DNA of 64,000 nt from a virus, in IMG/VR virus record IMGVR_UViG_3300050821_004478. One strand, 5' to 3'. This document shows positions 1 through 64,000 of this stretch, piece after piece. Within the stretch, counting starts at the first letter, position 1; each line of letters begins with the position of its first letter. The notes below the pieces were generated by a model. That model was given only the letters and a program-made list of their open reading frames with translations, searched no databases and was not told where the DNA came from. The translations under genes were made by a program, and so were the position numbers.

Positions 1-90
1 TGGTCGGGGCGAGAGGAATTGAACCTCCAAGGGAGTTTGTCCACCTGCTTCCAAAGCAGGACCGCTGCCAGATTACGGACCTACACCCCG
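1..90 (-). tRNA. Atypical tRNA, Pro(UGG)-like anticodon loop with a 15-nt variable region (90 nt incl. CCA)
   Basis: The reverse complement gives acceptor CGGGGTG/CGCCCCG (C1-G72), A73 and CCA. Anticodon stem CCTGC/GCAGG carries loop TTTGGAA (UGG). T-arm is GGAGG-TTCAATT-CCTCT. The D region (21 nt) does not fold canonically, and 15 nt lie between the anticodon stem and T stem. Confidence 0.55.
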
Positions 91-98
91 ATTAAAGA

Positions 99-172
99 TG
101 GTCGAAGATGTGTGAATCGAACACACGCCACAGGCTTCCGACGCCCGGAGACTACCACTATCAGAACCCTCG
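99..172 (-). tRNA. tRNA-Pro(CGG)
   Basis: The reverse complement is 74 nt. Acceptor CGAGGGT/ATCTTCG has 2 G-U pairs, then A73 and CCA. Anticodon stem CGGGC/GCCTG carries loop GTCGGAA (CGG). T-arm is GTGTG-TTCGATT-CACAC. The D loop contains GG. Confidence 0.75.
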
Positions 173-405
173 ACAGAAAATTTCGCGCTTTCCTCGACGT
201 CGCCTTTCGGCTAGGTGGACTATCTGCACGGTGCTGACCCGTCGCTGGGCCAAAAAATTTGTGTGCCTACCTCGCGGTCGCGGCACCCACGCTCATCCAT
301 TCGCCCTGCGGCGCGACGGTGAGATCGGACGGTTTTAATCACCGACAACCAGAGTCGTTAATCTGAAATCTCAACTTGAAGTCTCTTCATCGTGATACCA
401 TCCTA

Positions 406-624
406 TCACACTTCCCGATCTTTGTCAAGAACTATTTTCAACTTTTTTCTGTGCTCCAGCGGCTTCATGTCCAAGGTGGTCACGGTACCGCAAGAAATGC
501 ACACATAACGGTGGCCGGGGCGAGGACGCATTGTACCACCGCACTCATTGCATTCGAGAAACTTTGGCGGGATGCCGACGCCATTCTTTGCCGGAATCCA
601 GATTTCAGTCTCGACGACCTTCAA
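406..624 (-). CDS. Small zinc-ribbon protein (72 aa)
   Basis: ORF track. Two Cys pairs (CNEC, CISC). TTG start lies 2 nt after the upstream stop. Confidence 0.5.
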   Translation of the reverse strand: MKVVETEIWIPAKNGVGIPPKFLECNECGGTMRPRPGHRYVCISCGTVTTLDMKPLEHRKKLKIVLDKDREV

Positions 625-626
625 GA

Positions 627-914
627 TTAGACGCCCGGGTATTCGTGGGCGAACTTGGGAGCGGCAGGCTGCGTTGTGTGGCGGCCAACCTCTTCCATAC
701 TCGTCGGGAGACCCTTATGCGAACCGTTGGCGCTTACGCCCATCGAGTTCGAACGTCCGGCCTTCAATGCCGCCGCGTCATGAGATGCTTCCGAGACCTT
801 CTCGGCTGCCGGTGTCGCGCGGCCTGGGTACTTGTGTGCGTGAGGCTGATCGTGATCGCAGGGCTTCTCTGGCGCGTGGGCCATAGATGCTGCTGTGGTG
901 TTTGCTCCTGACAT
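627..914 (-). CDS. Hypothetical protein (95 aa)
   Basis: ATG preceded by a GAGGA SD. First gene downstream of the minus-strand promoter at 1065-1093. Confidence 0.45.
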   Translation of the reverse strand: MSGANTTAASMAHAPEKPCDHDQPHAHKYPGRATPAAEKVSEASHDAAALKAGRSNSMGVSANGSHKGLPTSMEEVGRHTTQPAAPKFAHEYPGV

Positions 915-1064
915 TTTCTCATTCCTCGGGCTATCTCACCCTTTCGGGACTGAGCCATGCCCTTCATACGTAAAATTTTGGGGTGCCGACCTCGACTTGC
1001 ACGAGGACCTGCGCCGTCACAAGGCGACGTGCTACTTTGACACTATTGGCACACCGTGACAAAA

Positions 1065-1093
1065 ACTATACCACGGAAGCCGAGTGTTGTCAA
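1065..1093 (-). promoter_or_regulatory. Sigma70-type promoter TTGACA-17-TATAGT (minus strand)
   Basis: Reverse complement reads TTGACA acactcggcttccgtgg TATAGT. Spacing is exactly 17 bp. Confidence 0.6.
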
Positions 1094-1100
1094 GAACTTT

Positions 1101-1274
1101 TTACAGAAGCGCCTTCACGCGGGCAACGACTGCCTTTGCGTCAGCTACCACCTCTGCTTCAATCTTCGCGATCTCGGTCTTGACAGCACTAAGCTTCAAG
1201 TTTGCCGGATGCTTTACGCGGCCCAGGCCGAAGCCTCCCGCGAGCATTGCGACTGCAATGAGAAAGTGAAACAT
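1101..1274 (-). CDS. Small membrane-anchored protein (57 aa; below ORF-track cutoff)
   Basis: ATG at 1274 preceded by TAAGGAG. Translation is MFHFLIAVAMLAGGFGLGRVKHPANLKLSAVKTEIAKIEAEVVADAKAVVARVKALL, a hydrophobic N-terminus followed by an amphipathic helix. Confidence 0.55.
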   Translation of the reverse strand: MFHFLIAVAMLAGGFGLGRVKHPANLKLSAVKTEIAKIEAEVVADAKAVVARVKALL

Positions 1275-1283
1275 GGAATCTCC

Positions 1284-1652
1284 TTAATTGTTTGGACCGT
1301 GTGTCTTGTGCTTTTCTTCGTGCTCGTTGATCGGGTGACGGTTCAACCCGGTCTGCTTCTGCTGCTGGCGAATCGTGGTGTTGAGTTCTGACTTCGCTTC
1401 CGTAACTTGCTGGACCGGAGGCGTCGCGCGTCCCGGGTAACTCTGCCCGCCTACTTCCTTCTGGTTCTCGCCGGACCCGCCTGCTGCGGCCTCGGTCGGA
1501 GTTCGATGATAGATAGCATACGATGGGCTGTACTTTGCCACCTTGTCGTCGCCGTAGTATGTCGGCTTGTAATCCTTGGGGTCGCCGTCCGCACCATGTT
1601 CGAAGGTATCGCTGGCTCCCGGTGCTATGCTCTTGCTAGTTGCGTCGCTCAT
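1284..1652 (-). CDS. Hypothetical protein (122 aa)
   Basis: Internal ATG (MSDATSK...) overlaps the upstream stop as ATGA. The longer track ORF start would overlap the neighbouring gene. Confidence 0.5.
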   Translation of the reverse strand: MSDATSKSIAPGASDTFEHGADGDPKDYKPTYYGDDKVAKYSPSYAIYHRTPTEAAAGGSGENQKEVGGQSYPGRATPPVQQVTEAKSELNTTIRQQQKQTGLNRHPINEHEEKHKTHGPNN

Positions 1653-1837
1653 GAATTGTACCCACTTGCCACCACTACTGGCTGAAATACTGCAGGCTGT
1701 CCGCAATAGCGACAGCGTCCGCATCCGGGGCAAACTGTCAGCGGAGCCGGTGGATAACCCGGAACCGTGTACTGCGTCGGAAGCGGGGCCGTCTGTGTCG
1801 GCATATTCGGTATGTATACGTTCTGATCGTCCATCAT
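1649..1837 (-). CDS. Pro-rich small protein with CxxCxxCxxC motif (62 aa)
   Basis: ORF track. ATGA coupling at both ends. Confidence 0.5.
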   Translation of the reverse strand: MMDDQNVYIPNMPTQTAPLPTQYTVPGYPPAPLTVCPGCGRCRYCGQPAVFQPVVVASGYNS

Positions 1838-2019
1838 GAATTCTTCTTGTGCTCCATTAATCTTCCGCCTGTCAATCCTGCCGGGTCCTTTCCGCGCATT
1901 ACCGCGCGCATGGAACTTCCCTTGAATTCGTAAACTCGTTGACCATCCGGATTCTCAAAGGTTACTCGGACGGTGTTGTTGTCGATCTTCTGTTTGTCGA
2001 CGATGTTCTTCTTGCTCAT
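1834..2019 (-). CDS. Hypothetical protein (61 aa)
   Basis: Start chosen at MSKKN with a GAAGG SD. The longer track ORF overlaps the neighbour. Confidence 0.45.
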   Translation of the reverse strand: MSKKNIVDKQKIDNNTVRVTFENPDGQRVYEFKGSSMRAVMRGKDPAGLTGGRLMEHKKNS

Positions 2020-2098
2020 ATCTTCTAACCTTCGGAGCATTGCGCGCTTCGCCGCCGCGATAGGGCAACCTCGGCAAACGGAATACTGACCACAGCAT

Positions 2099-2290
2099 CT
2101 ACTCGACGTGTCCTCTTTCGATAGCGATTCGCTCTTCTGCATTGGGTAAATCCATTGGACTATGCGGCAGACCGTGATTGCGTTCGATGTACTCCGCGAA
2201 ACACGCGCGGCACGGTTTACCCTCGTTGTGCACATGCGGCCCGGGGTCGCCCATATAATGTGTGATACCGTGTTCTGGGCAAACATTCAT
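2099..2290 (-). CDS. Hypothetical Cys/His-containing protein (63 aa)
   Basis: Start at MNVCPEH overlaps the upstream stop (ATGA). Confidence 0.5.
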   Translation of the reverse strand: MNVCPEHGITHYMGDPGPHVHNEGKPCRACFAEYIERNHGLPHSPMDLPNAEERIAIERGHVE

Positions 2291-2538
2291 AACGGACTCT
2301 GATAGAACACGAACCACCGGGTGATCTTCGGTTCCTCGCCATCCCATGACTTGAATGTGAATCTGATGCCAGCGGGTATGATGTACGTCTGCTTACCCGT
2401 GCTGACTTCCACTTCATGCTTGCTGAGATTGTGAAACTCGAAAGTCTTCTTGAAGTCGCCTGGGTCCATCGTGACACAGCACTGAATGCCTGCCTCGGTG
2501 CATACGCGATTTAACTCGTCGCTGACGTAGTTAGGCAT
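2287..2538 (-). CDS. Hypothetical protein (83 aa)
   Basis: ORF track. Has an 8-nt overlap with the upstream gene. Confidence 0.55.
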   Translation of the reverse strand: MPNYVSDELNRVCTEAGIQCCVTMDPGDFKKTFEFHNLSKHEVEVSTGKQTYIIPAGIRFTFKSWDGEEPKITRWFVFYQSPL

Positions 2539-2776
2539 CGGGGTTGCCCCGGTTAATCATCGTGACACTCGGTAACGAATTTCGGTTCATCGAAAGATCG
2601 TAGTTGCTAACCTTGATCGTAATCTTCTCGCCCGGTTCCAAGTATGCAGTCCGGTCGCCGTATTTGATCTTCGCTAGCCTGATGCCTTTGTTCTCGAAGT
2701 TATACCAGACAGCGTGATCGAGTGAATCTTGATAGGAGGCGATATTGAGACCGAGGTGTTCGTATTCTTCTCTCAT
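2531..2776 (-). CDS. Hypothetical protein (81 aa)
   Basis: ORF track. ATGA coupling. Confidence 0.55.
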   Translation of the reverse strand: MREEYEHLGLNIASYQDSLDHAVWYNFENKGIRLAKIKYGDRTAYLEPGEKITIKVSNYDLSMNRNSLPSVTMINRGNPDA

Positions 2777-3111
2777 ACGGCCAACTCTCGAATACTGAGT
2801 CCGGCCTGTCGGCTTAACTCTGCTGCGGCGTCTGAGACCATCCTGTCTATCGACTCATTCACTGAGACCATGCTGAAACTTGCGTAGTCACGGTAATCGA
2901 GAACTTTGCAGGTGCAGCCCTTGGTTCGATTGCAGCCGCACTCCATAACGTTCTCATGACAGTAATCGCAAGCGCCTTCCCAGAAGCTACGTCCGCTGCA
3001 GGAGCAACACGTTTCCACGCAAGCGGGTCCCATTGCGAGAAGGGTGCTTGGGGCGGCTGCCGCTACGGCAGTGCCGAGTCCCAACCATCGGAAAAACTTT
3101 CGGCGGTTCAT
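2773..3111 (-). CDS. Tat-signal, cysteine-rich exported protein (112 aa)
   Basis: The N-terminus MNRRKFFRWLGLGTAVAAAAP matches the twin-arginine pattern (RRxFF plus an h-region). The following ~50 aa carry 12 Cys (CVETCCSCSG...CDYC...CGC...CTC). Confidence 0.6.
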   Translation of the reverse strand: MNRRKFFRWLGLGTAVAAAAPSTLLAMGPACVETCCSCSGRSFWEGACDYCHENVMECGCNRTKGCTCKVLDYRDYASFSMVSVNESIDRMVSDAAAELSRQAGLSIRELAV

Positions 3112-3932
3112 GCCTTCACAGCGAGGTACAAATACATTGACCCAAGATTTGGGCCGCCCGAGAGGACGAACCGGTCGCCACGCTTCATGGTGATCTCTAG
3201 ACCGAAACTTTTCTGTTCCACATTGGCAATCTCGGTATAAGGCTCCGAGACAGTGAAGATATCAAACTCCTTCTCGTCTTCTAACAACAGTTTGTTGCCT
3301 CGGAAGCGAACCGCGAATCCGCAATAGTTAACAGACGCGCGAGGCTTCGCGCTTGGCGCGGGATTTCCATTTGTTAGCAGTCGGGCGATGAATGACTCCA
3401 ATTTAGCAAGACGCTCCTCCAAATTGGTTGTCGTGTCGTAAACGCCGGTCAACTTCTTGTTGACCCAAACGTGGTCGGACGGAAGAGATGGCGGCGCGGG
3501 TGCAGGCATGCGAACAAGATTCTTCGCTCGCTCCACTAAATCACTTGTAAACTTCTCGACCTCGGTGACGCGGTCGGACAGCTTGTGGTCTGCGCGGTCA
3601 AGCTTGGCAACATCGTCGGAAACCTGGGCGAATGCCTTCGCGGTTGAATCGCGGAAATTTATGATGGCCTGAACGTTGTTCTGGTCGCGAAGGGTCTGCG
3701 CGGCCTCGCGCTTGTCAGCGACCTGCTCGCGCGTCTTGATAATCGTGACCGTATCGTCGGCCAGCGTCTTTAGCTTAACGACGTCTTCCGCTAGAGTTCC
3801 GGTGCGGAGGCGGGTCTCGTCGCGGAGCGTCAGTACAGCGGCAGCGGTCTGGCCAGATTGCAGCCCGACGCGGTTCAGTCGATCTTGAAGCTTCGCGATC
3901 AATGCAGCGAGTTTGCTGTTTACAGTTGACAT
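3108..3932 (-). CDS. Coiled-coil protein with beta-rich C-terminal domain (fibre / receptor-binding-like)
   Basis: 274 aa. Heptad-like N-terminal ~150 aa, then a second short coil, then a globular C-terminus. AAGGAAGGA SD. Confidence 0.5.
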   Translation of the reverse strand: MSTVNSKLAALIAKLQDRLNRVGLQSGQTAAAVLTLRDETRLRTGTLAEDVVKLKTLADDTVTIIKTREQVADKREAAQTLRDQNNVQAIINFRDSTAKAFAQVSDDVAKLDRADHKLSDRVTEVEKFTSDLVERAKNLVRMPAPAPPSLPSDHVWVNKKLTGVYDTTTNLEERLAKLESFIARLLTNGNPAPSAKPRASVNYCGFAVRFRGNKLLLEDEKEFDIFTVSEPYTEIANVEQKSFGLEITMKRGDRFVLSGGPNLGSMYLYLAVKA

Positions 3933-3944
3933 TGGGTCCTTCCT

Positions 3945-4646
3945 TTACTTTCCGCGTTTGCGGGATTGGGTCTTTCTCTTTCGAATCTTGCTCTTCACAG
4001 GTTCTAGTGCGGGAACGGCATCGTGCGCTGTTACCACCGCTTTCAATACGTGATGAGGCGGATTGCTCTTCGCTCGCTGATAAGCTTCGGCTATGCCGCG
4101 CTCGACTATCGAGTCCGGGGCCTCGATTGGGTCCGGGTGAGGAAGGACCGCGCCGAGGATTGGGTCATTGGGCTTGATGCGCCCATTCTCCACCCCTTGC
4201 TGAATGCTCTTCCAAAACATGTCCGTCGATTCTCTAATGCGTTGACGGTATGCGTCTGAGTACTCTGGTACAGGTCCCGGGTCAATTGGGACGCGCGACC
4301 CGCCCTTTACAAGAAAGTGTTCTTCGGCTCTGGCTGGGTGGTTGGTGCTGGGAAAGTCGTACAACTCGTTGAACGCGCTGGTCAGCGCCGTCTCGTCGGA
4401 GCGAATCTTTAAACCACAGTTATAAAGGCACTTGATCTCGGTGACGCCAGTCGGGAACGTGAAGATGCTGAGATTGTAATCCTTCCCAGGTCCAGAGATC
4501 GAGGTGCGGCGACCGCCACCCTTGAGATGGGAGCAGGCGAACCGGAGTCTAGCCTTGAATAGCTGGAGCACACCGGCGAGGGTGTATCTTCCTGGAGCGA
4601 ACTTCTCTAGTTGCTCAACGAGGAACTGCTCAACCGTTTGGGTCAT
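3945..4646 (-). CDS. Hypothetical protein with Lys/Arg-rich C-terminal tail (233 aa)
   Basis: Start at MTQTVEQ with an AGGA SD. The track start at 4754 would overlap the HNH gene. Confidence 0.55.
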   Translation of the reverse strand: MTQTVEQFLVEQLEKFAPGRYTLAGVLQLFKARLRFACSHLKGGGRRTSISGPGKDYNLSIFTFPTGVTEIKCLYNCGLKIRSDETALTSAFNELYDFPSTNHPARAEEHFLVKGGSRVPIDPGPVPEYSDAYRQRIRESTDMFWKSIQQGVENGRIKPNDPILGAVLPHPDPIEAPDSIVERGIAEAYQRAKSNPPHHVLKAVVTAHDAVPALEPVKSKIRKRKTQSRKRGK

Positions 4647-4687
4647 TGGGTACGTCCTATCCCGGCACGGGGCCGGGGATTGTGAAA

Positions 4688-5095
4688 CTAAAAACAACGG
4701 TAGCCATCGCCGTGTTCTTCGACTCGGTGACAATTGGCACAGAGTAGAATGCACTTTGCGATTTCATCTACCAAAATTTGAAGTGTGCGGCCTTCGTTGG
4801 CTATGCGGCTAATCGCGCCGCGTTTTGCGATTTTATCTAAGTGATGATAATCTAAACAGTTCGGCCTGCGCTCTGGGCATCTGCTACAGCCTTTCAACTT
4901 ATCTCGATAGACGTATTCTCGGTTTCTTATTTTGCGCGCCGCGTAGGCGCGCTTTTCTTTAGCGCGTCGACCAGCACTCTTCCCATGCTGCTTGGTGTAA
5001 CGCTTCTTTCCAGCATTTTGGGCACACCGGAACTTGCAATAAATCTGCGTTGGGATACCGGTGAACTCTTTCCTGCAATGCGGGCAAACCCTCAT
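4688..5095 (-). CDS. HNH endonuclease (135 aa)
   Basis: Motifs 'LDYHHLD' and 'LLCANCHRVEEH' plus an N-terminal CxxC...C zinc ribbon. Start MRVCPHC is preceded by a GAGGAGGAG SD. Confidence 0.75.
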   Translation of the reverse strand: MRVCPHCRKEFTGIPTQIYCKFRCAQNAGKKRYTKQHGKSAGRRAKEKRAYAARKIRNREYVYRDKLKGCSRCPERRPNCLDYHHLDKIAKRGAISRIANEGRTLQILVDEIAKCILLCANCHRVEEHGDGYRCF

Positions 5096-5185
5096 GACTC
5101 CTCCTCGAAAGGAGACGGACGCGGGTTCGAGGCCCTCGTCCGACATGCGCCCCAGGAATGACCCGAGACGTTCCTAGACTTAAAA

Positions 5186-5214
5186 ACTGTACCACACTGC
5201 TGCAGCCGCGTCAA
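5186..5214 (-). promoter_or_regulatory. Sigma70-type promoter TTGACG-17-TACAGT (minus strand)
   Basis: Reverse complement reads TTGACG cggctgcagcagtgtgg TACAGT. Positioned upstream of the leftward operon. Confidence 0.55.
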
Positions 5215-5370
5215 GTAGAAAGACGGGTAGGTGGAGACTGCCCCCGGGTAGCTGCCGGGGCGGGTATGTGACATCCCCCAGGTAGAGAAGCGGTTGCCAC
5301 GAATACGCGGGCGACCGTCGAAAGGGGCTTTGGGGCGTTTGCGTGTCCGGTAGTCCGCCCGGTCTCCGAA

Positions 5371-5431
5371 TTGCTGGGGGAGCAAATGCGATGCCAATGT
5401 CGCCGCTAAATGCTAAGTCGTTTGTTTTCAA
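5371..5431. repeat. Copy 1 of ~33-bp direct repeat plus 14-bp arm tcgtttgttttcaa
   Basis: ttgctgggggagcaaatgcgatgccaatgtcgc resembles 5585-5617. The arm at 5418-5431 is the inverted complement of 5624-5637. Confidence 0.7.
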
Positions 5432-5477
5432 TGGCGCTAAGGAAGTCCGGATTGGACCTGCGCGCCGCGCGCGGTCG

Positions 5478-5496
5478 AATCGTTGCATCGTTGCAC
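5478..5496. repeat. Tandem ATCGTTGCA iteron-like motif
   Basis: aatcgttgca tcgttgca. Related ATCGTTG copies occur at 5601, 5620, 6162 and, inverted, at 5971. Confidence 0.5.
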
Positions 5497-5584
5497 GCTT
5501 GGCAGTTAATGCGCTATTAACTGACAAACGGCGAGATCGAGGCTAAGTGCTGTCGAATCAGTGATTTACGCTTTGGCCATTGGC

Positions 5585-5637
5585 TTGCTAGGGGAGCAAA
5601 ATCGTTGCCAATCTCGCAGATCGTTGAAAACAAACGA
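5585..5637. repeat. Copy 2 of the direct repeat plus inverted arm ttgaaaacaaacga
   Basis: ttgctaggggagcaaaatcgttgccaatctcgc followed by the inverted arm. Confidence 0.7.
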
Positions 5638-5904
5638 GTTACGCGACGAAAACTCGCGATCAGGAATTTTCTGACAACTTCGCGGCGCTCTCGCGCTCTC
5701 GACATGTGTCAGTAAATGCTTTCGTTTGTTCAACTTATGAGTGATGCCGAGCGTTTCAATTGGGTTGGCTCGAAATGAGTCGTCACCCGGCCACGTCACC
5801 TGCAACCTGTCAATAGAGGTTCGAGAAGGGTCATGTTTTGATTTGTGTCCGAAATATGCTGCGCGCTCCGGACGCGACGCGCTGGCCCAGGATTATGTCA
5901 TTGA

Positions 5905-5922
5905 CAACATTTTTATCCTAGG
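5905..5922. repeat. Outer inverted-repeat arm (18 bp, perfect) caacatttttatcctagg
   Basis: Exact reverse complement of 6247-6264. Confidence 0.85.
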
Positions 5923-5981
5923 TTTCGGTCGCGCGCTCTAATAATCGGCTGCAAGTGCCTTTGTTTGCAACAAACGATTCT

Positions 5982-6019
5982 GACACAAAAGCGGCTCCCT
6001 GCGTTATACATAGACGTTT
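5982..6019. repeat. Inner inverted-repeat arm (~38 bp, ~80% identity)
   Basis: gacacaaaagcggctccctgcgttatacatagacgttt compared with the reverse complement of 6161-6199. Confidence 0.7.
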
Positions 6020-6160
6020 CAACAAGATGCGAACCACGCGCCAAAGTAGCTAGATCAAACTGGTCTCGATTACGATGGCCGAGCAGGTCGCGCGCTCTAT
6101 GCTCTATGCTATGAAACCTTTTTGTGTGTTATATATGATATTCTGTCTATGACACTTTCA

Positions 6161-6199
6161 AATCGTTTGTGTATAACGCAGGAGGCCACTTTTGTGTCG
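6161..6199. repeat. Inner inverted-repeat arm (partner of 5982-6019)
   Basis: The reverse complement reads cgacacaaaagtggcctcctgcgttatacacaaacgatt. Confidence 0.7.
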
Positions 6200-6246
6200 G
6201 CGTAAGTTGTTGATTCTATTAGCAAATTTTTTGAGTATACCTGACA

Positions 6247-6264
6247 CCTAGGATAAAAATGTTG
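6247..6264. repeat. Outer inverted-repeat arm cctaggataaaaatgttg
   Basis: Exact reverse complement of 5905-5922. Lies 11 bp upstream of the -35 of the rightward promoter. Confidence 0.85.
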
Positions 6265-6274
6265 AAGAAAATGC

Positions 6275-6303
6275 TTGACAATGCACCAGAATCGTGCTAT
6301 CAT
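6275..6303 (+). promoter_or_regulatory. Sigma70-type promoter TTGACA-17-TATCAT with TGn extension
   Basis: ttgaca atgcaccagaatcgtgc tatcat. Upstream of the first rightward gene. Confidence 0.7.
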
Positions 6304-6332
6304 CATAAATTGGTCGAATTCTAGGAGGAAGC

Positions 6333-6626
6333 ATGAACATCAAAGAGCGTTTGATTCGCAAGATACAGGAAGCAAACAAGCCGGTCAGCCGTCATGAGTT
6401 AATCGAGGCATTCGACAAGTCGCGACGCGCCCGGGCATCGCAAGAGCTTTCGAACCTAATAGGCGCTGGATACGTGAACGTGTTAGGCACAGGCCGCCGA
6501 GGCAGCCCTATTAGAATCGCACCCAATAAAACTTGGCCGTTCAACAAGTGTGCGTTATGCGGTCACGTAAATTACCCCGATATCGAGGCAAACCAAAGTA
6601 CTATTGACAGCCCGACGAAGGCATGA
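6333..6626 (+). CDS. Winged-helix-like DNA-binding protein (97 aa), candidate early regulator
   Basis: TAGGAGGAAGC SD. The N-terminal 60 aa follow a helix-turn-helix pattern like MarR/LexA-type wHTH. C-terminal CxxC. Confidence 0.45.
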   Translation: MNIKERLIRKIQEANKPVSRHELIEAFDKSRRARASQELSNLIGAGYVNVLGTGRRGSPIRIAPNKTWPFNKCALCGHVNYPDIEANQSTIDSPTKA

Positions 6627-6632
6627 GACGAT
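6604..6632 (+). promoter_or_regulatory. Promoter AAAGTACTA-TTGACA-17-GACGAT
   Basis: Shares the upstream aaagtactattgaca block with the promoters at 11704 and 13117. The -10 ends 7 nt before ATG 6639. Confidence 0.5.
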
Positions 6633-6638
6633 GCATAC

Positions 6639-6806
6639 ATGAGCAAACGAGTCGACATTAAGGCCGTCCTGGCAAACCCAGTGTTGCGCCGCAAACTGAT
6701 GGTCGCTTGCATCATAGCAACCCAGGCCCGAGAAGGCATCACAACAACGCAAGCGCAAGCCGAGGCAGCGTACGACAAAGTCTTGAAGGAGAAAGGCAGG
6801 GCATAA
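6639..6806 (+). CDS. Hypothetical protein (55 aa; below track cutoff)
   Basis: Translation MSKRVDIKAVLANPVLRRKLMVACIIATQAREGITTTQAQAEAAYDKVLKEKGRA. Stop overlaps the next ATG (TAATG). No SD, so possibly leaderless. Confidence 0.4.
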   Translation: MSKRVDIKAVLANPVLRRKLMVACIIATQAREGITTTQAQAEAAYDKVLKEKGRA

Positions 6807-7036
6807 TGGAATTCACCAGCACGGTAATCCGACTCATGAGCTTAATCGAGGTCCGCAAAGAGCACGAAGACTTGAGCGAGGTGGCGCACAAAATCGACCG
6901 CTTGCTCGCAAAACAAATCGACCGCGTCAAGGTCAATGTGATGACACATACCTTCGACGCTCTCGATTATTTCAACACCAACGAGTGGACACCGGAAACT
7001 GCACGTCAGCAGAAAGGCGGAACGTACGGCACATGA
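6806..7036 (+). CDS. Hypothetical protein (76 aa)
   Basis: Start MEFTSTV coupled by TAATG. In frame with track ORF 6707..7036. Confidence 0.55.
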   Translation: MEFTSTVIRLMSLIEVRKEHEDLSEVAHKIDRLLAKQIDRVKVNVMTHTFDALDYFNTNEWTPETARQQKGGTYGT

Positions 7037-7245
7037 CCGACACATTCACATTCCCCAACACCGACGCAGGCGCGGAGCAGCGCACGCGGTTAGCCATTAT
7101 CATGAATGTGCAAGGCCGCGAGTGCACCGCGTTCACAGAGACCTGGGTCGACGGTAAACAAAGCACCACAGTCCTAAGGCTGAATGTCAGCAAGCGGCCC
7201 GATGAAGGTCAGATAGCAGCAGCGATGAAAGCGAGGAAGCCATGA
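7033..7245 (+). CDS. Hypothetical protein (70 aa)
   Basis: Start MTDTFTF overlaps the upstream stop (ATGA). Confidence 0.55.
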   Translation: MTDTFTFPNTDAGAEQRTRLAIIMNVQGRECTAFTETWVDGKQSTTVLRLNVSKRPDEGQIAAAMKARKP

Positions 7246-7406
7246 GTTTAGGCAGACCTGCGATGCGCAAGGGAGAAGAACGCAAAATCAAATCGAGTAT
7301 CGCGCTCCACGACAAGATCATGCGCGAATACATCCAGGCAGGGTGGACACTGGAACAAGCCAGCAAGAAGGCGCTGCAAGATATGTTGAAAGGGAGGAAG
7401 TCATGA
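7242..7406 (+). CDS. Small basic protein (54 aa), possible ribbon-helix-helix
   Basis: Translation MSLGRPAMRKGEERKIKSSIALHDKIMREYIQAGWTLEQASKKALQDMLKGRKS. ATGA coupling at both ends. Confidence 0.4.
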   Translation: MSLGRPAMRKGEERKIKSSIALHDKIMREYIQAGWTLEQASKKALQDMLKGRKS

Positions 7407-7582
7407 ATATATGCGGATGCGGCAGCGGTGAGCAAAGCTGGTGGGAACACGATGCACAAGGCATTCCGCTTTGTCGCGTGTGCGGCGAGTGTGTCGACGA
7501 TAAGCTATCACGGTATCGCCCCGAGATTCTAACGGGATACACCCAGGCCGATGTGGACGAGGCAATCGAGGAGGACGTATGA
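7403..7582 (+). CDS. Cys-rich small protein (59 aa)
   Basis: AGGGAGGAAG SD. Sequence MNICGCGSGEQ...CRVCGEC. Confidence 0.6.
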   Translation: MNICGCGSGEQSWWEHDAQGIPLCRVCGECVDDKLSRYRPEILTGYTQADVDEAIEEDV

Positions 7583-7659
7583 CCGACCGCGAACTGATGG
7601 ACCGACTTCTGGAACTGCGCATTAAACGTTTGGAGCAAGAGATCAGGAGGACGAATTGA
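7579..7659 (+). CDS. Micro-ORF (26 aa)
   Basis: GAGGAGGAC SD. ATGA coupling upstream and a TTGA overlap downstream. Confidence 0.3.
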   Translation: MTDRELMDRLLELRIKRLEQEIRRTN

Positions 7660-7841
7660 AAGTAAAATGTCCACTCTGCAAAAAGCTGGTGCGTCTCGAA
7701 TCTCTCGCCACTAACACAAAGGGCGAGCCTATCATGGTCTGGCATTTAGAGACACCCAGCAGCCGGTGCTTAGGTAGTAACAAGTCTGAACGTTACACAC
7801 AAGATATCCTATTCCTTCAAAGCACTATCCACGTCGGCTAG
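7656..7841 (+). CDS. Small zinc-ribbon-like protein (61 aa)
   Basis: TTG start 6 nt after AGGAGG. Contains a CPLC motif. Confidence 0.45.
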   Translation: MKVKCPLCKKLVRLESLATNTKGEPIMVWHLETPSSRCLGSNKSERYTQDILFLQSTIHVG

Positions 7842-7854
7842 TACTAACGTACCA

Positions 7855-7883
7855 TTGACGGAATTCGAGATCGGTGGGATAAT
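7855..7883 (+). promoter_or_regulatory. Promoter GTAC..GTACCA-TTGACG-17-GATAAT
   Basis: ttgacg gaattcgagatcggtgg gataat. The spacer ends in gatcggtgg, as at 13131-13139. Confidence 0.65.
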
Positions 7884-7901
7884 TCAAATATGGAGGCAAT
7901 C

Positions 7902-8198
7902 ATGAACTGCGCAACATGCAACGCAAAGATTCCCACACTCGCGAGGCGTCAGAATCGCGTCAATGAAGCACTTGCCAAACTCGGGCAGATATACCACAAG
8001 TATAACCCGGTCGAGAAGATTCAAGACATCCTGATGGAAAGCGGATTCGAAGCGACATCATCTTACTACTCAGAGTTTACCGGGACCTGCGGCGCATCAA
8101 AGGGATATAGCGAGGCCGTAGGCGATGGCAAGTGGCTGCACGTGTCTTTGTACCGCATGGAGTCCGGCAATTACGAGATCGTGGCTTATGTCAACTAA
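7902..8198 (+). CDS. Hypothetical protein (98 aa; alternative start 7890)
   Basis: ATG 7902 has a GGAGG SD. The in-frame ATG 7890 sits 7 nt after the -10, a possible leaderless start. Confidence 0.6.
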   Translation: MNCATCNAKIPTLARRQNRVNEALAKLGQIYHKYNPVEKIQDILMESGFEATSSYYSEFTGTCGASKGYSEAVGDGKWLHVSLYRMESGNYEIVAYVN

Positions 8199-8202
8199 AC
8201 TC

Positions 8203-8274
8203 ATGACACTGATGTTCATCTTCAAATTCACCGCCCTGGCGCTGCTCGGGCTGATACACGGGAGGAAATACTAA
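8203..8274 (+). CDS. Micro-ORF, hydrophobic peptide (23 aa)
   Basis: Translation MTLMFIFKFTALALLGLIHGRKY. Stop overlaps the next ATG (TAATG). No SD. Confidence 0.3.
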   Translation: MTLMFIFKFTALALLGLIHGRKY

Positions 8275-8435
8275 TGCGAATCGAATTTAAGCAAGACGGA
8301 AAGATCGTCAAAACGTTTGTCACAAAAACGTCACGCGGATTTAATAAGAAACAGAGAGCCGAGATTAAAGCCTTCCGCGAACAATTTCGAAAGCAAGGCG
8401 CTGTCTTGGCACCGGTGAAATATGAACTGGAATAA
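8274..8435 (+). CDS. Hypothetical basic protein (53 aa)
   Basis: GGGAGGAAA SD. Translation MRIEFKQDGKIVKTFVTKTSRGFNKKQRAEIKAFREQFRKQGAVLAPVKYELE. Confidence 0.55.
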   Translation: MRIEFKQDGKIVKTFVTKTSRGFNKKQRAEIKAFREQFRKQGAVLAPVKYELE

Positions 8436-8622
8436 AGTCTCAAACGGGTTACCTACTGAGTATGGTGTATACCTTGTAATCAGAACTTTGGAACACGACA
8501 GTGGTTACATTTCTAGTCACATGGACACATGCGTATTTTATCCAAACACACAGCGCTGGTATGACAGAGGATTTTTATATACACATTGGATTGGCCCGCT
8601 ATCGATGCCAGAGGAACTATGA
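8422..8622 (+). CDS. DUF551-like phage protein (66 aa)
   Basis: The N-terminus 'MNWNKVSNGLPTEYGVYLV' matches the DUF551 pattern (W-x-x-V-x-x-x-LP) as I recall it. Confidence 0.4.
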   Translation: MNWNKVSNGLPTEYGVYLVIRTLEHDSGYISSHMDTCVFYPNTQRWYDRGFLYTHWIGPLSMPEEL

Positions 8623-8753
8623 ACACCACAAACAGCCAACGCTGTGCATCTTGCCCGACTCAAATCCAGGCCCAGGACCTGCGCGTCAAAATTGGGAAGT
8701 ACACATACTGCGAAACGTGCGGAAAGGAAAGACAAGATGATAAAAAGTCCTGA
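8619..8753 (+). CDS. Zinc-ribbon micro-protein (44 aa)
   Basis: Translation MNTTNSQRCASCPTQ...YCETCGKERQDDKKS. ATGA coupling. Confidence 0.45.
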   Translation: MNTTNSQRCASCPTQIQAQDLRVKIGKYTYCETCGKERQDDKKS

Positions 8754-8798
8754 GATCGGCGTAAATTAGTACTAGTCAAAATCGGTACCTCCGTACTA

Positions 8799-8827
8799 TT
8801 GCATTAAACTTGCTTCCATGAGACCAT
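8799..8827 (+). promoter_or_regulatory. Candidate promoter GGTACCnnnGTACTA-TTGCAT-17-GACCAT
   Basis: Same upstream GGTACC...GTAC block as at 9981 and 13102. The -10 is weak. Confidence 0.35.
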
Positions 8828-8852
8828 GTATCCACTGGAGGAACACCAGATT

Positions 8853-9086
8853 ATGAATATCATAGCAATCTGCAAGGACTGCGGTAACGGAACGCTGAAC
8901 GGTGAAACGAACCCCCAATTTGAACTGGCCGAGATTCACGGTTATGAGACTGTGGTCTGCCTACGCTGCAATCGCTCTCACGTTGACGTGGTCTCAATCG
9001 AAGAACTGGATGGCAGCGAGGAAGACCTCAACTTTGGCCCCGATGGTCGGAAATGGTCTCAGGATACGGAAAGGGTGGCCGAATAA
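8853..9086 (+). CDS. Cys-rich hypothetical protein (77 aa)
   Basis: Start MNIIAICKDCGNG with a GGAGG SD. Two CxxC pairs. Confidence 0.55.
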   Translation: MNIIAICKDCGNGTLNGETNPQFELAEIHGYETVVCLRCNRSHVDVVSIEELDGSEEDLNFGPDGRKWSQDTERVAE

Positions 9087-9373
9087 TGTTTCACCGAAAC
9101 TACGGCAGCCAGTTCTCTCAATACCTCGTCTCTTGTGCCTGTGGCAACAAGACATCTAGGAAGTACGCGCGGGAACACGAAGGCAAGTGCAAGACCTGCG
9201 TCACCGGAGTCGAGCAGACTCCTCGCGGACTCAAGTGCCCGACCTGCGGTGAAATGAGTCTGACGTCTTATCAGAAAGCGCACCACTATCATTGCGACGG
9301 ATGCACCAGGGAAGCCGACCCGGAGGGATATCGCCGGGAAGTCATGGGCCTGAATGATAACTACGGAGACTGA
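9086..9373 (+). CDS. Multi-zinc-finger hypothetical protein (95 aa)
   Basis: TAATG coupling. Motifs CAC, CKTC, CPTC and CDGC. Confidence 0.55.
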   Translation: MFHRNYGSQFSQYLVSCACGNKTSRKYAREHEGKCKTCVTGVEQTPRGLKCPTCGEMSLTSYQKAHHYHCDGCTREADPEGYRREVMGLNDNYGD

Positions 9374-9374
9374 C

Positions 9375-10004
9375 ATGCTCACGCACACCTCAGACGCGGG
9401 ACGCAGCAAGACTCACCCATTCGAGACGCGCGACTGCAGCGTGATTGCTCTGGCGCACAGCGTGGGCATATCGTACGCCGAGGCCCACACGATTTGTGCA
9501 CAGCAAGGTCGACGCAATCGTCGCGGGATGCGCGACTGCGACATTCAATCTGTGCTCACCAAAATGAAAAACAGCGGCCAGATTCTGGATGTCATTTTTA
9601 AGCCTTACATTCGTATGCGCCCCGCTTTCAACACCTGTAGTCCTGCAGTCATTCAAGGATACAGAATGTACGCGCGTCGCCCCAGGCAGACAGGCAGCAC
9701 AGTAGCAGCCGCGCTGCGCCACCTGCCACGTAAAGGGCGATTCTACCTGACCTGCACCTCCCACGCATTTGCATACGTTGACGGCGTGCTATTCGACAAT
9801 CTAGGCAAGAGCAAGATGCGTGCGCTCATGACATCTTGCTGGGAGATCATACAGCCAGCCCAGCCGACGATAGAAGTCTTGCCTCAGGCCGCTGTGGTCG
9901 CACCAGCGCCGCCTGCAGTCGAGGCCCGACCCCGCTTCGATGCTGCAGAATACCAGCGCCGCGCAGTACTAGCAAAGATCGGTACCTTTGTACCATTGCA
10001 ATAA
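9375..10004 (+). CDS. Hypothetical protein (209 aa), possible Cys/His peptidase-like fold
   Basis: Start MLTHTSD with a GGAG SD. The 'DCSVIALAH' and 'SHAFAYVDGVLFDN' spacing resembles papain-like Cys...His...Asp. This is weak evidence. Confidence 0.3.
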   Translation: MLTHTSDAGRSKTHPFETRDCSVIALAHSVGISYAEAHTICAQQGRRNRRGMRDCDIQSVLTKMKNSGQILDVIFKPYIRMRPAFNTCSPAVIQGYRMYARRPRQTGSTVAAALRHLPRKGRFYLTCTSHAFAYVDGVLFDNLGKSKMRALMTSCWEIIQPAQPTIEVLPQAAVVAPAPPAVEARPRFDAAEYQRRAVLAKIGTFVPLQ

Positions 10005-10024
10005 ACTCGAATTCGCGGTACACT
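9996..10024 (+). promoter_or_regulatory. Promoter GGTACCnnnGTACCA-TTGCAA-17-TACACT
   Basis: ggtacctttgtaccattgcaa taaactcgaattcgcgg tacact. Confidence 0.5.
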
Positions 10025-10043
10025 TCAAACACTGGAGAACATA

Positions 10044-10223
10044 ATGCAGAGACCAACACAGCGGCAAATCAAGAACGCACTCACCAAGCTGGCGAGTGCA
10101 AACCCCGGCGTCGAGTATCGGGTGCTGTATGCAAGCAATGGCGAGGTGGCAATTATCTCGGAGCGCTATTACCAAGCGGCGACCACTAACCCGCTCGGTC
10201 AACTTGGGAGCATGGTGCGATAA
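10044..10223 (+). CDS. Hypothetical protein (59 aa)
   Basis: GGAG SD. Stop overlaps the next ATG (TAATG). Confidence 0.5.
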   Translation: MQRPTQRQIKNALTKLASANPGVEYRVLYASNGEVAIISERYYQAATTNPLGQLGSMVR

Positions 10224-10393
10224 TGAGCAAAGGCGAGCGTTACCAGATACGCGCAAAGATTTCGATGCTCTACCGGGAGGCAAATTTGTTCGAAGACAGG
10301 CAGAGCGAGGCTGGTCGAGTTAAGGCCCGGGAGCTACGTCAGGAAGCTGATTTGATGAACGAAGGACTGAAAGCCACGAGGAGGCAATCATGA
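10223..10393 (+). CDS. Hypothetical coiled-coil protein (56 aa)
   Basis: Coupled at both ends. Confidence 0.5.
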   Translation: MSKGERYQIRAKISMLYREANLFEDRQSEAGRVKARELRQEADLMNEGLKATRRQS

Positions 10394-10476
10394 CTGGATT
10401 GATTATTCCTGTATTTGTCGTGTATCTCATTCTCAAGGCCAAGAAGATCGAGCGCAAGTTAGCGGCGCAGTCTTGA
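10390..10476 (+). CDS. Micro-ORF, single-TM peptide (28 aa)
   Basis: Translation MTGLIIPVFVVYLILKAKKIERKLAAQS. AGGAGG SD and ATGA coupling. Confidence 0.45.
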   Translation: MTGLIIPVFVVYLILKAKKIERKLAAQS

Positions 10477-10706
10477 AAGTACGCGTCCCATTTTCTGTGC
10501 AGGTACTTGAATGTCAGGACCCGGCGCAGGCCACGAGCAACGCGTGGTATCTATACGGACTCGGCCAGCATCGAACGCGTGTTTACGATAGACTTACTCC
10601 TTGGAAGACACGCACCGCAACGTTGTGGGGCTACTGGCGTCAAAGTTATCTCGGCAGCATGTTGCTTACGCTGCCATCACAAACTTACACTTGGAGGCAA
10701 TCATGA
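10473..10706 (+). CDS. Hypothetical Trp/Arg-rich protein (77 aa)
   Basis: TTG start overlaps the upstream TGA, and the stop overlaps the next ATG. Composition is atypical, so this may be non-coding. Confidence 0.35.
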   Translation: MKVRVPFSVQVLECQDPAQATSNAWYLYGLGQHRTRVYDRLTPWKTRTATLWGYWRQSYLGSMLLTLPSQTYTWRQS

Positions 10707-11032
10707 TATTTCGAATCACACCGGAAGAAAGAAAGTTAATCGTGGATGCGCTGCGTATGCTTTCTCAAGAATACCGCACGTTATCGGAGTCGAATATAAG
10801 CGCGTACCTGCGCGACGGCTTCGAACAGGATGCGAATCTCATTCGCACACTGGCTGACCGCGCCACAGTATTGTCGGAGCAACTCACCACCACTGTTATG
10901 AACGCGGAGGCCCTTAGTTTGATGCAGGGCGGTTACAAGATCGATGCAATCAAGCTGGTGCGCGCCAACGCAATTCTGGGCTTGAAAGAAGCCAAAGATT
11001 ACGTGGAGAAACTCGAAAGGGAGGCAGTGTGA
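10703..11032 (+). CDS. Protein with ribosomal L7/L12 C-terminal-domain-like segment (109 aa)
   Basis: GGAGG SD. The C-terminus '[27 protein letters not shown]' parallels the L7/L12 segment '[27 protein letters not shown]'. Confidence 0.55.
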   Translation: [109 protein letters not shown]

Positions 11033-11235
11033 GCGACGCATACGTAGACGGATTCTGCCACGGCTGCGGGTTGAAGCGGTCAGTATGCAGCAGTCTTATG
11101 GACGCTGGAATGCCACATGCGGAGCGCCGCAGTAGAGCGCGCGGCACCGGCACCTTTACACGCATCCTCGATATCACGTACACCCAGATTCGGAAGACGG
11201 AGGCAGAAAATGAGCAGACTCGCAAGGGCAATTGA
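11029..11235 (+). CDS. Hypothetical protein (68 aa)
   Basis: GTG start overlapping the upstream TGA. Confidence 0.4.
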   Translation: MSDAYVDGFCHGCGLKRSVCSSLMDAGMPHAERRSRARGTGTFTRILDITYTQIRKTEAENEQTRKGN

Positions 11236-11512
11236 GATTCTGGAAGCGATCAACATGTTTTATCAGCAAGGCGATGGCATGGCGACACCGCTGTATCCTG
11301 GCGCGCTGATATTAGAAGGCGACGTCACTATAGCAGACGCAATCGCAGAGTGCCTTGGCCCCGAGGAGTGTGGGCCTATCGTACCGCGCAGCAAGCGCCG
11401 CACCTATGGTTTCAATGAGCATACCGGATGGTCGGGCTGGATTGGCAAGTGCAAGGTTAAGAGATTCGAAACAGGAGAAGAGGCACTGCGATGGGCAAAC
11501 GAACAAAGCTAA
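11210..11512 (+). CDS. Hypothetical protein (100 aa)
   Basis: Start MSRLARAIE with a GGAGGCAGAAA SD. Confidence 0.55.
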   Translation: MSRLARAIEILEAINMFYQQGDGMATPLYPGALILEGDVTIADAIAECLGPEECGPIVPRSKRRTYGFNEHTGWSGWIGKCKVKRFETGEEALRWANEQS

Positions 11513-11691
11513 CAGGGGTCTTCGATCAAGCCACCAACGCGCGCCGGGTGGCCCGAAATCAGGCACAGAAGCCTGGAGCTACGCGCAAGATCGAAGACAA
11601 GCGCAGGAAGCCACCAAAACACCACAGGCAGGCAGAGGAGGTCCAATACGAAGTGGCCTATAGGCCGAGTATCGACTATGGCGGGCATTAA
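11491..11691 (+). CDS. Highly basic hypothetical protein (66 aa)
   Basis: ORF track. Confidence 0.45.
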   Translation: MGKRTKLTGVFDQATNARRVARNQAQKPGATRKIEDKRRKPPKHHRQAEEVQYEVAYRPSIDYGGH

Positions 11692-11703
11692 ACTAAAGTA
11701 CTA

Positions 11704-11732
11704 TTGACACATTTCGGGATTCATGAGATACT
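11704..11732 (+). promoter_or_regulatory. Promoter AAAGTACTA-TTGACA-17-GATACT
   Basis: ttgaca catttcgggattcatga gatact. Confidence 0.65.
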
Positions 11733-11778
11733 GTGAACACTGAGGAACGGCACGAAGCCGCCTCACTTAGGAGCAACA

Positions 11779-12585
11779 ATGAATAACTTCACGACACGGG
11801 AACTGACCAACGAGGAACTGCAGCAGCGGGCACCATCAATTTTCGCCGGTCAACCCTACTCGGGACAGTCTTCACGCTACACTTTCATCCCCACGTCAGA
11901 CATCATCGATGAAATGCGCAAGAACGGTTTCGTTCCCGTTTCTGCACAGCAGTCCTCTTCCCGCATCGTGGGCAAGGAATTGTTCACGAAGCATCTAATC
12001 CGCTTCCGTCAGATGAACCTGAATGTCACCTCCGTTGGTGAATACATTCTGGAGGCCGTGATGTCCAACGCGCATGATGGCACCTCTACTTACGATTTGT
12101 CCTGCGGCGTCTTCCGCGTCCGTTGCTTGAATGGCTTGATCGTGGCAGAGGCCACTTGCAAGTCGGTCAAGATTCGGCACACCGGTAACATTTTGGACCG
12201 CGTCATCGAAGAAACGAACAACATCATGGGGCAGGCCCCCAAGATTGCCGAGACCATCGGAAAGTGGCAGGGAATTCAACTCACAGACGCCCAGGCACTG
12301 CAAATGGCCGTCGAGGCCCACGCTGCACGCTTCGAAGACAGCCCCCTGGCGGAACGCGTTACCCCCGCTTCCCTACTCGCTGCCCGTCGCTATGACGACA
12401 ACAAACAAGACCTGTGGACCGTTCTTAACCGCATCCAAGAGAACGTGATTCGCGGCGGCGTACGCGGTGAGCGTCTCACCTCCAACGAGCGTCGTATCCG
12501 GACTCGTGAAGTCAAGAGCATCGACAATCTGGTCAACCTGAATCAAGTTATCTGGGCCAGCGCGGAGCGCATGGCAGCAGCCTAG
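11779..12585 (+). CDS. DUF932-family phage/plasmid protein (268 aa)
   Basis: Motifs 'SRYTFIPT', 'NAHDGTSTYD', 'GVFRVRCLNGLI', 'DLWTVLNRIQENVIRGG' and 'NQVIWASAE' match conserved DUF932 blocks as I recall them. Confidence 0.75.
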   Translation: MNNFTTRELTNEELQQRAPSIFAGQPYSGQSSRYTFIPTSDIIDEMRKNGFVPVSAQQSSSRIVGKELFTKHLIRFRQMNLNVTSVGEYILEAVMSNAHDGTSTYDLSCGVFRVRCLNGLIVAEATCKSVKIRHTGNILDRVIEETNNIMGQAPKIAETIGKWQGIQLTDAQALQMAVEAHAARFEDSPLAERVTPASLLAARRYDDNKQDLWTVLNRIQENVIRGGVRGERLTSNERRIRTREVKSIDNLVNLNQVIWASAERMAAA

Positions 12586-12597
12586 ATGCGAATCAAG

Positions 12598-12617
12598 GGG
12601 GCGGGATGGCTCGCCCC
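12598..12617 (+). terminator. Weak stem-loop after the DUF932 gene
   Basis: ggggcg-ggatggct-cgcccc. No clear U-tract. Confidence 0.3.
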
Positions 12618-12651
12618 TCTAGTTCGACTCTAGTCGAGAAAGGAAGTGCAC

Positions 12652-13092
12652 ATGTCATTTCAAATTGGAGATAAGGTTTTTATTCCCGCGTCCGCGAATA
12701 GTTACTGGACAGGCGAAGGTGTAGTCACGCGCCTTTGTATTGAAGATGAATATATTCTCGTGAACATGCTCACCGGGCGAGCGACCGGAAAGACAGGTGG
12801 CTTCGAAGCAAGGGATTTGCGACCGGCAGGTGCCAATGACAGCGTGATGGAGATCGTCAGCATCAAACGAACGAAGCACAAGGACACCGGCCTGAAAGTA
12901 TACGGACAGGTACTAGGCGAATCTGGTAAGACCTACCGCTTCGCGTACTTCCGTCGCAAGACCTTTCGCGGTTGGATTTGTTCCTGCGACAATTTCATGA
13001 TGTCCCAATTCGCGAAGGGATTGAACTGCAAGCACCTCCAGTTCGTTCGCAACCAAGTCGGGCGGTATGCCGCCAGCGTGCCGAAGTCATAG
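12652..13092 (+). CDS. SWIM zinc-finger protein (146 aa)
   Basis: The C-terminal 'WICSCDNFMMSQFAKGLNCKHLQF' fits CxCxnCxH. AAAGGAAG SD. Confidence 0.7.
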   Translation: MSFQIGDKVFIPASANSYWTGEGVVTRLCIEDEYILVNMLTGRATGKTGGFEARDLRPAGANDSVMEIVSIKRTKHKDTGLKVYGQVLGESGKTYRFAYFRRKTFRGWICSCDNFMMSQFAKGLNCKHLQFVRNQVGRYAASVPKS

Positions 13093-13116
13093 GACTTTTT
13101 CGGTACCAAAGTACTA

Positions 13117-13145
13117 TTGCAAGAAAACTAGATCGGTGGTAGGCT
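13117..13145 (+). promoter_or_regulatory. Promoter GGTACCnnnGTACTA-TTGCAA-17-TAGGCT
   Basis: cggtaccaaagtactattgcaa gaaaactagatcggtgg taggct. Confidence 0.5.
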
Positions 13146-13151
13146 GGTTTT

Positions 13152-13372
13152 AGTAGAGCACAGGAGGAAGACCTGAGAGACCTTCCTCCCGGCCAGATGC
13201 TTCTCGCAGAGGGGCACGACCAATGTCGCGTCCGACACCGAAGAGGGGAAAACCCTCACCTTGGCGAGTCGGGGAGCGCGACTAGGTTAGACCCGGGAAC
13301 GGCCAAAGGTCCAAGGCCCTTCTGCTAGGCGCATCGATTGCACAATATCGTCCCATTTTTCAAAATTGCACA
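13152..13372 (+). ncRNA. Structured ~220-nt untranslated leader or small RNA (unclassified)
   Basis: No credible ORF. An 8-bp hairpin ggaggaag/cttcctcc lies at 13163-13189. A second hairpin (stem gaggg/ccctc, loop gaaaa) and further GC stems follow. Lies directly downstream of promoter 13117-13145. Confidence 0.3.
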
Positions 13373-13382
13373 GGAGCGTACA

Positions 13383-13493
13383 TTGAGTCCTAATTTTGGC
13401 GAGGCAGGCGGCTGGATAATTTTCTTCATATTGATGGGCATTATCGCTATCAACATGATCGACATGGGCCGCGTGAAAGGCAGGCACGAATGA
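13383..13493 (+). CDS. Micro-ORF, TM peptide (36 aa)
   Basis: TTG lies 5 nt after AGGAG. Hydrophobic core GGWIIFFILMGIIAI. Stop overlaps the next ATG. Confidence 0.4.
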   Translation: MSPNFGEAGGWIIFFILMGIIAINMIDMGRVKGRHE

Positions 13494-13669
13494 GCGCCGA
13501 GTGGACACTGGAGCCAAAGCTTTGCTTTTTCTGCACAGAATTAGACGAGGGGTATGCCCTGCAAGATAAGAAAGGTGAATGGCAGGCGTCGTGTTGGGAG
13601 TGCTGTAAGAAGCGTCTCAAATCTTTGCAGTCACAAAAGATAGAGGAGGACCCGGCCAATGGCTTCTGA
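13490..13669 (+). CDS. Zinc-ribbon protein (59 aa)
   Basis: Translation MSAEWTLEPKLCFFC...SCWECCKK. ATGA coupling. Confidence 0.5.
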   Translation: MSAEWTLEPKLCFFCTELDEGYALQDKKGEWQASCWECCKKRLKSLQSQKIEEDPANGF

Positions 13670-13820
13670 ACTGATGAAGAACCAGCGCGTCACAGTGCTG
13701 CAGGAACGCGGCACACAAGCAGAGGCAATTGTTCTCGACACACTTGAGAGCGGCAAGCGCGTCATAATTTTGGTTGAAGGACGAATACAGATTGTCGATA
13801 GAGAGGATATACAGTCATGA
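13659..13820 (+). CDS. Hypothetical protein (53 aa)
   Basis: AGAGGAGGA SD. Confidence 0.5.
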   Translation: MASELMKNQRVTVLQERGTQAEAIVLDTLESGKRVIILVEGRIQIVDREDIQS

Positions 13821-13966
13821 GCAAGACTTGGAAACACGCAAACAGCCGCACCCAAACTACCGACGCGTCGCCCCAGGCGACGATTGACCGTCTGCGCAAG
13901 GCGGAAGCCCAGAACGAGATTCGCGAGGCCCTACAGCCTCCTCAGGAGGCACAGCATGCTGAATAA
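13817..13966 (+). CDS. Hypothetical protein (49 aa)
   Basis: ATGA coupling. Confidence 0.4.
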   Translation: MSKTWKHANSRTQTTDASPQATIDRLRKAEAQNEIREALQPPQEAQHAE

Positions 13967-14168
13967 TACGCCGTTCCACAGTCCCCTCTGGCCAATCCAG
14001 ACGGCCCATCAAATTTTCTGGGAGCGCAACAACTGCCCATTCGTTTACGAGTACGACCCGACCGACGACGGGCCGGAAGTCGAGATCGGGCGCGCTATTC
14101 TCACGTCGCACAGAACTGGATTTGATGATTACCCCCCATGCTACGCATACTCGGAGGCCGCGCTGTGA
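13956..14168 (+). CDS. Hypothetical protein (70 aa)
   Basis: Start MLNNTPF with an AGGAGG SD. Confidence 0.55.
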   Translation: MLNNTPFHSPLWPIQTAHQIFWERNNCPFVYEYDPTDDGPEVEIGRAILTSHRTGFDDYPPCYAYSEAAL

Positions 14169-14428
14169 AGCTATCGCTAATCGAGGGCACCGCCATCACC
14201 TTAACATGCACAGGATGCACGCGCACCGGCATCGGAGGCACCGCGCTATATTCTAGCGCGTCGAGCGGAGAAGCGCGCCTGCCCGAATGCTGGTATCAAG
14301 AAAATGATGTGCCGTACTGCATGGAATGTGCCGCCAAACTTACAGAGCAAGACCCGACCCGTTCCATCACACAATTTTACAGTGATACTGATGGCACGAT
14401 CAAGCCGGAACACCTTCCGGACCTTTGA
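14165..14428 (+). CDS. Cys-rich hypothetical protein (87 aa)
   Basis: GTG start overlapping the upstream TGA. GGAGG SD. Confidence 0.5.
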   Translation: MKLSLIEGTAITLTCTGCTRTGIGGTALYSSASSGEARLPECWYQENDVPYCMECAAKLTEQDPTRSITQFYSDTDGTIKPEHLPDL

Positions 14429-14510
14429 AAAGTTTTACTAATTTTCAACGAGCAAGATCAAGCGGGGAGGGGCTACTTACACATAAAATGGAGCCTTAGG
14501 GGAGCACAAT

Positions 14511-14972
14511 GTGAACGACAAAGCAAAAGAACGCGCTCGCGCTAAGCGGCTGATGGACAACTACAAGCTGACCGTCGAAATGTACGATGCGATCTTTGCA
14601 TTTCAAGGCGGCGTTTGTTATGCCTGCGAACAACCGGAGCCTGTGAAAGGCCGTCGACTATCGGTGGACCACGACCACACCACTGGAAAGATTCGCGGGC
14701 TGCTGTGTTCAAGATGCAATCCGTTACTCGGCAAGATCGAGAACGCATACAAACGGTACGGACTCGGCAAGATCACGACTCTCACCGTGGCGATATTCGC
14801 TAAGAGAATCGCGTATTACTTGGAACTAACACCAGCGTGGCTAGCACTCGGCAGAGATCACTTCGGATACCCTGGCCGCACCGGCACTAAGGCACACAGA
14901 AAAAGACTCAGACGAGAGGCTAAATTGATGACCCCCCTGGAACCGCTATTGAACCAAGGAAGAGGTAAATGA
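14511..14972 (+). CDS. Recombination endonuclease VII family nuclease (153 aa)
   Basis: Motif 'GGVCYACE...LSVDHDHTTGKIRGLLCSRCNPLLG' is the Endonuclease_7 signature. Confidence 0.8.
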   Translation: MNDKAKERARAKRLMDNYKLTVEMYDAIFAFQGGVCYACEQPEPVKGRRLSVDHDHTTGKIRGLLCSRCNPLLGKIENAYKRYGLGKITTLTVAIFAKRIAYYLELTPAWLALGRDHFGYPGRTGTKAHRKRLRREAKLMTPLEPLLNQGRGK

Positions 14973-15670
14973 TGGCAATTCCAGGCGAAATCAAAGCGGT
15001 CGAATCAAAGATCGGCGTGTTCCTCACAGGCCACCACATCATACTTTACTTGGCCTTAGCAGGCGCGCTGACCTTCGGAGTTTACTCCGTCGAAGCGAAG
15101 TGGGCCTCTCTTCAAGAAGCCCGCGCTACAGCCGCAGAGCAGGCCCTGGCTGTAGAGAAAGATCACTCCTCTCAACTGGCAGCCGCGTACGCAGCCAATG
15201 AGGTGGAGCGCCAGAAAGAAAATGCCACATTCCTCGCATCCATAGCGCAAATCCAATCCCAAACGAAGGTTCAAATAATCCACGACCAAGCGCTTCCTGC
15301 GCCAGAACTTGGCCACCGCATAGAGACTATTACCGGGTTTAAGCAGGGCACTATCACTCTCGACTCATCTCAGGATTTGATTGTACCGCTGCCGTTGGGT
15401 CAACAGATCGTCGCGAAGTTGGACCAGGGACTCGCTGATGCGCAGACTGTGGTGCAACAAGCAGGCGTCATCAAGAATCAGGAGGGTACAATATCTGACC
15501 AAGCAGGTATCATCAAGCAGGATGCAGTAGTTCTCGCAGGGCAAATCAAGAAAGACAACGAGGAACTCAAGTTGGTAAAAGACAACGCGCGGAAATCGAA
15601 ATTGAAGTGGCTTGGCGCGGGAATCGCGATAGGATTCATAGGCAGACAATTCGTTCACTTCGGATTATAG
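14969..15670 (+). CDS. Membrane protein with N- and C-terminal TM helices and central coiled coil (233 aa)
   Basis: Hydrophobic segments HHIILYLALAGALTFGVYSV and WLGAGIAIGFIG flank a Gln/Ala-rich coil. A spanin-like or exclusion function is speculative. Confidence 0.5.
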   Translation: MMAIPGEIKAVESKIGVFLTGHHIILYLALAGALTFGVYSVEAKWASLQEARATAAEQALAVEKDHSSQLAAAYAANEVERQKENATFLASIAQIQSQTKVQIIHDQALPAPELGHRIETITGFKQGTITLDSSQDLIVPLPLGQQIVAKLDQGLADAQTVVQQAGVIKNQEGTISDQAGIIKQDAVVLAGQIKKDNEELKLVKDNARKSKLKWLGAGIAIGFIGRQFVHFGL

Positions 15671-15683
15671 AAACGAGGGACAT

Positions 15684-17327
15684 ATGAGCATATCAAAGCA
15701 TCGTGTATCAGAAGACTTAGTCTTGGCAGCATTCGAGCGCAACGCCGGAAATGTGCGCGCGACGGCAGTAGAGTTAGGCATCGCCCGCTCCACCGTGCGC
15801 CGCACATTGGCACCGCTGGGTGCGATGAAGAAGCCGCTCGCAGCGGGCAGCATCGAAGGCGTGAAGACAGAGAAGCAGAAGCTGCCAGCGACCGGCGAGG
15901 TGCGTCGTTACATCCTCACCTCCGCGCAGAACAATACGTACGTTCACGATTCAGCGTGGCAGAATCTACTCGCGCTCGCGGAGCACTATGACGCGCAGAT
16001 CATTGTCGGCACGTACACTTACAATCAGAATCGATATGGCAAGTTGAGTGTGAAGCGCGGCAAGAAAGCACGGTACGAGCACGAATTGTGGTACGACCCA
16101 AAGGTCATCGATTACATTCAAGATGTGCGCGTTCAACTCGCGCCCGGGCTAGTGTGGTGCGGAGAGATGAATATCCTCCCGACCGCAGTTAACCCGCTGG
16201 CAGGACTCGAATCGTACACAGGCCGCGCGTCTGCAATCTTTCCCCACGCCAAGCTGGCGATGCGCAGTATCGCGACGATGCAGGGCGAGGATGTGAAACT
16301 GAATTACACCACCGGCACAGTTACTCAGCGCAATTATATCCAGAAGCGCGAAGGCGTGATCGCAGAATTTCATCACATCTACGGCGGGCTGCTAGTTGAA
16401 GTTAATTCCACAGGCAACTGGTGGGTGCGCCAATTGAATGAAGATGAGAAGGGCACCATCCAAGATTTGGATGTGATATCAAACAACGGCAAGATCACAA
16501 CCGGTAACCGAGTGGAGGCTGTAACACACGGCGACCTGCATGGTGTATTCGCAGACCCGGCCATCGTTACTACCTCGCTGCAGATGGTCGACGAACTACA
16601 GCCGAAGTTTCAGTTCCTGCATGATGTGATGGAGGGCGCGGCTGTCAATCCGCACCAGCGTAAGTACCAAACGAATCACGAGAAGTTCCACACTTGGCTA
16701 CGCGGATACCACAAGCTGGAGAATGAACTGGTGGACACCGTCAAGCTGTTGACCCGATATGAGCGTAAATTTTCTTCGACCGTGATCGTCGACTCGAACC
16801 ACGACGATGCGTGGATTAAACGTTGGCTCCGCGAGTACGATTATCGTAAGGACCCGCCGAACACCGAAATCTTTTTGAAACTGCAGTCATATCTGTATGG
16901 GAAGATTCGCAATGGGGTGACGGAGGAAGAATCTCGCGCCCGCACGGCAAATCCAAAGTTTGTACGCGACATCAACGTGCTTGAATACGCGCTCCGAGAA
17001 GCAGGCTACAAATACGCGAAATTCTTGTCGGCAGATGAACCATTCAAGACCTGCGGGCGGAAGATCGAGAACGGCATGCACGGGCACCTGGGACCCGCAG
17101 GACGCTTCGGAACACCGGACAACTTATCTAAGATGGGCCGGAAGGCGAATACCGCCCACACTCATGCCACGGGCATCTACAATGGGCTGTACGTCGCGGG
17201 GACGAGCAGCAAGCTGCGATGGGATTACACGAAGGGACCCAGCAATTGGACGCACTCGCATATCGTAACGTATCCGAATGGTAAGCGTAGCATTATCACA
17301 ATCTATGCAGACCAATGGCGCGCGTAA
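15684..17327 (+). CDS. Fis-type HTH plus His-rich metallophosphoesterase-like protein (547 aa)
   Basis: The N-terminus 'AFERNAGNVRATAVELGIARSTVRRTL' is HTH_8-like. Later motifs 'THGDLHG', 'DSNHDD', 'GMHGH' and 'AHTHATG' resemble calcineurin-like phosphoesterase motifs. Confidence 0.4.
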   Translation: MSISKHRVSEDLVLAAFERNAGNVRATAVELGIARSTVRRTLAPLGAMKKPLAAGSIEGVKTEKQKLPATGEVRRYILTSAQNNTYVHDSAWQNLLALAEHYDAQIIVGTYTYNQNRYGKLSVKRGKKARYEHELWYDPKVIDYIQDVRVQLAPGLVWCGEMNILPTAVNPLAGLESYTGRASAIFPHAKLAMRSIATMQGEDVKLNYTTGTVTQRNYIQKREGVIAEFHHIYGGLLVEVNSTGNWWVRQLNEDEKGTIQDLDVISNNGKITTGNRVEAVTHGDLHGVFADPAIVTTSLQMVDELQPKFQFLHDVMEGAAVNPHQRKYQTNHEKFHTWLRGYHKLENELVDTVKLLTRYERKFSSTVIVDSNHDDAWIKRWLREYDYRKDPPNTEIFLKLQSYLYGKIRNGVTEEESRARTANPKFVRDINVLEYALREAGYKYAKFLSADEPFKTCGRKIENGMHGHLGPAGRFGTPDNLSKMGRKANTAHTHATGIYNGLYVAGTSSKLRWDYTKGPSNWTHSHIVTYPNGKRSIITIYADQWRA

Positions 17328-17335
17328 AATAGTAC

Positions 17336-17364
17336 TTGACAAGAGCCGGGAACTGTGATACACC
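17336..17364 (+). promoter_or_regulatory. Promoter AGTAC-TTGACA-17-TACACC
   Basis: ttgaca agagccgggaactgtga tacacc. Confidence 0.5.
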
Positions 17365-17406
17365 TAGTAAGATGAGGTCGCAGAGCGATCAGAAAGCAGG
17401 AACAAG

Positions 17407-18219
17407 ATGCGAAGGATGACAGCAAAAGAAAGGTTTGATTTAGTGATGTCCACGCTCATGAGAGAGGGCGACAAACTCATGGACGACGCTTTTGGCGATG
17501 CCGGACATAAACTTTTGAATGAGGCCGAAAAGACTCTTGGTTTCGAGATTACACCATACGGCTCGTGGTCGAACCAAGCGGGACTAATTTATGAGCCAGT
17601 CGGATTGATTTACAAAGACAAAGGTGGATATTATTTCACCGGGCTACCTGTTGATTCAGCAGATTGGGCGCAGAGTAAGTTACCCAAGGGACTTAATCTT
17701 GTGTGGGTTGCTAAGAACTTTCCGAGTTTGAAGGGCCTGATTGATGAGGTTTTCGTTTTTAGGAAGCGCGCCCACTCATCCCTTCCGGCCTCTCACGTCT
17801 CGCGCCAACCGGAGTTCTCTTCCCCCAATGGCCTCGTTCTTAAAGGCGTTGAAAGAGCGCACATTGTTGACGCGCAATTGATAGGGCCAAGGAGCGACGA
17901 AACAATGATCGACGCGATTCTGATTCCGGCCACTGCCCATGTTGCTCTTTCTTATTTTTCTTCTGAAAATTTTGTAGAGTCCGAGATGACGGCGACACGG
18001 GAATCATCCGGCGACATAAAAGTGGAAATAAGCGTAGTCAACCCAGCCTTCTACCACCCAGATTGCGCTAACAGAGTTACCATCCACAGTATCGGTTTAA
18101 CAGCGGAGGATTCTGATGGCCTTTTGAAGATGTTCGCTCTCCGTAAAGTTCTTAAACAGTTGAGATCGGATATTTTGCGAAAGTGGGAGAGCGCTCACGC
18201 AGAAAAACAAGCAGCCTAA
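17407..18219 (+). CDS. Hypothetical protein (270 aa)
   Basis: ORF track. No motif recognised. Confidence 0.6.
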   Translation: MRRMTAKERFDLVMSTLMREGDKLMDDAFGDAGHKLLNEAEKTLGFEITPYGSWSNQAGLIYEPVGLIYKDKGGYYFTGLPVDSADWAQSKLPKGLNLVWVAKNFPSLKGLIDEVFVFRKRAHSSLPASHVSRQPEFSSPNGLVLKGVERAHIVDAQLIGPRSDETMIDAILIPATAHVALSYFSSENFVESEMTATRESSGDIKVEISVVNPAFYHPDCANRVTIHSIGLTAEDSDGLLKMFALRKVLKQLRSDILRKWESAHAEKQAA

Positions 18220-18226
18220 AGTTTAC

Positions 18227-18296
18227 GCGGGGATAGTTCAACAGCAGAACAGCGGTCCAACCGTCGACAGTGGTTCGACTCCACCACCCCGCTCCA
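18227..18296 (+). tRNA. Compact tRNA-like element (70 nt incl. CCA), possible Trp(CCA) anticodon loop
   Basis: Acceptor GCGGGG/CCCCGC, D arm GTTC-AACAGCA-GAAC and T arm GTGG-TTCGACT-CCAC, ending TCCA. The anticodon arm only forms with an A-C mismatch (CAGCG-GTCCAAC-CGTCG). The variable loop is only 2-3 nt. Confidence 0.4.
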
Positions 18297-18313
18297 AGTT
18301 TATAGGAGAAAGG

Positions 18314-19354
18314 ATGACAGACGAGAAGTTAAAAAGTTACTCGGTGACGACTCCGCTTTTCGAGATCGAACCGAATAAGATCGAAGTCATACAAGTATCA
18401 GCAGGTGTAATGACCTACTACCAGAAGCAAATGTCGAAGGCAGTTTGGCGTCCCGCTTTTGGCCGCAAACTTGGTTTTCTAGTGGTTCACGGAGAGCACT
18501 TGCTGGGATTAATCTTTTTAGCCAGCCCGGTCCTCGCTCTCTCTGTGAGAGATGCCTATCTCTTCCCTGGCATGGCAAAGCAAGAGAAGGGAAAAGTAAT
18601 ACAGGGGTACATGGATATGAGCGTCTGCGTGGCCGCACAGCCGATTGGCTGGCACTGGAATCTCGGCAAGTTGATGGCGATGATCGCCTATACTCTCGGA
18701 GATTTTGTAGAGGATAGATATGGACAAAGCCTGATGGGTATCACGACTACATCGCTATTTGGCGGAAACAAGGCGACGCAGTACTCACGTATCTATAAAC
18801 ATTTGGGAGAGACGCAAGGAACCGGACACGAGGGCGTGGATGATGAGGTATATAAAAAGATGATGGCTTTCCTCCGTCTGCACTGCCCCAATTGTACAGA
18901 GGATTGTAAGAATCCTTTGCCTCTCGCGCCAACGAAAACGCAGGCTCACGACGGAGTAAATCAAGAAAAGTGGTGTACGGTTCCGGGTTGTGTGTGGCGA
19001 AAGGTGTGCTGCAAAGAGCACGGCAAGCCTATCGGAGACGGCGCGAGTCCGCGCAGACGCAGGATTGCCGCCTTCTTTAAGGCCCTTGAAGTACTAAACA
19101 TGACGCCTCTGGAGGCTCTCGGAGTAGAATTTATGGGCCACGATTTGGTTCAAATCAAGATCGAGAAGAAGGCGTCAACACACCACGGCAATAAGCGGGG
19201 TGTGTACTATCATACGGCAGTATCACCATCAGACCGTTCAAAGGTAATCAAGGACTGGTATGTTCGATTTGGTTCGCCGCGTTACGAGAAGACCGCAAGT
19301 TTGACACCTCCTTATTATAGCGGAGGAGCAAATCATAGGGGGACATACGCATGA
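18314..19354 (+). CDS. Hypothetical protein (346 aa), DUF4338-like N-terminal region
   Basis: 'FGRKLGFLVVHGEHLLGLIFLASPVLALSVRDAYL...QPIGWHWNLGK' resembles the DUF4338 core pattern (G-R-x-L-x-[YF]-LV...G...RD) as I recall it. A Cys-rich middle segment follows. Confidence 0.3.
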   Translation: MTDEKLKSYSVTTPLFEIEPNKIEVIQVSAGVMTYYQKQMSKAVWRPAFGRKLGFLVVHGEHLLGLIFLASPVLALSVRDAYLFPGMAKQEKGKVIQGYMDMSVCVAAQPIGWHWNLGKLMAMIAYTLGDFVEDRYGQSLMGITTTSLFGGNKATQYSRIYKHLGETQGTGHEGVDDEVYKKMMAFLRLHCPNCTEDCKNPLPLAPTKTQAHDGVNQEKWCTVPGCVWRKVCCKEHGKPIGDGASPRRRRIAAFFKALEVLNMTPLEALGVEFMGHDLVQIKIEKKASTHHGNKRGVYYHTAVSPSDRSKVIKDWYVRFGSPRYEKTASLTPPYYSGGANHRGTYA

Positions 19355-19590
19355 GCGAACAACGCAAACCGATCACGCAAGAACAGGCCGCAGTCGGTAG
19401 AGAAGTTCGCACCAAGCGCCGGGAGCGACAAGGTGTGAAAAACGTCCTCCACTTCACCGGCAATCTACGCTGTGGTCGCTGTGGCCGGGGATGGTTCGTG
19501 AGCGACTTGAATCCGGAACGCAAGGTTGTACCGTGCCCTGTAGACGGGGAACCAAACGATATCAAAGAAGCAATTAAGAGGGCCGCATGA
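19351..19590 (+). CDS. Basic zinc-ribbon protein (79 aa)
   Basis: ATGA coupling. Motif CGRCGRG...CP. Confidence 0.5.
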   Translation: MSEQRKPITQEQAAVGREVRTKRRERQGVKNVLHFTGNLRCGRCGRGWFVSDLNPERKVVPCPVDGEPNDIKEAIKRAA

Positions 19591-20108
19591 AATTGAAGCT
19601 GATGATTCTCGGGCACGCCCGCCACGGCAAAGACACCGTCGCAGAAATCTTGCGCGACAATCTTGGGCTGACGTTCGCGTCCTCGTCCTTCGCAGCCGCT
19701 CAGAAGGTGATGGTACCATTCTTGGCAGCGAAGGGCATAACGTACGCGAGCCTGGACGAGTGCTACGCCGACCGCGTCAATCATCGTCAAGACTGGTACG
19801 AGCAGATCAAGGCGTACAACACGCCGGACGGCGCTCGACTCGCTCGGGAGATTTATGCGGAGAATGACATCTACGTCGGCATGCGAAACGAAGTCGAACT
19901 GGAGGCCGTGCGTAAGGAAGTTCTGTACAACTACAGCATCTGGGTGGACCGCAGTAAGCATGTCGCCCCGGAGCCGCCAACGTCCGTCTCAGTGACGCAG
20001 GCGATGGCAAACTACACCATCGATAACAATGGGACACCGGAGCAATTGAAGATCAACACGCTGGCCTTGTATTGGGACCTAGTTAGCCTGGAATACGCAG
20101 GAAGCTGA
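19587..20108 (+). CDS. Deoxynucleoside monophosphate kinase-like P-loop protein (173 aa)
   Basis: The N-terminal 'ILGHARHGKDTVAE' is typical of phage dNMP kinases. Confidence 0.55.
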   Translation: MKLKLMILGHARHGKDTVAEILRDNLGLTFASSSFAAAQKVMVPFLAAKGITYASLDECYADRVNHRQDWYEQIKAYNTPDGARLAREIYAENDIYVGMRNEVELEAVRKEVLYNYSIWVDRSKHVAPEPPTSVSVTQAMANYTIDNNGTPEQLKINTLALYWDLVSLEYAGS

Positions 20109-20117
20109 GGAGTCAAA

Positions 20118-20669
20118 ATGAGCAAAGCAACAATTCTCACTTCGACCGGACTGTATTTCGATATCTTGGAACCGACAACGGACATGATATGCATCGAGGA
20201 TATCGCGCACTCGTCTAGCATGTGCAATCGTTTCACCGGCCACACCAGATTCCCTTACCCGGTATCGCAGCACAGCCGACTTGGAAGCTATCTTGTGCCG
20301 ATGGTATACGCCTTGCGGTTCCTGCTTCACGATGGCAGCGAGACGTACATAGGCGATGTCAATGGGCCGTTGAAACACTTCACGCCAGCGGGCGACGAGT
20401 ACAGAAAAATCGAAGCGCCCATCCAGGCATTGGTTTACAACAAATTCGGGCTGGTCGGAGAAGACCCGCCGATAATCCACGAGATCGACAATCAGATGCT
20501 GTACGCCGAGAAGGCACAGGTCATGTTTCCGAAAGAGTGGAAGAATAAGTGGAGCGAGGATATGAAGGCCGCCGATGTTAAGATCATAGAGACGTCGTTT
20601 TGGGTGAACAAGGCTTTATTCCTAGATCGATTCTACAATGTCCTTTACTACGGTGGACCGCAACTTTAA
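20118..20669 (+). CDS. HD-superfamily phosphohydrolase (YfbR-like 5'-nucleotidase type) (183 aa)
   Basis: Motifs 'IEDIAHSSSMCNRFTGH', 'VSQHS' and 'LLHDGSETYIGDVNGPLK'. Confidence 0.6.
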   Translation: MSKATILTSTGLYFDILEPTTDMICIEDIAHSSSMCNRFTGHTRFPYPVSQHSRLGSYLVPMVYALRFLLHDGSETYIGDVNGPLKHFTPAGDEYRKIEAPIQALVYNKFGLVGEDPPIIHEIDNQMLYAEKAQVMFPKEWKNKWSEDMKAADVKIIETSFWVNKALFLDRFYNVLYYGGPQL

Positions 20670-20681
20670 GGAGAAACACCA

Positions 20682-21146
20682 ATGTCAATAATCGATAGCG
20701 TCATTCGTACCATCACATGCAGCGGCCACGAGGGCGAGAAGCAAGCCATCTTCGACCGCGCTCAAGAGAAGGAAAACTTCGAAAAGCACAAGGTGTCGGT
20801 CGCAGATGCGCAATTTCGTACCATTACTTGTGACGGCCCCGGATGCGACAAGCAGATCGCATACGACCGCACGCAGGAGAAGCAGACATTCGAGAAACCG
20901 GAGAACGTCTGGTTGCGCTCGACTCGCGTGACCCAGACTGCCGATGGCCGCAATATCGTGTATTGCTCCGACACCTGCGAGGTGAAGGGCGCTGCTACCG
21001 GAACGCACAATATTCCGGAACCACCGAAGATCATCACCGCAGCTAATCCAGCAGCCATCGCAGCAGCCGCCCAGGCCGCAGCGAATGCACGGCAGGCCGA
21101 TGCCGCAATCCGCGAAGGCCAATCAGTCAAGGTCAAGCTGAGTTAA
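20682..21146 (+). CDS. Hypothetical protein with internal duplication (154 aa)
   Basis: The module 'RTITC.G....KQ.A.DR.QEK..FEK' occurs twice. Ala-rich C-terminus. Confidence 0.55.
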   Translation: MSIIDSVIRTITCSGHEGEKQAIFDRAQEKENFEKHKVSVADAQFRTITCDGPGCDKQIAYDRTQEKQTFEKPENVWLRSTRVTQTADGRNIVYCSDTCEVKGAATGTHNIPEPPKIITAANPAAIAAAAQAAANARQADAAIREGQSVKVKLS

Positions 21147-21496
21147 TGGACCATGTAATCAGATTCAATGGACACATATCATGGGATGGGCAAATGAACG
21201 GCCTGCCTGAGGTGATATATGCCTTCTTGATGATGAAGGGCTATGACCATGAAATGTTTAATACTGCCATCGAGGCTCAATGCGGTGCCTTTTTAAGATC
21301 GCAGTGTATGATTGTCCAAAAAGACCAAGGCAAATTGATCGATATAAAGCAGATGCCCGCAGAACGCATGATGGTTCCAATGCGATGGATTGCGTTCATC
21401 GATGTTGATGTCTTTCCTATGACCGGAGAGTTCCCGATGGCGGACGAGAAGGGCACTGAGCGTTTGGAGAACGGCGAAGAGCCAGTTAAACAATGA
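21146..21496 (+). CDS. Hypothetical protein (116 aa)
   Basis: TAATG coupling. Confidence 0.55.
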   Translation: MDHVIRFNGHISWDGQMNGLPEVIYAFLMMKGYDHEMFNTAIEAQCGAFLRSQCMIVQKDQGKLIDIKQMPAERMMVPMRWIAFIDVDVFPMTGEFPMADEKGTERLENGEEPVKQ

Positions 21497-21504
21497 GAAA
21501 GTAC

Positions 21505-21533
21505 TTGACTCGGGGAGGCTTATCGTGATAATA
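21505..21533 (+). promoter_or_regulatory. AAAGTAC-TTGACT box (promoter-like, function doubtful)
   Basis: The motif matches the GTAC-TTGAC family. The 17-bp-spaced -10 (ATAATA) lies inside the downstream coding start, so it may be a regulator site rather than a promoter. Confidence 0.3.
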
Positions 21534-22247
21534 ATTGGTCTCGACTTAGAAGCTACAGGACTCGACAAGGTGAAAGACCGCCCAATAGAAGCTGGCGTTG
21601 CCTTGTGGACTACAAAATTCAACCGTAGTCTTGATACTCGTACGCTTCTTATCCAGTCCGATGGCGTTTCTGTGACCAAAGAGATTACAGAGATTACTGG
21701 TGTCACGCAGGATATGTGCGATAGATTTGGCTACACGCCGGAAGAGGCATTCGACGAGGTCATTTACTTTGTAGATCGCGCGGACGCTATTGTCGCATTC
21801 AACGGCAGACGATTCGATATGCCGATGTGTCAATCATGGGCGAACAGAGTTAAGAAATGTTTCCCCGATAAATTGTTGATCGACCCGTTCACCGACCTGC
21901 CGATGCGAGGGCAAGAGTTGATTACAATGTGCGCCAAGATGGGAATCTACTACGACCCGCACGAGGCTGGCTCGGATGTCGGCGCGATGCTCCGACTAGT
22001 GGCCAAGTTTGAATTCGCCACCGTATTAGAGCGTGCAAAGAGTCCCATCGTTGTGGTACAATCGAAGCAAGACTACAGCAATAACAATGCAGCCAAAAAG
22101 CACAAATTTCGCTGGAACCCAGATCATAAGATTTGGTGGAAGGCAGTGAAAGAGATTGACCTGAATGATCTATCCGCCGCAGTAAACGGAGAATTTGGGT
22201 TACAAGTTCTAGACCTCCTACCGGAGGATTTGGAAGACGAACAATAA
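21525..22247 (+). CDS. DnaQ-like DEDDh 3'-5' exonuclease (240 aa)
   Basis: GTG start after GGGGAGG. Motifs 'GLDLEATG', 'AFNGRRFDMPM' and 'HEAGSDVGAM'. Confidence 0.75.
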   Translation: MIIIGLDLEATGLDKVKDRPIEAGVALWTTKFNRSLDTRTLLIQSDGVSVTKEITEITGVTQDMCDRFGYTPEEAFDEVIYFVDRADAIVAFNGRRFDMPMCQSWANRVKKCFPDKLLIDPFTDLPMRGQELITMCAKMGIYYDPHEAGSDVGAMLRLVAKFEFATVLERAKSPIVVVQSKQDYSNNNAAKKHKFRWNPDHKIWWKAVKEIDLNDLSAAVNGEFGLQVLDLLPEDLEDEQ

Positions 22248-22264
22248 AGTCAAAAGGAGCAACA

Positions 22265-22876
22265 ATGGACATTAGTCAAGGCAAAGTATTTTTCAAACCG
22301 GAAGCGGGAACGTACCTCGGCACGATCATCGACGTCGTTGATAAGCCGCAGGTACAGACCACGTACGGACTCAAGAACAAGGTTCTCATTCTCTGGGTCA
22401 TCACCCAATTGAACGGAGCGCCGTATCTGGACCCGGAGGGTCTGCCGTATCAAGTCTCGATTTACACCACCGCTTCTATGAGCGAGAAGTCGAGCCAGCC
22501 TTTGTTCCGCAATCTGTACAAGGTTGTATCGGGCGTGTTGAACGGACAGCAGCCGCCGCTCATCACATCCACCGCGCAACTGGAACAGGTTCTACTCGGT
22601 CGCTCCAATGTGCTGATGGTCACCAAGGAAGCTGTCCCCGGGAAGCAGAATGAATTTTACGTCAACCCGGTCGGCATTCTCCCGATGCAGACAGGTATGC
22701 CTATCCCGCAAGCGCCCGCAGGCTTCGTTCGCTCCAAGAACAAGCCGAAGACGCAGGCCGGACCACAAGGCGTGCCGGTGCAGACTTATACACAGCCCCA
22801 GCAATTCGTGCCGCCGCCTCAGAATCAGAACACTGTCTCGCTCAGCGTGCCGCCAGCAACCCCAGAAGCATTCTAA
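22265..22876 (+). CDS. Candidate phage ssDNA-binding protein (203 aa)
   Basis: Sits between the exonuclease and the primase. Beta-rich N-terminal domain, then a Pro/Gln-rich flexible tail ending in an aromatic residue (..PEAF). Confidence 0.35.
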   Translation: MDISQGKVFFKPEAGTYLGTIIDVVDKPQVQTTYGLKNKVLILWVITQLNGAPYLDPEGLPYQVSIYTTASMSEKSSQPLFRNLYKVVSGVLNGQQPPLITSTAQLEQVLLGRSNVLMVTKEAVPGKQNEFYVNPVGILPMQTGMPIPQAPAGFVRSKNKPKTQAGPQGVPVQTYTQPQQFVPPPQNQNTVSLSVPPATPEAF

Positions 22877-22884
22877 CCCCCGGT

Positions 22885-22913
22885 GGGCCGCCCCGCGCGG
22901 CCCCCTTCTTTTT
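22885..22913 (+). terminator. Rho-independent terminator
   Basis: gggccgc-ccccgc-gcggccc stem followed by ccttcttttt. Confidence 0.7.
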
Positions 22914-22926
22914 GAATTGAGGGCAA

Positions 22927-24966
22927 ATGGGATTTAAACAGATTGCCGAACCGCTAGCAAAGTTGGGCGTGCCAGTCACACCCGTGCGCCCCGGCACGAA
23001 GCGCGCCTTCCTACCAGATTTCCCCACCACAGCAACTACCAGCCTCGACCAGATCACCGCGTGGGACGCTCAATTTCCCGACAGCAACGTGGCCTGCGTG
23101 GCCCGCGCAGAAGTTAGCGGCGTCTGGTTTTTTGAAACAGATTCTAAGGACGTTCTGCCCCGCATACTGCGCGATACCGGCCAGCAGATGCCTGCGACAT
23201 TCATGGTGCGCTCTCGCCCCGGACGCGGTCACTTCTATTTTCGCCATACCGCTGTCTCTCTTGAGATGGGCAATATTAGCCAGACTTACGTCGTCGGCCA
23301 AGACTGGTCCGTTCGCACGAATCGCGAGTATGTTGTCGGCCCCGGCAGCATCCATCCAGATACTGGCCAGCCTTACACGGCGCTAAATTGGGCTACGCCA
23401 ATCGCGGAGGCACCGGACTGGCTCGTCCAGTGGCTGATGTCACAGAAGATTCAGAAGCAAACCGCCGCGCCAGACGACGCGCCCCGCAATGAGCGCGGTA
23501 AGGTTCCTCACGGCAGCATCCACGGTTTCATGTTGTCGCAGGCTGGCAGGATGCGCAACGCAGGTCTCACGCACGAGGAGATCGAGGTCGCGCTGCTGCG
23601 CATTGTTCACGAGCAATGCGAAGAACCGATTGACGATTCGAAAGTTATTCTGATGTCGAGGTCTATTTGCAACTTCCCGGTGGGCGAAGAAACGGCTATC
23701 ATCTTGAATCAGATACCAACAGTCGTCCCGATGGAGTCAGCGGAGCCGCTGAATTTTGAGCCGATTGAATACCCGTTGTTTCCCCGCCACGTCATGTTTG
23801 GCACGTCTATCTATGAAGGATTCGTGAAGCCGTACTGCGAGAGCAATTCTCGGGTTGACTACTTCATGTTTCTCCCAACCGCCGCGATGATGATGAACTA
23901 CCTCGGTACCAAGGTCTCTGTGCCGTACGTATCGTGGAAGCCCAGCTTTTACATGGTGCTGATCGGAAAGAAAGGCCGCTCGAATAAGTCATCTTCGATC
24001 AGGGACGCGATGCGGTTTTTAGAATTCGCCAGTGTGCTCTCAATGTATTCGAGGAATATTAAGAATGCCGACGGGAAGTCGCTCGTGTGGGAAGCAGGCT
24101 CGCCGGAAGGGTTGGGCACCGACATGATGCGTACCAACTGCAAGAATCCGATCTTGGTTTACGACGAGCTATCTGCTTTGGTAGGCAAGGCCCGCATCGA
24201 GGGCAGCGGGATGAATAGCGCGCTGCTAAAATTGTACGACTCGAATAGTTTTTCCAATTCGATTAAAACTAAGAAGGATACCTTCAACATAGACCCTGGT
24301 ACATACTGCGCGACGCTTGTCACCGCGACCACCGACCGCAAATTTGCGGAACTGTGGTCTCAACTCGCCGGGGAAGACACCGGATTGAATGATCGATTCA
24401 CTTGGATTCTGGAACCGAAGACGCTACCCACACTGAAGCTGGAGCATGCGGTAAACTACAACGAGGCCGCCCTGGCGACCCGCAAGGTGATCGATGCAGC
24501 CGTAACGAGAGGCAGCTACCAGTTCTTCGACAAGACCCCGCTGCAACGTATTTTGGAAGTTTACGGCAACCGCGCCGCCGCCCGCGCTGAGAAGTGGGCG
24601 CTGTACTTCGCGATTGACCTGGGACTCGATGGCGAAATAGACGAAGACTGCGTCGCACGCGGCATCGAGATGGTGAAATACGAGGAGTCCGTCAAGGACT
24701 ACCTCATGACCTTCGAGGCCAAGAACGACGAGTCCGCCATCCAGCAGGGCGTCGTGCGGCTGCTCAAGAAGAACGGCGGCACGATGGAGAAGCGCGACGT
24801 GGAGCGTGCGTTGAACGCCAACAAGTACGGGCTGTCGGTCTGGCGTAAAAGTTTCTACGCGCTGGTGCAAGAAGGCTTCATCATTATCGAGGGCAAGGGC
24901 TGCAAGGGCGACCCGTGTGTGGTTCGCATGACTCGTGACATGATGTTTGGCGGCGACAATGATTGA
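22927..24966 (+). CDS. Bifunctional primase-polymerase (AEP Prim-Pol) fused to P-loop helicase-like domain (679 aa)
   Basis: The N-terminus has 'VWFFETD', 'GRGHFYF' and 'GPGSIHPDTGQPY' (Prim-Pol motifs). The central 'LIGKKGRSNKSS' is a Walker A. Confidence 0.7.
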   Translation: MGFKQIAEPLAKLGVPVTPVRPGTKRAFLPDFPTTATTSLDQITAWDAQFPDSNVACVARAEVSGVWFFETDSKDVLPRILRDTGQQMPATFMVRSRPGRGHFYFRHTAVSLEMGNISQTYVVGQDWSVRTNREYVVGPGSIHPDTGQPYTALNWATPIAEAPDWLVQWLMSQKIQKQTAAPDDAPRNERGKVPHGSIHGFMLSQAGRMRNAGLTHEEIEVALLRIVHEQCEEPIDDSKVILMSRSICNFPVGEETAIILNQIPTVVPMESAEPLNFEPIEYPLFPRHVMFGTSIYEGFVKPYCESNSRVDYFMFLPTAAMMMNYLGTKVSVPYVSWKPSFYMVLIGKKGRSNKSSSIRDAMRFLEFASVLSMYSRNIKNADGKSLVWEAGSPEGLGTDMMRTNCKNPILVYDELSALVGKARIEGSGMNSALLKLYDSNSFSNSIKTKKDTFNIDPGTYCATLVTATTDRKFAELWSQLAGEDTGLNDRFTWILEPKTLPTLKLEHAVNYNEAALATRKVIDAAVTRGSYQFFDKTPLQRILEVYGNRAAARAEKWALYFAIDLGLDGEIDEDCVARGIEMVKYEESVKDYLMTFEAKNDESAIQQGVVRLLKKNGGTMEKRDVERALNANKYGLSVWRKSFYALVQEGFIIIEGKGCKGDPCVVRMTRDMMFGGDND

Positions 24967-26149
24967 AGTCTTGATCGACTTTGAATCGCGCAGCACCTTC
25001 TCTCCTTCCGACCGGGGACTGTATAACTACATCTTCTCGCTGGATACAGAACCTTTATTTTTGTGGTACCGAATCGGCACGGGCGACTATAAATGCTGGC
25101 GTATCTGGGAAGGCGAGAAGATACATGATGAATTATGGCAGGCAGCGAATCATCCGGACGCATATTTCGTAGCCTTCAATTCTTGCTTTGAACGTTATAT
25201 GTTTCAGAAGCTGCATCATGAAATCCCGGCCAGCCGTTTCATCGACCCCCAAGTCGGTGGTCGCTATCTCTCGCTCCCGGCCAGCCTGGAGGTGCAGTGC
25301 GAAGTCCTAGGCGTGCCAACGCACTTGGCAAAGGATGCACGCGGAGACGCGCTGATTAAACTGTTCTGCGACAAGGTCATCGTGACGGCAACGAAGAAGA
25401 GGGAAGGCCGCGAATACTACAACGATTGGAATTCGCATCCTAAAGAATGGGCAGAGTTTCTCGAATATGGACGGCAGGACTTGATCGCGGAAGGTGAGCT
25501 ACTCAGACGCATGCGAATCTTGAAGGCGCTGCCGCTGCCTGAATTTGAACAGAAGCTGTGGCTCTTCGATCAGACGGTGAATGATCGCGGGATGCCGGTG
25601 GACGTGGAATTCGTTCGTAAGATGTATGCGCTGGCCATTCGCGCGAAGGAAGAGGCCAAGTTGAACTTCGAAAAGATGACCGGCGTAACGAATGCGAATT
25701 CACCCACCCAGGTTAAGGCGTGGGCCAAGACGCAGGGCTATCCGTATGGCACCATCCGTAAGGATACGGTCACATCGGTCTTGAAGGACCCGGACATCAA
25801 GTTGACAGACGCGTGCCGCGCCGCGCTAAAGATGCGCGCGGAAGCGGCCAGCACGAGCTATCAAAAGCTGGGCAAGATATTGGAATCAGTTTCACCTGAT
25901 GGGAGGTTACGTGGGCAGTTTATTTTCCTCGGCAGCCCTCGCTGTGGTAGATGGTCTGGTACGGCTGTACAACTTCATAATTTGGCACGTCCACTGGTTG
26001 TGGGAGGCCACGATTTCGAAGATCAGAAGGTAGTTCAAGATGCTCGCGCAATGGTATACGCGGAAGATTACGAAGGCATTAAAGCAAAGTATCTGAGCGT
26101 CTTGCTGGTGGTGAAGTCGTTAATCCGTACGGTGTTCGTCACATCATGA
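24959..26149 (+). CDS. Family A DNA polymerase, N-terminal part (3'-5' exo + thumb, ends just before motif A)
   Basis: 'IDFESRS' and 'AFNSCFERYMF' are exo motifs. 'GRLRGQFIFLGSPRCGRWSGTAVQLHNLARP' is the PolA 'TGRxS...NxQNxP' block. Ends '...SLIRTVFVTS' at a TGA. Confidence 0.75.
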   Translation: MIEVLIDFESRSTFSPSDRGLYNYIFSLDTEPLFLWYRIGTGDYKCWRIWEGEKIHDELWQAANHPDAYFVAFNSCFERYMFQKLHHEIPASRFIDPQVGGRYLSLPASLEVQCEVLGVPTHLAKDARGDALIKLFCDKVIVTATKKREGREYYNDWNSHPKEWAEFLEYGRQDLIAEGELLRRMRILKALPLPEFEQKLWLFDQTVNDRGMPVDVEFVRKMYALAIRAKEEAKLNFEKMTGVTNANSPTQVKAWAKTQGYPYGTIRKDTVTSVLKDPDIKLTDACRAALKMRAEAASTSYQKLGKILESVSPDGRLRGQFIFLGSPRCGRWSGTAVQLHNLARPLVVGGHDFEDQKVVQDARAMVYAEDYEGIKAKYLSVLLVVKSLIRTVFVTS

Positions 26150-26158
26150 GGAGGCTTT

Positions 26159-26365
26159 ATGACATTCACAGGATTCGATGAAAAAGACGGAGAGCCTTTG
26201 TACGATACGAAGGAAGCCGCCATTGAAAGAGCTAGACAGATGATAGCCTGGAGCGGCGAACCCGACACGCAAATATGGGTTCACCGCAAAGGCTTTCCTC
26301 TGTGGCTCGCGCACCTGATTTGCGAAACGCCGCTTCGACGGCTGGCGTACACGAGGCTAAAGTGA
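26159..26365 (+). CDS. Intervening small ORF inside the split polymerase (68 aa)
   Basis: GAGGAGG SD 4 nt upstream. Same frame as the N-terminal pol part, separated from it by TGA plus 3 codons. Stop overlaps GTG 26362 (GTGA). Confidence 0.5.
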   Translation: MTFTGFDEKDGEPLYDTKEAAIERARQMIAWSGEPDTQIWVHRKGFPLWLAHLICETPLRRLAYTRLK

Positions 26366-27504
26366 GCACTCGCTTCAATGTCTGCGACTTGAACGGTATT
26401 GAGACTCGCGTCTCCGCGTGGCTCTCGGGCTGCACCGACTTGATGAATGTATTCGTCCCTTACACAGATCAGTTTGGAGTATATTGGCGGAACGGTCGGG
26501 ACCCATACATCGCCTTCGCGGCGAAGATGTTTGGCATGAGTTACGATCACCTTTGGGCCGACTACACGGGAAGGAACGGCAAGGAACGCAAGCTGGCTGC
26601 GAAGCGCATGCGCCAATTGGCGAAGCCGGGAGTGCTGGCCGCCGTCTACCGTCAATCGGGCGGCGGATGGGGCAAAAGTCCAAACGCGTACAAGGACCAC
26701 GGCGACCTTTGCAATGCCGACGATACATACGTCCAGCAGAATGGGAAGGTCAAGAAGATAGGCAAGAAGTACTGCTACTGCGAAGAGGTCCGCGACCGCG
26801 TCAAGACCGGGCTTTGGGGTTACGCGGATAATATGGGTGTGGAGATGTCGCAGGAACAGGCGGCGGAAGTTGTGCGTATCTTCCGAGACTCTTATCCAGA
26901 AATATGTGACCCTAAAACTGGAATCTGGAAACAATTCGAGGTCGCGGTCGCAGACGTGATGCACCCAGACCACCCGGCCACCTCCCGCCGTCTAGGTCCA
27001 GGCGGCTGCGTGGTAATTGACCGTGTCAACTTCATCGACGCAGCGGGCAACAAGGAACGGGAGCCGATGATGAGGATGCGGCTGCCCAGCGGGCGGTACC
27101 TCCACTACTTGGATGCGCGCCTGGAACTGACGATGATGCCGTGGAAGACACAGGACGACGAGGGCAGCGAGATCGACGTCTACCGCGACTCGCTCATTTA
27201 CGCGGGCATGAACCAGAAGACCAAGCAGTGGTGCAACAGCATATCCACCCACGGCGGGCACACATTTCAGAACGCAGTACAAGGAATCGCGCGCGACGTC
27301 TTGGCGGTGAAGCTGCTCGAATTCGAGGCCGCAGAGATGCCAGTCATCGGCCACGTTCACGACGAGGGAATCTGCCAAGTCGAAGACGATTTACTCAGCC
27401 CGACGTATCACGACATGGTCGAGATCATGAGTAAGGAAGTTGAGTGGGCACCCGGCCTCTTGTTGGGCGCGGACGGTTTTCAAGGAACGTATTATCACAA
27501 GTGA
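26362..27504 (+). CDS. Family A DNA polymerase, C-terminal part (motifs A, B, C); alternative start ATG 26275
   Basis: 'FNVCDLNGIETRV' is motif A, 'RQLAKPGVLAAVYRQSGGG' is motif B and 'IGHVHDEGI' is motif C. The GTG has a GAGG SD and is coupled to the upstream ORF. Confidence 0.75.
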   Translation: MSTRFNVCDLNGIETRVSAWLSGCTDLMNVFVPYTDQFGVYWRNGRDPYIAFAAKMFGMSYDHLWADYTGRNGKERKLAAKRMRQLAKPGVLAAVYRQSGGGWGKSPNAYKDHGDLCNADDTYVQQNGKVKKIGKKYCYCEEVRDRVKTGLWGYADNMGVEMSQEQAAEVVRIFRDSYPEICDPKTGIWKQFEVAVADVMHPDHPATSRRLGPGGCVVIDRVNFIDAAGNKEREPMMRMRLPSGRYLHYLDARLELTMMPWKTQDDEGSEIDVYRDSLIYAGMNQKTKQWCNSISTHGGHTFQNAVQGIARDVLAVKLLEFEAAEMPVIGHVHDEGICQVEDDLLSPTYHDMVEIMSKEVEWAPGLLLGADGFQGTYYHK

Positions 27505-27511
27505 GGTAAAT

Positions 27512-27724
27512 ATGGACGACAAAGAATTGCAATGGACGCCGTGGGCAGCTAGCCCGTTTCGTCGGATACCTATGGAATCGAAGAAGCCGACAATGATTTC
27601 AGCAGAGGAAATTTTGGAGGGATACAATGATCGCACAAGACAGTGCAAAGTTTTGGTTCCCAAAGTTGGAGTCGCACCCGTGGCAGTGGATGAGGGATTG
27701 GCTACCGAAGACAGTTCTAGTTGA
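27512..27724 (+). CDS. Hypothetical ORF (70 aa) overlapping the next gene by 98 nt
   Basis: GAGG SD. The C-terminal third overlaps 27627..28361 in another frame. Confidence 0.3.
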   Translation: MDDKELQWTPWAASPFRRIPMESKKPTMISAEEILEGYNDRTRQCKVLVPKVGVAPVAVDEGLATEDSSS

Positions 27725-28361
27725 CTATGACGAAGAGCTACTAGCGCCTGCGCTACTCGGCCAGCGCAGCAAGGAGTATGATCGGCTGTACTACGCTGTG
27801 GGAGCAGCCATTTACAATATCGGCGTTCCCTGCTTCATCCGCACTGATCTCACCAGTGCGAAGCACGCGGGTAAGGACGCCTACATCATCAACGACGAGG
27901 ATGATTGGAATCACGCGCTGCTCACTACGTTGTCTTGCGCGCAATTGAAGAGCTACCATTCGAAGGTGAAGTCAAGCGCCATTATGGTGCGCCAACTCAT
28001 AAACGTGAAGCACGAGCGCACCGCATTCAACGGGCTGCCTATCGGCAACGAGTGGCGCGTCTTCGCGGACCAGCGGGGACACCAGTGCTTTCACCACTAC
28101 TGGCCGGACGAGGCGCTGAAAGATAAAATGGATGACGGAGGTCCCGTGCCCCTAAATCTTTGGACGCGCGAATGGATGCGCACCGACTTACAAGACGCTG
28201 CGAAAGAGGCTGCGAAGGCGATGGGACAACTCAAGTGGAGCGTAGACTTCGTGGAGGATGTCGATGGCAAGTTTTGGTTGATCGACATGGCGACCGCGAT
28301 GAACAGTTACCATGACCCAAGGTGTAAATTTTCAGGACTTGACAACATGGAGAGAATATGA
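27627..28361 (+). CDS. Hypothetical protein (244 aa), possible ATP-grasp-like fold
   Basis: GGAGGG SD. 'WSVDFVEDVDGKFWLIDMA' resembles the C-terminal strand pattern of ATP-grasp enzymes. This is weak evidence. Confidence 0.3.
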   Translation: MIAQDSAKFWFPKLESHPWQWMRDWLPKTVLVDYDEELLAPALLGQRSKEYDRLYYAVGAAIYNIGVPCFIRTDLTSAKHAGKDAYIINDEDDWNHALLTTLSCAQLKSYHSKVKSSAIMVRQLINVKHERTAFNGLPIGNEWRVFADQRGHQCFHHYWPDEALKDKMDDGGPVPLNLWTREWMRTDLQDAAKEAAKAMGQLKWSVDFVEDVDGKFWLIDMATAMNSYHDPRCKFSGLDNMERI

Positions 28362-28367
28362 TACGCT
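28339..28367 (+). promoter_or_regulatory. Promoter TTGACA-17-TACGCT
   Basis: ttgaca acatggagagaatatga tacgct. The -10 ends 7 nt before ATG 28374, which has no SD. Confidence 0.5.
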
Positions 28368-28373
28368 TTCCAG

Positions 28374-28772
28374 ATGAGAAAACTACTCGCGGTTCTGACA
28401 GTTGCGGTGATGTTACCGATGTTGACGCTGCAAGCGCAGGCTCCGAAGACGAGTCCGAAACCAAAGTACAGCAAGTCTTGGACCGGAATGTCTTCGTGGT
28501 ACGGCGACGCTTGGGCGGGAAAGAAGACCGCCTGCGGTCAGAAATTCGACCCTGAAAAACTGACAGCGGCACACCCGTATCTGCCATGCGGGACGTGGCT
28601 CCGTATTACGAACGTACGCACCGGGCACAGCGAGTTTGCGGTGGTCACCGACCGGGGGCCGTACGAGGAGGGCCGGGAGATCGACGTCTCAGCCCGGGTG
28701 GCGCGGCGTATCGATATCAAAAAGTTTGGAGTAGAGAAGGTCAAGATCGAGATCGTTCGAGACGATAAATAG
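28374..28772 (+). CDS. RlpA-like DPBB lytic transglycosylase with signal peptide (132 aa)
   Basis: Signal 'MRKLLAVLTVAVMLPMLTLQAQA'. Motif 'GMSSWYGDAWAGKKTACGQKFDPEKLTAAHPYLPCGTWLRITN...VVTDRGP'. Confidence 0.8.
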   Translation: MRKLLAVLTVAVMLPMLTLQAQAPKTSPKPKYSKSWTGMSSWYGDAWAGKKTACGQKFDPEKLTAAHPYLPCGTWLRITNVRTGHSEFAVVTDRGPYEEGREIDVSARVARRIDIKKFGVEKVKIEIVRDDK

Positions 28773-28775
28773 CCC

Positions 28776-28804
28776 TTGACAAAGCATCAGAATTGTGCTA
28801 GTAT
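28776..28804 (+). promoter_or_regulatory. Promoter TTGACA-17-TAGTAT with TGn extension
   Basis: ttgaca aagcatcagaattgtgc tagtat. Confidence 0.7.
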
Positions 28805-28822
28805 TCTAAAAGAGGTGAAATC

Positions 28823-29503
28823 ATGAATCGACAAATTTTATCAAAATATGATAGTTCAAAAGTTCTTTATCAAGCGGAAGCAGAAAGTTTTGCTGCGCTA
28901 ATCTTAGCCGCTATTAAATCCGGCGCGAACCTGCGCGGCGCGAACCTGTCCGGCGCGAACCTGTCCGGCGCGGACCTGTCCGGCGCGGACCTGTCCGGCG
29001 CGGACCTGTCCGGCGCGGACCTGTACGGCGCGAACCTGCGCGGCGCGAACCTGTACGGCGCGAACCTGTACGGCGCGAACCTGCGCGGCGCGGACCTGCG
29101 CGGCGCGGACCTGTACGGCGCGGACCTGTCCGGCGCGGACCTGTACGGCGCGGACCTGTACGGCGCGAAAAATGCAGAATTGGTATGGGCACAAACATCC
29201 ATCGTTCCAGATCACGGCCCGCTTTTTGGATGGAAAATATGTGAAAATAATGTTCTTGTCCGGCTATTCATTCCTTCCAAGGCCCGTCGATCTAATGCGA
29301 CCGGGCGTAAGTGCCGTGCAGAGCGAGCAAAAGTGCTCGAAGTTATCGGCGCAGAAATTGGTATTTCTAAACATGACTCTACATTCACCTACAAAACAGG
29401 GCAGTGGGTACGAGCCGATAAATGGGATGAAAATCGCTGGGAAGAATGCTCTGGTGGAATTCACTTTTTTCTAACTCGTATTGAAGCGGAAAATTACAAA
29501 TAG
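28823..29503 (+). CDS. Pentapeptide-repeat protein with C-terminal GIHFF domain (226 aa)
   Basis: About 17 consecutive A(N/D)L(S/R/Y)G pentads. The C-terminal '...[18 protein letters not shown]' resembles the domain that follows pentapeptide repeats in some viral proteins. Confidence 0.8.
28921..29168. repeat. Near-perfect 15-bp tandem repeat (~16.5 units) cggcgcg(a/g)acctg(tc/cg/ta)
   Basis: Seen directly in the sequence. It encodes the pentapeptide array and generates spurious antisense ORFs. Confidence 0.95.
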
Positions 29504-29510
29504 GAGATAT

Positions 29511-30857
29511 ATGAGCAAACAACAATTGGTTATCCAGCACGATCTTTCGAAGCTGACGCCGGAAGAAGTCGCGAAGTATCTGGCCGATGTCAGCGTATTC
29601 ATCGGGCTGGACCCAGGCTTGAACGGGCTGGACACGATATGGATGAAGAATGAGAACGGCCCCGGCCAGTCGCTGGTGGTTTACGCGCGCCGAGGCACCG
29701 CTGAGATTCTACGCAATATTCTACGCATCGAGGTGCAATCCCTTACGAATCAGATGATTAACGGTTCTATAGTCTTCACCGCCGCAGGTAGGAAGCCAGA
29801 CGATAACGGAGTGGTCGGTGGTCGCAACGAGATCGCGACAGGCTCAAAATATATTACCGGACTGGTAGGCAAGGCGCTCGACGACGCCATCATGACCGCG
29901 AGCACCCGCGCTTTGCGCCGCTTGACCATGCAGTTCACCTCTCTAGGCATCCTAGACGAGAGTGAAGTCCAATCGCTGGTAGGCGACACATCGAATCCCG
30001 CCGCAGGCGCAACGCTGGCGAACGGCCCGATGGTTATCCCGGCTCCGACCGCCACGCCCAACAACGCCCCCGGGCGAGTGATAGAAATGACAACTATCGA
30101 TCACGCCACCGGCACGGTAACCCATGAGGCCCCCGCGCCTTCGGGCGAGTGGGCAGATTTCGCAACAACCCAAAAGGCCATTCACGCGGCTGCAGCCGCC
30201 TTTCTCAAGGCGAGGGACCCGGAAGCGGACATTAAACCGGACATTCAACAGCCCCCGGTCCCCATAACTCCTGCAGTTGCAGCACTTACGGCTAATCCGG
30301 AATCGGCCAAAGAAGCGGCCAAGCCAAAGCGCGCCCGGAAGCAAAAGAACACGATCAGCATGGAGGTGGAACCGGAGACAGTTTTAACCCCGGCCCCGGC
30401 ATTCGCCTCGGCAGCAATTCTCAGTGGCCTCGGCCTTTCGCGTACCGCGCCCCCCGCCGCGCCAACGCAAGCGGTTGCTGCTGTGCCGCCACAAGTACTT
30501 GATGTCGCGCCTCTGTGCTCCCCAGCGCCAGCACCGCCCCCACCTGTACCCGTTGCGGGTACGAGCGTATCCAATCAGGGTACAGGGGACCCTGGCTTCA
30601 TAGGCAAGCCGACCGACACCCAGATGGCCGACTACCGTAAGCGTGTCTCGGTCTACACCTCCGAATTGCCCAGCAGCGAGAATATGGGCAGCGTGCAGAA
30701 GATGCGTGCCTTCATCACTAAGAACACCGGCACCGCGCCGCAGTACATGACAACCGACCAGTGGGAAGAGATGCTGGGGTGGTTCGAAAGTTTCGTTACT
30801 AAGAATACAACGAAAGGTTTGGTCAAGTACATCAACGATTCACTCGGAGTCAAGTGA
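29511..30857 (+). CDS. RecT/Red-beta-like single-strand annealing protein with long Pro/Ala-rich linker (448 aa)
   Basis: AGGAG SD. 'FIGLDPGLNGLDTIW' and 'DAIMTASTRALRRLTMQFTSLGILDESEV' parallel lambda Bet 'QYGLNPWTKEIY' and 'RMLRHKAMIQCARLAFGFAGIYDKDEAE'. Confidence 0.45.
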   Translation: MSKQQLVIQHDLSKLTPEEVAKYLADVSVFIGLDPGLNGLDTIWMKNENGPGQSLVVYARRGTAEILRNILRIEVQSLTNQMINGSIVFTAAGRKPDDNGVVGGRNEIATGSKYITGLVGKALDDAIMTASTRALRRLTMQFTSLGILDESEVQSLVGDTSNPAAGATLANGPMVIPAPTATPNNAPGRVIEMTTIDHATGTVTHEAPAPSGEWADFATTQKAIHAAAAAFLKARDPEADIKPDIQQPPVPITPAVAALTANPESAKEAAKPKRARKQKNTISMEVEPETVLTPAPAFASAAILSGLGLSRTAPPAAPTQAVAAVPPQVLDVAPLCSPAPAPPPPVPVAGTSVSNQGTGDPGFIGKPTDTQMADYRKRVSVYTSELPSSENMGSVQKMRAFITKNTGTAPQYMTTDQWEEMLGWFESFVTKNTTKGLVKYINDSLGVK

Positions 30858-32488
30858 GTCTTGAATTCAATCCCGAACAACAGCTAGGCGTCGATGCCGT
30901 GGACGGCGACTTCGTAATGATCGCAGGTCCCGGCGCGGGGAAGACCCGCGTGTTAGTGGGACGTTACTTGAAGATGCGGGAAGCAGGAATTCCTGACAGC
31001 GACATCTTGAATCTGACATTCACAGCCAGCGCCGCCAAAGAGATGGTGGAGCGCGTCAGTATGGTAGATGCCTCCAATGTCTTCCGCACCTTCCACAGCT
31101 TCTGCCTCGACTTGCTCAAACGGGAGCGCGCTCACATCCCATTCCCGACGTGCCCCACGATCATACCGGTACGCGGGGAACAATTCATGTTGATGAAGGA
31201 CCTGCTCAAACTTTACCCGCCGATCACATCATACCGCGCGCTGTCCGACCGCATCAGCGAGTGGAAGGCTGGGAACGTCAGCACCGATCAAGCTATCGAA
31301 GAAGAATTCAACTCGGGCGTCGGTTACTTTTATGCTCTGGCGTATCGCGACTACGAGATCAGGTGCCGGGAGCAAGGCTGGCTCGATTTTGATTCGTTGG
31401 TGAAAGAGACAGTCAAACTTTTGGAGGGCAAAGATGCTGTTAGAGCGCGCAACACTAGAAGATATATTGCAGTCGACGAGTGCCAAGATACTGACACCAC
31501 CCAATTCCAACTTCTCAAACTCCTCTACGGAGGAAACATCTTTGTGGTCGGAGATGAAAATCAACTTATCTACGAATGGAGAAGCGCGCAATCTGGAAAT
31601 CTCTCTAACTTTTCCAAAACATTCCCCGGAGCAAGAACGCTATATCTTGGGCAAAATTATCGGTCGACTGTTAGACTTGTAGACTTCTTTAAGAAAATTA
31701 TACCGGTCGACAACGGACTCGCGAGTCACATGATCTCGGCGCGTCCCTCAGCCGCCGACATTCGCGACGAACTTCGTTTCATAAATTACTCAACGGAAGA
31801 CGAGGAAGCCAACGAGGTGTTAAGCGAAATCAGTGAGCGCGGCATCGAGGACGAGTCTGCCATATTGGCTCGCACCAATCGCCAACTACAGCTTATTCAG
31901 CGCCGCGCGATGAGCCGCAACATCAAGGCCGAAATTCTCGGCAAGAAGAACGTGTGGCAAGAGAACGAGGTGAAGCACCTGATCGACCTGACCAAGGAAA
32001 AGACCGGCGACCCTCGCCCCGCCGCCACAGTAATGACGGACCTTATCCGGGAGCACAATCTGGTCTATCGCTACACGAATACGAAGGGCAACCCGATGGA
32101 GAAGGACCCTATCGAAAATCTGAACGACATCGTCCGCATGGCTGGCCGCCGCAGCAAGGAGACCGGCCTGCCGCTCACCGTCCCGCAATTCCTAGATTGG
32201 CTCCGCAAGATCACCTATATGCGACGCTCCAAGACGGAACCAATTCTGACGCTGTCCACGGTCCACCAAGCCAAGGGCCGGGAATGGAAGCGGGTATTCG
32301 TGGTCGGCTGCAACCAGGGCACGATGCCGCACAAGGAAGGCGAGCTACTAGAAGAGCATCGTATTTTCTTCGTCGCCGCGAGCAGGGCCGCCGATGAATT
32401 GCAAATCTCTTTCACGAAAAATAGGAGTCAATTTCTTAATGAGTTCGCGGAAGATGTGGAAGTATTTGGAGAAGAAGATGAGCAATGA
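30854..32488 (+). CDS. UvrD/Rep/PcrA-family SF1 DNA helicase (544 aa)
   Basis: Motifs 'IAGPGAGKTRVL', 'LTFTASAAKEM', 'IAVDECQDT', 'VGDENQLIYEWRSA', 'NYRST', 'TVHQAKGREW' and 'FFVAASRA'. Confidence 0.9.
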   Translation: MSLEFNPEQQLGVDAVDGDFVMIAGPGAGKTRVLVGRYLKMREAGIPDSDILNLTFTASAAKEMVERVSMVDASNVFRTFHSFCLDLLKRERAHIPFPTCPTIIPVRGEQFMLMKDLLKLYPPITSYRALSDRISEWKAGNVSTDQAIEEEFNSGVGYFYALAYRDYEIRCREQGWLDFDSLVKETVKLLEGKDAVRARNTRRYIAVDECQDTDTTQFQLLKLLYGGNIFVVGDENQLIYEWRSAQSGNLSNFSKTFPGARTLYLGQNYRSTVRLVDFFKKIIPVDNGLASHMISARPSAADIRDELRFINYSTEDEEANEVLSEISERGIEDESAILARTNRQLQLIQRRAMSRNIKAEILGKKNVWQENEVKHLIDLTKEKTGDPRPAATVMTDLIREHNLVYRYTNTKGNPMEKDPIENLNDIVRMAGRRSKETGLPLTVPQFLDWLRKITYMRRSKTEPILTLSTVHQAKGREWKRVFVVGCNQGTMPHKEGELLEEHRIFFVAASRAADELQISFTKNRSQFLNEFAEDVEVFGEEDEQ

Positions 32489-32672
32489 AGAGCGATATCA
32501 AATTTTGGCAGATGAAAGTGGTCACGAATATTTCGTTCGTGTAGGCCAAGAAAATGCGTTCGATGAGTGGGTAGCATCGTCGGAAGATGACGAAGTATTT
32601 TACGAAGGTCACGATTTTAACGATAGTCGAATCGACGGTCGCTTCACCTTCACCGACCCAAGGAACGAATAA
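32478..32672 (+). CDS. Acidic hypothetical protein (64 aa)
   Basis: Start MSNEERY overlaps the helicase end. Confidence 0.5.
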   Translation: MSNEERYQILADESGHEYFVRVGQENAFDEWVASSEDDEVFYEGHDFNDSRIDGRFTFTDPRNE

Positions 32673-33883
32673 TGGCGTTCCTTTATATTAATAGCGCCGG
32701 AAAACCGTGGCGCAAACACAGTTACAGTGCGGGCAACACTTGGGACCAATGCCCGCTGAAATACAAACTGCAGAAGATTCACGGCTGGCGCGAGAAGAAC
32801 AACAAGGCCCGCTTTGAGTTAGGCAAGGCATTCGAATCGGCTATTCAGTACTACCACGAGAATCGCGGGGTGTTGGGCGATGCGATCAAGCACTTTCAAA
32901 CTCAGTGGGCCTCGTTTCGAGACAACAAGGAACTGCAGTACACGCGAGTCGAAAAGGATTGGGCGCAGTGCGAACATATCGCGACCGACTGGTTGAAGTT
33001 GTACGCGATTCGCCAGCCGACTCTGCCCATTCCGCTCGGCGGCCAGATAGTGTTTCAGCGGGAGTACGTCAAGGAAGTATTTCCTGGCGACCCGAACTAC
33101 GGAGAAATCGAAGATGCAGGAAAACTTGATATTGTGGCCTTCGTCGAGCCTAATCATCCTATGCTTCCCAAGCTTAACTGGCTCCCCGAGTATGGGGCCT
33201 TCCGTCCAATCATCGTGGACATCAAGACCGCTGGGGCAGATTTTCCTGAACAATACGGAATCGCCGCATACGATACTCAACTACGACGCTACTCATGGCT
33301 CTCTGGCATTCGAGACGTGGCGCTACTTTGGTTCGTCAAGAAAGGTCTGACTATCCAGAAGGGCTACTCGGTCACGCTACTGGAAGACGAGGGATGTATG
33401 AAGGCGGGCCAGGAGGCTGTAGTCGCGATGGTAGAGGACGACGGAATATGGTTGTTGCCGAATGACTTCATGATCGAGGAAATGGAACGAGTCCAAGGCA
33501 AGAAGAATGGTAAGACAGAACAGACCAACGTCGCTAAGGAACGCCGCGCCGCTTGGCTGGATATTAACGGAACGTTCGCTGCCGAGGAGTCGGTTACCAA
33601 GCAGCGGCTGCAGTTCAACGCGGGCTTCGTGACCGTGGAATCGGCGGACGACGCGGGCAAGATCGCACAGCGGCAGATCATAAACATCGTGAACGCTTGG
33701 CACTCCGGTAACTATGAGAACACTTTCGGCGTGCGATACCCGCACGACGACCGCAGCGACCCATACTTTCAAGCGTTCGTCTTGAATAACAAAGATTACA
33801 GAGAAACGAATTTCACCAAATCCGACGAGGATATTGATATCTTCGCGGAGGAAGACAACGAGGCACCACATGAAACGAATTAA
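32672..33883 (+). CDS. PD-(D/E)XK (RecB/Cas4-like) nuclease (403 aa)
   Basis: 'YSAGNTWDQCPLKYKL' N-terminal motif. 'DIVAFVE...IVDIKTAG...YDTQLRRY' gives the D...(D/E)xK...QxxxY pattern. Confidence 0.6.
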   Translation: MAFLYINSAGKPWRKHSYSAGNTWDQCPLKYKLQKIHGWREKNNKARFELGKAFESAIQYYHENRGVLGDAIKHFQTQWASFRDNKELQYTRVEKDWAQCEHIATDWLKLYAIRQPTLPIPLGGQIVFQREYVKEVFPGDPNYGEIEDAGKLDIVAFVEPNHPMLPKLNWLPEYGAFRPIIVDIKTAGADFPEQYGIAAYDTQLRRYSWLSGIRDVALLWFVKKGLTIQKGYSVTLLEDEGCMKAGQEAVVAMVEDDGIWLLPNDFMIEEMERVQGKKNGKTEQTNVAKERRAAWLDINGTFAAEESVTKQRLQFNAGFVTVESADDAGKIAQRQIINIVNAWHSGNYENTFGVRYPHDDRSDPYFQAFVLNNKDYRETNFTKSDEDIDIFAEEDNEAPHETN

Positions 33884-34031
33884 CAAACCGGATATTACCC
33901 GGGAAGATCGATTGTATTGGGAAGAAGTTTTAGAATCGCACGGCCTGGGCGAGAGGCAATTGGGGCTACAGGAGGAACCAGAAATAACTGACAACGAAAC
34001 ACTGGAGGAAATAGATGGCGCGCGACATTAA
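33870..34031 (+). CDS. Hypothetical protein (53 aa)
   Basis: Start MKRINKPD with a GAGG SD. Confidence 0.4.
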   Translation: MKRINKPDITREDRLYWEEVLESHGLGERQLGLQEEPEITDNETLEEIDGARH

Positions 34032-34431
34032 GCTGACCCGCAACAAAGACATGATAAAATTACGCCGCCGTATGGACGTAAACGATAATTTCATGAATGC
34101 CTTTCAGATCACAAAGACAAGAACGATGGAGCGCGAGATTCCGGCTTGGACGTTAAATGATAAAGAAGTTCAGAAGGTTCTCCTTCGCGCGTTTCCCCGA
34201 CTGCGCACCGACAATAAAGCTGCTATCTGCGCTGGTCGCTGGATGCGTCTTATCCACCTCTACTATCGCGTGCAGATGCCTAACTTCCAAGTTGCCAAAG
34301 AGATGAATATGTCCCTTAATGTGGTCAAAACAACATTGAGCCATATTCGCCGCGTTGCTAAGGGCCGTCGCGCAGACAACACTGCACCACTCATACATAC
34401 TGGCAGAGGTCGCCCTCGTAAGAATAAATGA
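34015..34431 (+). CDS. Sigma-70 region-4-like HTH protein with AT-hook tail (138 aa), candidate late-gene regulator
   Basis: 'NFQVAKEMNMSLNVVKTTLSHIRRV' is an HTH, followed by the C-terminal 'GRGRPRKN'. Confidence 0.4.
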   Translation: MARDIKLTRNKDMIKLRRRMDVNDNFMNAFQITKTRTMEREIPAWTLNDKEVQKVLLRAFPRLRTDNKAAICAGRWMRLIHLYYRVQMPNFQVAKEMNMSLNVVKTTLSHIRRVAKGRRADNTAPLIHTGRGRPRKNK

Positions 34432-34470
34432 CCCCCCTCAGACACCTAGTGAGGCAGCACCGGAGACCCG

Positions 34471-35115
34471 ATGATCGTATCGAAAATTCACTCCTGCCGT
34501 GGGCAGGAGGCCGTAGTTCTAGAAGAGAAAGAACCGCCAGCGCCGAAGTGTAACTGCAGACGTAAGATAACCGTCGCGGAGGCTACAGCCATCGTGAAGC
34601 GAGGCGAAGCCAAGTGGATTGTGAAATCACGTAAGCGAGGCGTTCGCCTAGTCGCCTGCTCTCACTGCAAGGGCGGTACAGAGATCAAAATCTGCGCCAA
34701 GTGCAGCGGAACCGGGAAACAAGAAGAGACATACGTCGAAGATATTCCCGGCACCGATATCGTTTACACGAGCGCCGATTCAGTAGATGAGAGCGAGAAG
34801 AAGAAGCGCAAGTGGCTCGCTCCGAAGACGCCTAGGGTGGCAACTGTAGAATCAAAACATATTGTGAGGGCATACGTGGACAAGGTACCGGAGGCCGCGA
34901 AGAGAATAGATCAATACGGCCTATTGATTGTGAAGGAACAATTGCGCATGCTGGCAGAGGGACTTACCAACGAAGAATTTGATGCGGCCTGGGCAGAATA
35001 TGCGGGTCTTGACGATGACTGCAGAGGCCATTTGCTGGTGCAGATAAGGATGGAGCCAGACAATAATGCGGCGCGCGGTGAAGGCCGAGATTACGATTTT
35101 GGGAGGACCATATGA
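34471..35115 (+). CDS. Hypothetical protein with DnaJ-type CxxCxGxG zinc finger (214 aa)
   Basis: 'CSHCKGGTEIKICAKCSGTGK'. Confidence 0.5.
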   Translation: MIVSKIHSCRGQEAVVLEEKEPPAPKCNCRRKITVAEATAIVKRGEAKWIVKSRKRGVRLVACSHCKGGTEIKICAKCSGTGKQEETYVEDIPGTDIVYTSADSVDESEKKKRKWLAPKTPRVATVESKHIVRAYVDKVPEAAKRIDQYGLLIVKEQLRMLAEGLTNEEFDAAWAEYAGLDDDCRGHLLVQIRMEPDNNAARGEGRDYDFGRTI

Positions 35116-35651
35116 TTAAGATCAACGTTGTGGGGGACGCTCAAAAAGCCATCAACGCAGTTCTTTTCGAAATCGCAGATCGCCCGTTTTCTGGTCGCCA
35201 TCCCGAACTAGGCAAGATGGTGAACTGCCAATTTTGCGATAGTCGCCACCGCAAGAATGAGCGCCAGTGCGAACAGGTTTTCACATACACTATCGGAGAC
35301 TACGAATATTTCCGAGAAGACGACAAGGGCGAGCTAGTCCCCGATTATCGCACCGCGACGCGCCCGGATGAGAAGCCGACTCGTGGGCAGGTTATGGGCC
35401 GCGCGTCCTTCGCGAGGAAGCGATTGAAGCCGCACCCATCTAAAATGAAGTTGCTGTTCATTCAAAAGACCCGGGAGGTCTTCTCTCAGCTTGAGTTCTC
35501 GCTAGACGACAAGGCAGCGAACTTTCAAGAGAACCTCCAACGCTGCCGGGTACTGGCCGCCCGCGACATCCGTAGGGAGCGCGAGTTTAAAGATCGCGCG
35601 GTACGGCGACGCGCAGATCGGTCTCGCCGCATCAACCTGGGACTGCTATGA
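35112..35651 (+). CDS. Hypothetical basic protein (179 aa)
   Basis: ATGA coupling at both ends. Confidence 0.55.
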   Translation: MIKINVVGDAQKAINAVLFEIADRPFSGRHPELGKMVNCQFCDSRHRKNERQCEQVFTYTIGDYEYFREDDKGELVPDYRTATRPDEKPTRGQVMGRASFARKRLKPHPSKMKLLFIQKTREVFSQLEFSLDDKAANFQENLQRCRVLAARDIRREREFKDRAVRRRADRSRRINLGLL

Positions 35652-35974
35652 GCGACTCTCTTCTCATTGTACCAATTGGAGTACCTCTTGACCCGCATCA
35701 AGATATAATCGGGAAGCACACGCACCTCTTTGCAAAGCGGGAGAATTTCACGCCGCCAACTAATGACGCACGAGATTGTATTTGCGGAGGCGGCAAGATT
35801 GGTGCTACGAGCCGCTCGTTGATCGCTAACTGCCCATGCTGCGACGGTGTGCAGCTTTTAGTTGTGGATACTTGTGATTGCGATGACCCGAGTTTCATCA
35901 AATTTCGAGCGGTACTGCCGCCTGATATGAAGATGAGAATCAGGCGCATTGAGACAGCGGAGCCGATATGCTAA
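35648..35974 (+). CDS. Cys-rich hypothetical protein (108 aa)
   Basis: ORF track with coupling. Confidence 0.5.
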   Translation: MSDSLLIVPIGVPLDPHQDIIGKHTHLFAKRENFTPPTNDARDCICGGGKIGATSRSLIANCPCCDGVQLLVVDTCDCDDPSFIKFRAVLPPDMKMRIRRIETAEPIC

Positions 35975-36753
35975 AAGATATTACCATTGTCATTCCGACC
36001 TTCCACCGCCGAGGCTATCTGCGGGACTGTCTCGATGGGATTCAAAAGAACTTGCCTGAGTGTCAAGTGAGAATTGCGCAAGACGATGATGGCGACTGCA
36101 CGCTGGAACAAAGCGCATACAACACGTATTATTGGGCGAAGCTGCCGTACGACAGCGGTCTCACCGCGAAGCGCAACGCGGCGGTTAGATTAGTGGATAC
36201 GCAATATACATTAATGGGCAGCGATGACTTCGACTTTTCTACGCCAGAAGTACGAGAAGGTATCATCCGGATGGTCCGGATACTGAAATCATCCGAGATC
36301 GATATAGGGCGAGAGATCGACGTGGTCGCCGGAAGGGTCAATGACCGCTCTTACGAAGGATTCCTTGAGTACGTCCCAGGTGAGTATATCAAAGAGCACG
36401 CTCTTCGCAATGAACTTCCGTTCAGGTTGAAGCCGTTCGTGCTGTGGGAGATCGATATCGCTGCGAATTACTTCCTGGCCCGCACCGAAGTTCTACGAGC
36501 TATGCCGTGGGACGAGAGCATTAAGCCAATAGGAGGGGAACATGCGGATTGGTTCCTCGACTTAAAGGAAGCGGGCATGAAGGTAGTATTCTCATCGCCG
36601 TATGCAAATATCAATCAGATACCGTACGACGCGAGCAAGCAGCACCCGGATTACAACAAACTTCGCTGCCGCGCTGTTACGACCGGCCACGCGCTGATGA
36701 TGAAGAAGCGCAACATCAAGCACTACTACGGATTTGATGAGCAAGTAAAATAG
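35968..36753 (+). CDS. Glycosyltransferase, GT-A fold (GT2-like) (261 aa)
   Basis: 'ITIVIPTFHRRGYLRDCLDGI' N-terminus. 'LMGSDDFDF' is an acidic DxD-type motif. Confidence 0.6.
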   Translation: MLKDITIVIPTFHRRGYLRDCLDGIQKNLPECQVRIAQDDDGDCTLEQSAYNTYYWAKLPYDSGLTAKRNAAVRLVDTQYTLMGSDDFDFSTPEVREGIIRMVRILKSSEIDIGREIDVVAGRVNDRSYEGFLEYVPGEYIKEHALRNELPFRLKPFVLWEIDIAANYFLARTEVLRAMPWDESIKPIGGEHADWFLDLKEAGMKVVFSSPYANINQIPYDASKQHPDYNKLRCRAVTTGHALMMKKRNIKHYYGFDEQVK

Positions 36754-36761
36754 GAGGCAAC

Positions 36762-36959
36762 ATGAAGATCAAGAGACAGAAGAAAGTGAAGCCGATCACG
36801 ATTGGCTCGGTAGTTCAATTGAAGAGTGGCGGGTCGCTTATGACAGTGGTCAGCGCCGTCTCAAACCCTAACCCAATTCTCACCGTAATTTGGGAAGCCG
36901 ATGACTCACGTCTCGCGAAGTCCGAGATTCCCATTCAAGCACTTCGACTGGTGCGCTAA
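36762..36959 (+). CDS. DUF2158 (YodC-like) small protein (65 aa)
   Basis: 'IGSVVQLKSGGSLMTVV' matches the GDxVxLKSGGPxMTV signature. Confidence 0.55.
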   Translation: MKIKRQKKVKPITIGSVVQLKSGGSLMTVVSAVSNPNPILTVIWEADDSRLAKSEIPIQALRLVR

Positions 36960-37912
36960 TGGACCTCGTCCTTTTCCACCAAAATTGTCCTGATGGTTGG
37001 GCGGCGGCCTACATCTGCAAGATGAAGTATCCGGAAGCAGAACTGTTGCCGCTGAATCACGGTCTTAACGATAACCAGCTTAATTCGCTATTCAATATCT
37101 GCGCAGGCAAAGATGTCATCATGGTTGACTACTCGCTCCGCACTCGTGAGTTGAATGACCAACTAAATTTGGTCGCGAAATCGTTCCGCATCCTCGACCA
37201 CCACAAGACAGCCCAGGCTGCGCTCAACGGCGCAGAGTACGCCACATTCGACATGAAACGCTCGGGCGCGGGACTTGCGTGGGATTATCTCTTCGGCAAA
37301 GATTGTAAAGATCGTCCCGCTCAGAGTTTGGATAAACCGGGCGGCGTGATGTATATGTTTGAATCGCGTCCGTGGTGGGTGAACTACACCGAAGATCAAG
37401 ACCTCTGGAATTGGGCGTTGCCTGATTCACAACTCATCAACGCGTGGCTGATGGTTCAACCACGTACTATGGAAACGTGGGATATTATCCAAAACAAAAT
37501 TTCCGCAAACGACGCGCGACGCAGCGGTATGGGCGTCCGCGAATACATCGAATACTATACCCGCTCCGTAGTCGCGGAGGCGCAGGAAGGTGTGTTCGAA
37601 GGCTACAAGACTGGCGTACTAAACATCCCGTACGTCGGAGTAAGCGAGGCAGGCGCGGCGCTGATCGACAAGGGCTACGATATCGGCTTACTGTGGTTCG
37701 AACGCGGCGACGGTATCACGCAGTTTTCTCTCCGCAGCTTACACAGTGGCAACGTAGACGTGAGTGCAATTGCAAAGAAGTACGGGGGCGGCGGCCACGG
37801 AACAGCCGCAGGCTTCCAGCTATCTATGCCGGAAGGCCGCATTTTAGTTGACAAAATTCTGAATCGAATCACTTACACCACATTCGTTCAGCCAGGAGGA
37901 TGTGTAAAATGA
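36959..37912 (+). CDS. DHH/DHHA1-family phosphoesterase (317 aa)
   Basis: 'FHQNCPDGWAAA', 'ILDHHKT' (DHH) and 'YGGGGHGTAAGF' (the DHHA1 GGGH motif). Confidence 0.65.
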   Translation: MDLVLFHQNCPDGWAAAYICKMKYPEAELLPLNHGLNDNQLNSLFNICAGKDVIMVDYSLRTRELNDQLNLVAKSFRILDHHKTAQAALNGAEYATFDMKRSGAGLAWDYLFGKDCKDRPAQSLDKPGGVMYMFESRPWWVNYTEDQDLWNWALPDSQLINAWLMVQPRTMETWDIIQNKISANDARRSGMGVREYIEYYTRSVVAEAQEGVFEGYKTGVLNIPYVGVSEAGAALIDKGYDIGLLWFERGDGITQFSLRSLHSGNVDVSAIAKKYGGGGHGTAAGFQLSMPEGRILVDKILNRITYTTFVQPGGCVK

Positions 37913-38622
37913 CCTTACTCGTTGCTGTTAAGTCGTGCCGCGCTGACTTAGATCGCGGCTACCACGATGTGATTCGCGCGACCTGGGGCCAAGACTTGAG
38001 GAACCGAAACGTCTTAGTCCGGTTCTTCGTAGGTCATACCGGGGCGGATTATTTTCTAGCGCACCCCAAGGCCGACGCTCGGACGTTGAAGAGCGACGAG
38101 GTTGTCGCAGATAGCGCGGATGATTACGACGCGTTGCCTTTCAAGGTCCGCTCAATCTGTCATTGGGTGACCACCAAGAATATCGACCACGTTTTTCTCT
38201 GCGACACAGATACTTATGTGAATGCAAGCAGGCTTCTGACGTGCGGATATCGGAGATTTGACTATGCTGGTAAGATCAGCAAGCCAATTGGCGAAACTTT
38301 TCCTTACGACGCGGTTGACCGTCGCGGCGTTACTACGCATATCGCTGAGTGCCACCCGTGGGCTAGCGGTGGTTACGGTTACTTCCTATCTAGGGAGGCG
38401 ATGTTCTTGATCTCAGATTCTTATCCTAAGGGGTGGGCAGAAGACTTGTGGGTTGGACAAGTATTAGGGCCAGAATTCGCTAAGGGCGACATGCTCGCGC
38501 TCGATCTACCAGCGGGCGCTTACTCGCAGCACTTCCCGCAATTGAAGTACGGGTCCGGTTATGACCCGAAGCTGAAGTGGATGGAAGCTGCGCACCTAGT
38601 GAACAAGACGGTGAACGGATGA
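37909..38622 (+). CDS. GT31-like (Fringe / beta-1,3-glycosyltransferase-type) glycosyltransferase (237 aa)
   Basis: AGGAGGA SD. Motifs 'VIRATWG', 'DDYDALPFKVRSICHWV', 'FLCDTDTYVN', 'ASGGYGYFLSREA' and 'AEDLWVGQVL'. Confidence 0.65.
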   Translation: MTLLVAVKSCRADLDRGYHDVIRATWGQDLRNRNVLVRFFVGHTGADYFLAHPKADARTLKSDEVVADSADDYDALPFKVRSICHWVTTKNIDHVFLCDTDTYVNASRLLTCGYRRFDYAGKISKPIGETFPYDAVDRRGVTTHIAECHPWASGGYGYFLSREAMFLISDSYPKGWAEDLWVGQVLGPEFAKGDMLALDLPAGAYSQHFPQLKYGSGYDPKLKWMEAAHLVNKTVNG

Positions 38623-39305
38623 AGACCGCGCTTTTAGTTATAGCCACAGGAGAGCGATATCACCAGTATGTTAATCCACTGCTGGAGTCTGCTAAAGAAT
38701 TTTTCGTGGAGCACGACGCGTTCTTATGGGCGGACGAACTAATTCCCAGCATCGCGAAATTTCAACTTCAAAAGTATGCCTTGGGATTTCCAAACGAGAC
38801 GCTGTACAGATACCACACCTTCTTTGAACAGTATCAATTTCTTGAGAAGTACGACTACTTGTTTTACATCGACGTAGACATGCGATTCGTTGCCCCGGTA
38901 GGGGAGGAGATATTCTCTGATGGTATAACGGCCACGCTACATCCGGGCTATGTCGGCACACCGGGTACACCGGAGCGTCGCGCTGAGTCGATGGCAGTTA
39001 TTCCACAAGGAAGCAACAACAGGTATTTCTGCGGAGGTTTCAATGGCGGGACTTCGGGGCATTTTCTGCGCATGGCACAAGCTATAAAAGGAGCAGTCGA
39101 CGAAGATGCGAGTAGAGGAATCACAGCTATATGGCACGATGAATCGCACTTAAACAGATACCTATACTTGAATGGTCCAACGAAAGTTCTCGACCCGTCT
39201 TACTGCTACCCGGAGAACGCAGGTCCATACTACACAAGCAAGTGGAAGGCCGCAGGCTTGATTGTCACTCCAAAGATTCTGGCGTTAACCAAGGCGGGCA
39301 AATGA
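38619..39305 (+). CDS. GT6-family glycosyltransferase (ABO / alpha-1,3-Gal(NAc)T-like) (228 aa)
   Basis: Motifs 'LLVIATGERY', 'YLFYIDVDMRFV', 'ATLHPGY...PERRAES', 'YFCGGFNGGTSG' and 'ITAIWHDESHLNRYL...KVLDPSYCYPE'. Confidence 0.8.
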   Translation: MKTALLVIATGERYHQYVNPLLESAKEFFVEHDAFLWADELIPSIAKFQLQKYALGFPNETLYRYHTFFEQYQFLEKYDYLFYIDVDMRFVAPVGEEIFSDGITATLHPGYVGTPGTPERRAESMAVIPQGSNNRYFCGGFNGGTSGHFLRMAQAIKGAVDEDASRGITAIWHDESHLNRYLYLNGPTKVLDPSYCYPENAGPYYTSKWKAAGLIVTPKILALTKAGK

Positions 39306-40081
39306 TTACAGTGAAGCTGATGGGCGGGATGGGCAATCAGATGTTTCAATACGCTATGGGACTGGCGGTGGCGCGTCGCCTCGATACTCGCGTCCAGCTT
39401 GATACATCCCTCCTGGGAGTCAATCGACCTCTTGCTCTCCATCAGTGGAATATAGATGCTCTCCAATTAGCGCCCCGTCACGCTGCCACCGTTCACGAAC
39501 AAGGCATGCGGTACAATCAGGCGACAGTGGATAGCATTAAGGACGGCGACGTTCTACAAGGCTATTGGCAGAGCGAAAAGTATTTCTACGACCCGGATGC
39601 ATTGCGCGGCGAGTTCACACCGCTGACTTGGTCTATCAGATCGCGGGATTTATTGAAACAAATTTTTCAAAGCAATTCAGTCGCAGTTCATGTTCGTCGC
39701 GGCGACTATCTGAATGAACCGCACAAGAGTTTTCACGGCATACTCTCAGATAAATACTACGCCGATGCTATGACGCGCATTTGGCACGAGCGTGGACTCA
39801 GTGCTCGATTTTTCATATTCTCCGACGACATAAAATGGGTGAAGAGCAATTTTTCTTCCGAACCATTCACCTTTGTGGAACCAGGCACCGAATCAGAAGA
39901 TATTTACCTGATGTCGATCTGCAACCACGCGATCATCGCTAACAGTTCTTTCTCGTGGTGGGGCGCGTGGTTGGGCGACAAGCAAAAGAACCGCACGGTG
40001 ATTGCTCCCGCAAAGTGGTTTGCTGACGGGTCGGGAGAAGACTACTCAGATATCGTACCGGAGCGATGGATTAAAATATGA
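39302..40081 (+). CDS. GT11-family alpha-1,2-fucosyltransferase-like (259 aa)
   Basis: Motifs 'LMGGMGNQMFQYAMG', 'HVRRGDYL', 'FIFSDD' and 'NSSFSWWGAWL'. Confidence 0.85.
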   Translation: MITVKLMGGMGNQMFQYAMGLAVARRLDTRVQLDTSLLGVNRPLALHQWNIDALQLAPRHAATVHEQGMRYNQATVDSIKDGDVLQGYWQSEKYFYDPDALRGEFTPLTWSIRSRDLLKQIFQSNSVAVHVRRGDYLNEPHKSFHGILSDKYYADAMTRIWHERGLSARFFIFSDDIKWVKSNFSSEPFTFVEPGTESEDIYLMSICNHAIIANSSFSWWGAWLGDKQKNRTVIAPAKWFADGSGEDYSDIVPERWIKI

Positions 40082-42156
40082 AGACCGCTGTCATCCTAGT
40101 CGCGACAGGCGAACGTTACGCAGGGCACATCGCGCCGATGATCGCATCTCTGAGAGATTTCTTCCCACCGTGCGATATACTCTTGTTCACCGACAGCAAA
40201 GATTCTTTTGACGCAATCAAGTTTGATTATCTGGACCTGGGATGGCCGGACGCTACCATGATGCGCTATCACGCCATCTACGAGCAGCGGGGCTTCCTGC
40301 TGGCGTATGACCACGTTTATTACATGGACGTGGACTTACGGGTCGTCAGCAAGATAGCACTCGACGAAATTTTTGCTGGCGGAATCACCGCAGTCCTACA
40401 TCCGGGTTTCCCGGAGGCTTGGGAGCGTCGCCCGCAATCTGCCGCTTACGTCGGCAATGGCTCCACATATTATCAAGGCTGCTTCGTTGGTGGAAGCACC
40501 GGCGCATTTCTTCACATGTGCGCCAGTATAAGCAAGAGCATCGACGCAGACAATGAGAAGGGAATTACCGCAGTCTGGTTCGATGAATCGCACTTGAATC
40601 GCTATCTGCACGACAACCCGCCTGGAAAGGTCTTATCTCCCGCCTACGCTTATCCGGAAGGCTGGACCGGGCTGGTCCCCAAGATTCAGCACTTAGAGAA
40701 GCCCGACCAGTCTTGGAAGGATAGCAACAAGATCGTCAGAGGCTTTTGGTCTGGTCCAGAATTAACGAACATCCAGAAACTGTGCATCCGCTCTTACATG
40801 CGGCACGGCCATGAGTTCCACTTGTATGTAACACAGCCAACGGAAGGCATCCCGAAGGGAACGGTAGTCAAAGATGCAAACGAGATTCTACCCAAGTCTA
40901 GATTAGCGGAGTTTGACAACAGCGTGCACTTCTGCGACTACTTTCGGGTCCTCCTGATCTTGAGAGAGGGCGGCTGGTATGTAGATTTGGATACGGTGTG
41001 CCTGCGCAAACTAGACTTCCCGGAGCCTTACGCCTTCGTATCAGAAGAGAAATTGGGCGCTCGTCGATCTCCCGATACGGATGTCATCCCATCTTCCGAC
41101 AAAGTCCAAGAGTATCTCAGCGGCTGCGTCTTCAAGGCACCGAAGGACGCGGAAGTTTTGAAGTACATTGCCAACAAGATCGAGAGCATGGATAAGATGC
41201 ACCCGGAAAGTTGGATATCCTTCGGCCCCGCGCTATTCAAAGAGGCCGTCCCGAAATTCGGGCTGAGCAAATATGTCAAGGCCCCGATAGTACTCGATGC
41301 CATGCGATATGATGAGATGCTGCACTTCGTATCTCCCGGACTCAAGCGATGGAATTTCACAGACCGGTCTTACTTGATTCACTTGAGAACATCTGCCTGG
41401 ACCGACGGCGCTTTGGTGCCTAATAAAATATATCACCCGAGGTCTTTGTTTGAAGAACTGAAGGTCCGAAACAGCGTAGAGACCCGAGTATCCATAGTGA
41501 TTCCTTGCTACAACATGAAGGAGTATTTGAAAGAGACCATCGAATCGGCCTTGGCGCAGACTTACAGAAACTTCGAAGTGATCGTGGTCGACGACGGCTC
41601 GATGGACAATGTTCACACAGTGTCCCAGCAGTTCGTAGATTCAATCGTGTGGATACGACAAGAAAACCAGGGACTGAATGTGGCCCGCAATACCGGAGCC
41701 AAGGCCGCCACAGGCGATTTGCTCCTATTCTTAGACGCTGACGACTTACTCGACTCCCACTATCTTGAGAAAACCGTGCCGCTTATGAAGGCAGGCGTCG
41801 GCATAGTCTCAACGGATATGCAGTACTTCGGGTTATCCGACCTGCGAATACCGACCGCCGAGACTTTGGAGCAGCAGAAAGTATCCAATCAGATGCCGTA
41901 CTGCCGCCTCATCCTTCGAGAGGCTTTCGAGCAGGCCGGTGGATACAGCATGAATCTGGATATCTGGGCCTACGGTGATTGGAATCTTTCCTTAGACATT
42001 TTGAAGCGAACTTGGAAGTGCGCTGTCCTGCATGAACCGTTATTCAAATACCGGATGCGCCCCGGCTCGATGAGGAGCATAGCGGGCCAGACTCATGAGC
42101 AGATGTGCGCAGCGATTCGAAGAAATCATCCAGACATATTCCCGGAGGGAAAGTGA
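40078..42156 (+). CDS. Three-domain glycosyltransferase: GT6 + GT32-like (DXD sugar-binding) + GT2 (692 aa)
   Basis: aa 1-200 carry 'YYMDVDLRVV', 'HPGF..ERRPQSAAY', 'YYQGCFVGGSTG' and 'ITAVWFDESHLNRYL..KVLSPAYAYPE'. The middle has 'FWSGPELTNIQKLCIRSY...FCDYFRVLLILREGGWYVDLD'. The C-terminus has 'VSIVIPCYNMKEYLKETIESALAQTY..EVIVVDDGS..LLFLDADD'. Confidence 0.8.
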   Translation: MKTAVILVATGERYAGHIAPMIASLRDFFPPCDILLFTDSKDSFDAIKFDYLDLGWPDATMMRYHAIYEQRGFLLAYDHVYYMDVDLRVVSKIALDEIFAGGITAVLHPGFPEAWERRPQSAAYVGNGSTYYQGCFVGGSTGAFLHMCASISKSIDADNEKGITAVWFDESHLNRYLHDNPPGKVLSPAYAYPEGWTGLVPKIQHLEKPDQSWKDSNKIVRGFWSGPELTNIQKLCIRSYMRHGHEFHLYVTQPTEGIPKGTVVKDANEILPKSRLAEFDNSVHFCDYFRVLLILREGGWYVDLDTVCLRKLDFPEPYAFVSEEKLGARRSPDTDVIPSSDKVQEYLSGCVFKAPKDAEVLKYIANKIESMDKMHPESWISFGPALFKEAVPKFGLSKYVKAPIVLDAMRYDEMLHFVSPGLKRWNFTDRSYLIHLRTSAWTDGALVPNKIYHPRSLFEELKVRNSVETRVSIVIPCYNMKEYLKETIESALAQTYRNFEVIVVDDGSMDNVHTVSQQFVDSIVWIRQENQGLNVARNTGAKAATGDLLLFLDADDLLDSHYLEKTVPLMKAGVGIVSTDMQYFGLSDLRIPTAETLEQQKVSNQMPYCRLILREAFEQAGGYSMNLDIWAYGDWNLSLDILKRTWKCAVLHEPLFKYRMRPGSMRSIAGQTHEQMCAAIRRNHPDIFPEGK

Positions 42157-43148
42157 AAATTCTCATCACAGGTGGCGCAGGATTTATTGCCGCGCATTTT
42201 GTCGATCATGTTTTGAAAACAACTGATTGGGACGTCGTCCTTCTCGACAAGTTAACGTACGCATCGAATGGTCTCCAGCGTTTAATGGAGATCGGTGCAT
42301 GGCCTAACAATCCGCGCGTCAAGATTCACGTTGCAGATGTCGCGAAACCGCTGGGCAAGTGCCTGGAGGCAGAGATCGGCCACATCGACTACCTGCTTCA
42401 CATGGCAGCTGGGACCCATGTCGACCGCTCGATTGCGTGTCCCCGCGACTTTGTGGAGGCGAATATCTTCGGAACCTTCGAGATGCTCGAATACGCCCGC
42501 CGCATCCCAGGACTCAAAAAGTTCTTCTACTTCTCGACCGACGAGGTCTTCGGGCCAGCCAAAGTTGGAGAGGCATTCAGAGAGTGGGACCGCTACAATT
42601 CGACCAATCCGTATTCCGCAACAAAGGCCGGTGGGGAGGAATTGGCACTGGCGTGGTCTAACACGTACGGCGTCCCCGTAATCATCAGCCACACGATGAA
42701 CGTTTATGGGGAGCGCCAGCATCCGGAGAAATTCATCCCACGGGTGGTCAGCGCACTTCTCAACGGAAGGACCCTCGATATCCACGTTGACCCGGTGACC
42801 GGCAATCCCGGCACAAGAAATTACCTACACTGCCAGGACGTGTCCGAGGCCGTCATGTTTTTATTGGAGCGTGGACTGAACCGTGAGAAGTACAATATCA
42901 CAGGAATGCAAGAGTATTCGAATTTGCATGTCGCTAGAGTGATCGCGAAAGTCCTAGGAAGGGAACTAGCTTATCGCGAGATTTACCCTCAAACGATTCG
43001 CCCCGGCTTCGACGTTCGATACGGTATGGACGGCAGCAAGCTGGCCGCGATGGGATGGATGCCATCGAAAAGCCTTGACACCAATCTCAAAAATACGGTA
43101 GAGTGGATGGTGCGAGCAGAAAACAGGCATTGGCTGTATTTGAAGTGA
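42153..43148 (+). CDS. Extended-SDR NDP-sugar 4,6-dehydratase/epimerase (RmlB-like) (331 aa)
   Basis: GTG start after GGAGGG. Motifs 'ILITGGAGFIAAHF', 'FSTDEVFG' and 'YSATKAGGEELA' (YxxxK). Confidence 0.75.
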   Translation: MKILITGGAGFIAAHFVDHVLKTTDWDVVLLDKLTYASNGLQRLMEIGAWPNNPRVKIHVADVAKPLGKCLEAEIGHIDYLLHMAAGTHVDRSIACPRDFVEANIFGTFEMLEYARRIPGLKKFFYFSTDEVFGPAKVGEAFREWDRYNSTNPYSATKAGGEELALAWSNTYGVPVIISHTMNVYGERQHPEKFIPRVVSALLNGRTLDIHVDPVTGNPGTRNYLHCQDVSEAVMFLLERGLNREKYNITGMQEYSNLHVARVIAKVLGRELAYREIYPQTIRPGFDVRYGMDGSKLAAMGWMPSKSLDTNLKNTVEWMVRAENRHWLYLK

Positions 43149-43160
43149 TATATTTCATCA

Positions 43161-43183
43161 AAACCCCCTCATTCGGGGGGTTT
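43161..43183 (+). terminator. Rho-independent (bidirectional-type) terminator closing the glycosyltransferase block
   Basis: aaa-ccccc-tcattc-gggggg-ttt. Confidence 0.8.
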
Positions 43184-43200
43184 CGTGACAAGGAATAACA

Positions 43201-43356
43201 ATGACAGTGCTCAATAAAATCATGTGCTTCTTTTTTGAACACGATGATGTGCCAGAAAATATACAAACACTCTTTACCGACAACGGCGGCTGGCATGATG
43301 TTGTTTATTCCTGGCGCTGCACGGTATGTAATCGACTCAGAGAATTTGAACGATAA
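43201..43356 (+). CDS. Hypothetical protein (51 aa; below track cutoff)
   Basis: AAGGA SD. Translation MTVLNKIMCFFFEHDDVPENIQTLFTDNGGWHDVVYSWRCTVCNRLREFER. Confidence 0.4.
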   Translation: MTVLNKIMCFFFEHDDVPENIQTLFTDNGGWHDVVYSWRCTVCNRLREFER

Positions 43357-43364
43357 GGAGGATT

Positions 43365-43874
43365 ATGGCGGACTTCAATCAGGCGGTGCAGAAGACTTTA
43401 ATCAACGAGGGCGGTTTCCAAAACATCCACGGCGACAGCGGCAACTGGACCGGGGGCGAGGTCGGCAAGGGCGAACTGAGGGGCACGAAATATGGTATCA
43501 GCGCCGCCGAATTCCCCAACCTCGACATCTTCAATCTGACCCAAGATCAGGCCATCCAGATTTACCGGGAAGGCTATTGGAAGGATGGTTACTCTCAGAT
43601 CACTGATCAATTGCTGGCTGACAAACTATTCGACCTGGGTGTTCTCTTCGGCGTCGGGGAGGCCGTGAAGCTGCTACAAATCACAATGGCCAACAAGATC
43701 AGCTTAGTCACCGATGGTGAGTTTGGTCTCGGCACGCTATCGGCGGTGAACCAGTCCGCAAATCTGCTGCCCGCTTACAAGACCACGTTCATCAATCACT
43801 GCATGAATATCATCAACCACAATCCGGCGAAGGCACAGTTCGCGAATAATTGGGTACGTAGGATTAATTCGTGA
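43365..43874 (+). CDS. GH108-family endolysin with PG_binding_3-like C-terminal domain (169 aa)
   Basis: AAGGAGGA SD. 'FNQAVQKTLINEGGFQNIHGDSGNWTGGE...YGIS', 'IYREGYW' and 'FDLGVLFG', followed by 'DGEFGLGTLSAV'. Confidence 0.8.
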   Translation: MADFNQAVQKTLINEGGFQNIHGDSGNWTGGEVGKGELRGTKYGISAAEFPNLDIFNLTQDQAIQIYREGYWKDGYSQITDQLLADKLFDLGVLFGVGEAVKLLQITMANKISLVTDGEFGLGTLSAVNQSANLLPAYKTTFINHCMNIINHNPAKAQFANNWVRRINS

Positions 43875-44266
43875 TAACGATGGGCCGACATTGGATGAGC
43901 GCGTTGGTCTCGTGGATTCCTGGGTTGAAGCATCCCGCTACTCCCAAGATAATCTATATGAACTGCTATGAGTACGACCGGGTCCGCCGCGCCATAACCG
44001 GACGATGCAAAATCTGCAACTTTGTTGTCACCCGGGACGAGAAGGCCGTTCGAGAGTTAGTCTTTAAATGCGGAGATACATCCTGCGACTGTCAGAGGAC
44101 GGGACTTAGCAGGCCACATCCAGTTTGTCATCTGTGTTACGACATGTTCCATGCACTGTATGCGAACTATACGATGGTGAATCGGAATTATTTCAAAGAG
44201 TTAGACGATCAGGATAAAGCAAATTCCGGCGACAACCCGGAGAAACGCAGGAGGATGGGCTTATGA
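43871..44266 (+). CDS. Cys-rich hypothetical protein (131 aa)
   Basis: GTGA coupling. Confidence 0.5.
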   Translation: MITMGRHWMSALVSWIPGLKHPATPKIIYMNCYEYDRVRRAITGRCKICNFVVTRDEKAVRELVFKCGDTSCDCQRTGLSRPHPVCHLCYDMFHALYANYTMVNRNYFKELDDQDKANSGDNPEKRRRMGL

Positions 44267-44484
44267 GGCACTTGATATCAACGATTCAATTCGCGCAAGG
44301 TTGGCTAGGAAATGAGTTGGCGAATGCTGCTAATGATATTACAGCAAATGACGGCGACACCACAATTGCAAAGAAAGTCATGGAGCAGTGGCAGGTCATC
44401 GACGAGGGGCTGGACGACGTCCTTCGAGAGAACGCTAATCTACGTCGCAAAGTACAGCTTATGAGAGAAGCACTGGCACTGTGA
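44263..44484 (+). CDS. Hypothetical protein (73 aa)
   Basis: ATGA coupling. Confidence 0.5.
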   Translation: MRHLISTIQFAQGWLGNELANAANDITANDGDTTIAKKVMEQWQVIDEGLDDVLRENANLRRKVQLMREALAL

Positions 44485-45008
44485 ACCTTCGCTGGAATAG
44501 TTTCCTGAGACGGTTCGAAGCAGAATTCTCTGGTGATTTTGCAGGAGACCTCGCCGCCGTCAAAGAAGCAGGATTCAAGACAGACGGGGCACCGGGGTGG
44601 ATATGGCACACGTTGAAGGCTGGACCTCTTACAAAGTTACGCACCCTCCGTCCCGGGTTACTCACTATCTCCCCGGAAGCCCGGGCGCAGTATACCCCTA
44701 TGGCTGCGATGGAGGAGAAGAACGCCGAGATCAAAGCCAAGGCAGCCAGCCACAACAAGGCTTCGAAGAAAAAGTTGAAGATAGCGGAGCAGATTGCAAA
44801 CGCGGTGGTGATTCCTGAGAAAGGCTACATCGATGCCTCCGACCTGCCGCCCCGCCCTCCGTATGTTTCCCCGTTTACCCCTCCCCCGCCGCCCGCCACG
44901 CTGTGCATCGTATGCGCGGCCCCCATCTATTTCTATGAACTGCAGTCCCCTCCGACCTGTCTTTGGTGTGAAAAAATAGTGCTTGACAAAACCGAAGAAG
45001 TCTGTTAG
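44481..45008 (+). CDS. Hypothetical protein (175 aa)
   Basis: GTGA coupling. C-terminal CxxC...CxxC. Confidence 0.5.
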   Translation: MNLRWNSFLRRFEAEFSGDFAGDLAAVKEAGFKTDGAPGWIWHTLKAGPLTKLRTLRPGLLTISPEARAQYTPMAAMEEKNAEIKAKAASHNKASKKKLKIAEQIANAVVIPEKGYIDASDLPPRPPYVSPFTPPPPPATLCIVCAAPIYFYELQSPPTCLWCEKIVLDKTEEVC

Positions 45009-45011
45009 CCT
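44983..45011 (+). promoter_or_regulatory. Promoter TTGACA-17-TAGCCT (TGn extended)
   Basis: ttgaca aaaccgaagaagtctgt tagcct. Confidence 0.5.
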
Positions 45012-45026
45012 ACTTTTGGAGGTATT

Positions 45027-45248
45027 ATGACAAAACTGTTCGCATCTTTAGTTATTCTTGTTGCAATGGTCCTGGGCTTATCGATGTTGATGGCATATCC
45101 CACGATGTGGATTGTGAACTATCTGTTCACCGCCCAATTACTGACTTTCGTTTTCGGTGCCGCGAAGATCGGTTTTTGGAAGGCCCTCGTTCTCAATGTA
45201 TTCTTCGGCACCGCATTCAAAAGTTCCAATTCGAGTTCAAAAGATTGA
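45027..45248 (+). CDS. Small multi-pass membrane protein (73 aa), holin candidate
   Basis: GGAGG SD. Two to three hydrophobic helices and a polar C-terminal tail. Confidence 0.4.
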   Translation: MTKLFASLVILVAMVLGLSMLMAYPTMWIVNYLFTAQLLTFVFGAAKIGFWKALVLNVFFGTAFKSSNSSSKD

Positions 45249-45273
45249 TCGGCTAAGCCGGAAAGAGGTAACA

Positions 45274-46497
45274 ATGAAAAAGACCATCCTAGCATTAGTT
45301 TTTCTCGCATTTGCATCGCCCGCGTTCGCGTGGAATTGTAGCGACCCGCTTGCATCACGCGTCCCGGTAGTATCTGGCACGTCCGGTTCCTTCGGGAATG
45401 GAGACGGCCAACTGTTCCTTGGCACAGGTAGCGAAGGAACGAAAGGACAACTATACCAATGTCAAGTTCCGAAACCACCGGTAACACCGCCAACACCGCC
45501 TACGGTCAATCAATCGCAGAATCAGACGCAGAACTCCTCCGCAAACTCAAATGCGACTTCGAATTCCAGCGCGAATTCGAAATCTACCTCCAGCGTAACG
45601 GGGGGCAACTCGACAAGTACATCCACAGGTGGCTCCGCGACAGCTACGGGCGGGTCTTCGGTGGTGAAGAACAGTGGCAATTCCATATTGACCAACTCAG
45701 GGAATTCATCCAATACAAACAATACCACAGCAAACGGTGGTACGGGAGGTTCCGCGAGTTCATCAAACAATTCTGCCGGTAATGTCACCAGCTTCGTCGA
45801 CAATCAGGTCCGCCAGACGCCGATGGCATACGCTCCGGACGCGGCCTTCACCACGTCACCGTGCGTGAAAGGCTTCTCAGGTGGCGTATCTCTCCCGGGT
45901 GGCGCAGGCAGTCTAGGGGTGAGCAAGACCGACAAGGGTTGCGATTCCCGACAGACCGCAGTTGTTTTCTACGCACTCGGCAACAAGACCGCAGCGGCGA
46001 GGATACTTTGCAGCAGCGATGCTGCCAGACGCGCCAAGCTGACCTTGGATGATTGCCTAGCTATCGTGGTTCCGCCAGTCCCCCAGATCGTGGTCCCACA
46101 GCCCCCAGCAGCCCCTCAGCCGCAGGTTATCGTTGTACCAGCCCCACAACCCGTTCTGGCCCCGATAGCAGCCCAGCCGTCCCCAGACTGCAATCAGCCC
46201 AAGGCGGTTCCGGTTCACTATACCCGGGTCTGCAAGGCCAGTACCAAGATCGCGACTATCGGCTTTTGCAAACTTCACAACAGCATCCCAGACCCCGGCT
46301 GCTACGTAATTCTAGACGAAGCCGTGGGCGCAATTGGGGTAAATAATAATGCAAGAATTGTCTTGACAGGCCCGGTGGAATCTGGTAGAGTGGTCTTGTA
46401 CTTGAAACAGCACAAGATCAGTTTGAACCAGATCACCTTGAAGCTGGCAGACGATCAGAACGGGACGCTTACCGTCCAGACAGAGATCGGAGAGTAA
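45274..46497 (+). CDS. Secreted protein with long Ser/Asn/Thr/Gly low-complexity region and Pro-rich segment (407 aa)
   Basis: Signal 'MKKTILALVFLAFASPAFA'. About 100 aa of 'NQSQNQTQNSSANSNATSNSS...GGTGGSASSSNNSAGN', then 'PPVPQIVVPQPPAAPQPQVIVVPAPQP'. Confidence 0.65.
   Translation: MKKTILALVFLAFASPAFAWNCSDPLASRVPVVSGTSGSFGNGDGQLFLGTGSEGTKGQLYQCQVPKPPVTPPTPPTVNQSQNQTQNSSANSNATSNSSANSKSTSSVTGGNSTSTSTGGSATATGGSSVVKNSGNSILTNSGNSSNTNNTTANGGTGGSASSSNNSAGNVTSFVDNQVRQTPMAYAPDAAFTTSPCVKGFSGGVSLPGGAGSLGVSKTDKGCDSRQTAVVFYALGNKTAAARILCSSDAARRAKLTLDDCLAIVVPPVPQIVVPQPPAAPQPQVIVVPAPQPVLAPIAAQPSPDCNQPKAVPVHYTRVCKASTKIATIGFCKLHNSIPDPGCYVILDEAVGAIGVNNNARIVLTGPVESGRVVLYLKQHKISLNQITLKLADDQNGTLTVQTEIGE
46363..46391 (+). 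promoter_or_regulatory. Promoter TTGACA-17-TAGAGT (within the 3' end of the upstream gene)
   Basis: ttgaca ggcccggtggaatctgg tagagt. Confidence 0.45.
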
Positions 46498-46498
46498 C

Positions 46499-46930
46499 AT
46501 GCAAAACGCGAAGGAATACATCAAGGAATTGGAGCGAAGCGGCGCTGTATTCCATCGCGTGGAGCACGTCTCCAATAAGGCGGCAACTATGTTCAACCCA
46601 GGAGAAGATTTGCAGCATCTCGTGAAGACCGCGACGGAACAGATGACGCGTCACGATGCCAGCGACGTCGCCTTTTACGACGACGAAAAGCCGGAACTGA
46701 TTCAAATTACAGCAATCTCCGACCGCGTCGTAATCGCGCGGCAGGAAGCACCTCACTACCTAGCAGGAATTAAGCCGTCCGGTCGCGCGGTGTGGACCCA
46801 CAGCATGAAACTGGCGGTGGCATTCGATACGCCGTCGCTTAAACTAGGCGAAGTGTTGGACCGTATGGAGCACTACCAGATCGATGTGCTGGCTATGCCA
46901 GCTTGCTGGTTTAGCAATCACCAGCCGTGA
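46499..46930 (+). CDS. Hypothetical protein (143 aa)
   Basis: ORF track. Confidence 0.6.
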   Translation: MQNAKEYIKELERSGAVFHRVEHVSNKAATMFNPGEDLQHLVKTATEQMTRHDASDVAFYDDEKPELIQITAISDRVVIARQEAPHYLAGIKPSGRAVWTHSMKLAVAFDTPSLKLGEVLDRMEHYQIDVLAMPACWFSNHQP

Positions 46931-47109
46931 GACACGACTGCTTCGCAAAGGGTAAGGCCGGGGAGTACATATGGCTATGCTCCCGCTGCCAACTCTGTTA
47001 CGTTTGTTATCACAGAGCGGTTTTCTTTTTCGACGCAGATCAGTGGATGTGGAAAACAAAGAAGGGCAAGTTCGAGGAAGTCATCTTAGACGGGAGACTA
47101 CATGAGTGA
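46927..47109 (+). CDS. Cys-rich hypothetical protein (60 aa)
   Basis: GTGA coupling. Confidence 0.4.
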   Translation: MRHDCFAKGKAGEYIWLCSRCQLCYVCYHRAVFFFDADQWMWKTKKGKFEEVILDGRLHE

Positions 47110-47440
47110 CAAAAAGCTACACAAGAAACAGCCCCAGAAGCAGGCCGCGCCGTTAACGCAGGAAGAGTTTGCCGCATTGCAGATCGCAAAGGTGAAGGCC
47201 CAAGCGGAAGCGAAGGCGGAACGAGAGCGCGTCGAACTTTTCGCTCGCGCGTTGCCGAAATTGTCCCACGGTCAACTCGTGAAGGAATTGAAGAAGGCTG
47301 TCCATAGAGAGTACGCGGGTAAGCCGCCCCAGCCCCAGGCCGGGTTGAGCATCGCCTCGGGAGCAATTTTACTTACGGTGTTGGAGAACACCAATACCCC
47401 GGAGAATCCTTTCGGAAGACTGCACTCGTACCCGCGATGA
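47102..47440 (+). CDS. Hypothetical protein (112 aa)
   Basis: ORF track. Confidence 0.55.
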   Translation: MSDKKLHKKQPQKQAAPLTQEEFAALQIAKVKAQAEAKAERERVELFARALPKLSHGQLVKELKKAVHREYAGKPPQPQAGLSIASGAILLTVLENTNTPENPFGRLHSYPR

Positions 47441-47580
47441 AAAACAAACGCCTCATCGAGATTATGATAAGCATTCACAAGAAGGTAGATGTGAATGCGT
47501 TGTCCGACGATCAATGGCGCGAATATCAGAAGGAACGTCAGGAAATGGAACAAGAGTTAAAGGAATATCAACGTGTTTGA
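47437..47580 (+). CDS. Hypothetical helical protein (47 aa)
   Basis: ATGA coupling. Confidence 0.4.
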   Translation: MKNKRLIEIMISIHKKVDVNALSDDQWREYQKERQEMEQELKEYQRV

Positions 47581-47659
47581 ACTGTTATTCTGCCCTCAAC
47601 ACGGGATTCCTGCAGTCGTTATCGCGTTCCTCACCGGGAGCGACCCAGGAATTTTGTAC

Positions 47660-47688
47660 TTGACATGTCAGATGCATTATGCTAGAGT
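47660..47688 (+). promoter_or_regulatory. Promoter GTAC-TTGACA-17-TAGAGT (TGn extended)
   Basis: ttgaca tgtcagatgcattatgc tagagt. Confidence 0.65.
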
Positions 47689-47715
47689 CGTATCGTTGTT
47701 CAAAAGGAGGGCCTA

Positions 47716-47970
47716 ATGGCTCAAACATTAACGGAAATACAAAGAACCTTGCTTGGCATCATCGTCGCCGTTGAATCTGGCGTTACCACACCGGAGGAGG
47801 CTGTTGACGAATTGAACAAACTGAAAGCCAAGGCCGCGAAGGCTGGTCTCAATTTCAGAGCGGATTACTTGTTGGCCGACTTCCAAGAAATTAGAAAAAA
47901 TTCCATTTCCTCGTATGAATCAAGTACATACGTGGAGCCAGTCTATGAAAGTTCTTCTTCGAGCTACTGA
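47716..47970 (+). CDS. Hypothetical protein (84 aa)
   Basis: AAAGGAGGG SD. Confidence 0.6.
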   Translation: MAQTLTEIQRTLLGIIVAVESGVTTPEEAVDELNKLKAKAAKAGLNFRADYLLADFQEIRKNSISSYESSTYVEPVYESSSSSY

Positions 47971-48902
47971 TGATTCTGATTGGCTCACAAGCACTCAAGA
48001 TTGGATTGGAAAAGATCGGTCTGCCTCTAGGCAGAGTGCCGACCGACTTCGATTTTCTCGCACGTCCAGGCGAGCGCCAATTGGCAGACCTAGTTGGAGG
48101 AGCTAATCTAACCGTTGTAAAGGTTAGCCAAGACAAAGCACTTTTGAAGTCGCCGCACGGCAATATGATCGAAATTGATTACACGCGTCCTGGGACATCA
48201 AACGTATTGTACGATCAGTGGGCCGAGACAATGGCGAAGCTAGATACCGCCGAGTTCTTTGGGATGCAGATCGAGGTCGCGCCGCTGGAGATGCTGTACA
48301 GCTTGAAGAAGTCGCATCGCCACAGTCCCCGGATGTTCGAGAAGCATGTCAAAGACTACAATGCTCTTCGCGTGATCTTTAATGGCAAGGATGCGTTCTC
48401 CAAGATTACGGCGACGCGATACGCGGAGGTCGCGGCTAGAGAAAAGCTGCGCACCCCAAGTCTAAACAAGTCCACGGTAGACTTCTTCGATGACAAAGTC
48501 TCGAATCGCACCTTCATCCACGACCAGATTCACGAGGTGATGGCGCACGGTGATCGACCGATGTTCGAGAAGATCAAGATCGACCCGGACAAGGTCGCGT
48601 GTTCCAAGGAAAAGTTTTACGCGCTGCATTATCGGGAGCGCGCCGCCTGCGTGCAAGAGGAGGCATATGTTATCGCGCTGGAGCGGGCGATGATACCGAT
48701 GCTCTTCGAGGGCGAAAAGATCGCCAATCCCCTGGCCGCATACAAGTGGGCCGTGATGCGAATCTGCACCACGCTGTGCTCTGGCTGGTTTCGCGAGTGG
48801 GCCGTGGAGAACTACGACAATATCATTCTGCTGTACAATAAGGATTACGTGGAGAAATTTTTGAAAGCGGTCGAATCGGGTCGCATTGAAAGGATAAAAT
48901 GA
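47970..48902 (+). CDS. Hypothetical protein with Pol-beta-type nucleotidyltransferase-like N-terminus (310 aa)
   Basis: 'IGSQALKIGLEKIGLPLGRVPTDFDF' fits hG[GS]-x(n)-DhD. Confidence 0.35.
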   Translation: MILIGSQALKIGLEKIGLPLGRVPTDFDFLARPGERQLADLVGGANLTVVKVSQDKALLKSPHGNMIEIDYTRPGTSNVLYDQWAETMAKLDTAEFFGMQIEVAPLEMLYSLKKSHRHSPRMFEKHVKDYNALRVIFNGKDAFSKITATRYAEVAAREKLRTPSLNKSTVDFFDDKVSNRTFIHDQIHEVMAHGDRPMFEKIKIDPDKVACSKEKFYALHYRERAACVQEEAYVIALERAMIPMLFEGEKIANPLAAYKWAVMRICTTLCSGWFREWAVENYDNIILLYNKDYVEKFLKAVESGRIERIK

Positions 48903-49054
48903 GCAACGCACCTTATCAAGTCGAGATTAAGCGTTTGACAACAATTTCAGAGCGCCAATCCAAGATGCTCGCGCAGGCGTTCTCCATCGGTTGTATGCGC
49001 TTCGTTGGCGTGAACCGCACGAAGTTGATTCGATGGGCCAAGGCGGGGAAGTGA
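48899..49054 (+). CDS. Hypothetical protein (51 aa)
   Basis: ATGA upstream and GTGA downstream coupling. Confidence 0.4.
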   Translation: MSNAPYQVEIKRLTTISERQSKMLAQAFSIGCMRFVGVNRTKLIRWAKAGK

Positions 49055-49269
49055 ACGAAAAGAAACAATACCTGATCTACGGAGTTCTCGTGGAGGCCGT
49101 CAAGTCCGAGGGCAGCGGCTTCTACGATCTCACTATACCGGTGACAGGTGATAAACAGCGATACCTAGCAGACGTATTCGAAGATATCGCTATGCCCCTG
49201 GGAGCGTGCGCGACTCATCGAACGCCGCACCCGAAGAACGCTGATTGCAGGGAATGGAGCCACGTATGA
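49051..49269 (+). CDS. Hypothetical protein (72 aa)
   Basis: GTG start coupled to the upstream stop. Confidence 0.45.
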   Translation: MNEKKQYLIYGVLVEAVKSEGSGFYDLTIPVTGDKQRYLADVFEDIAMPLGACATHRTPHPKNADCREWSHV

Positions 49270-49499
49270 GTCATCTAAGATTTGATCTAAAACCGAATCC
49301 CGGCAACAAGACCTGCCGGTGGTTGATCGTCAATCCCGCAGGTGACCCAGATACCGGCTCGGGCCAGCTTGGCTTCATCGAGTATCGCCCCACTTGGCGG
49401 CGATATGTGTGGGGCACGCTTAACAATGCAATATTCGATGTCGATTGTACCCAGGAGATCGTGGACTTCCTGCGGCTACACAAGGATGATAGACAGTGA
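49266..49499 (+). CDS. Hypothetical protein (77 aa)
   Basis: ATGA coupling. Confidence 0.5.
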   Translation: MSHLRFDLKPNPGNKTCRWLIVNPAGDPDTGSGQLGFIEYRPTWRRYVWGTLNNAIFDVDCTQEIVDFLRLHKDDRQ

Positions 49500-49795
49500 T
49501 CGTTGGATTCCAGCCGGGAGGCAGCGTGCGGGATGCGCGCGTCGTGCTGCAGCCGAACGAGACTGTCCCGAACCGCTACAACGTTCCGGAGGCCGTTATC
49601 TACAGGGAGGACCCGGAGACCTTTGAATGGATTATGGTGAAGCCGAAGTTCTCCGTCTTGCCGGTTGACTCGCCGCTTCTGTCCCAACCGACCCTCCCGG
49701 AGGTCGAATTATTTCCCTTGACAACGGGGGAAAACTCTGATACGCTGTTTGAGCATCAAGACATTATCAATTTAGAGGAAGAGGTGAAGGAATGA
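49496..49795 (+). CDS. Hypothetical protein (99 aa)
   Basis: GTGA coupling. Confidence 0.5.
   Translation: MIVGFQPGGSVRDARVVLQPNETVPNRYNVPEAVIYREDPETFEWIMVKPKFSVLPVDSPLLSQPTLPEVELFPLTTGENSDTLFEHQDIINLEEEVKE
49708..49736 (+). promoter_or_regulatory. Promoter TTGACA-17-TACGCT (internal)
   Basis: ttgaca acgggggaaaactctga tacgct. Same -10 context as at 28362. Confidence 0.45.
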
Positions 49796-50277
49796 CGCTC
49801 ACCACGCGGGAGAAATTTCTGCTGGTAATTTTGGCAGCCGTTCTGTGCTCCTGGCTCTTCGGATGTAAGAGGGAACACTATGTCGGTGTTCCTTCTCCCA
49901 CCAACGGCATAACTGACGTAGCGCATCTACAGCAAGCTTACGCCGTCTACAACGAGGGTTATTTTCAAAACAAGCTGACCAAGACACCGGTAATCGACAT
50001 GCTGGAGTCAGACGACGGGAATATGGCGAGCACCCTTTGTGATGTGGACCGTAGTTGCATCATTCACTTTAATCTAAAGTTCGTCTTAGCGCCCCGAGTC
50101 GGGGACCAGACCCTTCTTCACGAAATGTGCCACGTCCAGACTTGGATGCAGGATATGGACCGGAACGGCGACCAAGTCGATCACGGGCGACATTGGCGCA
50201 GTTGCATGCTGAATCTGGATGCGCAAGGCGCTTTCCGAGAGATTCTGATCGACGACTACGCGGAGACAATGCCATGA
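49792..50277 (+). CDS. Lipoprotein with SprT-like HExxH zinc-metallopeptidase motif (161 aa)
   Basis: Lipobox 'SWLFGC'. 'TLLHEMCHVQTW' is HExxH. Confidence 0.5.
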   Translation: MTLTTREKFLLVILAAVLCSWLFGCKREHYVGVPSPTNGITDVAHLQQAYAVYNEGYFQNKLTKTPVIDMLESDDGNMASTLCDVDRSCIIHFNLKFVLAPRVGDQTLLHEMCHVQTWMQDMDRNGDQVDHGRHWRSCMLNLDAQGAFREILIDDYAETMP

Positions 50278-50657
50278 AATTTAGTATTATAGTTCGTAAG
50301 CAAGGTAAAAAAGAGACGTGGCGGGAAGATTACAACCGAACAGATGTTCTCAATCTGGACGAGGCAGCCCATTGGGGCCGCAAGCTGATAGACGCATTCA
50401 ACGACTCTTTGAGGTCCTACGAAGAGCCGCGAGAATATGTAGGTGTTCAAGAATCTCCAGACAGCGTGGCCGTTGCTCCCCACGAATGGCACAAGACCAA
50501 TCTGGTCACGATTATCAAGGGTCACGAGGCTTACGATACAGCGATATGCCTGCGCTGTAATATCACAGGCAAGCGCTTTGGACTCGGTGGCGTGACGATT
50601 GACCCGAAGTTCAAGGCCAAAAAATACCAAAGCTGCAACCCGAAAGGAAAATCATGA
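50274..50657 (+). CDS. Hypothetical protein (127 aa)
   Basis: ATGA coupling. Confidence 0.55.
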   Translation: MKFSIIVRKQGKKETWREDYNRTDVLNLDEAAHWGRKLIDAFNDSLRSYEEPREYVGVQESPDSVAVAPHEWHKTNLVTIIKGHEAYDTAICLRCNITGKRFGLGGVTIDPKFKAKKYQSCNPKGKS

Positions 50658-50848
50658 CAGCCAAACAACTAGCCAATTTACCTCTCGGCTCCCGGGTCCG
50701 ACTGGAAGGCCCTGGTGGCGAGGAAGGTGTGATAATCAAAATCGGGCCAGTGGTATATATTAGTTGGCCGGATTCGGATGTCGTGAATTATGTGGACACG
50801 AATTCACCGAAGTGGCGAACGTTCATAAGCTGGCTGGAGATCGCATGA
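50654..50848 (+). CDS. Hypothetical protein (64 aa)
   Basis: ATGA coupling. Confidence 0.5.
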   Translation: MTAKQLANLPLGSRVRLEGPGGEEGVIIKIGPVVYISWPDSDVVNYVDTNSPKWRTFISWLEIA

Positions 50849-50946
50849 TAGCCGGACACGGGTTAAGCATCTCCGGTCTCATTCTGGGAATCCTCATGAT
50901 CGCGGCGCTAGAAATTTGGACTCGCTGGCTGTGGAGAAGAAAATGA
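50845..50946 (+). CDS. Micro-ORF, TM peptide (33 aa)
   Basis: Translation MIAGHGLSISGLILGILMIAALEIWTRWLWRRK. Coupled at both ends. Confidence 0.4.
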   Translation: MIAGHGLSISGLILGILMIAALEIWTRWLWRRK

Positions 50947-51125
50947 AAAATCGCACCCTTGAGGTCTTTATTTTGATAGTGCTTTTCTCATGGATAACTC
51001 TTGTTGCATTCGACGCCCGCCGCAAAAATAATGAGTGCCACAACCAATGCGCCCACGGCAACCGGGCCTGCCAAGATCGCTGTTTCAAACAAGAATTCTG
51101 TCCCGAGGGAGACTTACCAAGATGA
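50943..51125 (+). CDS. TM + Cys-rich small protein (60 aa)
   Basis: Translation MKNRTLEVFILIVLFSWITLVAF...CHNQCAHGNRACQDRC. Coupled. Confidence 0.45.
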   Translation: MKNRTLEVFILIVLFSWITLVAFDARRKNNECHNQCAHGNRACQDRCFKQEFCPEGDLPR

Positions 51126-51268
51126 AACACACCCGCGCTCTGATCTTTATCGCCGCCACTTTAATCTCGATTGGAATATTCTTGACGACTGGATTGTATT
51201 GCGTCCGACTCATCAACGCGATTTATGGGACGCACCAACCCCGGTATCAAGTGATGAGACTAAAATAA
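51122..51268 (+). CDS. Micro-ORF, TM peptide (48 aa)
   Basis: Translation MKHTRALIFIAATLISIGIFLTTGLYCV... ATGA coupling. Confidence 0.4.
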   Translation: MKHTRALIFIAATLISIGIFLTTGLYCVRLINAIYGTHQPRYQVMRLK

Positions 51269-51271
51269 TCC

Positions 51272-51300
51272 TTGACAAACTTTCCGAACTGTGAGAGACT
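51272..51300 (+). promoter_or_regulatory. Promoter TTGACA-17-GAGACT (TGn extended) upstream of the integrase
   Basis: ttgaca aactttccgaactgtga gagact. Confidence 0.5.
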
Positions 51301-51320
51301 TGGTGCATGGAGAAAACAAG

Positions 51321-52220
51321 ATGACGTTTCAATCACAGGCTGAGACTTTCATGTCTGAAATTGCCCTTCGCAAAAGTGACCCCGCGAAAGTGAACACTTT
51401 GCGCGTCTATCGCTCCATCATCGACTTCCGTCTCCTACCTGCCATCGGCGGGCTGGAATTGCAGGAGGTCAACAACCGAACTGTCAAGGTACTCGTTGGC
51501 CGTCTCGCAGAGGCTGATCTGAGTCCCGCCACCATAACCTTGGCAGTCAGTCTCGTGAAGCAGGTTGTCAAGTCTGCGGTAGACGACGAAGGAAATCAAC
51601 TTTATCCCAGAACGTGGAATACCCGCTTTATCGACGCCCCGAAGATCGACAAATCAGCCCAGAGGACCCCAATTGCCACATCCCTGGCGCTGGGAGGCGC
51701 TGTGGCAGCCGTAAGGGGCGAAGTGGGGGGATTAGTGGCCCTCCTGGCTGGGACCGGCCTACGGGTCGGGGAGGCCCTTGCCATGCATAAGATCGACGAC
51801 GGGGTGTCCAACTATTGGGACCCGGCAGCCGGGACCATCGCGGTACGCGCGACCCTGGTCAACGGCAAGTTGCAAGACTCCACCAAGACCAAGGCCGGGA
51901 CCCGTATCGTGGACTTAGACCCGGCACTGAATAGCCTCCTGCATTCGGTATTCGCGATTCGCGATTCAAAAATATTTGTATCCTCGGAGCGCACTCTTCG
52001 CCGCCGCATAGAAGAACTCGGGCTAGAAGGTTTTCACTCCATGCGCCGCTTCCGCATCACCCACCTGCAAGCCGCGAGCGTCCCCGCGACCCTGGTGAAG
52101 TTTTGGGCCGGTCACGCGGCGGGCGATGTTTCTGAAAGATACACAAAATTTGGGGAGCAGATTATGGTCAGAAAAACATGGGCCGATAAGGCAGGTTTGG
52201 GGTTCGATCTTCATGCGTAA
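51321..52220 (+). CDS. int: Tyrosine recombinase / phage integrase (299 aa)
   Basis: GGAGAA SD. N-terminal SAM-like core-binding region. 'GLRVGEALAM', 'HSMRRFRITHL' and 'WAGHAAGDVSERYTK' give the R..HxxR..H..Y pattern. Confidence 0.85.
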   Translation: MTFQSQAETFMSEIALRKSDPAKVNTLRVYRSIIDFRLLPAIGGLELQEVNNRTVKVLVGRLAEADLSPATITLAVSLVKQVVKSAVDDEGNQLYPRTWNTRFIDAPKIDKSAQRTPIATSLALGGAVAAVRGEVGGLVALLAGTGLRVGEALAMHKIDDGVSNYWDPAAGTIAVRATLVNGKLQDSTKTKAGTRIVDLDPALNSLLHSVFAIRDSKIFVSSERTLRRRIEELGLEGFHSMRRFRITHLQAASVPATLVKFWAGHAAGDVSERYTKFGEQIMVRKTWADKAGLGFDLHA

Positions 52221-52256
52221 ACAACGTCAAAAAGCTATACCTTTTTAGGAGGAAAC

Positions 52257-52748
52257 ATGACTGATCTTAGAGAGATGGGAATTTGTGACTTCTGGGGAGA
52301 ACCCCACGCGTTTAATGCAGGTGCCCCGAATTGTCGCAACTGGCGTCCTGTGAAGCCAATCGAATTCGACAAGACTGTCGAGGTCGTGAACCAGAAGAAC
52401 TCCTTCGGCGTCTGGATTGACGGAATCTTCCGCCCGGTCGACCTGGGCGCATTAGTCAAAATCTTCCAAGTGAAAGACGCGGCGATGGACGAGTTGAAGA
52501 GAGAGAACCTGCGGCTGCAGTCGGAGGTTCAGAAGCTGATATTCCAAGTTGACAACGAGAGGGAGATCGGAAAGCAGATTGGCCGCTGCTTGAAGGACGA
52601 GCAGGAGAAGACCATGAATGCTCAAATGTTCGGCGTCTCCTGCGTCTGCAAGTGGCAGAGCGGGAAAGTCGTATCTCTCTGCGGCGCGCATCAGATGGCG
52701 ACAAACGAAATCGCAGAAAAATTCCGCAAGTTGACGGAGAGTCTATGA
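52257..52748 (+). CDS. Hypothetical protein with coiled coil (163 aa)
   Basis: TAGGAGGAAAC SD. Confidence 0.6.
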   Translation: MTDLREMGICDFWGEPHAFNAGAPNCRNWRPVKPIEFDKTVEVVNQKNSFGVWIDGIFRPVDLGALVKIFQVKDAAMDELKRENLRLQSEVQKLIFQVDNEREIGKQIGRCLKDEQEKTMNAQMFGVSCVCKWQSGKVVSLCGAHQMATNEIAEKFRKLTESL

Positions 52749-53131
52749 GGCTCCCCGGCTTCCTCCGCAGGTGGGCCGCAATGTATCTCGTGTGGAACAA
52801 GAACGAGATCGGCGGCATCCTCTACGATTACGCGAACGGAAATTGGAATGTGATCTGCCAGTGGGAGACAGACGCGGATAGGAAGGCAGCGATAGCCATA
52901 GTCGACAACATGCAAGACAGAGAGGAAGACGAGATTTACGTCAACGCGATTAAAACGAATGCCGGTGCGGGTCTCTTCATCGTGGAGGATTCCAACTTCG
53001 GGTATTTCTTCCGCGCATTTCATCCCGGCGCGTACGAGATTGAAGAGGCTTTATTGGACACGGCGGCGCGGTGCCGCAAGATCGCGACGAAGATGGGATA
53101 CAGGAAGCCGGACGACGAGGAGGCTGTATGA
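52745..53131 (+). CDS. Hypothetical protein (128 aa)
   Basis: ATGA coupling. Confidence 0.55.
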   Translation: MRLPGFLRRWAAMYLVWNKNEIGGILYDYANGNWNVICQWETDADRKAAIAIVDNMQDREEDEIYVNAIKTNAGAGLFIVEDSNFGYFFRAFHPGAYEIEEALLDTAARCRKIATKMGYRKPDDEEAV

Positions 53132-53358
53132 GCGTGAAGACTATATCTTTTCAGACAAGGACGGAGCAAGTTATCTACAACATGATGATCGCAGCGTTAA
53201 AGGACTTCAAACTGATGGAAGATCGGTTGGCCTCTGCGCAATACCGCGCAAGGCAGGTGGCGAGTTTTCCTCCTTGGCTCCAGGAAGAGCAAGAGGGCGC
53301 AGCAAAACAGGAACTGAAAGACGCCCAGGCGGCTTACGATAACCTGGGTGGAGTATGA
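53128..53358 (+). CDS. Hypothetical protein (76 aa)
   Basis: ATGA coupling. Confidence 0.5.
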   Translation: MSVKTISFQTRTEQVIYNMMIAALKDFKLMEDRLASAQYRARQVASFPPWLQEEQEGAAKQELKDAQAAYDNLGGV

Positions 53359-53483
53359 CACTCCTCCAGATTCTCGCTCTCTCAGGACTGTGCGCCTTTG
53401 TGATCTTGGGCGCCTTTGTGATCTTGGGCGTCTTCATCCTAGCCTGCATTGCCACTTTCGAGGACGATTACAACGGCTGGTGA
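53355..53483 (+). CDS. Micro-ORF, TM peptide containing an 18-bp tandem duplication (42 aa)
   Basis: Translation MTLLQILALSGLCAFVILGAFVILGVFILACIATFEDDYNGW. ATGA coupling. Confidence 0.4.
   Translation: MTLLQILALSGLCAFVILGAFVILGVFILACIATFEDDYNGW
53392..53427. repeat. Perfect 18-bp tandem duplication gcgcctttgtgatcttgg x2
   Basis: Seen directly. It duplicates the 'AFVILG' segment. Confidence 0.95.
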
Positions 53484-53521
53484 TGACGTTTCTATATCAT
53501 CAGTACCAATAAATGAGATTT

Positions 53522-54349
53522 TTATAGTTTCGATGAAGAAAATTGGTAAGGTTCGAAGTCTCTCGCGTACTGATCGGTAGGCTTCACCGTCGCTAGCAAG
53601 TAGCGGGCGCGCTCAATTCTCTTCCCCAGGTCCGCCTCGTTGTTCTGGTAGATGTCCAAGCTGCCGTATCCTCGAAATCCTACATGCGCGCATACCGGCG
53701 TCTCCGGATACACGCAAGACATCCCCTCCTGCTTCATCACCCGTCTAATCAGCCAATCGTCCAGCGTTGAAACCTCCCACGGCGGGAAGTGTTTGTCGCA
53801 GTATGCCTTTGTGTCTTGGAAATATTCAGAGTTGATGTGTGGGACCAGGGCATCGAGGAGAGGTCTGCGAAGACAAGAACCCGGGTTACAATAAAGGTCT
53901 CTGTATTGCCAACGGAGATCGGGATGTTTGCGGCCACAAGAAGCTGCAACCTTATTAGATTGCTCTGGCCCAATACAACCTTTAATGGCTGACCGATGCC
54001 ACGTAAAAAATGTCTGAGGATACACGAGTACATCTTCTTCAATCAGCCAGCAACGCTCGGCTCCGGTTTCGTATCCGGCTTTTAGAGACATCAAAATGTT
54101 GTAGGTACCGGAGGCGACTTTAGTGTGGGGCTTGGCGTGAAAAATCTGCGCTCTAGGAAGATACTTGTCTCGGACATATTCTACCTCGGCCACCCGCATC
54201 TCAGGAGACGTATCTAGAAAGATTCGGACGTCGTCAGGGGCATTGATAGCTTGTTCAAGTTTTTCAAGACACAGTGCTAATAACTCGGGCCGCGCAAAAG
54301 TTGGTATTACAATAATCTCGCTCAATGTGGCCTCCCGGACATCGGGCAT
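53522..54349 (-). CDS. GT-A fold glycosyltransferase (GT2-like) (275 aa)
   Basis: 'IIVIPTFARPELLALCLEKL'. Acidic 'LIEEDVLV' motif. Confidence 0.5.
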   Translation of the reverse strand: MPDVREATLSEIIVIPTFARPELLALCLEKLEQAINAPDDVRIFLDTSPEMRVAEVEYVRDKYLPRAQIFHAKPHTKVASGTYNILMSLKAGYETGAERCWLIEEDVLVYPQTFFTWHRSAIKGCIGPEQSNKVAASCGRKHPDLRWQYRDLYCNPGSCLRRPLLDALVPHINSEYFQDTKAYCDKHFPPWEVSTLDDWLIRRVMKQEGMSCVYPETPVCAHVGFRGYGSLDIYQNNEADLGKRIERARYLLATVKPTDQYARDFEPYQFSSSKL

Positions 54350-54783
54350 TTTTTCTTGTTACTTTTACCACCGGGGCCATTACAGTTATTACAAAGAACT
54401 TGATACCCTTTGGGATATCTGTTTTTTCTGAGAAAATTTAAGAGAGCACAGCTAGAAATTCTTCTGCCGTTCTTTCCCAGATGTTTATAACCATTGCCTT
54501 TGATGTGATCTAGTTGTAGAAAGCCAAAATAAATTGTTCGGCACCCTAGGCACATGCATTTCAATTTACCTTTACTATAGTATGTAAGCACATCTCGACG
54601 CAATCGCGACGCAGCTTCTCGCACTGATCTATTTATAATTTTTCTGTATTGGGGATTTTTTCTGCGATCTCGCATGCGCAAACGGCCATATCTTCTGCTG
54701 CGATAAAGGACACAGTCATCACAATATTTCTTAGTGTTGTGATAACTTCTTCTGATTGATTTTCTGCATCTTAAGCATTCCAT
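54322..54783 (-). CDS. HNH endonuclease (153 aa)
   Basis: 'LQLDHIKGNG' and 'VLCNNCN', plus N-terminal CxxC/CxxC. Sits just downstream of a terminator hairpin. Confidence 0.7.
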   Translation of the reverse strand: MECLRCRKSIRRSYHNTKKYCDDCVLYRSRRYGRLRMRDRRKNPQYRKIINRSVREAASRLRRDVLTYYSKGKLKCMCLGCRTIYFGFLQLDHIKGNGYKHLGKNGRRISSCALLNFLRKNRYPKGYQVLCNNCNGPGGKSNKKKCPMSGRPH

Positions 54784-54794
54784 TTTCTTTCTCC

Positions 54795-54834
54795 TGAATA
54801 GAAAGAGGCCGGAAGCGATTCAGGCGCTCCCGGC
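54795..54834 (-). terminator. Stem-loop terminator on the minus strand
   Basis: On the minus strand, a 10-bp stem gccgggagcg/cgcttccggc with a 7-nt loop, followed by ctctttct. Confidence 0.5.
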
Positions 54835-54922
54835 TCATTGCTTCATGAAACAAATTCTTCATCGAAACCAGAAAAACCTCATTTATGAACGCCGATGACA
54901 TAAAAACATCATCGACAAAGTT

Positions 54923-55111
54923 TTACCGAGATCGGCTTAATTCTTTCTGTCCGCCCTCGACCTTCGGCATCCCTTCTTTCTGAAACTTCTGTGGGTCAAA
55001 GTCGTCGAACGCTGCATCCCACTTCTTATCCGGTACGCTGATGTTCGCTGTGAACTGCGCTCGTATTGAGCCACGAGCTAAAGCATCGCCACCACCAATA
55101 TTATTCAGCAT
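54923..55111 (-). CDS. Hypothetical protein (62 aa)
   Basis: ORF track. Confidence 0.5.
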   Translation of the reverse strand: MLNNIGGGDALARGSIRAQFTANISVPDKKWDAAFDDFDPQKFQKEGMPKVEGGQKELSRSR

Positions 55112-55692
55112 TTGATTTTCTCCTTTTCTATATATTCTCCGTGCTTAGGTGCAAACGTCTTACAAAGTTTTCCCGATTCAATCAAGCCAACTACTTGATT
55201 ACAGGCTCGACAAAGTAGGCATCGAACGCATGAGCCACAAGATTCGTCTCCATTGTTACAGCATGTATGGTCGTGGTCGACACAAAGACGCTCAATAGTT
55301 TCCGGTTTCTTACAGATGGCGCAAACAACTTCCCCGTCAGAGTTGGTTTGACGTTTTCTCATTGACAAAAGACGATCTATGGATAAGCCGAATCTTGAAA
55401 CTTGAAGAAGCAATCGCTTCCATCCCCTAGGTCCACCATTCTCTTTAACACACTGAGCGCAATTCACCGGGTGTTGACGACCATGTGTATAATGCGGAGC
55501 TATAAATTCGTGACCGTTCGCCTCGCATCTTAATACAGGAACCCAATTCTTTTGAGAGTTATCCCAGCATTTAACCGCTCGCCCCGTGTAGACCGCGTGC
55601 AAGCCTCCATTAAGCCGAATGCGCGTTCCTCGTAGTTTCCCGATGCTATCTGTGGCACGGGCTTTCATTCTTGTTATTTGACGATTATTCAT
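55105..55692 (-). CDS. Endonuclease VII family nuclease with N-terminal extension (195 aa)
   Basis: 'VCAICKKPETIERLCVDHDHTCC...CVRCLLCRACNQVVG'. Start MNNRQ overlaps the upstream stop. Confidence 0.7.
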   Translation of the reverse strand: MNNRQITRMKARATDSIGKLRGTRIRLNGGLHAVYTGRAVKCWDNSQKNWVPVLRCEANGHEFIAPHYTHGRQHPVNCAQCVKENGGPRGWKRLLLQVSRFGLSIDRLLSMRKRQTNSDGEVVCAICKKPETIERLCVDHDHTCCNNGDESCGSCVRCLLCRACNQVVGLIESGKLCKTFAPKHGEYIEKEKIKC

Positions 55693-55867
55693 TTTCTGCG
55701 TCTGTGCCTTTCTTCCTTGCGGCCAAAATCTTATCTGCGAATTCGGCTCTACTCTCGGCAACCGCGCCGAGTAGCTCGTGAAGCTGGGGCAGCTTGCCCG
55801 CAGCGTGCAAACGCTCTACTTCCGCTTGGAAGTCTGAGGGTCCGTATTTCTTCTCTTTCTCGCTCAT
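55685..55867 (-). CDS. Hypothetical helical protein (60 aa)
   Basis: GAGGA SD. First gene after promoter 55884-55912. Confidence 0.5.
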   Translation of the reverse strand: MSEKEKKYGPSDFQAEVERLHAAGKLPQLHELLGAVAESRAEFADKILAARKKGTDAENE

Positions 55868-55883
55868 ATTAATCCTCTAAACC

Positions 55884-55912
55884 AGTGTATCACAAGGATG
55901 TGCCCTTGTCAA
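55884..55912 (-). promoter_or_regulatory. Promoter TTGACA-17-TACACT (minus strand)
   Basis: Reverse complement reads ttgaca agggcacatccttgtga tacact. Confidence 0.6.
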
Positions 55913-55922
55913 GCGTTATTTC

Positions 55923-58900
55923 TTACTTTTTGAAGGCATTCAGAAACTGTGCGGCACCGACCTGTCCGGCCTTCTTCGGCGCGCCTAGATTCTCTATACC
56001 GCCCGCTGTCTTGCCCTGGTTGGCCCCGTAGTTGAATCCGGTCTGCTCCGCTTCCGGCGTCTCGCCCTCTTCCTTGGCAGCACGCGCGGCGGCGTCCTTG
56101 AATGACCAAGACTCCTTCGGGATGCCGTGAGCACGATACAAAGCCTGCTCATAATACCAAAGCACAGCCTGCAGACTAGAGGTGGTGAGACCCAGCTTAT
56201 TCGCGGTCTTCTCGAACGACTCCTTCATCAATCCGCGCTCCGCGCCATTGCGCGGCGAGTCAGAGAGAATCGCATCGTCACCAAACGAATTCTTACCGAA
56301 CTCCATCGTCCCCATCCAACGGTTCCAAGTGCGCGACACCCACATATCGGCGGTGAACGCAGACTCAACCCCGTGGAGATTCTGCATGAAAGGCCCGCGC
56401 TTCTCGCCCAAAATCATAGCGCCCGGACGCATGTCGGTCTTCTTGCCCTTCACGCCGCTGTTGTATTCCTTCAACTCCGAAACCGGGTGATCGGCCATCA
56501 GCCAATCGGCTGCGCCCTTCTCGCCCTTCCCAGCGACCAGCTTGTTAATCATCTCCAGCGCGTTGCCGTACGCAGCCACTCCGCGAGGCCCCCACGACTT
56601 TCCGGTCGCCGGGTTCATAGGAGGGAACTGACCAGTCTCGTTATACGCATCCCAAGCCTTCACAGCGGCCTTGAAGTTGCCGTAAGGCTTCTGTCCAGAT
56701 GATAGCACAGCTTCCGCAGCCTTGAAGAGCGACAACTTTACAGGATGGCCTGGAACTGAGTCGAGCGTTTCCCCGCCCACCAACTCCGGTCTCATGCCTT
56801 GCAAAGAATTGTCGTGGTCCTTCATCTCTGTGGTGTACCACTCGGTGCCGGTCTTGCCTTGCGCTAGCTGATACTTTGCCTCGTCCTCGGCTAACCTTTG
56901 GGCGCGGGCTGTCATCTTCCCGCCTTCCGTCCCAGGTTCCAACACGGGATTCTTTTCCTTGCTGTATTCATTCAAAGCTTGGGCCACGTCGATATTCGAG
57001 ATGCGTCCCTTCTCTCCGGTGCCTTCCACTTCCAACGGATTCTTCATCAGCGGAACCGAAGAACCTTTCGGAGACTTTGCGACTTGACTCTCTTGTAGAT
57101 CAGATGGAAGAAGGCCAACCTTATTCTCTGCATATGGACGCTCTGCGGGAGGAACGTATCCAGACTCGCCCTTCTTAGGAATATTTCCAACTTCATCGCG
57201 CAGATGTTTTCCGAAGTTCACCCAAGAATTCTGTCCACGAGTTTCCGATGTCAATGCGGGAATAGCTTCCGGTGGAAACATCTGACGGTGAACTAAGTAT
57301 GCATTCTCTTCGCCCTTAGGCCCAAACTCAAATCCATGCGCGGCATGCCCGAATAGATCATGAACAGCGCGGAACATATCGTTTGAAGTTAGACCTGTCT
57401 CCGGGTCTACCTTCGCCATTGGACTCTCTGGCTTAATATCACCACCTTGGAAGAAGTAAAGGTGATTGTTGTTACGGACGTCATCTGCCATCTCCGCAGA
57501 GTTAGCATACGGCTGTCCTTCCTTCGTCCACGGTTCAAACTTCATACCCATCTTCTGAGTCGCGTAATCCCACTGCTTGCGCACCTCGTCTGCCATCGAC
57601 TGGTATGCTTTTTGAACTTCCGGATTGTTCGGCTCGTGCTTCATAGCATCAAAGGCATCCGCCACACGCTTCGCAAACTCAACATTATGCGGCTTCGGTA
57701 TAGCGTCTATCGCAGGAAGGCCGCGTTCTTTGTTATACTCATCTGCGCCCTTCGCGACTTCCGGTGTCTTTTCAATCTTCGATTCCGCAATGCCCGTAGG
57801 CGTGACTTTTTCAGGAACCTTATTCCAATCATCCACGGCCCGTAGAAAATCACCGATAGAACCGTATCCTGAAAGTCCTCTTCCTTTCTCTCCACCCTTG
57901 CCCATCAAATCCCATGTCAGCGTGCCGTCGCCTACTCCACTCTTCGCGGCTGTTCTCAAATTGTGGGCGATAATGGCTCTCTGATCTTCTGTGGGAGCGG
58001 TATGCATTTCAATACCGATATTTCCGTCGCCGCCTTCTGGATAGACAATACGAGCAGCGCCTGTGTTCTTCTCAAATTTGTTTACAGCGCCCTCAATTGT
58101 TTCTCCCGTAGGCGTACGATATCCCGCAGCCTCGGCTATATCCGAGTGAGCGTTCTTCGCATTGATGATTCGTCCGTCAGGAAGAACCATTCCCGGCGCA
58201 GTCTTGTTAGAGAAGTCAGAATTGTACGAATATTTAACCGGATGAAAATCTTCATTCGGGTGCTTCTCTAGTTTCTCTACCGCTGTAACCGCGCTCTCTT
58301 CCGGCTTGCCCTTCTCAGCCGCAGCATATTCGGCGCGCTTCGCAGCGAGTCGTTCCTTCACCAACTCCGGTGTGATCGACTCTACGGGGAAGTTCAACGA
58401 TGTGCCGGTGGTCGGCTCGTGGACGTACGCGGTGTCGGGATACTGGCGGGTCTCGCCGGTCGCCTTGTCCACGTACTCGAAGCCCTTCTGCACGCCGCCC
58501 GGGATGCCCCCACCTGCGCGGATAGCCTCATCGATTTCCGGCTTGCCGGTGGTGGTTTCCTTCGGGACAGGAATCTTACCTACTTGGCTTTCAGCGACCC
58601 CACGGGCTGCTGCAGCTTCCCTAGCAGACTTTGGTGTTCCTGTGCCGCGTCTGTCTTCACCTTCTCCTGGGGTCTTCTTCCCAGCGGCTTCTCCCTTCTC
58701 AGCTTTCTCGCCGCCTTCCCCAGCCCCTGCGCCATCTGGCCCAGGCTCAGTTCCTGTGTATTCATTATGGGCATTTCTGATATCCTCTGCAAATTGAGAT
58801 ACGCGCCCATGACTTGCATGGAGCGTCTGTGACAGTCCTTCTTCTCTCACCGCAGCATTCGCACGGATGCGGTCTGCGATGTGTGGCTTGGTCAAAAATT

Positions 58901-61841
58901 CATGAGCGCGGTCGTAAGCGAGATCAACCACTTGTTCCACTTGAGACGCGGTGAAGTCTGGGTGAAGCTCTCTTATGATGGCGCGTGACTGACGGAAGTC
59001 TCCCCTTGTTGCCGGGGATGCCTTAACTTCGTCTCTCGTCATGCCCTTGAAAACTTCGTGGGATGCCGGTCCTGCCATCTTCTGGGTCAGCCACTGTACT
59101 TCCTGATTGGCTAAAGCTTCCGGGTCGATATTACCTGCAGCATCGCGGATACTAGCGCCGTTGAATACGGATGTAGCACCTGCGCCCTTCTCACTCTTCG
59201 GGTGAATGTCAGAGCGAATCTCGACAGGCTCTAAGCCATCGACGGCTCCAATTGCCATATGTGCCCACTCGTGTAGGTGAGCATCTTCCATTGATACGCC
59301 TTCCGGCAAACCTGGGATAACTGCAGCAGGCGCGTGAGCCTTCATCGCAGGTGAATGCGATACCAGCGCAGACTCGTCGCCGCGTCCTAGTGAGACGAGC
59401 GTCGGATTCAACTTAGTCGGCTCGCCTTCGTTGGCGCGCTTGTCGGCCTCCGCGAGCAATTCCTTTTCCTTGACAGGCTCGATCTTGACTTCCGCGTTTG
59501 GCTTGCCTGCAGCCTGGGCGGCAGCGCGGTCGGCTGTGTCGGCCTTCAAAATCTTCGTGAGCAGCGTCTTCTCTGCAGGGTCTAGTTCTACGCCGCTGCG
59601 GTTCTTCGCCGCAACATCATCGCGAAGGTTCTGTTCCAGTTCCTTGTATGAGGAATCTTCTAGATTTGATTCACCGTAGTGCGCCGCAAGTTCTGCGTGC
59701 AGGTCGGTGTTCTCCCTAGGTGTCAACTCAACGGAGCTAGGTCCATTCTTCACAGCCGGTGGAATTGCTTCGGTTGGAATTACTGGCGGTGTTCCAGTTC
59801 CCTTGATCTCGACTGGCTTGCGGTTAGTGCCCTTGAACTTCATCGACTTCTCGATGTGTTCGTCGCGCGTCATGTCGCGAGGTGCGATGAAGTCTTCGAT
59901 AGGCTGTCCAACGGCCTCTCCGATTGCGCCGCCCGCGATAGCGCCCGGGATTCCCCCCGCTTCCGCCCCAGCCGCGATACCCATGCCCTTGATAGCCTTC
60001 CCGGTCAATCGACCAAGTAGGCCGCGCATCGCGCTGGCATTGCCGCTACCGCGAACGGTTGTGCCGCCACGGTTCGCACGAATTTGAGCGCCGATTGCAT
60101 CGCGCACATTGATAAGAGATGCAGTCTCCCCTCTAGCTGCGCGAATTCCCTCCACTCCGTGACCTTCCAGATTGTTGTAGATCGCGTTGCGCAGTTCGTC
60201 TGCCATGAAGAAGCGAGCCGCAAAGTCTGGGTTCGTCTCGATCATGTTGTAGATATCCCAATTATTCGCGCCCTTCATGGAAGCGCGGTTGTAATTGTTC
60301 AACTTGGTGAGCGTGTCTTGGGCCTCGCTCATGGTCGGGTCGGTAAGATTAAACTCCGACAAAGCGTCCATCGCGTTCGAGAAGTTTCCATCCAGCTTCG
60401 CCATCTCTTCCAACTTCTGGGCGACCTTGATCTTCGGGCTGTCTTCCGGCTTAGTGGTGACTGGTTCGTCGGCATACTTCTCAACGTAAGGCTTGATCTT
60501 GTCTTCGATGCCCTGACGCCCGCCTTCTACGGCCTCGTACGCAGACGGGAGATCGTTGATCTTCGCGCCGCCTGCCTTCGCAGCCTCCATGTGAGCGCGG
60601 GCGATTTCTTCGTCTTCCGGAGTGTATCTGTTTGCACCGCGAGACGGCACGGCCTTCTGGAATAGATCGCTGGCCTTCTTCTGCTCCGACGCCTTCGATT
60701 CGTACTCATCGGCCTTGTTCTTATCCGCAGCCTTTGTGATCTGACGGCCTAACTTCTCCACCGCGATCTTCGCGGCGGCGCGACGCTGAGCGGCTTGATC
60801 GAATGCCTTTTGCGCATCGGCTACGTTCTTTGCGGCCTCGTTTGCTAACTGTCTCGCCGCGTCGGTAGCTGCCGGGGTGCCTTGTCCCGCAGTTTCTTTC
60901 TGGGCTGCATCCAAGGCGCGCTGCTGTACTTCCGCTGCCTGCGCTCTCGCGGTTTCCAAATTACGTGAGCGATTTGTGTACTCTTGCTCCGCAGCGGTGT
61001 GCGTATTTACTGCGACACCGAAACGGTCTAGTACTGGATTAAGTTTCTCGTGAACAAGTCCGCCAGCGACAACTCCGGTGACGTTGCCTACCAACTCAGC
61101 TACGTCCGGAGACGCGCCCATATACTCCGCAGCCTTCTGCGCGTTTGTTTGCGCAACCATCGCAGGCAGGACAACCGCAAGTGCCTCCCCGCCCGGTGCT
61201 GCTACCGCACCAACAGGCCCCGCAGATTGAAATAGACCCTCGACAATCTTGTTGGCGGCGGCTGCAGATTTATCCAAATCCATGCCGCTGTTGACGAGAC
61301 CTTCATATACCTGCTTGTGAAGGGCAACGCTGCCCTCCAAAGCCTTGGGAAGTCCCTCGGCTGGGCCTGCAAAAAACTCTCCTGCTTTTTCCGAGACTCC
61401 CGAATGGGTACCTGTCGCACCCATCTTCTTGAGCATAGCTCCGACCCAAGTGGAGGCACTCCCGTTCTTCACATCGGTCTGCACGTCCTGCAGCCAAGAT
61501 TCAAACCCGCCTTCGCGAGGACTAATAGACGTCTTGCCCGCAGGAGGAGTGAGATTGAGTACACCGGACGGTTGAACTTTGGTTTCGGCTGGCTTGAATC
61601 CCGGTGGCGGCGCGACTTGCGCTTCCACGACTGGCCGGAATCCTGGGGGAGGAGGTGGCGCAACCTGTGCGTTTACCGTTACCGGCTTAAATCCCGGAGG
61701 CGGCGGTGGCGCAGCTTGTTCATCGCCCACATTCGCAGGTCCAAGCGGTTTGCCTGCGACATCGTAGGCAATACCGTTATCTATACTCGTGGTTCCTGCT
61801 GGCTGATTTGTTGTTGATAGATCAGTTGACTGGTCGGCCAT
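55923..61841 (-). CDS. Giant multidomain protein (1972 aa), virion-associated / polyvalent-type candidate
   Basis: Single uninterrupted ORF. N-terminal triple Pro-rich repeat (APPPPPGF[KR]PV). Gly/Ala-rich hydrophobic segments and coiled coils. HExxH 'HLHEWAHM' is encoded at 59259-59273. Also a 'FRAVHDLFGHAAHGFEFG' block. Confidence 0.6.
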   Translation of the reverse strand: MADQSTDLSTTNQPAGTTSIDNGIAYDVAGKPLGPANVGDEQAAPPPPPGFKPVTVNAQVAPPPPPGFRPVVEAQVAPPPGFKPAETKVQPSGVLNLTPPAGKTSISPREGGFESWLQDVQTDVKNGSASTWVGAMLKKMGATGTHSGVSEKAGEFFAGPAEGLPKALEGSVALHKQVYEGLVNSGMDLDKSAAAANKIVEGLFQSAGPVGAVAAPGGEALAVVLPAMVAQTNAQKAAEYMGASPDVAELVGNVTGVVAGGLVHEKLNPVLDRFGVAVNTHTAAEQEYTNRSRNLETARAQAAEVQQRALDAAQKETAGQGTPAATDAARQLANEAAKNVADAQKAFDQAAQRRAAAKIAVEKLGRQITKAADKNKADEYESKASEQKKASDLFQKAVPSRGANRYTPEDEEIARAHMEAAKAGGAKINDLPSAYEAVEGGRQGIEDKIKPYVEKYADEPVTTKPEDSPKIKVAQKLEEMAKLDGNFSNAMDALSEFNLTDPTMSEAQDTLTKLNNYNRASMKGANNWDIYNMIETNPDFAARFFMADELRNAIYNNLEGHGVEGIRAARGETASLINVRDAIGAQIRANRGGTTVRGSGNASAMRGLLGRLTGKAIKGMGIAAGAEAGGIPGAIAGGAIGEAVGQPIEDFIAPRDMTRDEHIEKSMKFKGTNRKPVEIKGTGTPPVIPTEAIPPAVKNGPSSVELTPRENTDLHAELAAHYGESNLEDSSYKELEQNLRDDVAAKNRSGVELDPAEKTLLTKILKADTADRAAAQAAGKPNAEVKIEPVKEKELLAEADKRANEGEPTKLNPTLVSLGRGDESALVSHSPAMKAHAPAAVIPGLPEGVSMEDAHLHEWAHMAIGAVDGLEPVEIRSDIHPKSEKGAGATSVFNGASIRDAAGNIDPEALANQEVQWLTQKMAGPASHEVFKGMTRDEVKASPATRGDFRQSRAIIRELHPDFTASQVEQVVDLAYDRAHEFLTKPHIADRIRANAAVREEGLSQTLHASHGRVSQFAEDIRNAHNEYTGTEPGPDGAGAGEGGEKAEKGEAAGKKTPGEGEDRRGTGTPKSAREAAAARGVAESQVGKIPVPKETTTGKPEIDEAIRAGGGIPGGVQKGFEYVDKATGETRQYPDTAYVHEPTTGTSLNFPVESITPELVKERLAAKRAEYAAAEKGKPEESAVTAVEKLEKHPNEDFHPVKYSYNSDFSNKTAPGMVLPDGRIINAKNAHSDIAEAAGYRTPTGETIEGAVNKFEKNTGAARIVYPEGGDGNIGIEMHTAPTEDQRAIIAHNLRTAAKSGVGDGTLTWDLMGKGGEKGRGLSGYGSIGDFLRAVDDWNKVPEKVTPTGIAESKIEKTPEVAKGADEYNKERGLPAIDAIPKPHNVEFAKRVADAFDAMKHEPNNPEVQKAYQSMADEVRKQWDYATQKMGMKFEPWTKEGQPYANSAEMADDVRNNNHLYFFQGGDIKPESPMAKVDPETGLTSNDMFRAVHDLFGHAAHGFEFGPKGEENAYLVHRQMFPPEAIPALTSETRGQNSWVNFGKHLRDEVGNIPKKGESGYVPPAERPYAENKVGLLPSDLQESQVAKSPKGSSVPLMKNPLEVEGTGEKGRISNIDVAQALNEYSKEKNPVLEPGTEGGKMTARAQRLAEDEAKYQLAQGKTGTEWYTTEMKDHDNSLQGMRPELVGGETLDSVPGHPVKLSLFKAAEAVLSSGQKPYGNFKAAVKAWDAYNETGQFPPMNPATGKSWGPRGVAAYGNALEMINKLVAGKGEKGAADWLMADHPVSELKEYNSGVKGKKTDMRPGAMILGEKRGPFMQNLHGVESAFTADMWVSRTWNRWMGTMEFGKNSFGDDAILSDSPRNGAERGLMKESFEKTANKLGLTTSSLQAVLWYYEQALYRAHGIPKESWSFKDAAARAAKEEGETPEAEQTGFNYGANQGKTAGGIENLGAPKKAGQVGAAQFLNAFKK

Positions 61842-61848
61842 GTTATCC

Positions 61849-64000
61849 TTACGGCTTGTACGGTTTCCCGTCTGCTGTTACCCACTGATTGTTAAGTAGC
61901 CAAATGTTCGTCTTACCGTCTTCCGATGTCATCGGATGTGTTCCACCCTTTGGAGCCGCTGTGGCGGCTGTTGCGGGAGTCTTACCTGCCGTGATCTGCT
62001 GCTGTACTGGATTTTCTGTTGGCGGTGAAAGCGGCGAACGAGCGAAATCGCCATACTCTCGCGCCAAGAATCTGTTGTTTCCAACGCGTCCATCAAACTG
62101 AGAGCCTACGGCACCCAGCGTCGATGCAATCGCGTATCTGCGCTGTTCTGCGGTTTGAGCCGCACCAAACAAGGCAAGTGCAGCATTGCGCGCAGTATCA
62201 GATGCGGTACCGCCGCCCATAACCTTACCGTAGTCGTCGGCCACACCAAGTACCAAGGCCGCGTATCCTGACAGTGGACCCTTACCTTCCTTCAACTTCA
62301 GCCAATCTTCTGCCGTGTTCAAAGTCGGGAAAGAGTTATCTGGAATCTGCTTTGCCATCTCTGTAAGCTGGTCCATCGTGCCGCCCTTAGACATAAGCGA
62401 ACGAGCAGAGCCGAAGAATGTGGCTGTTGTTGGTGACTTCGCGATGTGCTCGAAGTTCACTTCGTCAGCCGGGTTGTAATTCTTGTCAATCTTCTGAGCC
62501 TCGGTTGTCGCCTTCTCGATGAAGTCCGTTGTTGTTTGACGCGTGCGAAGGTCGGCCAGAGTTAAGTCACCTCTTGCAAGCATGCGACCTGCAGTTACCG
62601 GGTCACCTTGCTTTGCAACTTGGTCAGCCGTTGCCTTACGCTGCATGTCGTCGAAGTAGTTATCGCGAGCCAACTTTGCGGCGTCGATAGCTGAGGTCAA
62701 CTTTGCCTTGTTTCCCGGGTCAGTCTCGGTCTTCAATGCCTCTTGAAGTTGAGGTATAACACCGGAAGCCTTGTCGCCGGATAGCGACGTCGGGTCGTGG
62801 AGAATCTTATCGACCCACTTGATGCCCTCTTCTGAATCCTTCTTGTATGCCTCGACCTGCTTCTCGGTGATTGCTTGAGACGTGAATGTCGCGACCTTCT
62901 GCTTCTCTGCAGTCAGGTCCGCGATCTGTGAGTTAGCCGCGTCGAGTCCCTGCTGATTCTTTTGGGTCTTCGCTATATCAGCTTGTGCCTGCAAGTCTTG
63001 GATATGCAAGTCCGCATTCTGTTGATACTGCAGAAGTCCCGCGTACGCAGAACCCGGAATGTGAGAGATCGCAGCTTGAATAGTCGGGTCGGTCAAGTAA
63101 GGGCTTAGTGTCTTCAACTCTTCATCGCTGACCGGCTTCTCTCGTGAATTGTTCAAAATGCCAACCGCATTGCGGGCCAGATTCAACGCGCCATTCGACG
63201 CAGCAAATTGGTTGCTGGTTAGTTTCGTGTTTGGAGGATACTGCGCAACACCGTACTTTTGAAAGTCCGTGCTCATTTGAGCAGGTACAATCTTGTCGTC
63301 TTTTTCTCCGCTCTTGGTTGCGCGGGTGATGATGTCGTAAGTCGGAGAGGTGATTACATCTCCGTCCTTATCCTTCTTCGGCTCTCCTTGCGCATTAAGA
63401 ACCGGCTCTTCACCTGTGGCGCGAACGAAGTACTTAGTCGCAAAATCCTTGTCAGTTTGAAAGCGTCTCGCCATCTCGGCGTGATTGATACCACTTTCGA
63501 TGTCGTGATTTTCTTTATAGGCGTCAGAAAATTCCTGATTGCCCTTGTACGCGGCTTGGCGAATACCTTGATCTTGCTGATAAATGTTGCGGTGCAGAGC
63601 AACCGTTTCCGCCTGGGTTTTCGCCAAAAGTGCGTCTTCTTTCTTGGCCTCAGCGAGGCGCTTGTTGCGCGCGTTCAGCGTGTTCGTTACACCGGTCAGC
63701 CAGCCGCCCTTCGTGTCAGAGGCGTGAGACGCGTCGCCTAATGCGCCGGATAATTTATCTCCGAAACTTCCTGTCGACGGCGCAGCTTCGGGAACCGGAC
63801 GGTCGACTGCAGGTGCTGCAGCCTGGGCCTTCTTCTGACTCTCGACTGCTGCTGTCTTCACAGCCAACGGCGAGTTCTTTTGTACGTCAGTAATGTGTTT
63901 TAGATAGCCCGCGACGATGCCGTCCAATCCAGTTCCGGCTAAAATTCCGCCTATACCCGTTGGGGCCGGGGTTCCGGGAGTCGTACCTTGGGCTACCGGT
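61849..64000 (-). CDS. Large alpha-helical protein, 5'-truncated by the window edge (more than 716 aa)
   Basis: The track start at 63927 is a TTG. The frame stays open to position 64000 (…PVAQGTTPGTPAPTGIGGILAGTGLDGIVAGYL…), so the gene begins outside the window. Confidence 0.6.
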   Translation of the reverse strand, partial: PVAQGTTPGTPAPTGIGGILAGTGLDGIVAGYLKHITDVQKNSPLAVKTAAVESQKKAQAAAPAVDRPVPEAAPSTGSFGDKLSGALGDASHASDTKGGWLTGVTNTLNARNKRLAEAKKEDALLAKTQAETVALHRNIYQQDQGIRQAAYKGNQEFSDAYKENHDIESGINHAEMARRFQTDKDFATKYFVRATGEEPVLNAQGEPKKDKDGDVITSPTYDIITRATKSGEKDDKIVPAQMSTDFQKYGVAQYPPNTKLTSNQFAASNGALNLARNAVGILNNSREKPVSDEELKTLSPYLTDPTIQAAISHIPGSAYAGLLQYQQNADLHIQDLQAQADIAKTQKNQQGLDAANSQIADLTAEKQKVATFTSQAITEKQVEAYKKDSEEGIKWVDKILHDPTSLSGDKASGVIPQLQEALKTETDPGNKAKLTSAIDAAKLARDNYFDDMQRKATADQVAKQGDPVTAGRMLARGDLTLADLRTRQTTTDFIEKATTEAQKIDKNYNPADEVNFEHIAKSPTTATFFGSARSLMSKGGTMDQLTEMAKQIPDNSFPTLNTAEDWLKLKEGKGPLSGYAALVLGVADDYGKVMGGGTASDTARNAALALFGAAQTAEQRRYAIASTLGAVGSQFDGRVGNNRFLAREYGDFARSPLSPPTENPVQQQITAGKTPATAATAAPKGGTHPMTSEDGKTNIWLLNNQWVTADGKPYKP

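Follow-up and report, generated by a model that had tools for sequence, protein, structure and literature searches.

A phage whose genes encode enzymes of the same families as the makers of the human ABO/H blood-group sugars raises the question of which glycan these enzymes build and to which acceptor it is attached. We addressed this question for a gene cassette within a window of 64 kb, by which we mean the whole stretch of viral DNA that was analysed.

Gene organization and genomic context

The cassette consists of eight genes on the plus strand between positions 35968 and 43148, which are densely packed with overlaps. The initial annotation had described them as co-directional and translationally coupled, and indeed all ORFs are present where it had placed them. 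After refinement of the start codons of ORF4 (37909), ORF5 (38619), ORF6 (39302) and ORF8 (42153), five junctions are 4-nt ATGA/GTGA overlaps; ORF2 and ORF3 overlap by 1 nt, ORF1 and ORF2 are separated by an 8-nt gap with AGGAGG, and 7 nt of ORF1 are shared with the phage gene that precedes it. One coupled run encodes seven glycosyltransferase domains and one nucleotide-sugar dehydratase, and no membrane segment is predicted for any of ORF1 to ORF8. The earlier statement that genes for Wzx/Wzy or an initiating PGT are missing also holds for the 64-kb window, where no ORF has more than four predicted membrane spans. The strong terminator that had been placed at 43161 is really a GC-rich hairpin, CCCCCTCATTCGGGGG (43164-43179, not assigned to a strand), 16 nt past the stop codon of ORF8. 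Its stem comprises 5-6 bp, all GC, it is followed on the plus strand by just TTTCG, so that the T tract is limited to TTT, and a terminator scan rated it as terminator-like on the minus strand only. It might be a weak or bidirectional terminator.

The cassette belongs to a complete, circularly permuted phage genome of ~101.6 kb, whose contig closes on itself via k-mer overlap, and not to a chromosomal O-antigen locus. Genes for a UvrD helicase and a PD-(D/E)XK nuclease directly precede the cassette, which is embedded in, and translationally coupled into, a gene run leading from replication to lysis. The phage also encodes an integrase, 8 kb away from the cassette, so lysogeny is possible. Neither a structural module nor genes for GDP-fucose synthesis were seen in the ~72 kb of this genome that were read.

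Conservation of the cassette

For comparison we used 25 related IMG/VR viral loci as well as the loci L003, L007, L010 and L011. The cassette is real and conserved in related uncultured phages: in 17 of the 25 viral contigs it occupies the identical position between replication and lysis genes and has the same flanking phage genes. Its recurrent core is formed by the GT12-like, GT31-like and GT11 genes, and the outer genes vary. A homolog of ORF1 lies upstream of the GT31 gene in 19 of 25 loci. Counterparts of ORF3 are present in 11/25, in many relatives between the GT12-like and the GT31-like gene, and those of ORF2 in only 5/25. GT6 is found in about half of the contigs. Additional genes in the relatives encode GDP-mannose 4,6-dehydratase (Gmd), DegT sugar aminotransferases, SDRs, a GT10-like enzyme and further GT31 copies.

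Among 185,579 species genomes we detected just seven loci, the two close ones being free phage-like contigs, and not a single integrated copy. Binning has placed the closest NCBI copies in a MAG labelled 'uncultured archaeon', which could point to an assembly or binning artefact, i.e. an ordinary chromosomal polysaccharide locus in an apparent phage context. This explanation is effectively refuted, since those MAG contigs carry phage UvrD, nuclease and endolysin genes, the identical ORF7 fusion protein is on record from JGI, ENA and Logan sources, and both the shared flanking genes and the self-closure of the contig speak for a genuine phage locus, as the initial annotation had assumed.

Family assignment of the encoded proteins

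The initial annotation had proposed profile searches as a check of its family calls, and Pfam/TIGR HMMs bear these out for ORF2 to ORF8. ORF1 (35968-36753, plus strand, 261 aa), a soluble GT-A protein and the conserved first enzyme of the cassette, had been called GT2-like. A weak Glycos_transf_2 match below the cut-off (17.7 bits) agrees with this, but profile and structure searches point specifically to a GT12-like enzyme. The family profile matches human B4GALNT1 with E=4.5e-21, and a Foldseek search of the PDB with the AF2 model (pLDDT 92.6) returned B4GALNT1 first (E=1.5e-17, TM 0.72; next family 5e-11). Judged by the predicted structure, human B4GALNT1 (GT12) is the closest solved relative of ORF1, although only some of the GT12-specific residues are kept.

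ORF2 (36762-36959, plus strand) encodes a small DUF2158 protein of 65 aa (Pfam 32 bits) and is probably not a glycan enzyme. ORF3 (36959-37912, plus strand, 317 aa) is a DHH/DHHA1 phosphoesterase (Pfam DHHA1 30.8 bits) with DHH (ILDHHKT) and GGGH motifs and a weak match to a DHH family protein in the PDB.

ORF4 (37909-38622, plus strand, 237 aa) is a GT31/Fringe-like GT-A glycosyltransferase. The Pfam Galactosyl_T (GT31) match of 39.6 bits covers only profile positions 4-105 of 195; the family has the invariant motifs CDxDT, WASGGxGYxLS and EDxxxGQ, and its profile matches B3GALT5, B3GNT2 and C1GalT1. All of the best 30 Foldseek matches of the AF2 model (pLDDT 93.5) are GT31 enzymes, and besides galactosyltransferases, B3GNT2, Fringe and chondroitin synthase are among its structural neighbours. 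The GT31 family takes in GlcNAc and GalNAc transferases as well. From its relatives, ORF4 is presumably a beta-1,3 transferase. ORF6 (39302-40081, plus strand, 259 aa) matches Pfam GT11 over nearly its full length (118.6 bits, profile positions 30-295 of 298), contains the HVRRGDY motif and is a putative alpha-1,2-fucosyltransferase.

ORF8 (42153-43148, plus strand, 331 aa) resembles NDP-hexose 4,6-dehydratases of the RmlB type. It scores about 145 bits with Pfam GDP_Man_Dehyd/Epimerase and 268 bits with TIGR01181 (RmlB), which is below the equivalog cut-off of 365 bits. The best PDB match is the dTDP-glucose 4,6-dehydratase 2hun (2e-58), with aligned STDE and YxxxK motifs. Close orthologs (77-83%) occur only in L003 and L007, the two other loci with an ORF7-type fusion.

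The two GT6 domains

ORF5 (38619-39305, plus strand, 228 aa) is a minimal GT6 catalytic domain of type I (Pfam GT6 117 bits), a type that is conserved across 17 distinct sequences. In the PDB it matches BoGT6a with 6e-33 and GTA/GTB with about 6e-29, and it retains R188, DVD, H233, G235, W300, H301, D302, E303 and K346. ORF7 (40078-42156, plus strand, 692 aa) is a three-domain fusion of a type II GT6 domain (aa 1-215), a GT32-like domain (about aa 216-460) and a GT2 domain (about aa 461-692). The respective Pfam matches are GT6 with 84 bits (aa 56-206), Gly_transf_sug with 31 bits (aa 279-313) and GT2 with 118 bits (aa 472-597). Full-length orthologs with 72-78% identity are present on contigs of 27-80 kb, and P0006 and P0007 are bigger fusions that comprise a GT31 domain as well.

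The motifs quoted previously were all found in the translations. Both domains retain the catalytic Glu as well as the acceptor-side residues and the DxD motif, on which latter two the earlier GT6 assignment depended. At the positions corresponding to GTA 266-270, ORF5 has C-G-G-F-N and ORF7 has Q-G-C-F-V, exactly as reported before. The existence of two conserved paralog types that are unlike at the donor-specificity positions fits the earlier suggestion of two different donor sugars. The residue H301 contacts O6' of the donor (PMC3516806 Table 4); it is replaced by F in the N-terminal domain of ORF7, and Phe or Tyr at this position is confined to the three loci in which ORF8 is present too.

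Proposed pathway and acceptor

We tentatively propose that the cassette is a phage-borne assembly line, which requires nothing but cytoplasmic substrates and places a fucosylated H/A/B-like product on an acceptor that is itself conserved and encoded by the phage, in all likelihood a protein of the virion; in full, this reading is quite possible, but short of probable. Families and residues suggest that the enzymes act one after another in the cytoplasm of the infected cell. The GT12-like ORF1 and the GT31-like ORF4 would provide beta-linked residues of the GalNAc/Gal type, to which ORF6 might transfer alpha-1,2-fucose from GDP-fucose, resulting in an H-like terminus. Both GT6 domains could then attach alpha-1,3 sugars to the fucosylated galactose. 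ORF5 probably adds HexNAc, since its C-G-G resembles GalNAc-specific BoGT6a and GTA. The N-terminal domain of ORF7 probably adds a hexose, as its Q-G-C is bulkier at position 268, like GTB; a 6-deoxy sugar supplied via ORF8 is possible instead, because the His contacting the donor O6' is Phe there. The GT32 and GT2 domains may finally lengthen or branch the chain. The likely product is an H/A/B-like oligosaccharide with fucose, whose synthesis would take place in the cytoplasm in the course of lytic growth.

The earlier logic of GT31, GT11 and GT6 acting in this order gains indirect support, as the GT11 gene directly follows the GT31-like gene in 24 of the 25 viral loci and Gmd adjoins GT11 in relatives, e.g. 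in L035. The linkages and sugars of the single steps stay putative, because family membership leaves both unfixed. The acceptor is the weakest step. We slightly favour a phage product over a host envelope glycan such as the O-antigen, because the enzymes for the inner part are conserved even between diverged phages and those for the outer part vary, the window has no gene for a carrier, a flippase or an initiating enzyme, co-expression with the lytic genes is predicted, and integrated copies were not found in bacterial genomes. Against this, all characterised bacterial GT6 and GT11 enzymes act, to our knowledge, on lipid-linked envelope glycans.

Alternative explanations

The same chemistry might be directed to a lipid-linked envelope glycan of the host at the inner membrane face (LPS core, O-unit, capsule or glycolipid), either to exclude superinfecting phages, to keep progeny off debris or for lysogenic conversion. 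We regard this as a serious possibility, if a somewhat doubtful one. Characterised bacterial GT6 enzymes such as BoGT6a build surface blood-group antigens (PMC3516806), a Wzx-type flippase is the fusion partner of many bacterial GT6 domains, B4GALNT1 and B3GALT5 act on glycolipids in animals, and cyanophage glycosyltransferase clusters are usually interpreted in this way (PMC12801897). Moreover, the only chromosomal counterpart that we found, in a Planctomycetia genome, is an envelope-glycan locus with GT4, GT6 and GT31-like genes beside two PMT_2 GT-C enzymes and an ABC-2 transporter. However, the window is devoid of Wzx, Wzy, ligase, PGT and Gtr-type genes, and the enzymes are not membrane-anchored. 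Conserved initiating enzymes would also call for an acceptor that is conserved among the hosts, but O-antigens are hypervariable. The lysogenic seroconversion suggested earlier is not favoured, despite the integrase: the cassette is coupled to the lytic genes instead of forming a separate moron by int/att, its base composition is not atypical, and close chromosomal homologs are missing among the genomes searched.

It is rather doubtful, yet compatible with any acceptor, that the fucosylated glycan is not ABH-like in structure and antigenicity, and that the likeness to blood groups ends at the family level. ORF4 may add GlcNAc or GalNAc, in line with its structural neighbours, and the GT6 domains may act on acceptors other than H and transfer glucose or another sugar. 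The closest GT6 model in NCBIfam bears the name glucosyltransferase (ORF5 scores under its cut-off), identity to GTA/GTB is low beyond the active-site motifs, and D326 of GTA is not conserved. In contrast, both domains possess the features published as determining the use of 2'-fucosylated acceptors (His at A1, Gly at A2, no Trp at A7). They also have the YPE(G)W segment in common with BoGT6a, an enzyme that uses 2'-fucosyllactose. GT11 is present in every complete GT6-bearing locus, a weak argument given that GT11 is nearly universal in the set. Very unlikely is a role in hypermodification of phage DNA, in which a hydroxymethylated base is glycosylated and the chain extended for protection from host nucleases. 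Phage GT-A/GT-B enzymes do add mono- to trisaccharides to 5hmC, and their clusters adjoin replication genes and sugar epimerases (Pyle et al., bioRxiv 10.1101/2023.12.21.572611). The present cassette likewise comes straight after the helicase and nuclease genes, and in a different phage, C5-methyltransferases and Vsr are encoded near GT11 and a GT6-GT31 fusion. But the families GT6, GT11, GT31 and GT12 act on glycan acceptors, the ~72 of 101.6 kb read contain no gene for a ThyS-type hydroxymethylase, a TET/JBP dioxygenase or a C5-methyltransferase, and a term search of Pyle et al. returned no report of fucosyl units on DNA.

Comparison with known systems

A cyanophage GT6 clade, to which P-SSM2 GT6 and PaGT6 of Parachlamydia belong, is already published under the description 'minimal catalytic domain with D-X-D' (Pham et al. 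2012, PMC3516806), and PaGT6 is reported to add GalNAc to the H antigen in a metal-requiring reaction (PMC3516806). Like the GT6 of Prochlorococcus phage P-SSM2, to which they are 33-37% identical, ORF5 and the N-terminal domain of ORF7 are short, have DVD and lack the membrane-binding C-terminal domain. Unlike this clade, the present phage possesses two paralogous types, one of them fused to GT32 and GT2, and its host and phage lineage are different and uncultured. Phage GT6 and GT11 have also been reported from a soil virome (PMC12016548). The novelty of the set is therefore smaller than the initial annotation had claimed, all the more since two huge phages and Synechococcus phage Bellamy have GT11 as well as GT6. 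In this cultured phage, the adjacent genes gp200-gp202 (SDR epimerase/dehydratase, GT11, GT6) follow the same three-gene logic, and its GT6 shares the Q-G-C type with ORF7. However, Bellamy lacks the GT31-like and GT12-like genes and the fusion, identity is only 29-34%, and the annotation says no more than 'glycosyltransferase'.

Bacterial synthesis of blood-group antigens, as in E. coli O86 and Helicobacter mustelae, is similar in that the Fuc-alpha-1,2-Gal used by GT6 as acceptor is a product of GT11. Among solved structures, BoGT6a from Bacteroides ovatus matches both phage GT6 domains best; it shares the A/C-G-G donor site and YPEGW, is GalNAc-specific and accepts 2'-fucosyllactose. Bacterial GT6 enzymes are metal-independent with NXN and a membrane-binding domain (PMC3516806), whereas the phage domains have DXD instead. 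The bacterial genes lie in O-antigen loci with Wzx/Wzy, unlike those in the phage window.

Virus-encoded machineries for virion glycosylation occur in chloroviruses and mimivirus and also in mycobacteriophages, where capsid and tail carry glycans (Freeman et al. 2023, as cited in PMC12619734). The phage cassette and its relatives resemble these in the soluble multi-domain glycosyltransferases, in the accompanying nucleotide-sugar 4,6-dehydratases and aminotransferases and, as far as the genes tell, in a cytoplasmic mode without lipid carriers, with a conserved inner glycan and variable outer parts. Among the giant-virus data in BFVD are Fringe-like proteins and one protein labelled GT6 for which the GT31-like model gives a match as well. 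The mycobacteriophage sets are made up of other enzyme families, namely GT2 and methyltransferases. The human families that best match the phage domains are those of B4GALNT1 (GT12), B3GALT5 (GT31), FUT1/2 (GT11), ABO (GT6) and A4GALT (GT32). Identity amounts to 17-25% for the GT12- and GT31-like proteins and is higher only near the GT6 active-site motifs, and unlike the human enzymes, the phage proteins consist of catalytic domains only, with neither a stem nor a transmembrane region.

Phage context of the cassette

Phage genes are found throughout the window and the genome is complete, so that the glycosyltransferase cassette (window positions 35968-43148) has to be regarded as phage-borne, as originally proposed, and not as a chromosomal O-antigen locus. 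The gene content comprises an A1-like DNA transfer protein, a primase-polymerase, a split family-A polymerase, a UvrD helicase, a PD-(D/E)XK nuclease, a GH108 endolysin, two endonuclease VII proteins and a tyrosine integrase. Identical proteins are encoded on a 101,738-bp ENA contig (ERZ27253726 k141_2126788), the start of which corresponds to window position 13432, and window position 1 corresponds to contig position 88167, the window being circularly permuted. The terminal overlap of this contig amounts to 141 nt, exactly as expected for a circle in a k=141 assembly. The complete genome therefore measures about 101.6 kb and does not form part of a chromosome.

A megablast search with 20 kb against 50,697 phage records revealed no nucleotide relative, and protein comparison did not lead to a close relative in culture (best identity for UvrD: 31%). 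The A1-like protein is 46% identical to that of Pseudanabaena phage Pan1 and of Dinoroseobacter and Rhodobacter phages. For the 1972-aa and 692-aa proteins of the minus strand, a look-up returned no public record. The integrase ORF (51291-52220, plus strand; phrog_1 match with 76 bits) is located 8 kb from the cassette; a tyrosine integrase is also present in the related locus L003, and a tRNA-Pro(CGG) gene lies at 99-172 on the minus strand. Two plus-strand ORFs (24947-26149 and 26275-27504) share the family-A DNA polymerase between them; they match positions 669-1001 and 1010-1232 of phrog_17, and in the short gap that parts them the public annotation has a 68-aa ORF. A 346-aa protein (18314-19354, plus strand) matches the Druantia DruA domain (PF14236, E=1.7e-10), which is unusual in a phage, and the replication module contains a pentapeptide-repeat protein fused to DUF5758 (28823-29503, plus strand) that may be a DNA mimic.

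Organization of the cassette

All eight co-directional ORFs of the initial annotation were found on the plus strand. Read with the gene starts on record for the identical public contig, the junctions ORF3/4, 4/5, 5/6, 6/7 and 7/8 are 4-nt ATGA or GTGA overlaps, ORF2 and ORF3 overlap by 1 nt, and ORF1 is separated from ORF2 by 8 nt with an AGGAGG inside. Since the upstream phage gene overlaps ORF1 by 7 nt and is overlapped in turn by its own predecessor, the cassette is not a separate transcription unit but forms the distal end of a long series of co-directional genes. The strong terminator proposed at 43161 is only partly borne out: a GC-rich hairpin at 43164-43179 follows ORF8, but only TTT follows it on the plus strand. 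None of the ORF1-8 proteins has a predicted membrane segment and, as had been noticed before, the window contains no ORF resembling a flippase, a polymerase or an initiating transferase.

Predicted activities of the encoded enzymes

ORF1 had been described as GT2-like, and there is indeed a sub-threshold GT2 match in Pfam, but its closest relative is B4GALNT1 of family GT12. The ORF1 family profile (26 members) matches human B4GALNT1 (GM2/GD2 synthase) with E=4.5e-21, the next match being at 6e-7, and a Foldseek search with the predicted model (pLDDT 92.6) returned B4GALNT1 as best match (E=1.5e-17, TM 0.72), the next family being six orders of magnitude weaker (5e-11). Five UDP-GalNAc-binding residues, K284, N437, R457, Y501 and R505, are found only in GT12 (PMC12217166). 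In the alignment, N437 corresponds to the invariant N167 of ORF1, R288 to R14, and D357/D358 to D86/D87, while for K284 and R457 no counterpart was matched; the spacing of Y501/R505 recurs in Y229-x3-R233, beyond the printed alignment. Because only part of the GT12-specific residues are matched, we call ORF1 GT12-like and not a proven member of the family.

The GT31-like label of ORF4 was confirmed by Pfam (PF01762, 39.6 bits with a cut-off of 23), with a match that covers only profile positions 4-105 of 195. The ORF4 family has kept the motifs CDxDT, WASGGxGYxLS and EDxxxGQ, the first and last of which are invariant in 25 members, and its profile matches B3GALT5, B3GNT2 and C1GalT1. The best 30 Foldseek matches of the predicted model (pLDDT 93.5) all belong to GT31 (B3GNT2, B3GalT6, B3GalT5; E down to 3.5e-11). 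As GT31 is mixed in donor use, transfer of beta-1,3-linked Gal or of GlcNAc/GalNAc by ORF4 is a role predicted at the level of the family only.

ORF6 matches GT11 over almost the entire profile (PF01531, 118.6 bits with a cut-off of 23.9, positions 30-295 of 298), as expected from the initial annotation, and the HVRRGDY motif is present in its translation. A sequence search retrieved no solved homolog, and ORF6 is a predicted GDP-fucose:beta-Gal alpha-1,2-fucosyltransferase; in relatives, Gmd adjoins GT11, which lends this role some indirect support. The 692-aa fusion protein ORF7 contains, besides its N-terminal GT6 domain (the first 215 residues), the two further domains ascribed to it: GT32 was recognized by Pfam (PF04488, 31.3 bits with a cut-off of 23) on just 35 matched residues in the DXD region (aa 279-313), and GT2 comprises residues 472-597. 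Homologs of the GT32-like domain are annotated as OCH1-like, Caps_synth or Gb3_synth. Pfam likewise agrees with the earlier assignment of ORF2 to DUF2158 and of ORF3 to DHHA1, and identifies ORF8 as an extended SDR 4,6-dehydratase. RmlB is its nearest NCBIfam model, and the score against the RmlB equivalog TIGR01181 (268.4 bits) is below the cut-off of 365.1; the catalytic motifs STDE and YxxxK align with those of a solved dTDP-glucose 4,6-dehydratase.

The two GT6 domains

Both proposed GT6 domains were recovered with PF03414 (ORF5: 117.3 bits; N-domain of ORF7: 84.2 bits; cut-off: 25), together with their catalytic motifs, namely DVD in both, WHDE in ORF5 and WFDE in ORF7. The catalytic glutamate of GT6 enzymes (E303 in human GTA, E192 in BoGT6a from Bacteroides ovatus) lies in a conserved W-x-D-E, which is accompanied by either DXD or NXN (PMC3516806). 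A retaining alpha-1,3 transfer of Gal or GalNAc from a UDP-sugar is the activity predicted from the family. After alignment with MAFFT and numbering on a GTA sequence identical to PDB 1lz0, both phage domains share R188, D211-V-D213, H233-P234, G235, W300, D302-E303 and K346. For a 2'-fucosylated galactose to be accepted, A1 (H233) has to be histidine and A2 (G/S235) a small residue, and A7 (A343) must not be tryptophan (PMC3516806). This pattern is present in ORF5 (H, G, A) and in the N-domain of ORF7 (H, G, H), the C-terminal part of the alignment being less certain. A YPE(G)W segment is common to both phage domains and BoGT6a, which uses 2'-fucosyllactose (PMC3516806).

The difference between the two copies at the donor positions, already noticed from the sequence, extends to all loci, where two GT6 types can be distinguished at GTA positions 266-268. 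The stand-alone type, to which ORF5 belongs, has [C/A]-G-G (17 distinct sequences, including one from a 642-kb phage and a Planctomycetia gene) and resembles the GalNAc-specific BoGT6a (A-G-G) and GTA (G268). The type represented by the N-domain of ORF7 has Q-[G/A]-C, occurs in the fusion loci and in gp202 of Synechococcus phage Bellamy, and possesses a bulkier residue at 268 like the Gal-specific GTB. A versus B donor use is classically determined by positions 266 and 268. In the modelled BoGT6a complex, the histidine equivalent to H301 contacts O6' of the donor (PMC3516806, Table 4). This position is occupied by Phe, Phe and Tyr in exactly those three loci that also possess the 4,6-dehydratase, and by His in L004, a locus of another phage type, and in Bellamy. 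The joint occurrence of this replacement and the dehydratase weakly suggests that the GT6 domain of the fusion might take a 6-deoxy donor.

Distribution of the cassette

Through the ORF4 family alignment we gathered 25 IMG/VR loci, some of which are near-duplicates; a scan of IMG/VR with the fusion protein alone yielded no confirmed relative. A GT11 gene follows the GT31-like gene in 24 of the 25 loci, the exception being truncated, and an ORF1-type gene precedes it in 19. GT6 and DHHA1 are found nearby in 12 and 11 loci, respectively, and the same UvrD and PD-(D/E)XK genes are located upstream in 17. A search for the gene order, as the initial annotation had recommended, was successful, since L003 and L007 show the same order between nuclease and endolysin. 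Orthologs of the ORF7 fusion (72-78%) are present on contigs of 27-80 kb, and larger versions include a GT31 domain. Over 300 proteins belong to the ORF4 family itself, many of them encoded by contigs of 50-115 kb, and many islands contain several GT31-like paralogs.

Genes for sugar supply in the relatives include a full-length GDP-mannose 4,6-dehydratase, which directly follows GT11 in L035, other SDRs and DegT-type aminotransferases; a GT10-like enzyme is encoded as well. Close orthologs of ORF8 exist only in the two other loci with an ORF7-type fusion, so that fusion and dehydratase look like one sub-module. The island of L035 (10001-18944, approximately 9 kb) combines five GT31-like paralogs with GT11, Gmd, an SDR, a DegT aminotransferase, a GT10-like enzyme and a GT2, and may make GDP-perosamine-type sugars and fucose. 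A different phage type (L004-L006, 33-52 kb) has a cluster at 7277-12698 with GT2, GT11, two ORFs without assignment, a polysaccharide pyruvyl transferase and the 565-aa GT6-GT31 fusion P0029, which occurs on 66 contigs; this cluster adjoins C5 DNA methyltransferases, a D12 methylase and Vsr.

Cellular organisms hardly possess the ORF4 family: a search of 185,579 species-representative genomes yielded just seven occurrences. Two are on free phage-like contigs that had been assigned to an 'archaeon' MAG, and five are distant chromosomal genes of Planctomycetia. Integrated copies were found in none of the 185,579 genomes, among which the hosts may be unsampled. Among cellular loci, we found a counterpart to the GT6/GT31-like pair only in L014 from a Planctomycetia MAG (CAVPVK010000014.1, 8194-16303), with GT4, GT6, GT31-like, PMT_2, one ORF without assignment and a second PMT_2, and an ABC-2 transporter nearby. 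These distant homologs are only a hint that Planctomycetia may be the host clade.

Possible product and acceptor

The glycosyltransferase domains and the sugar-nucleotide enzyme, devoid of membrane segments and co-translated with genes of the lytic cycle, would work stepwise in the cytoplasm. Their product might be a fucosylated oligosaccharide, in which an H-like unit is capped by two different alpha-1,3-linked sugars, and the GT32 and GT2 domains would extend the chain further. As acceptor we tentatively favour a phage-encoded molecule, with virion glycosylation as analogy. Throughout the relatives, the position of the cassette and its inner gene set are conserved and the outer set is variable; the initiating enzymes are conserved across diverged phages, whose helicases are 50-82% identical, whereas O-antigens are hypervariable. 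The lack of carrier and export genes and of membrane anchors, the location within a lytic run and the lack of integrated copies in bacterial genomes argue in the same direction, as does the close analogy with virus-encoded virion glycosylation. The latter is known from giant viruses, whose BFVD entries include Fringe-like proteins as well as one that is labelled GT6 and matches our GT31-like model. For mycobacteriophages, virion glycosylation is cited in PMC12619734.

A glycan of the host envelope is a slightly less likely acceptor. Every characterised bacterial GT6 and GT11 acts on such glycans, many bacterial GT6 enzymes are fused to a flippase, the Planctomycetia locus combines GT6 and GT4 with two PMT_2 and an ABC-2 transporter, and an integrase is present. 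The specific proposal of lysogenic seroconversion, as by gtrABC, Oac or Wzy-beta, is disfavoured despite this integrase, as the genes concerned are not membrane-embedded, no integrated prophage copies were found in the species-representative genomes, and translational coupling ties the cassette to lytic genes upstream, so that it is not a separate unit near int/att. Sugar hypermodification of phage DNA has a real precedent (Pyle et al., bioRxiv) but is very improbable here, since neither a ThyS homolog nor a C5-MT plus 5mYOX/TET, either of which could provide the hydroxymethylated base, was found in approximately 72 of the 101.6 kb. The reading of phage GT6 and GT11 as a glycosphingolipid or carbon sequestration AMG (PMC12016548) was rejected, because it is based on KEGG pathway labels only.

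A protein of 407 aa without family match is encoded 2 kb downstream of the island (45274-46497, plus strand). It has a Sec-type signal peptide, Pro-rich linkers, a low-complexity region of about 130 aa rich in Ser/Thr/Asn/Gly (36% S+T) and 14 N-X-S/T sequons in the whole protein, which gives it a mucin-like look. As it is not conserved in the related loci, it was rejected as conserved acceptor.

Comparison with known systems

The cassette is a kind of phage glycosyltransferase island, whose main interest lies in the readable chemistry and in its relevance to GT6 evolution. The product or target is known for few such islands, and the enzyme logic is unusually readable here; assays with 2'-fucosyllactose have already been used for BoGT6a and PaGT6 from Parachlamydia. 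If the glycan is located on virions, virion glycosylation would reach beyond actinophages and environmental phage particles would display blood-group-like epitopes. Glycoengineering could also draw on the modular cassette for soluble, minimal catalytic domains of families GT6, GT11, GT31 and GT12.

Vertebrate ABO-type enzymes have been hypothesized to descend by horizontal transfer from a GT6 of the phage or Parachlamydia type (PMC3516806). A phage GT6 that travels with GT11, GT31-like, GT12-like and GT32-like partners widens this question from a gene to a pathway, which is testable by phylogeny. In the boldest version, which we consider unlikely, a widespread environmental phage lineage would carry a self-contained 'vertebrate-type' toolkit in one operon (GT12, GT31, GT11, GT6, GT32 and its own nucleotide-sugar supply) and would coat its own virions (less likely its DNA) with H/A/B-like fucosylated glycans. 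The reservoir for the exchange of GT6 blood-group enzymes, perhaps with partners, between the ancestor of vertebrates and prokaryotes would then have been such cassettes and not single genes.

Neither a GT12-like enzyme heading such a cassette (just 30% matches in Salinibacter phages) nor a GT6-GT32-GT2 fusion was found in the phage collection or the searched literature, nor did we find such genes described there as a single modular island that a phage lineage has conserved. Several components have counterparts elsewhere. Fringe-like proteins are present in some viral databases, and the GT31-like model is matched in BFVD by the 958-aa entry A0A5J6VM96, which bears the label 'Glycosyltransferase family 6 [Megaviridae environmental sample]'; this entry is probably a multi-domain GT6+GT31 fusion like the related proteins P0006/P0007 and may be a misassigned phage protein. 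In bacteria, proteins of about 669 aa (P0072-P0108) consist of a Wzx-type flippase (PF01943/PF13440) fused to GT6, one cluster having 380 members. Phage GT6 enzymes form a distinct DxD clade (PMC3516806), GT11 genes occur in many cyanophages and both GT6 and GT11 in huge phages, and the two have been reported from a soil virome (PMC12016548). The initial annotation knew of no complete phage-encoded GT31/GT11/GT6 set; this stands insofar as a tblastn search of cultured and deposited phages yielded no match to a GT31-like gene of the ORF4 family, but the SDR-GT11-GT6 trio is already present in phage Bellamy.
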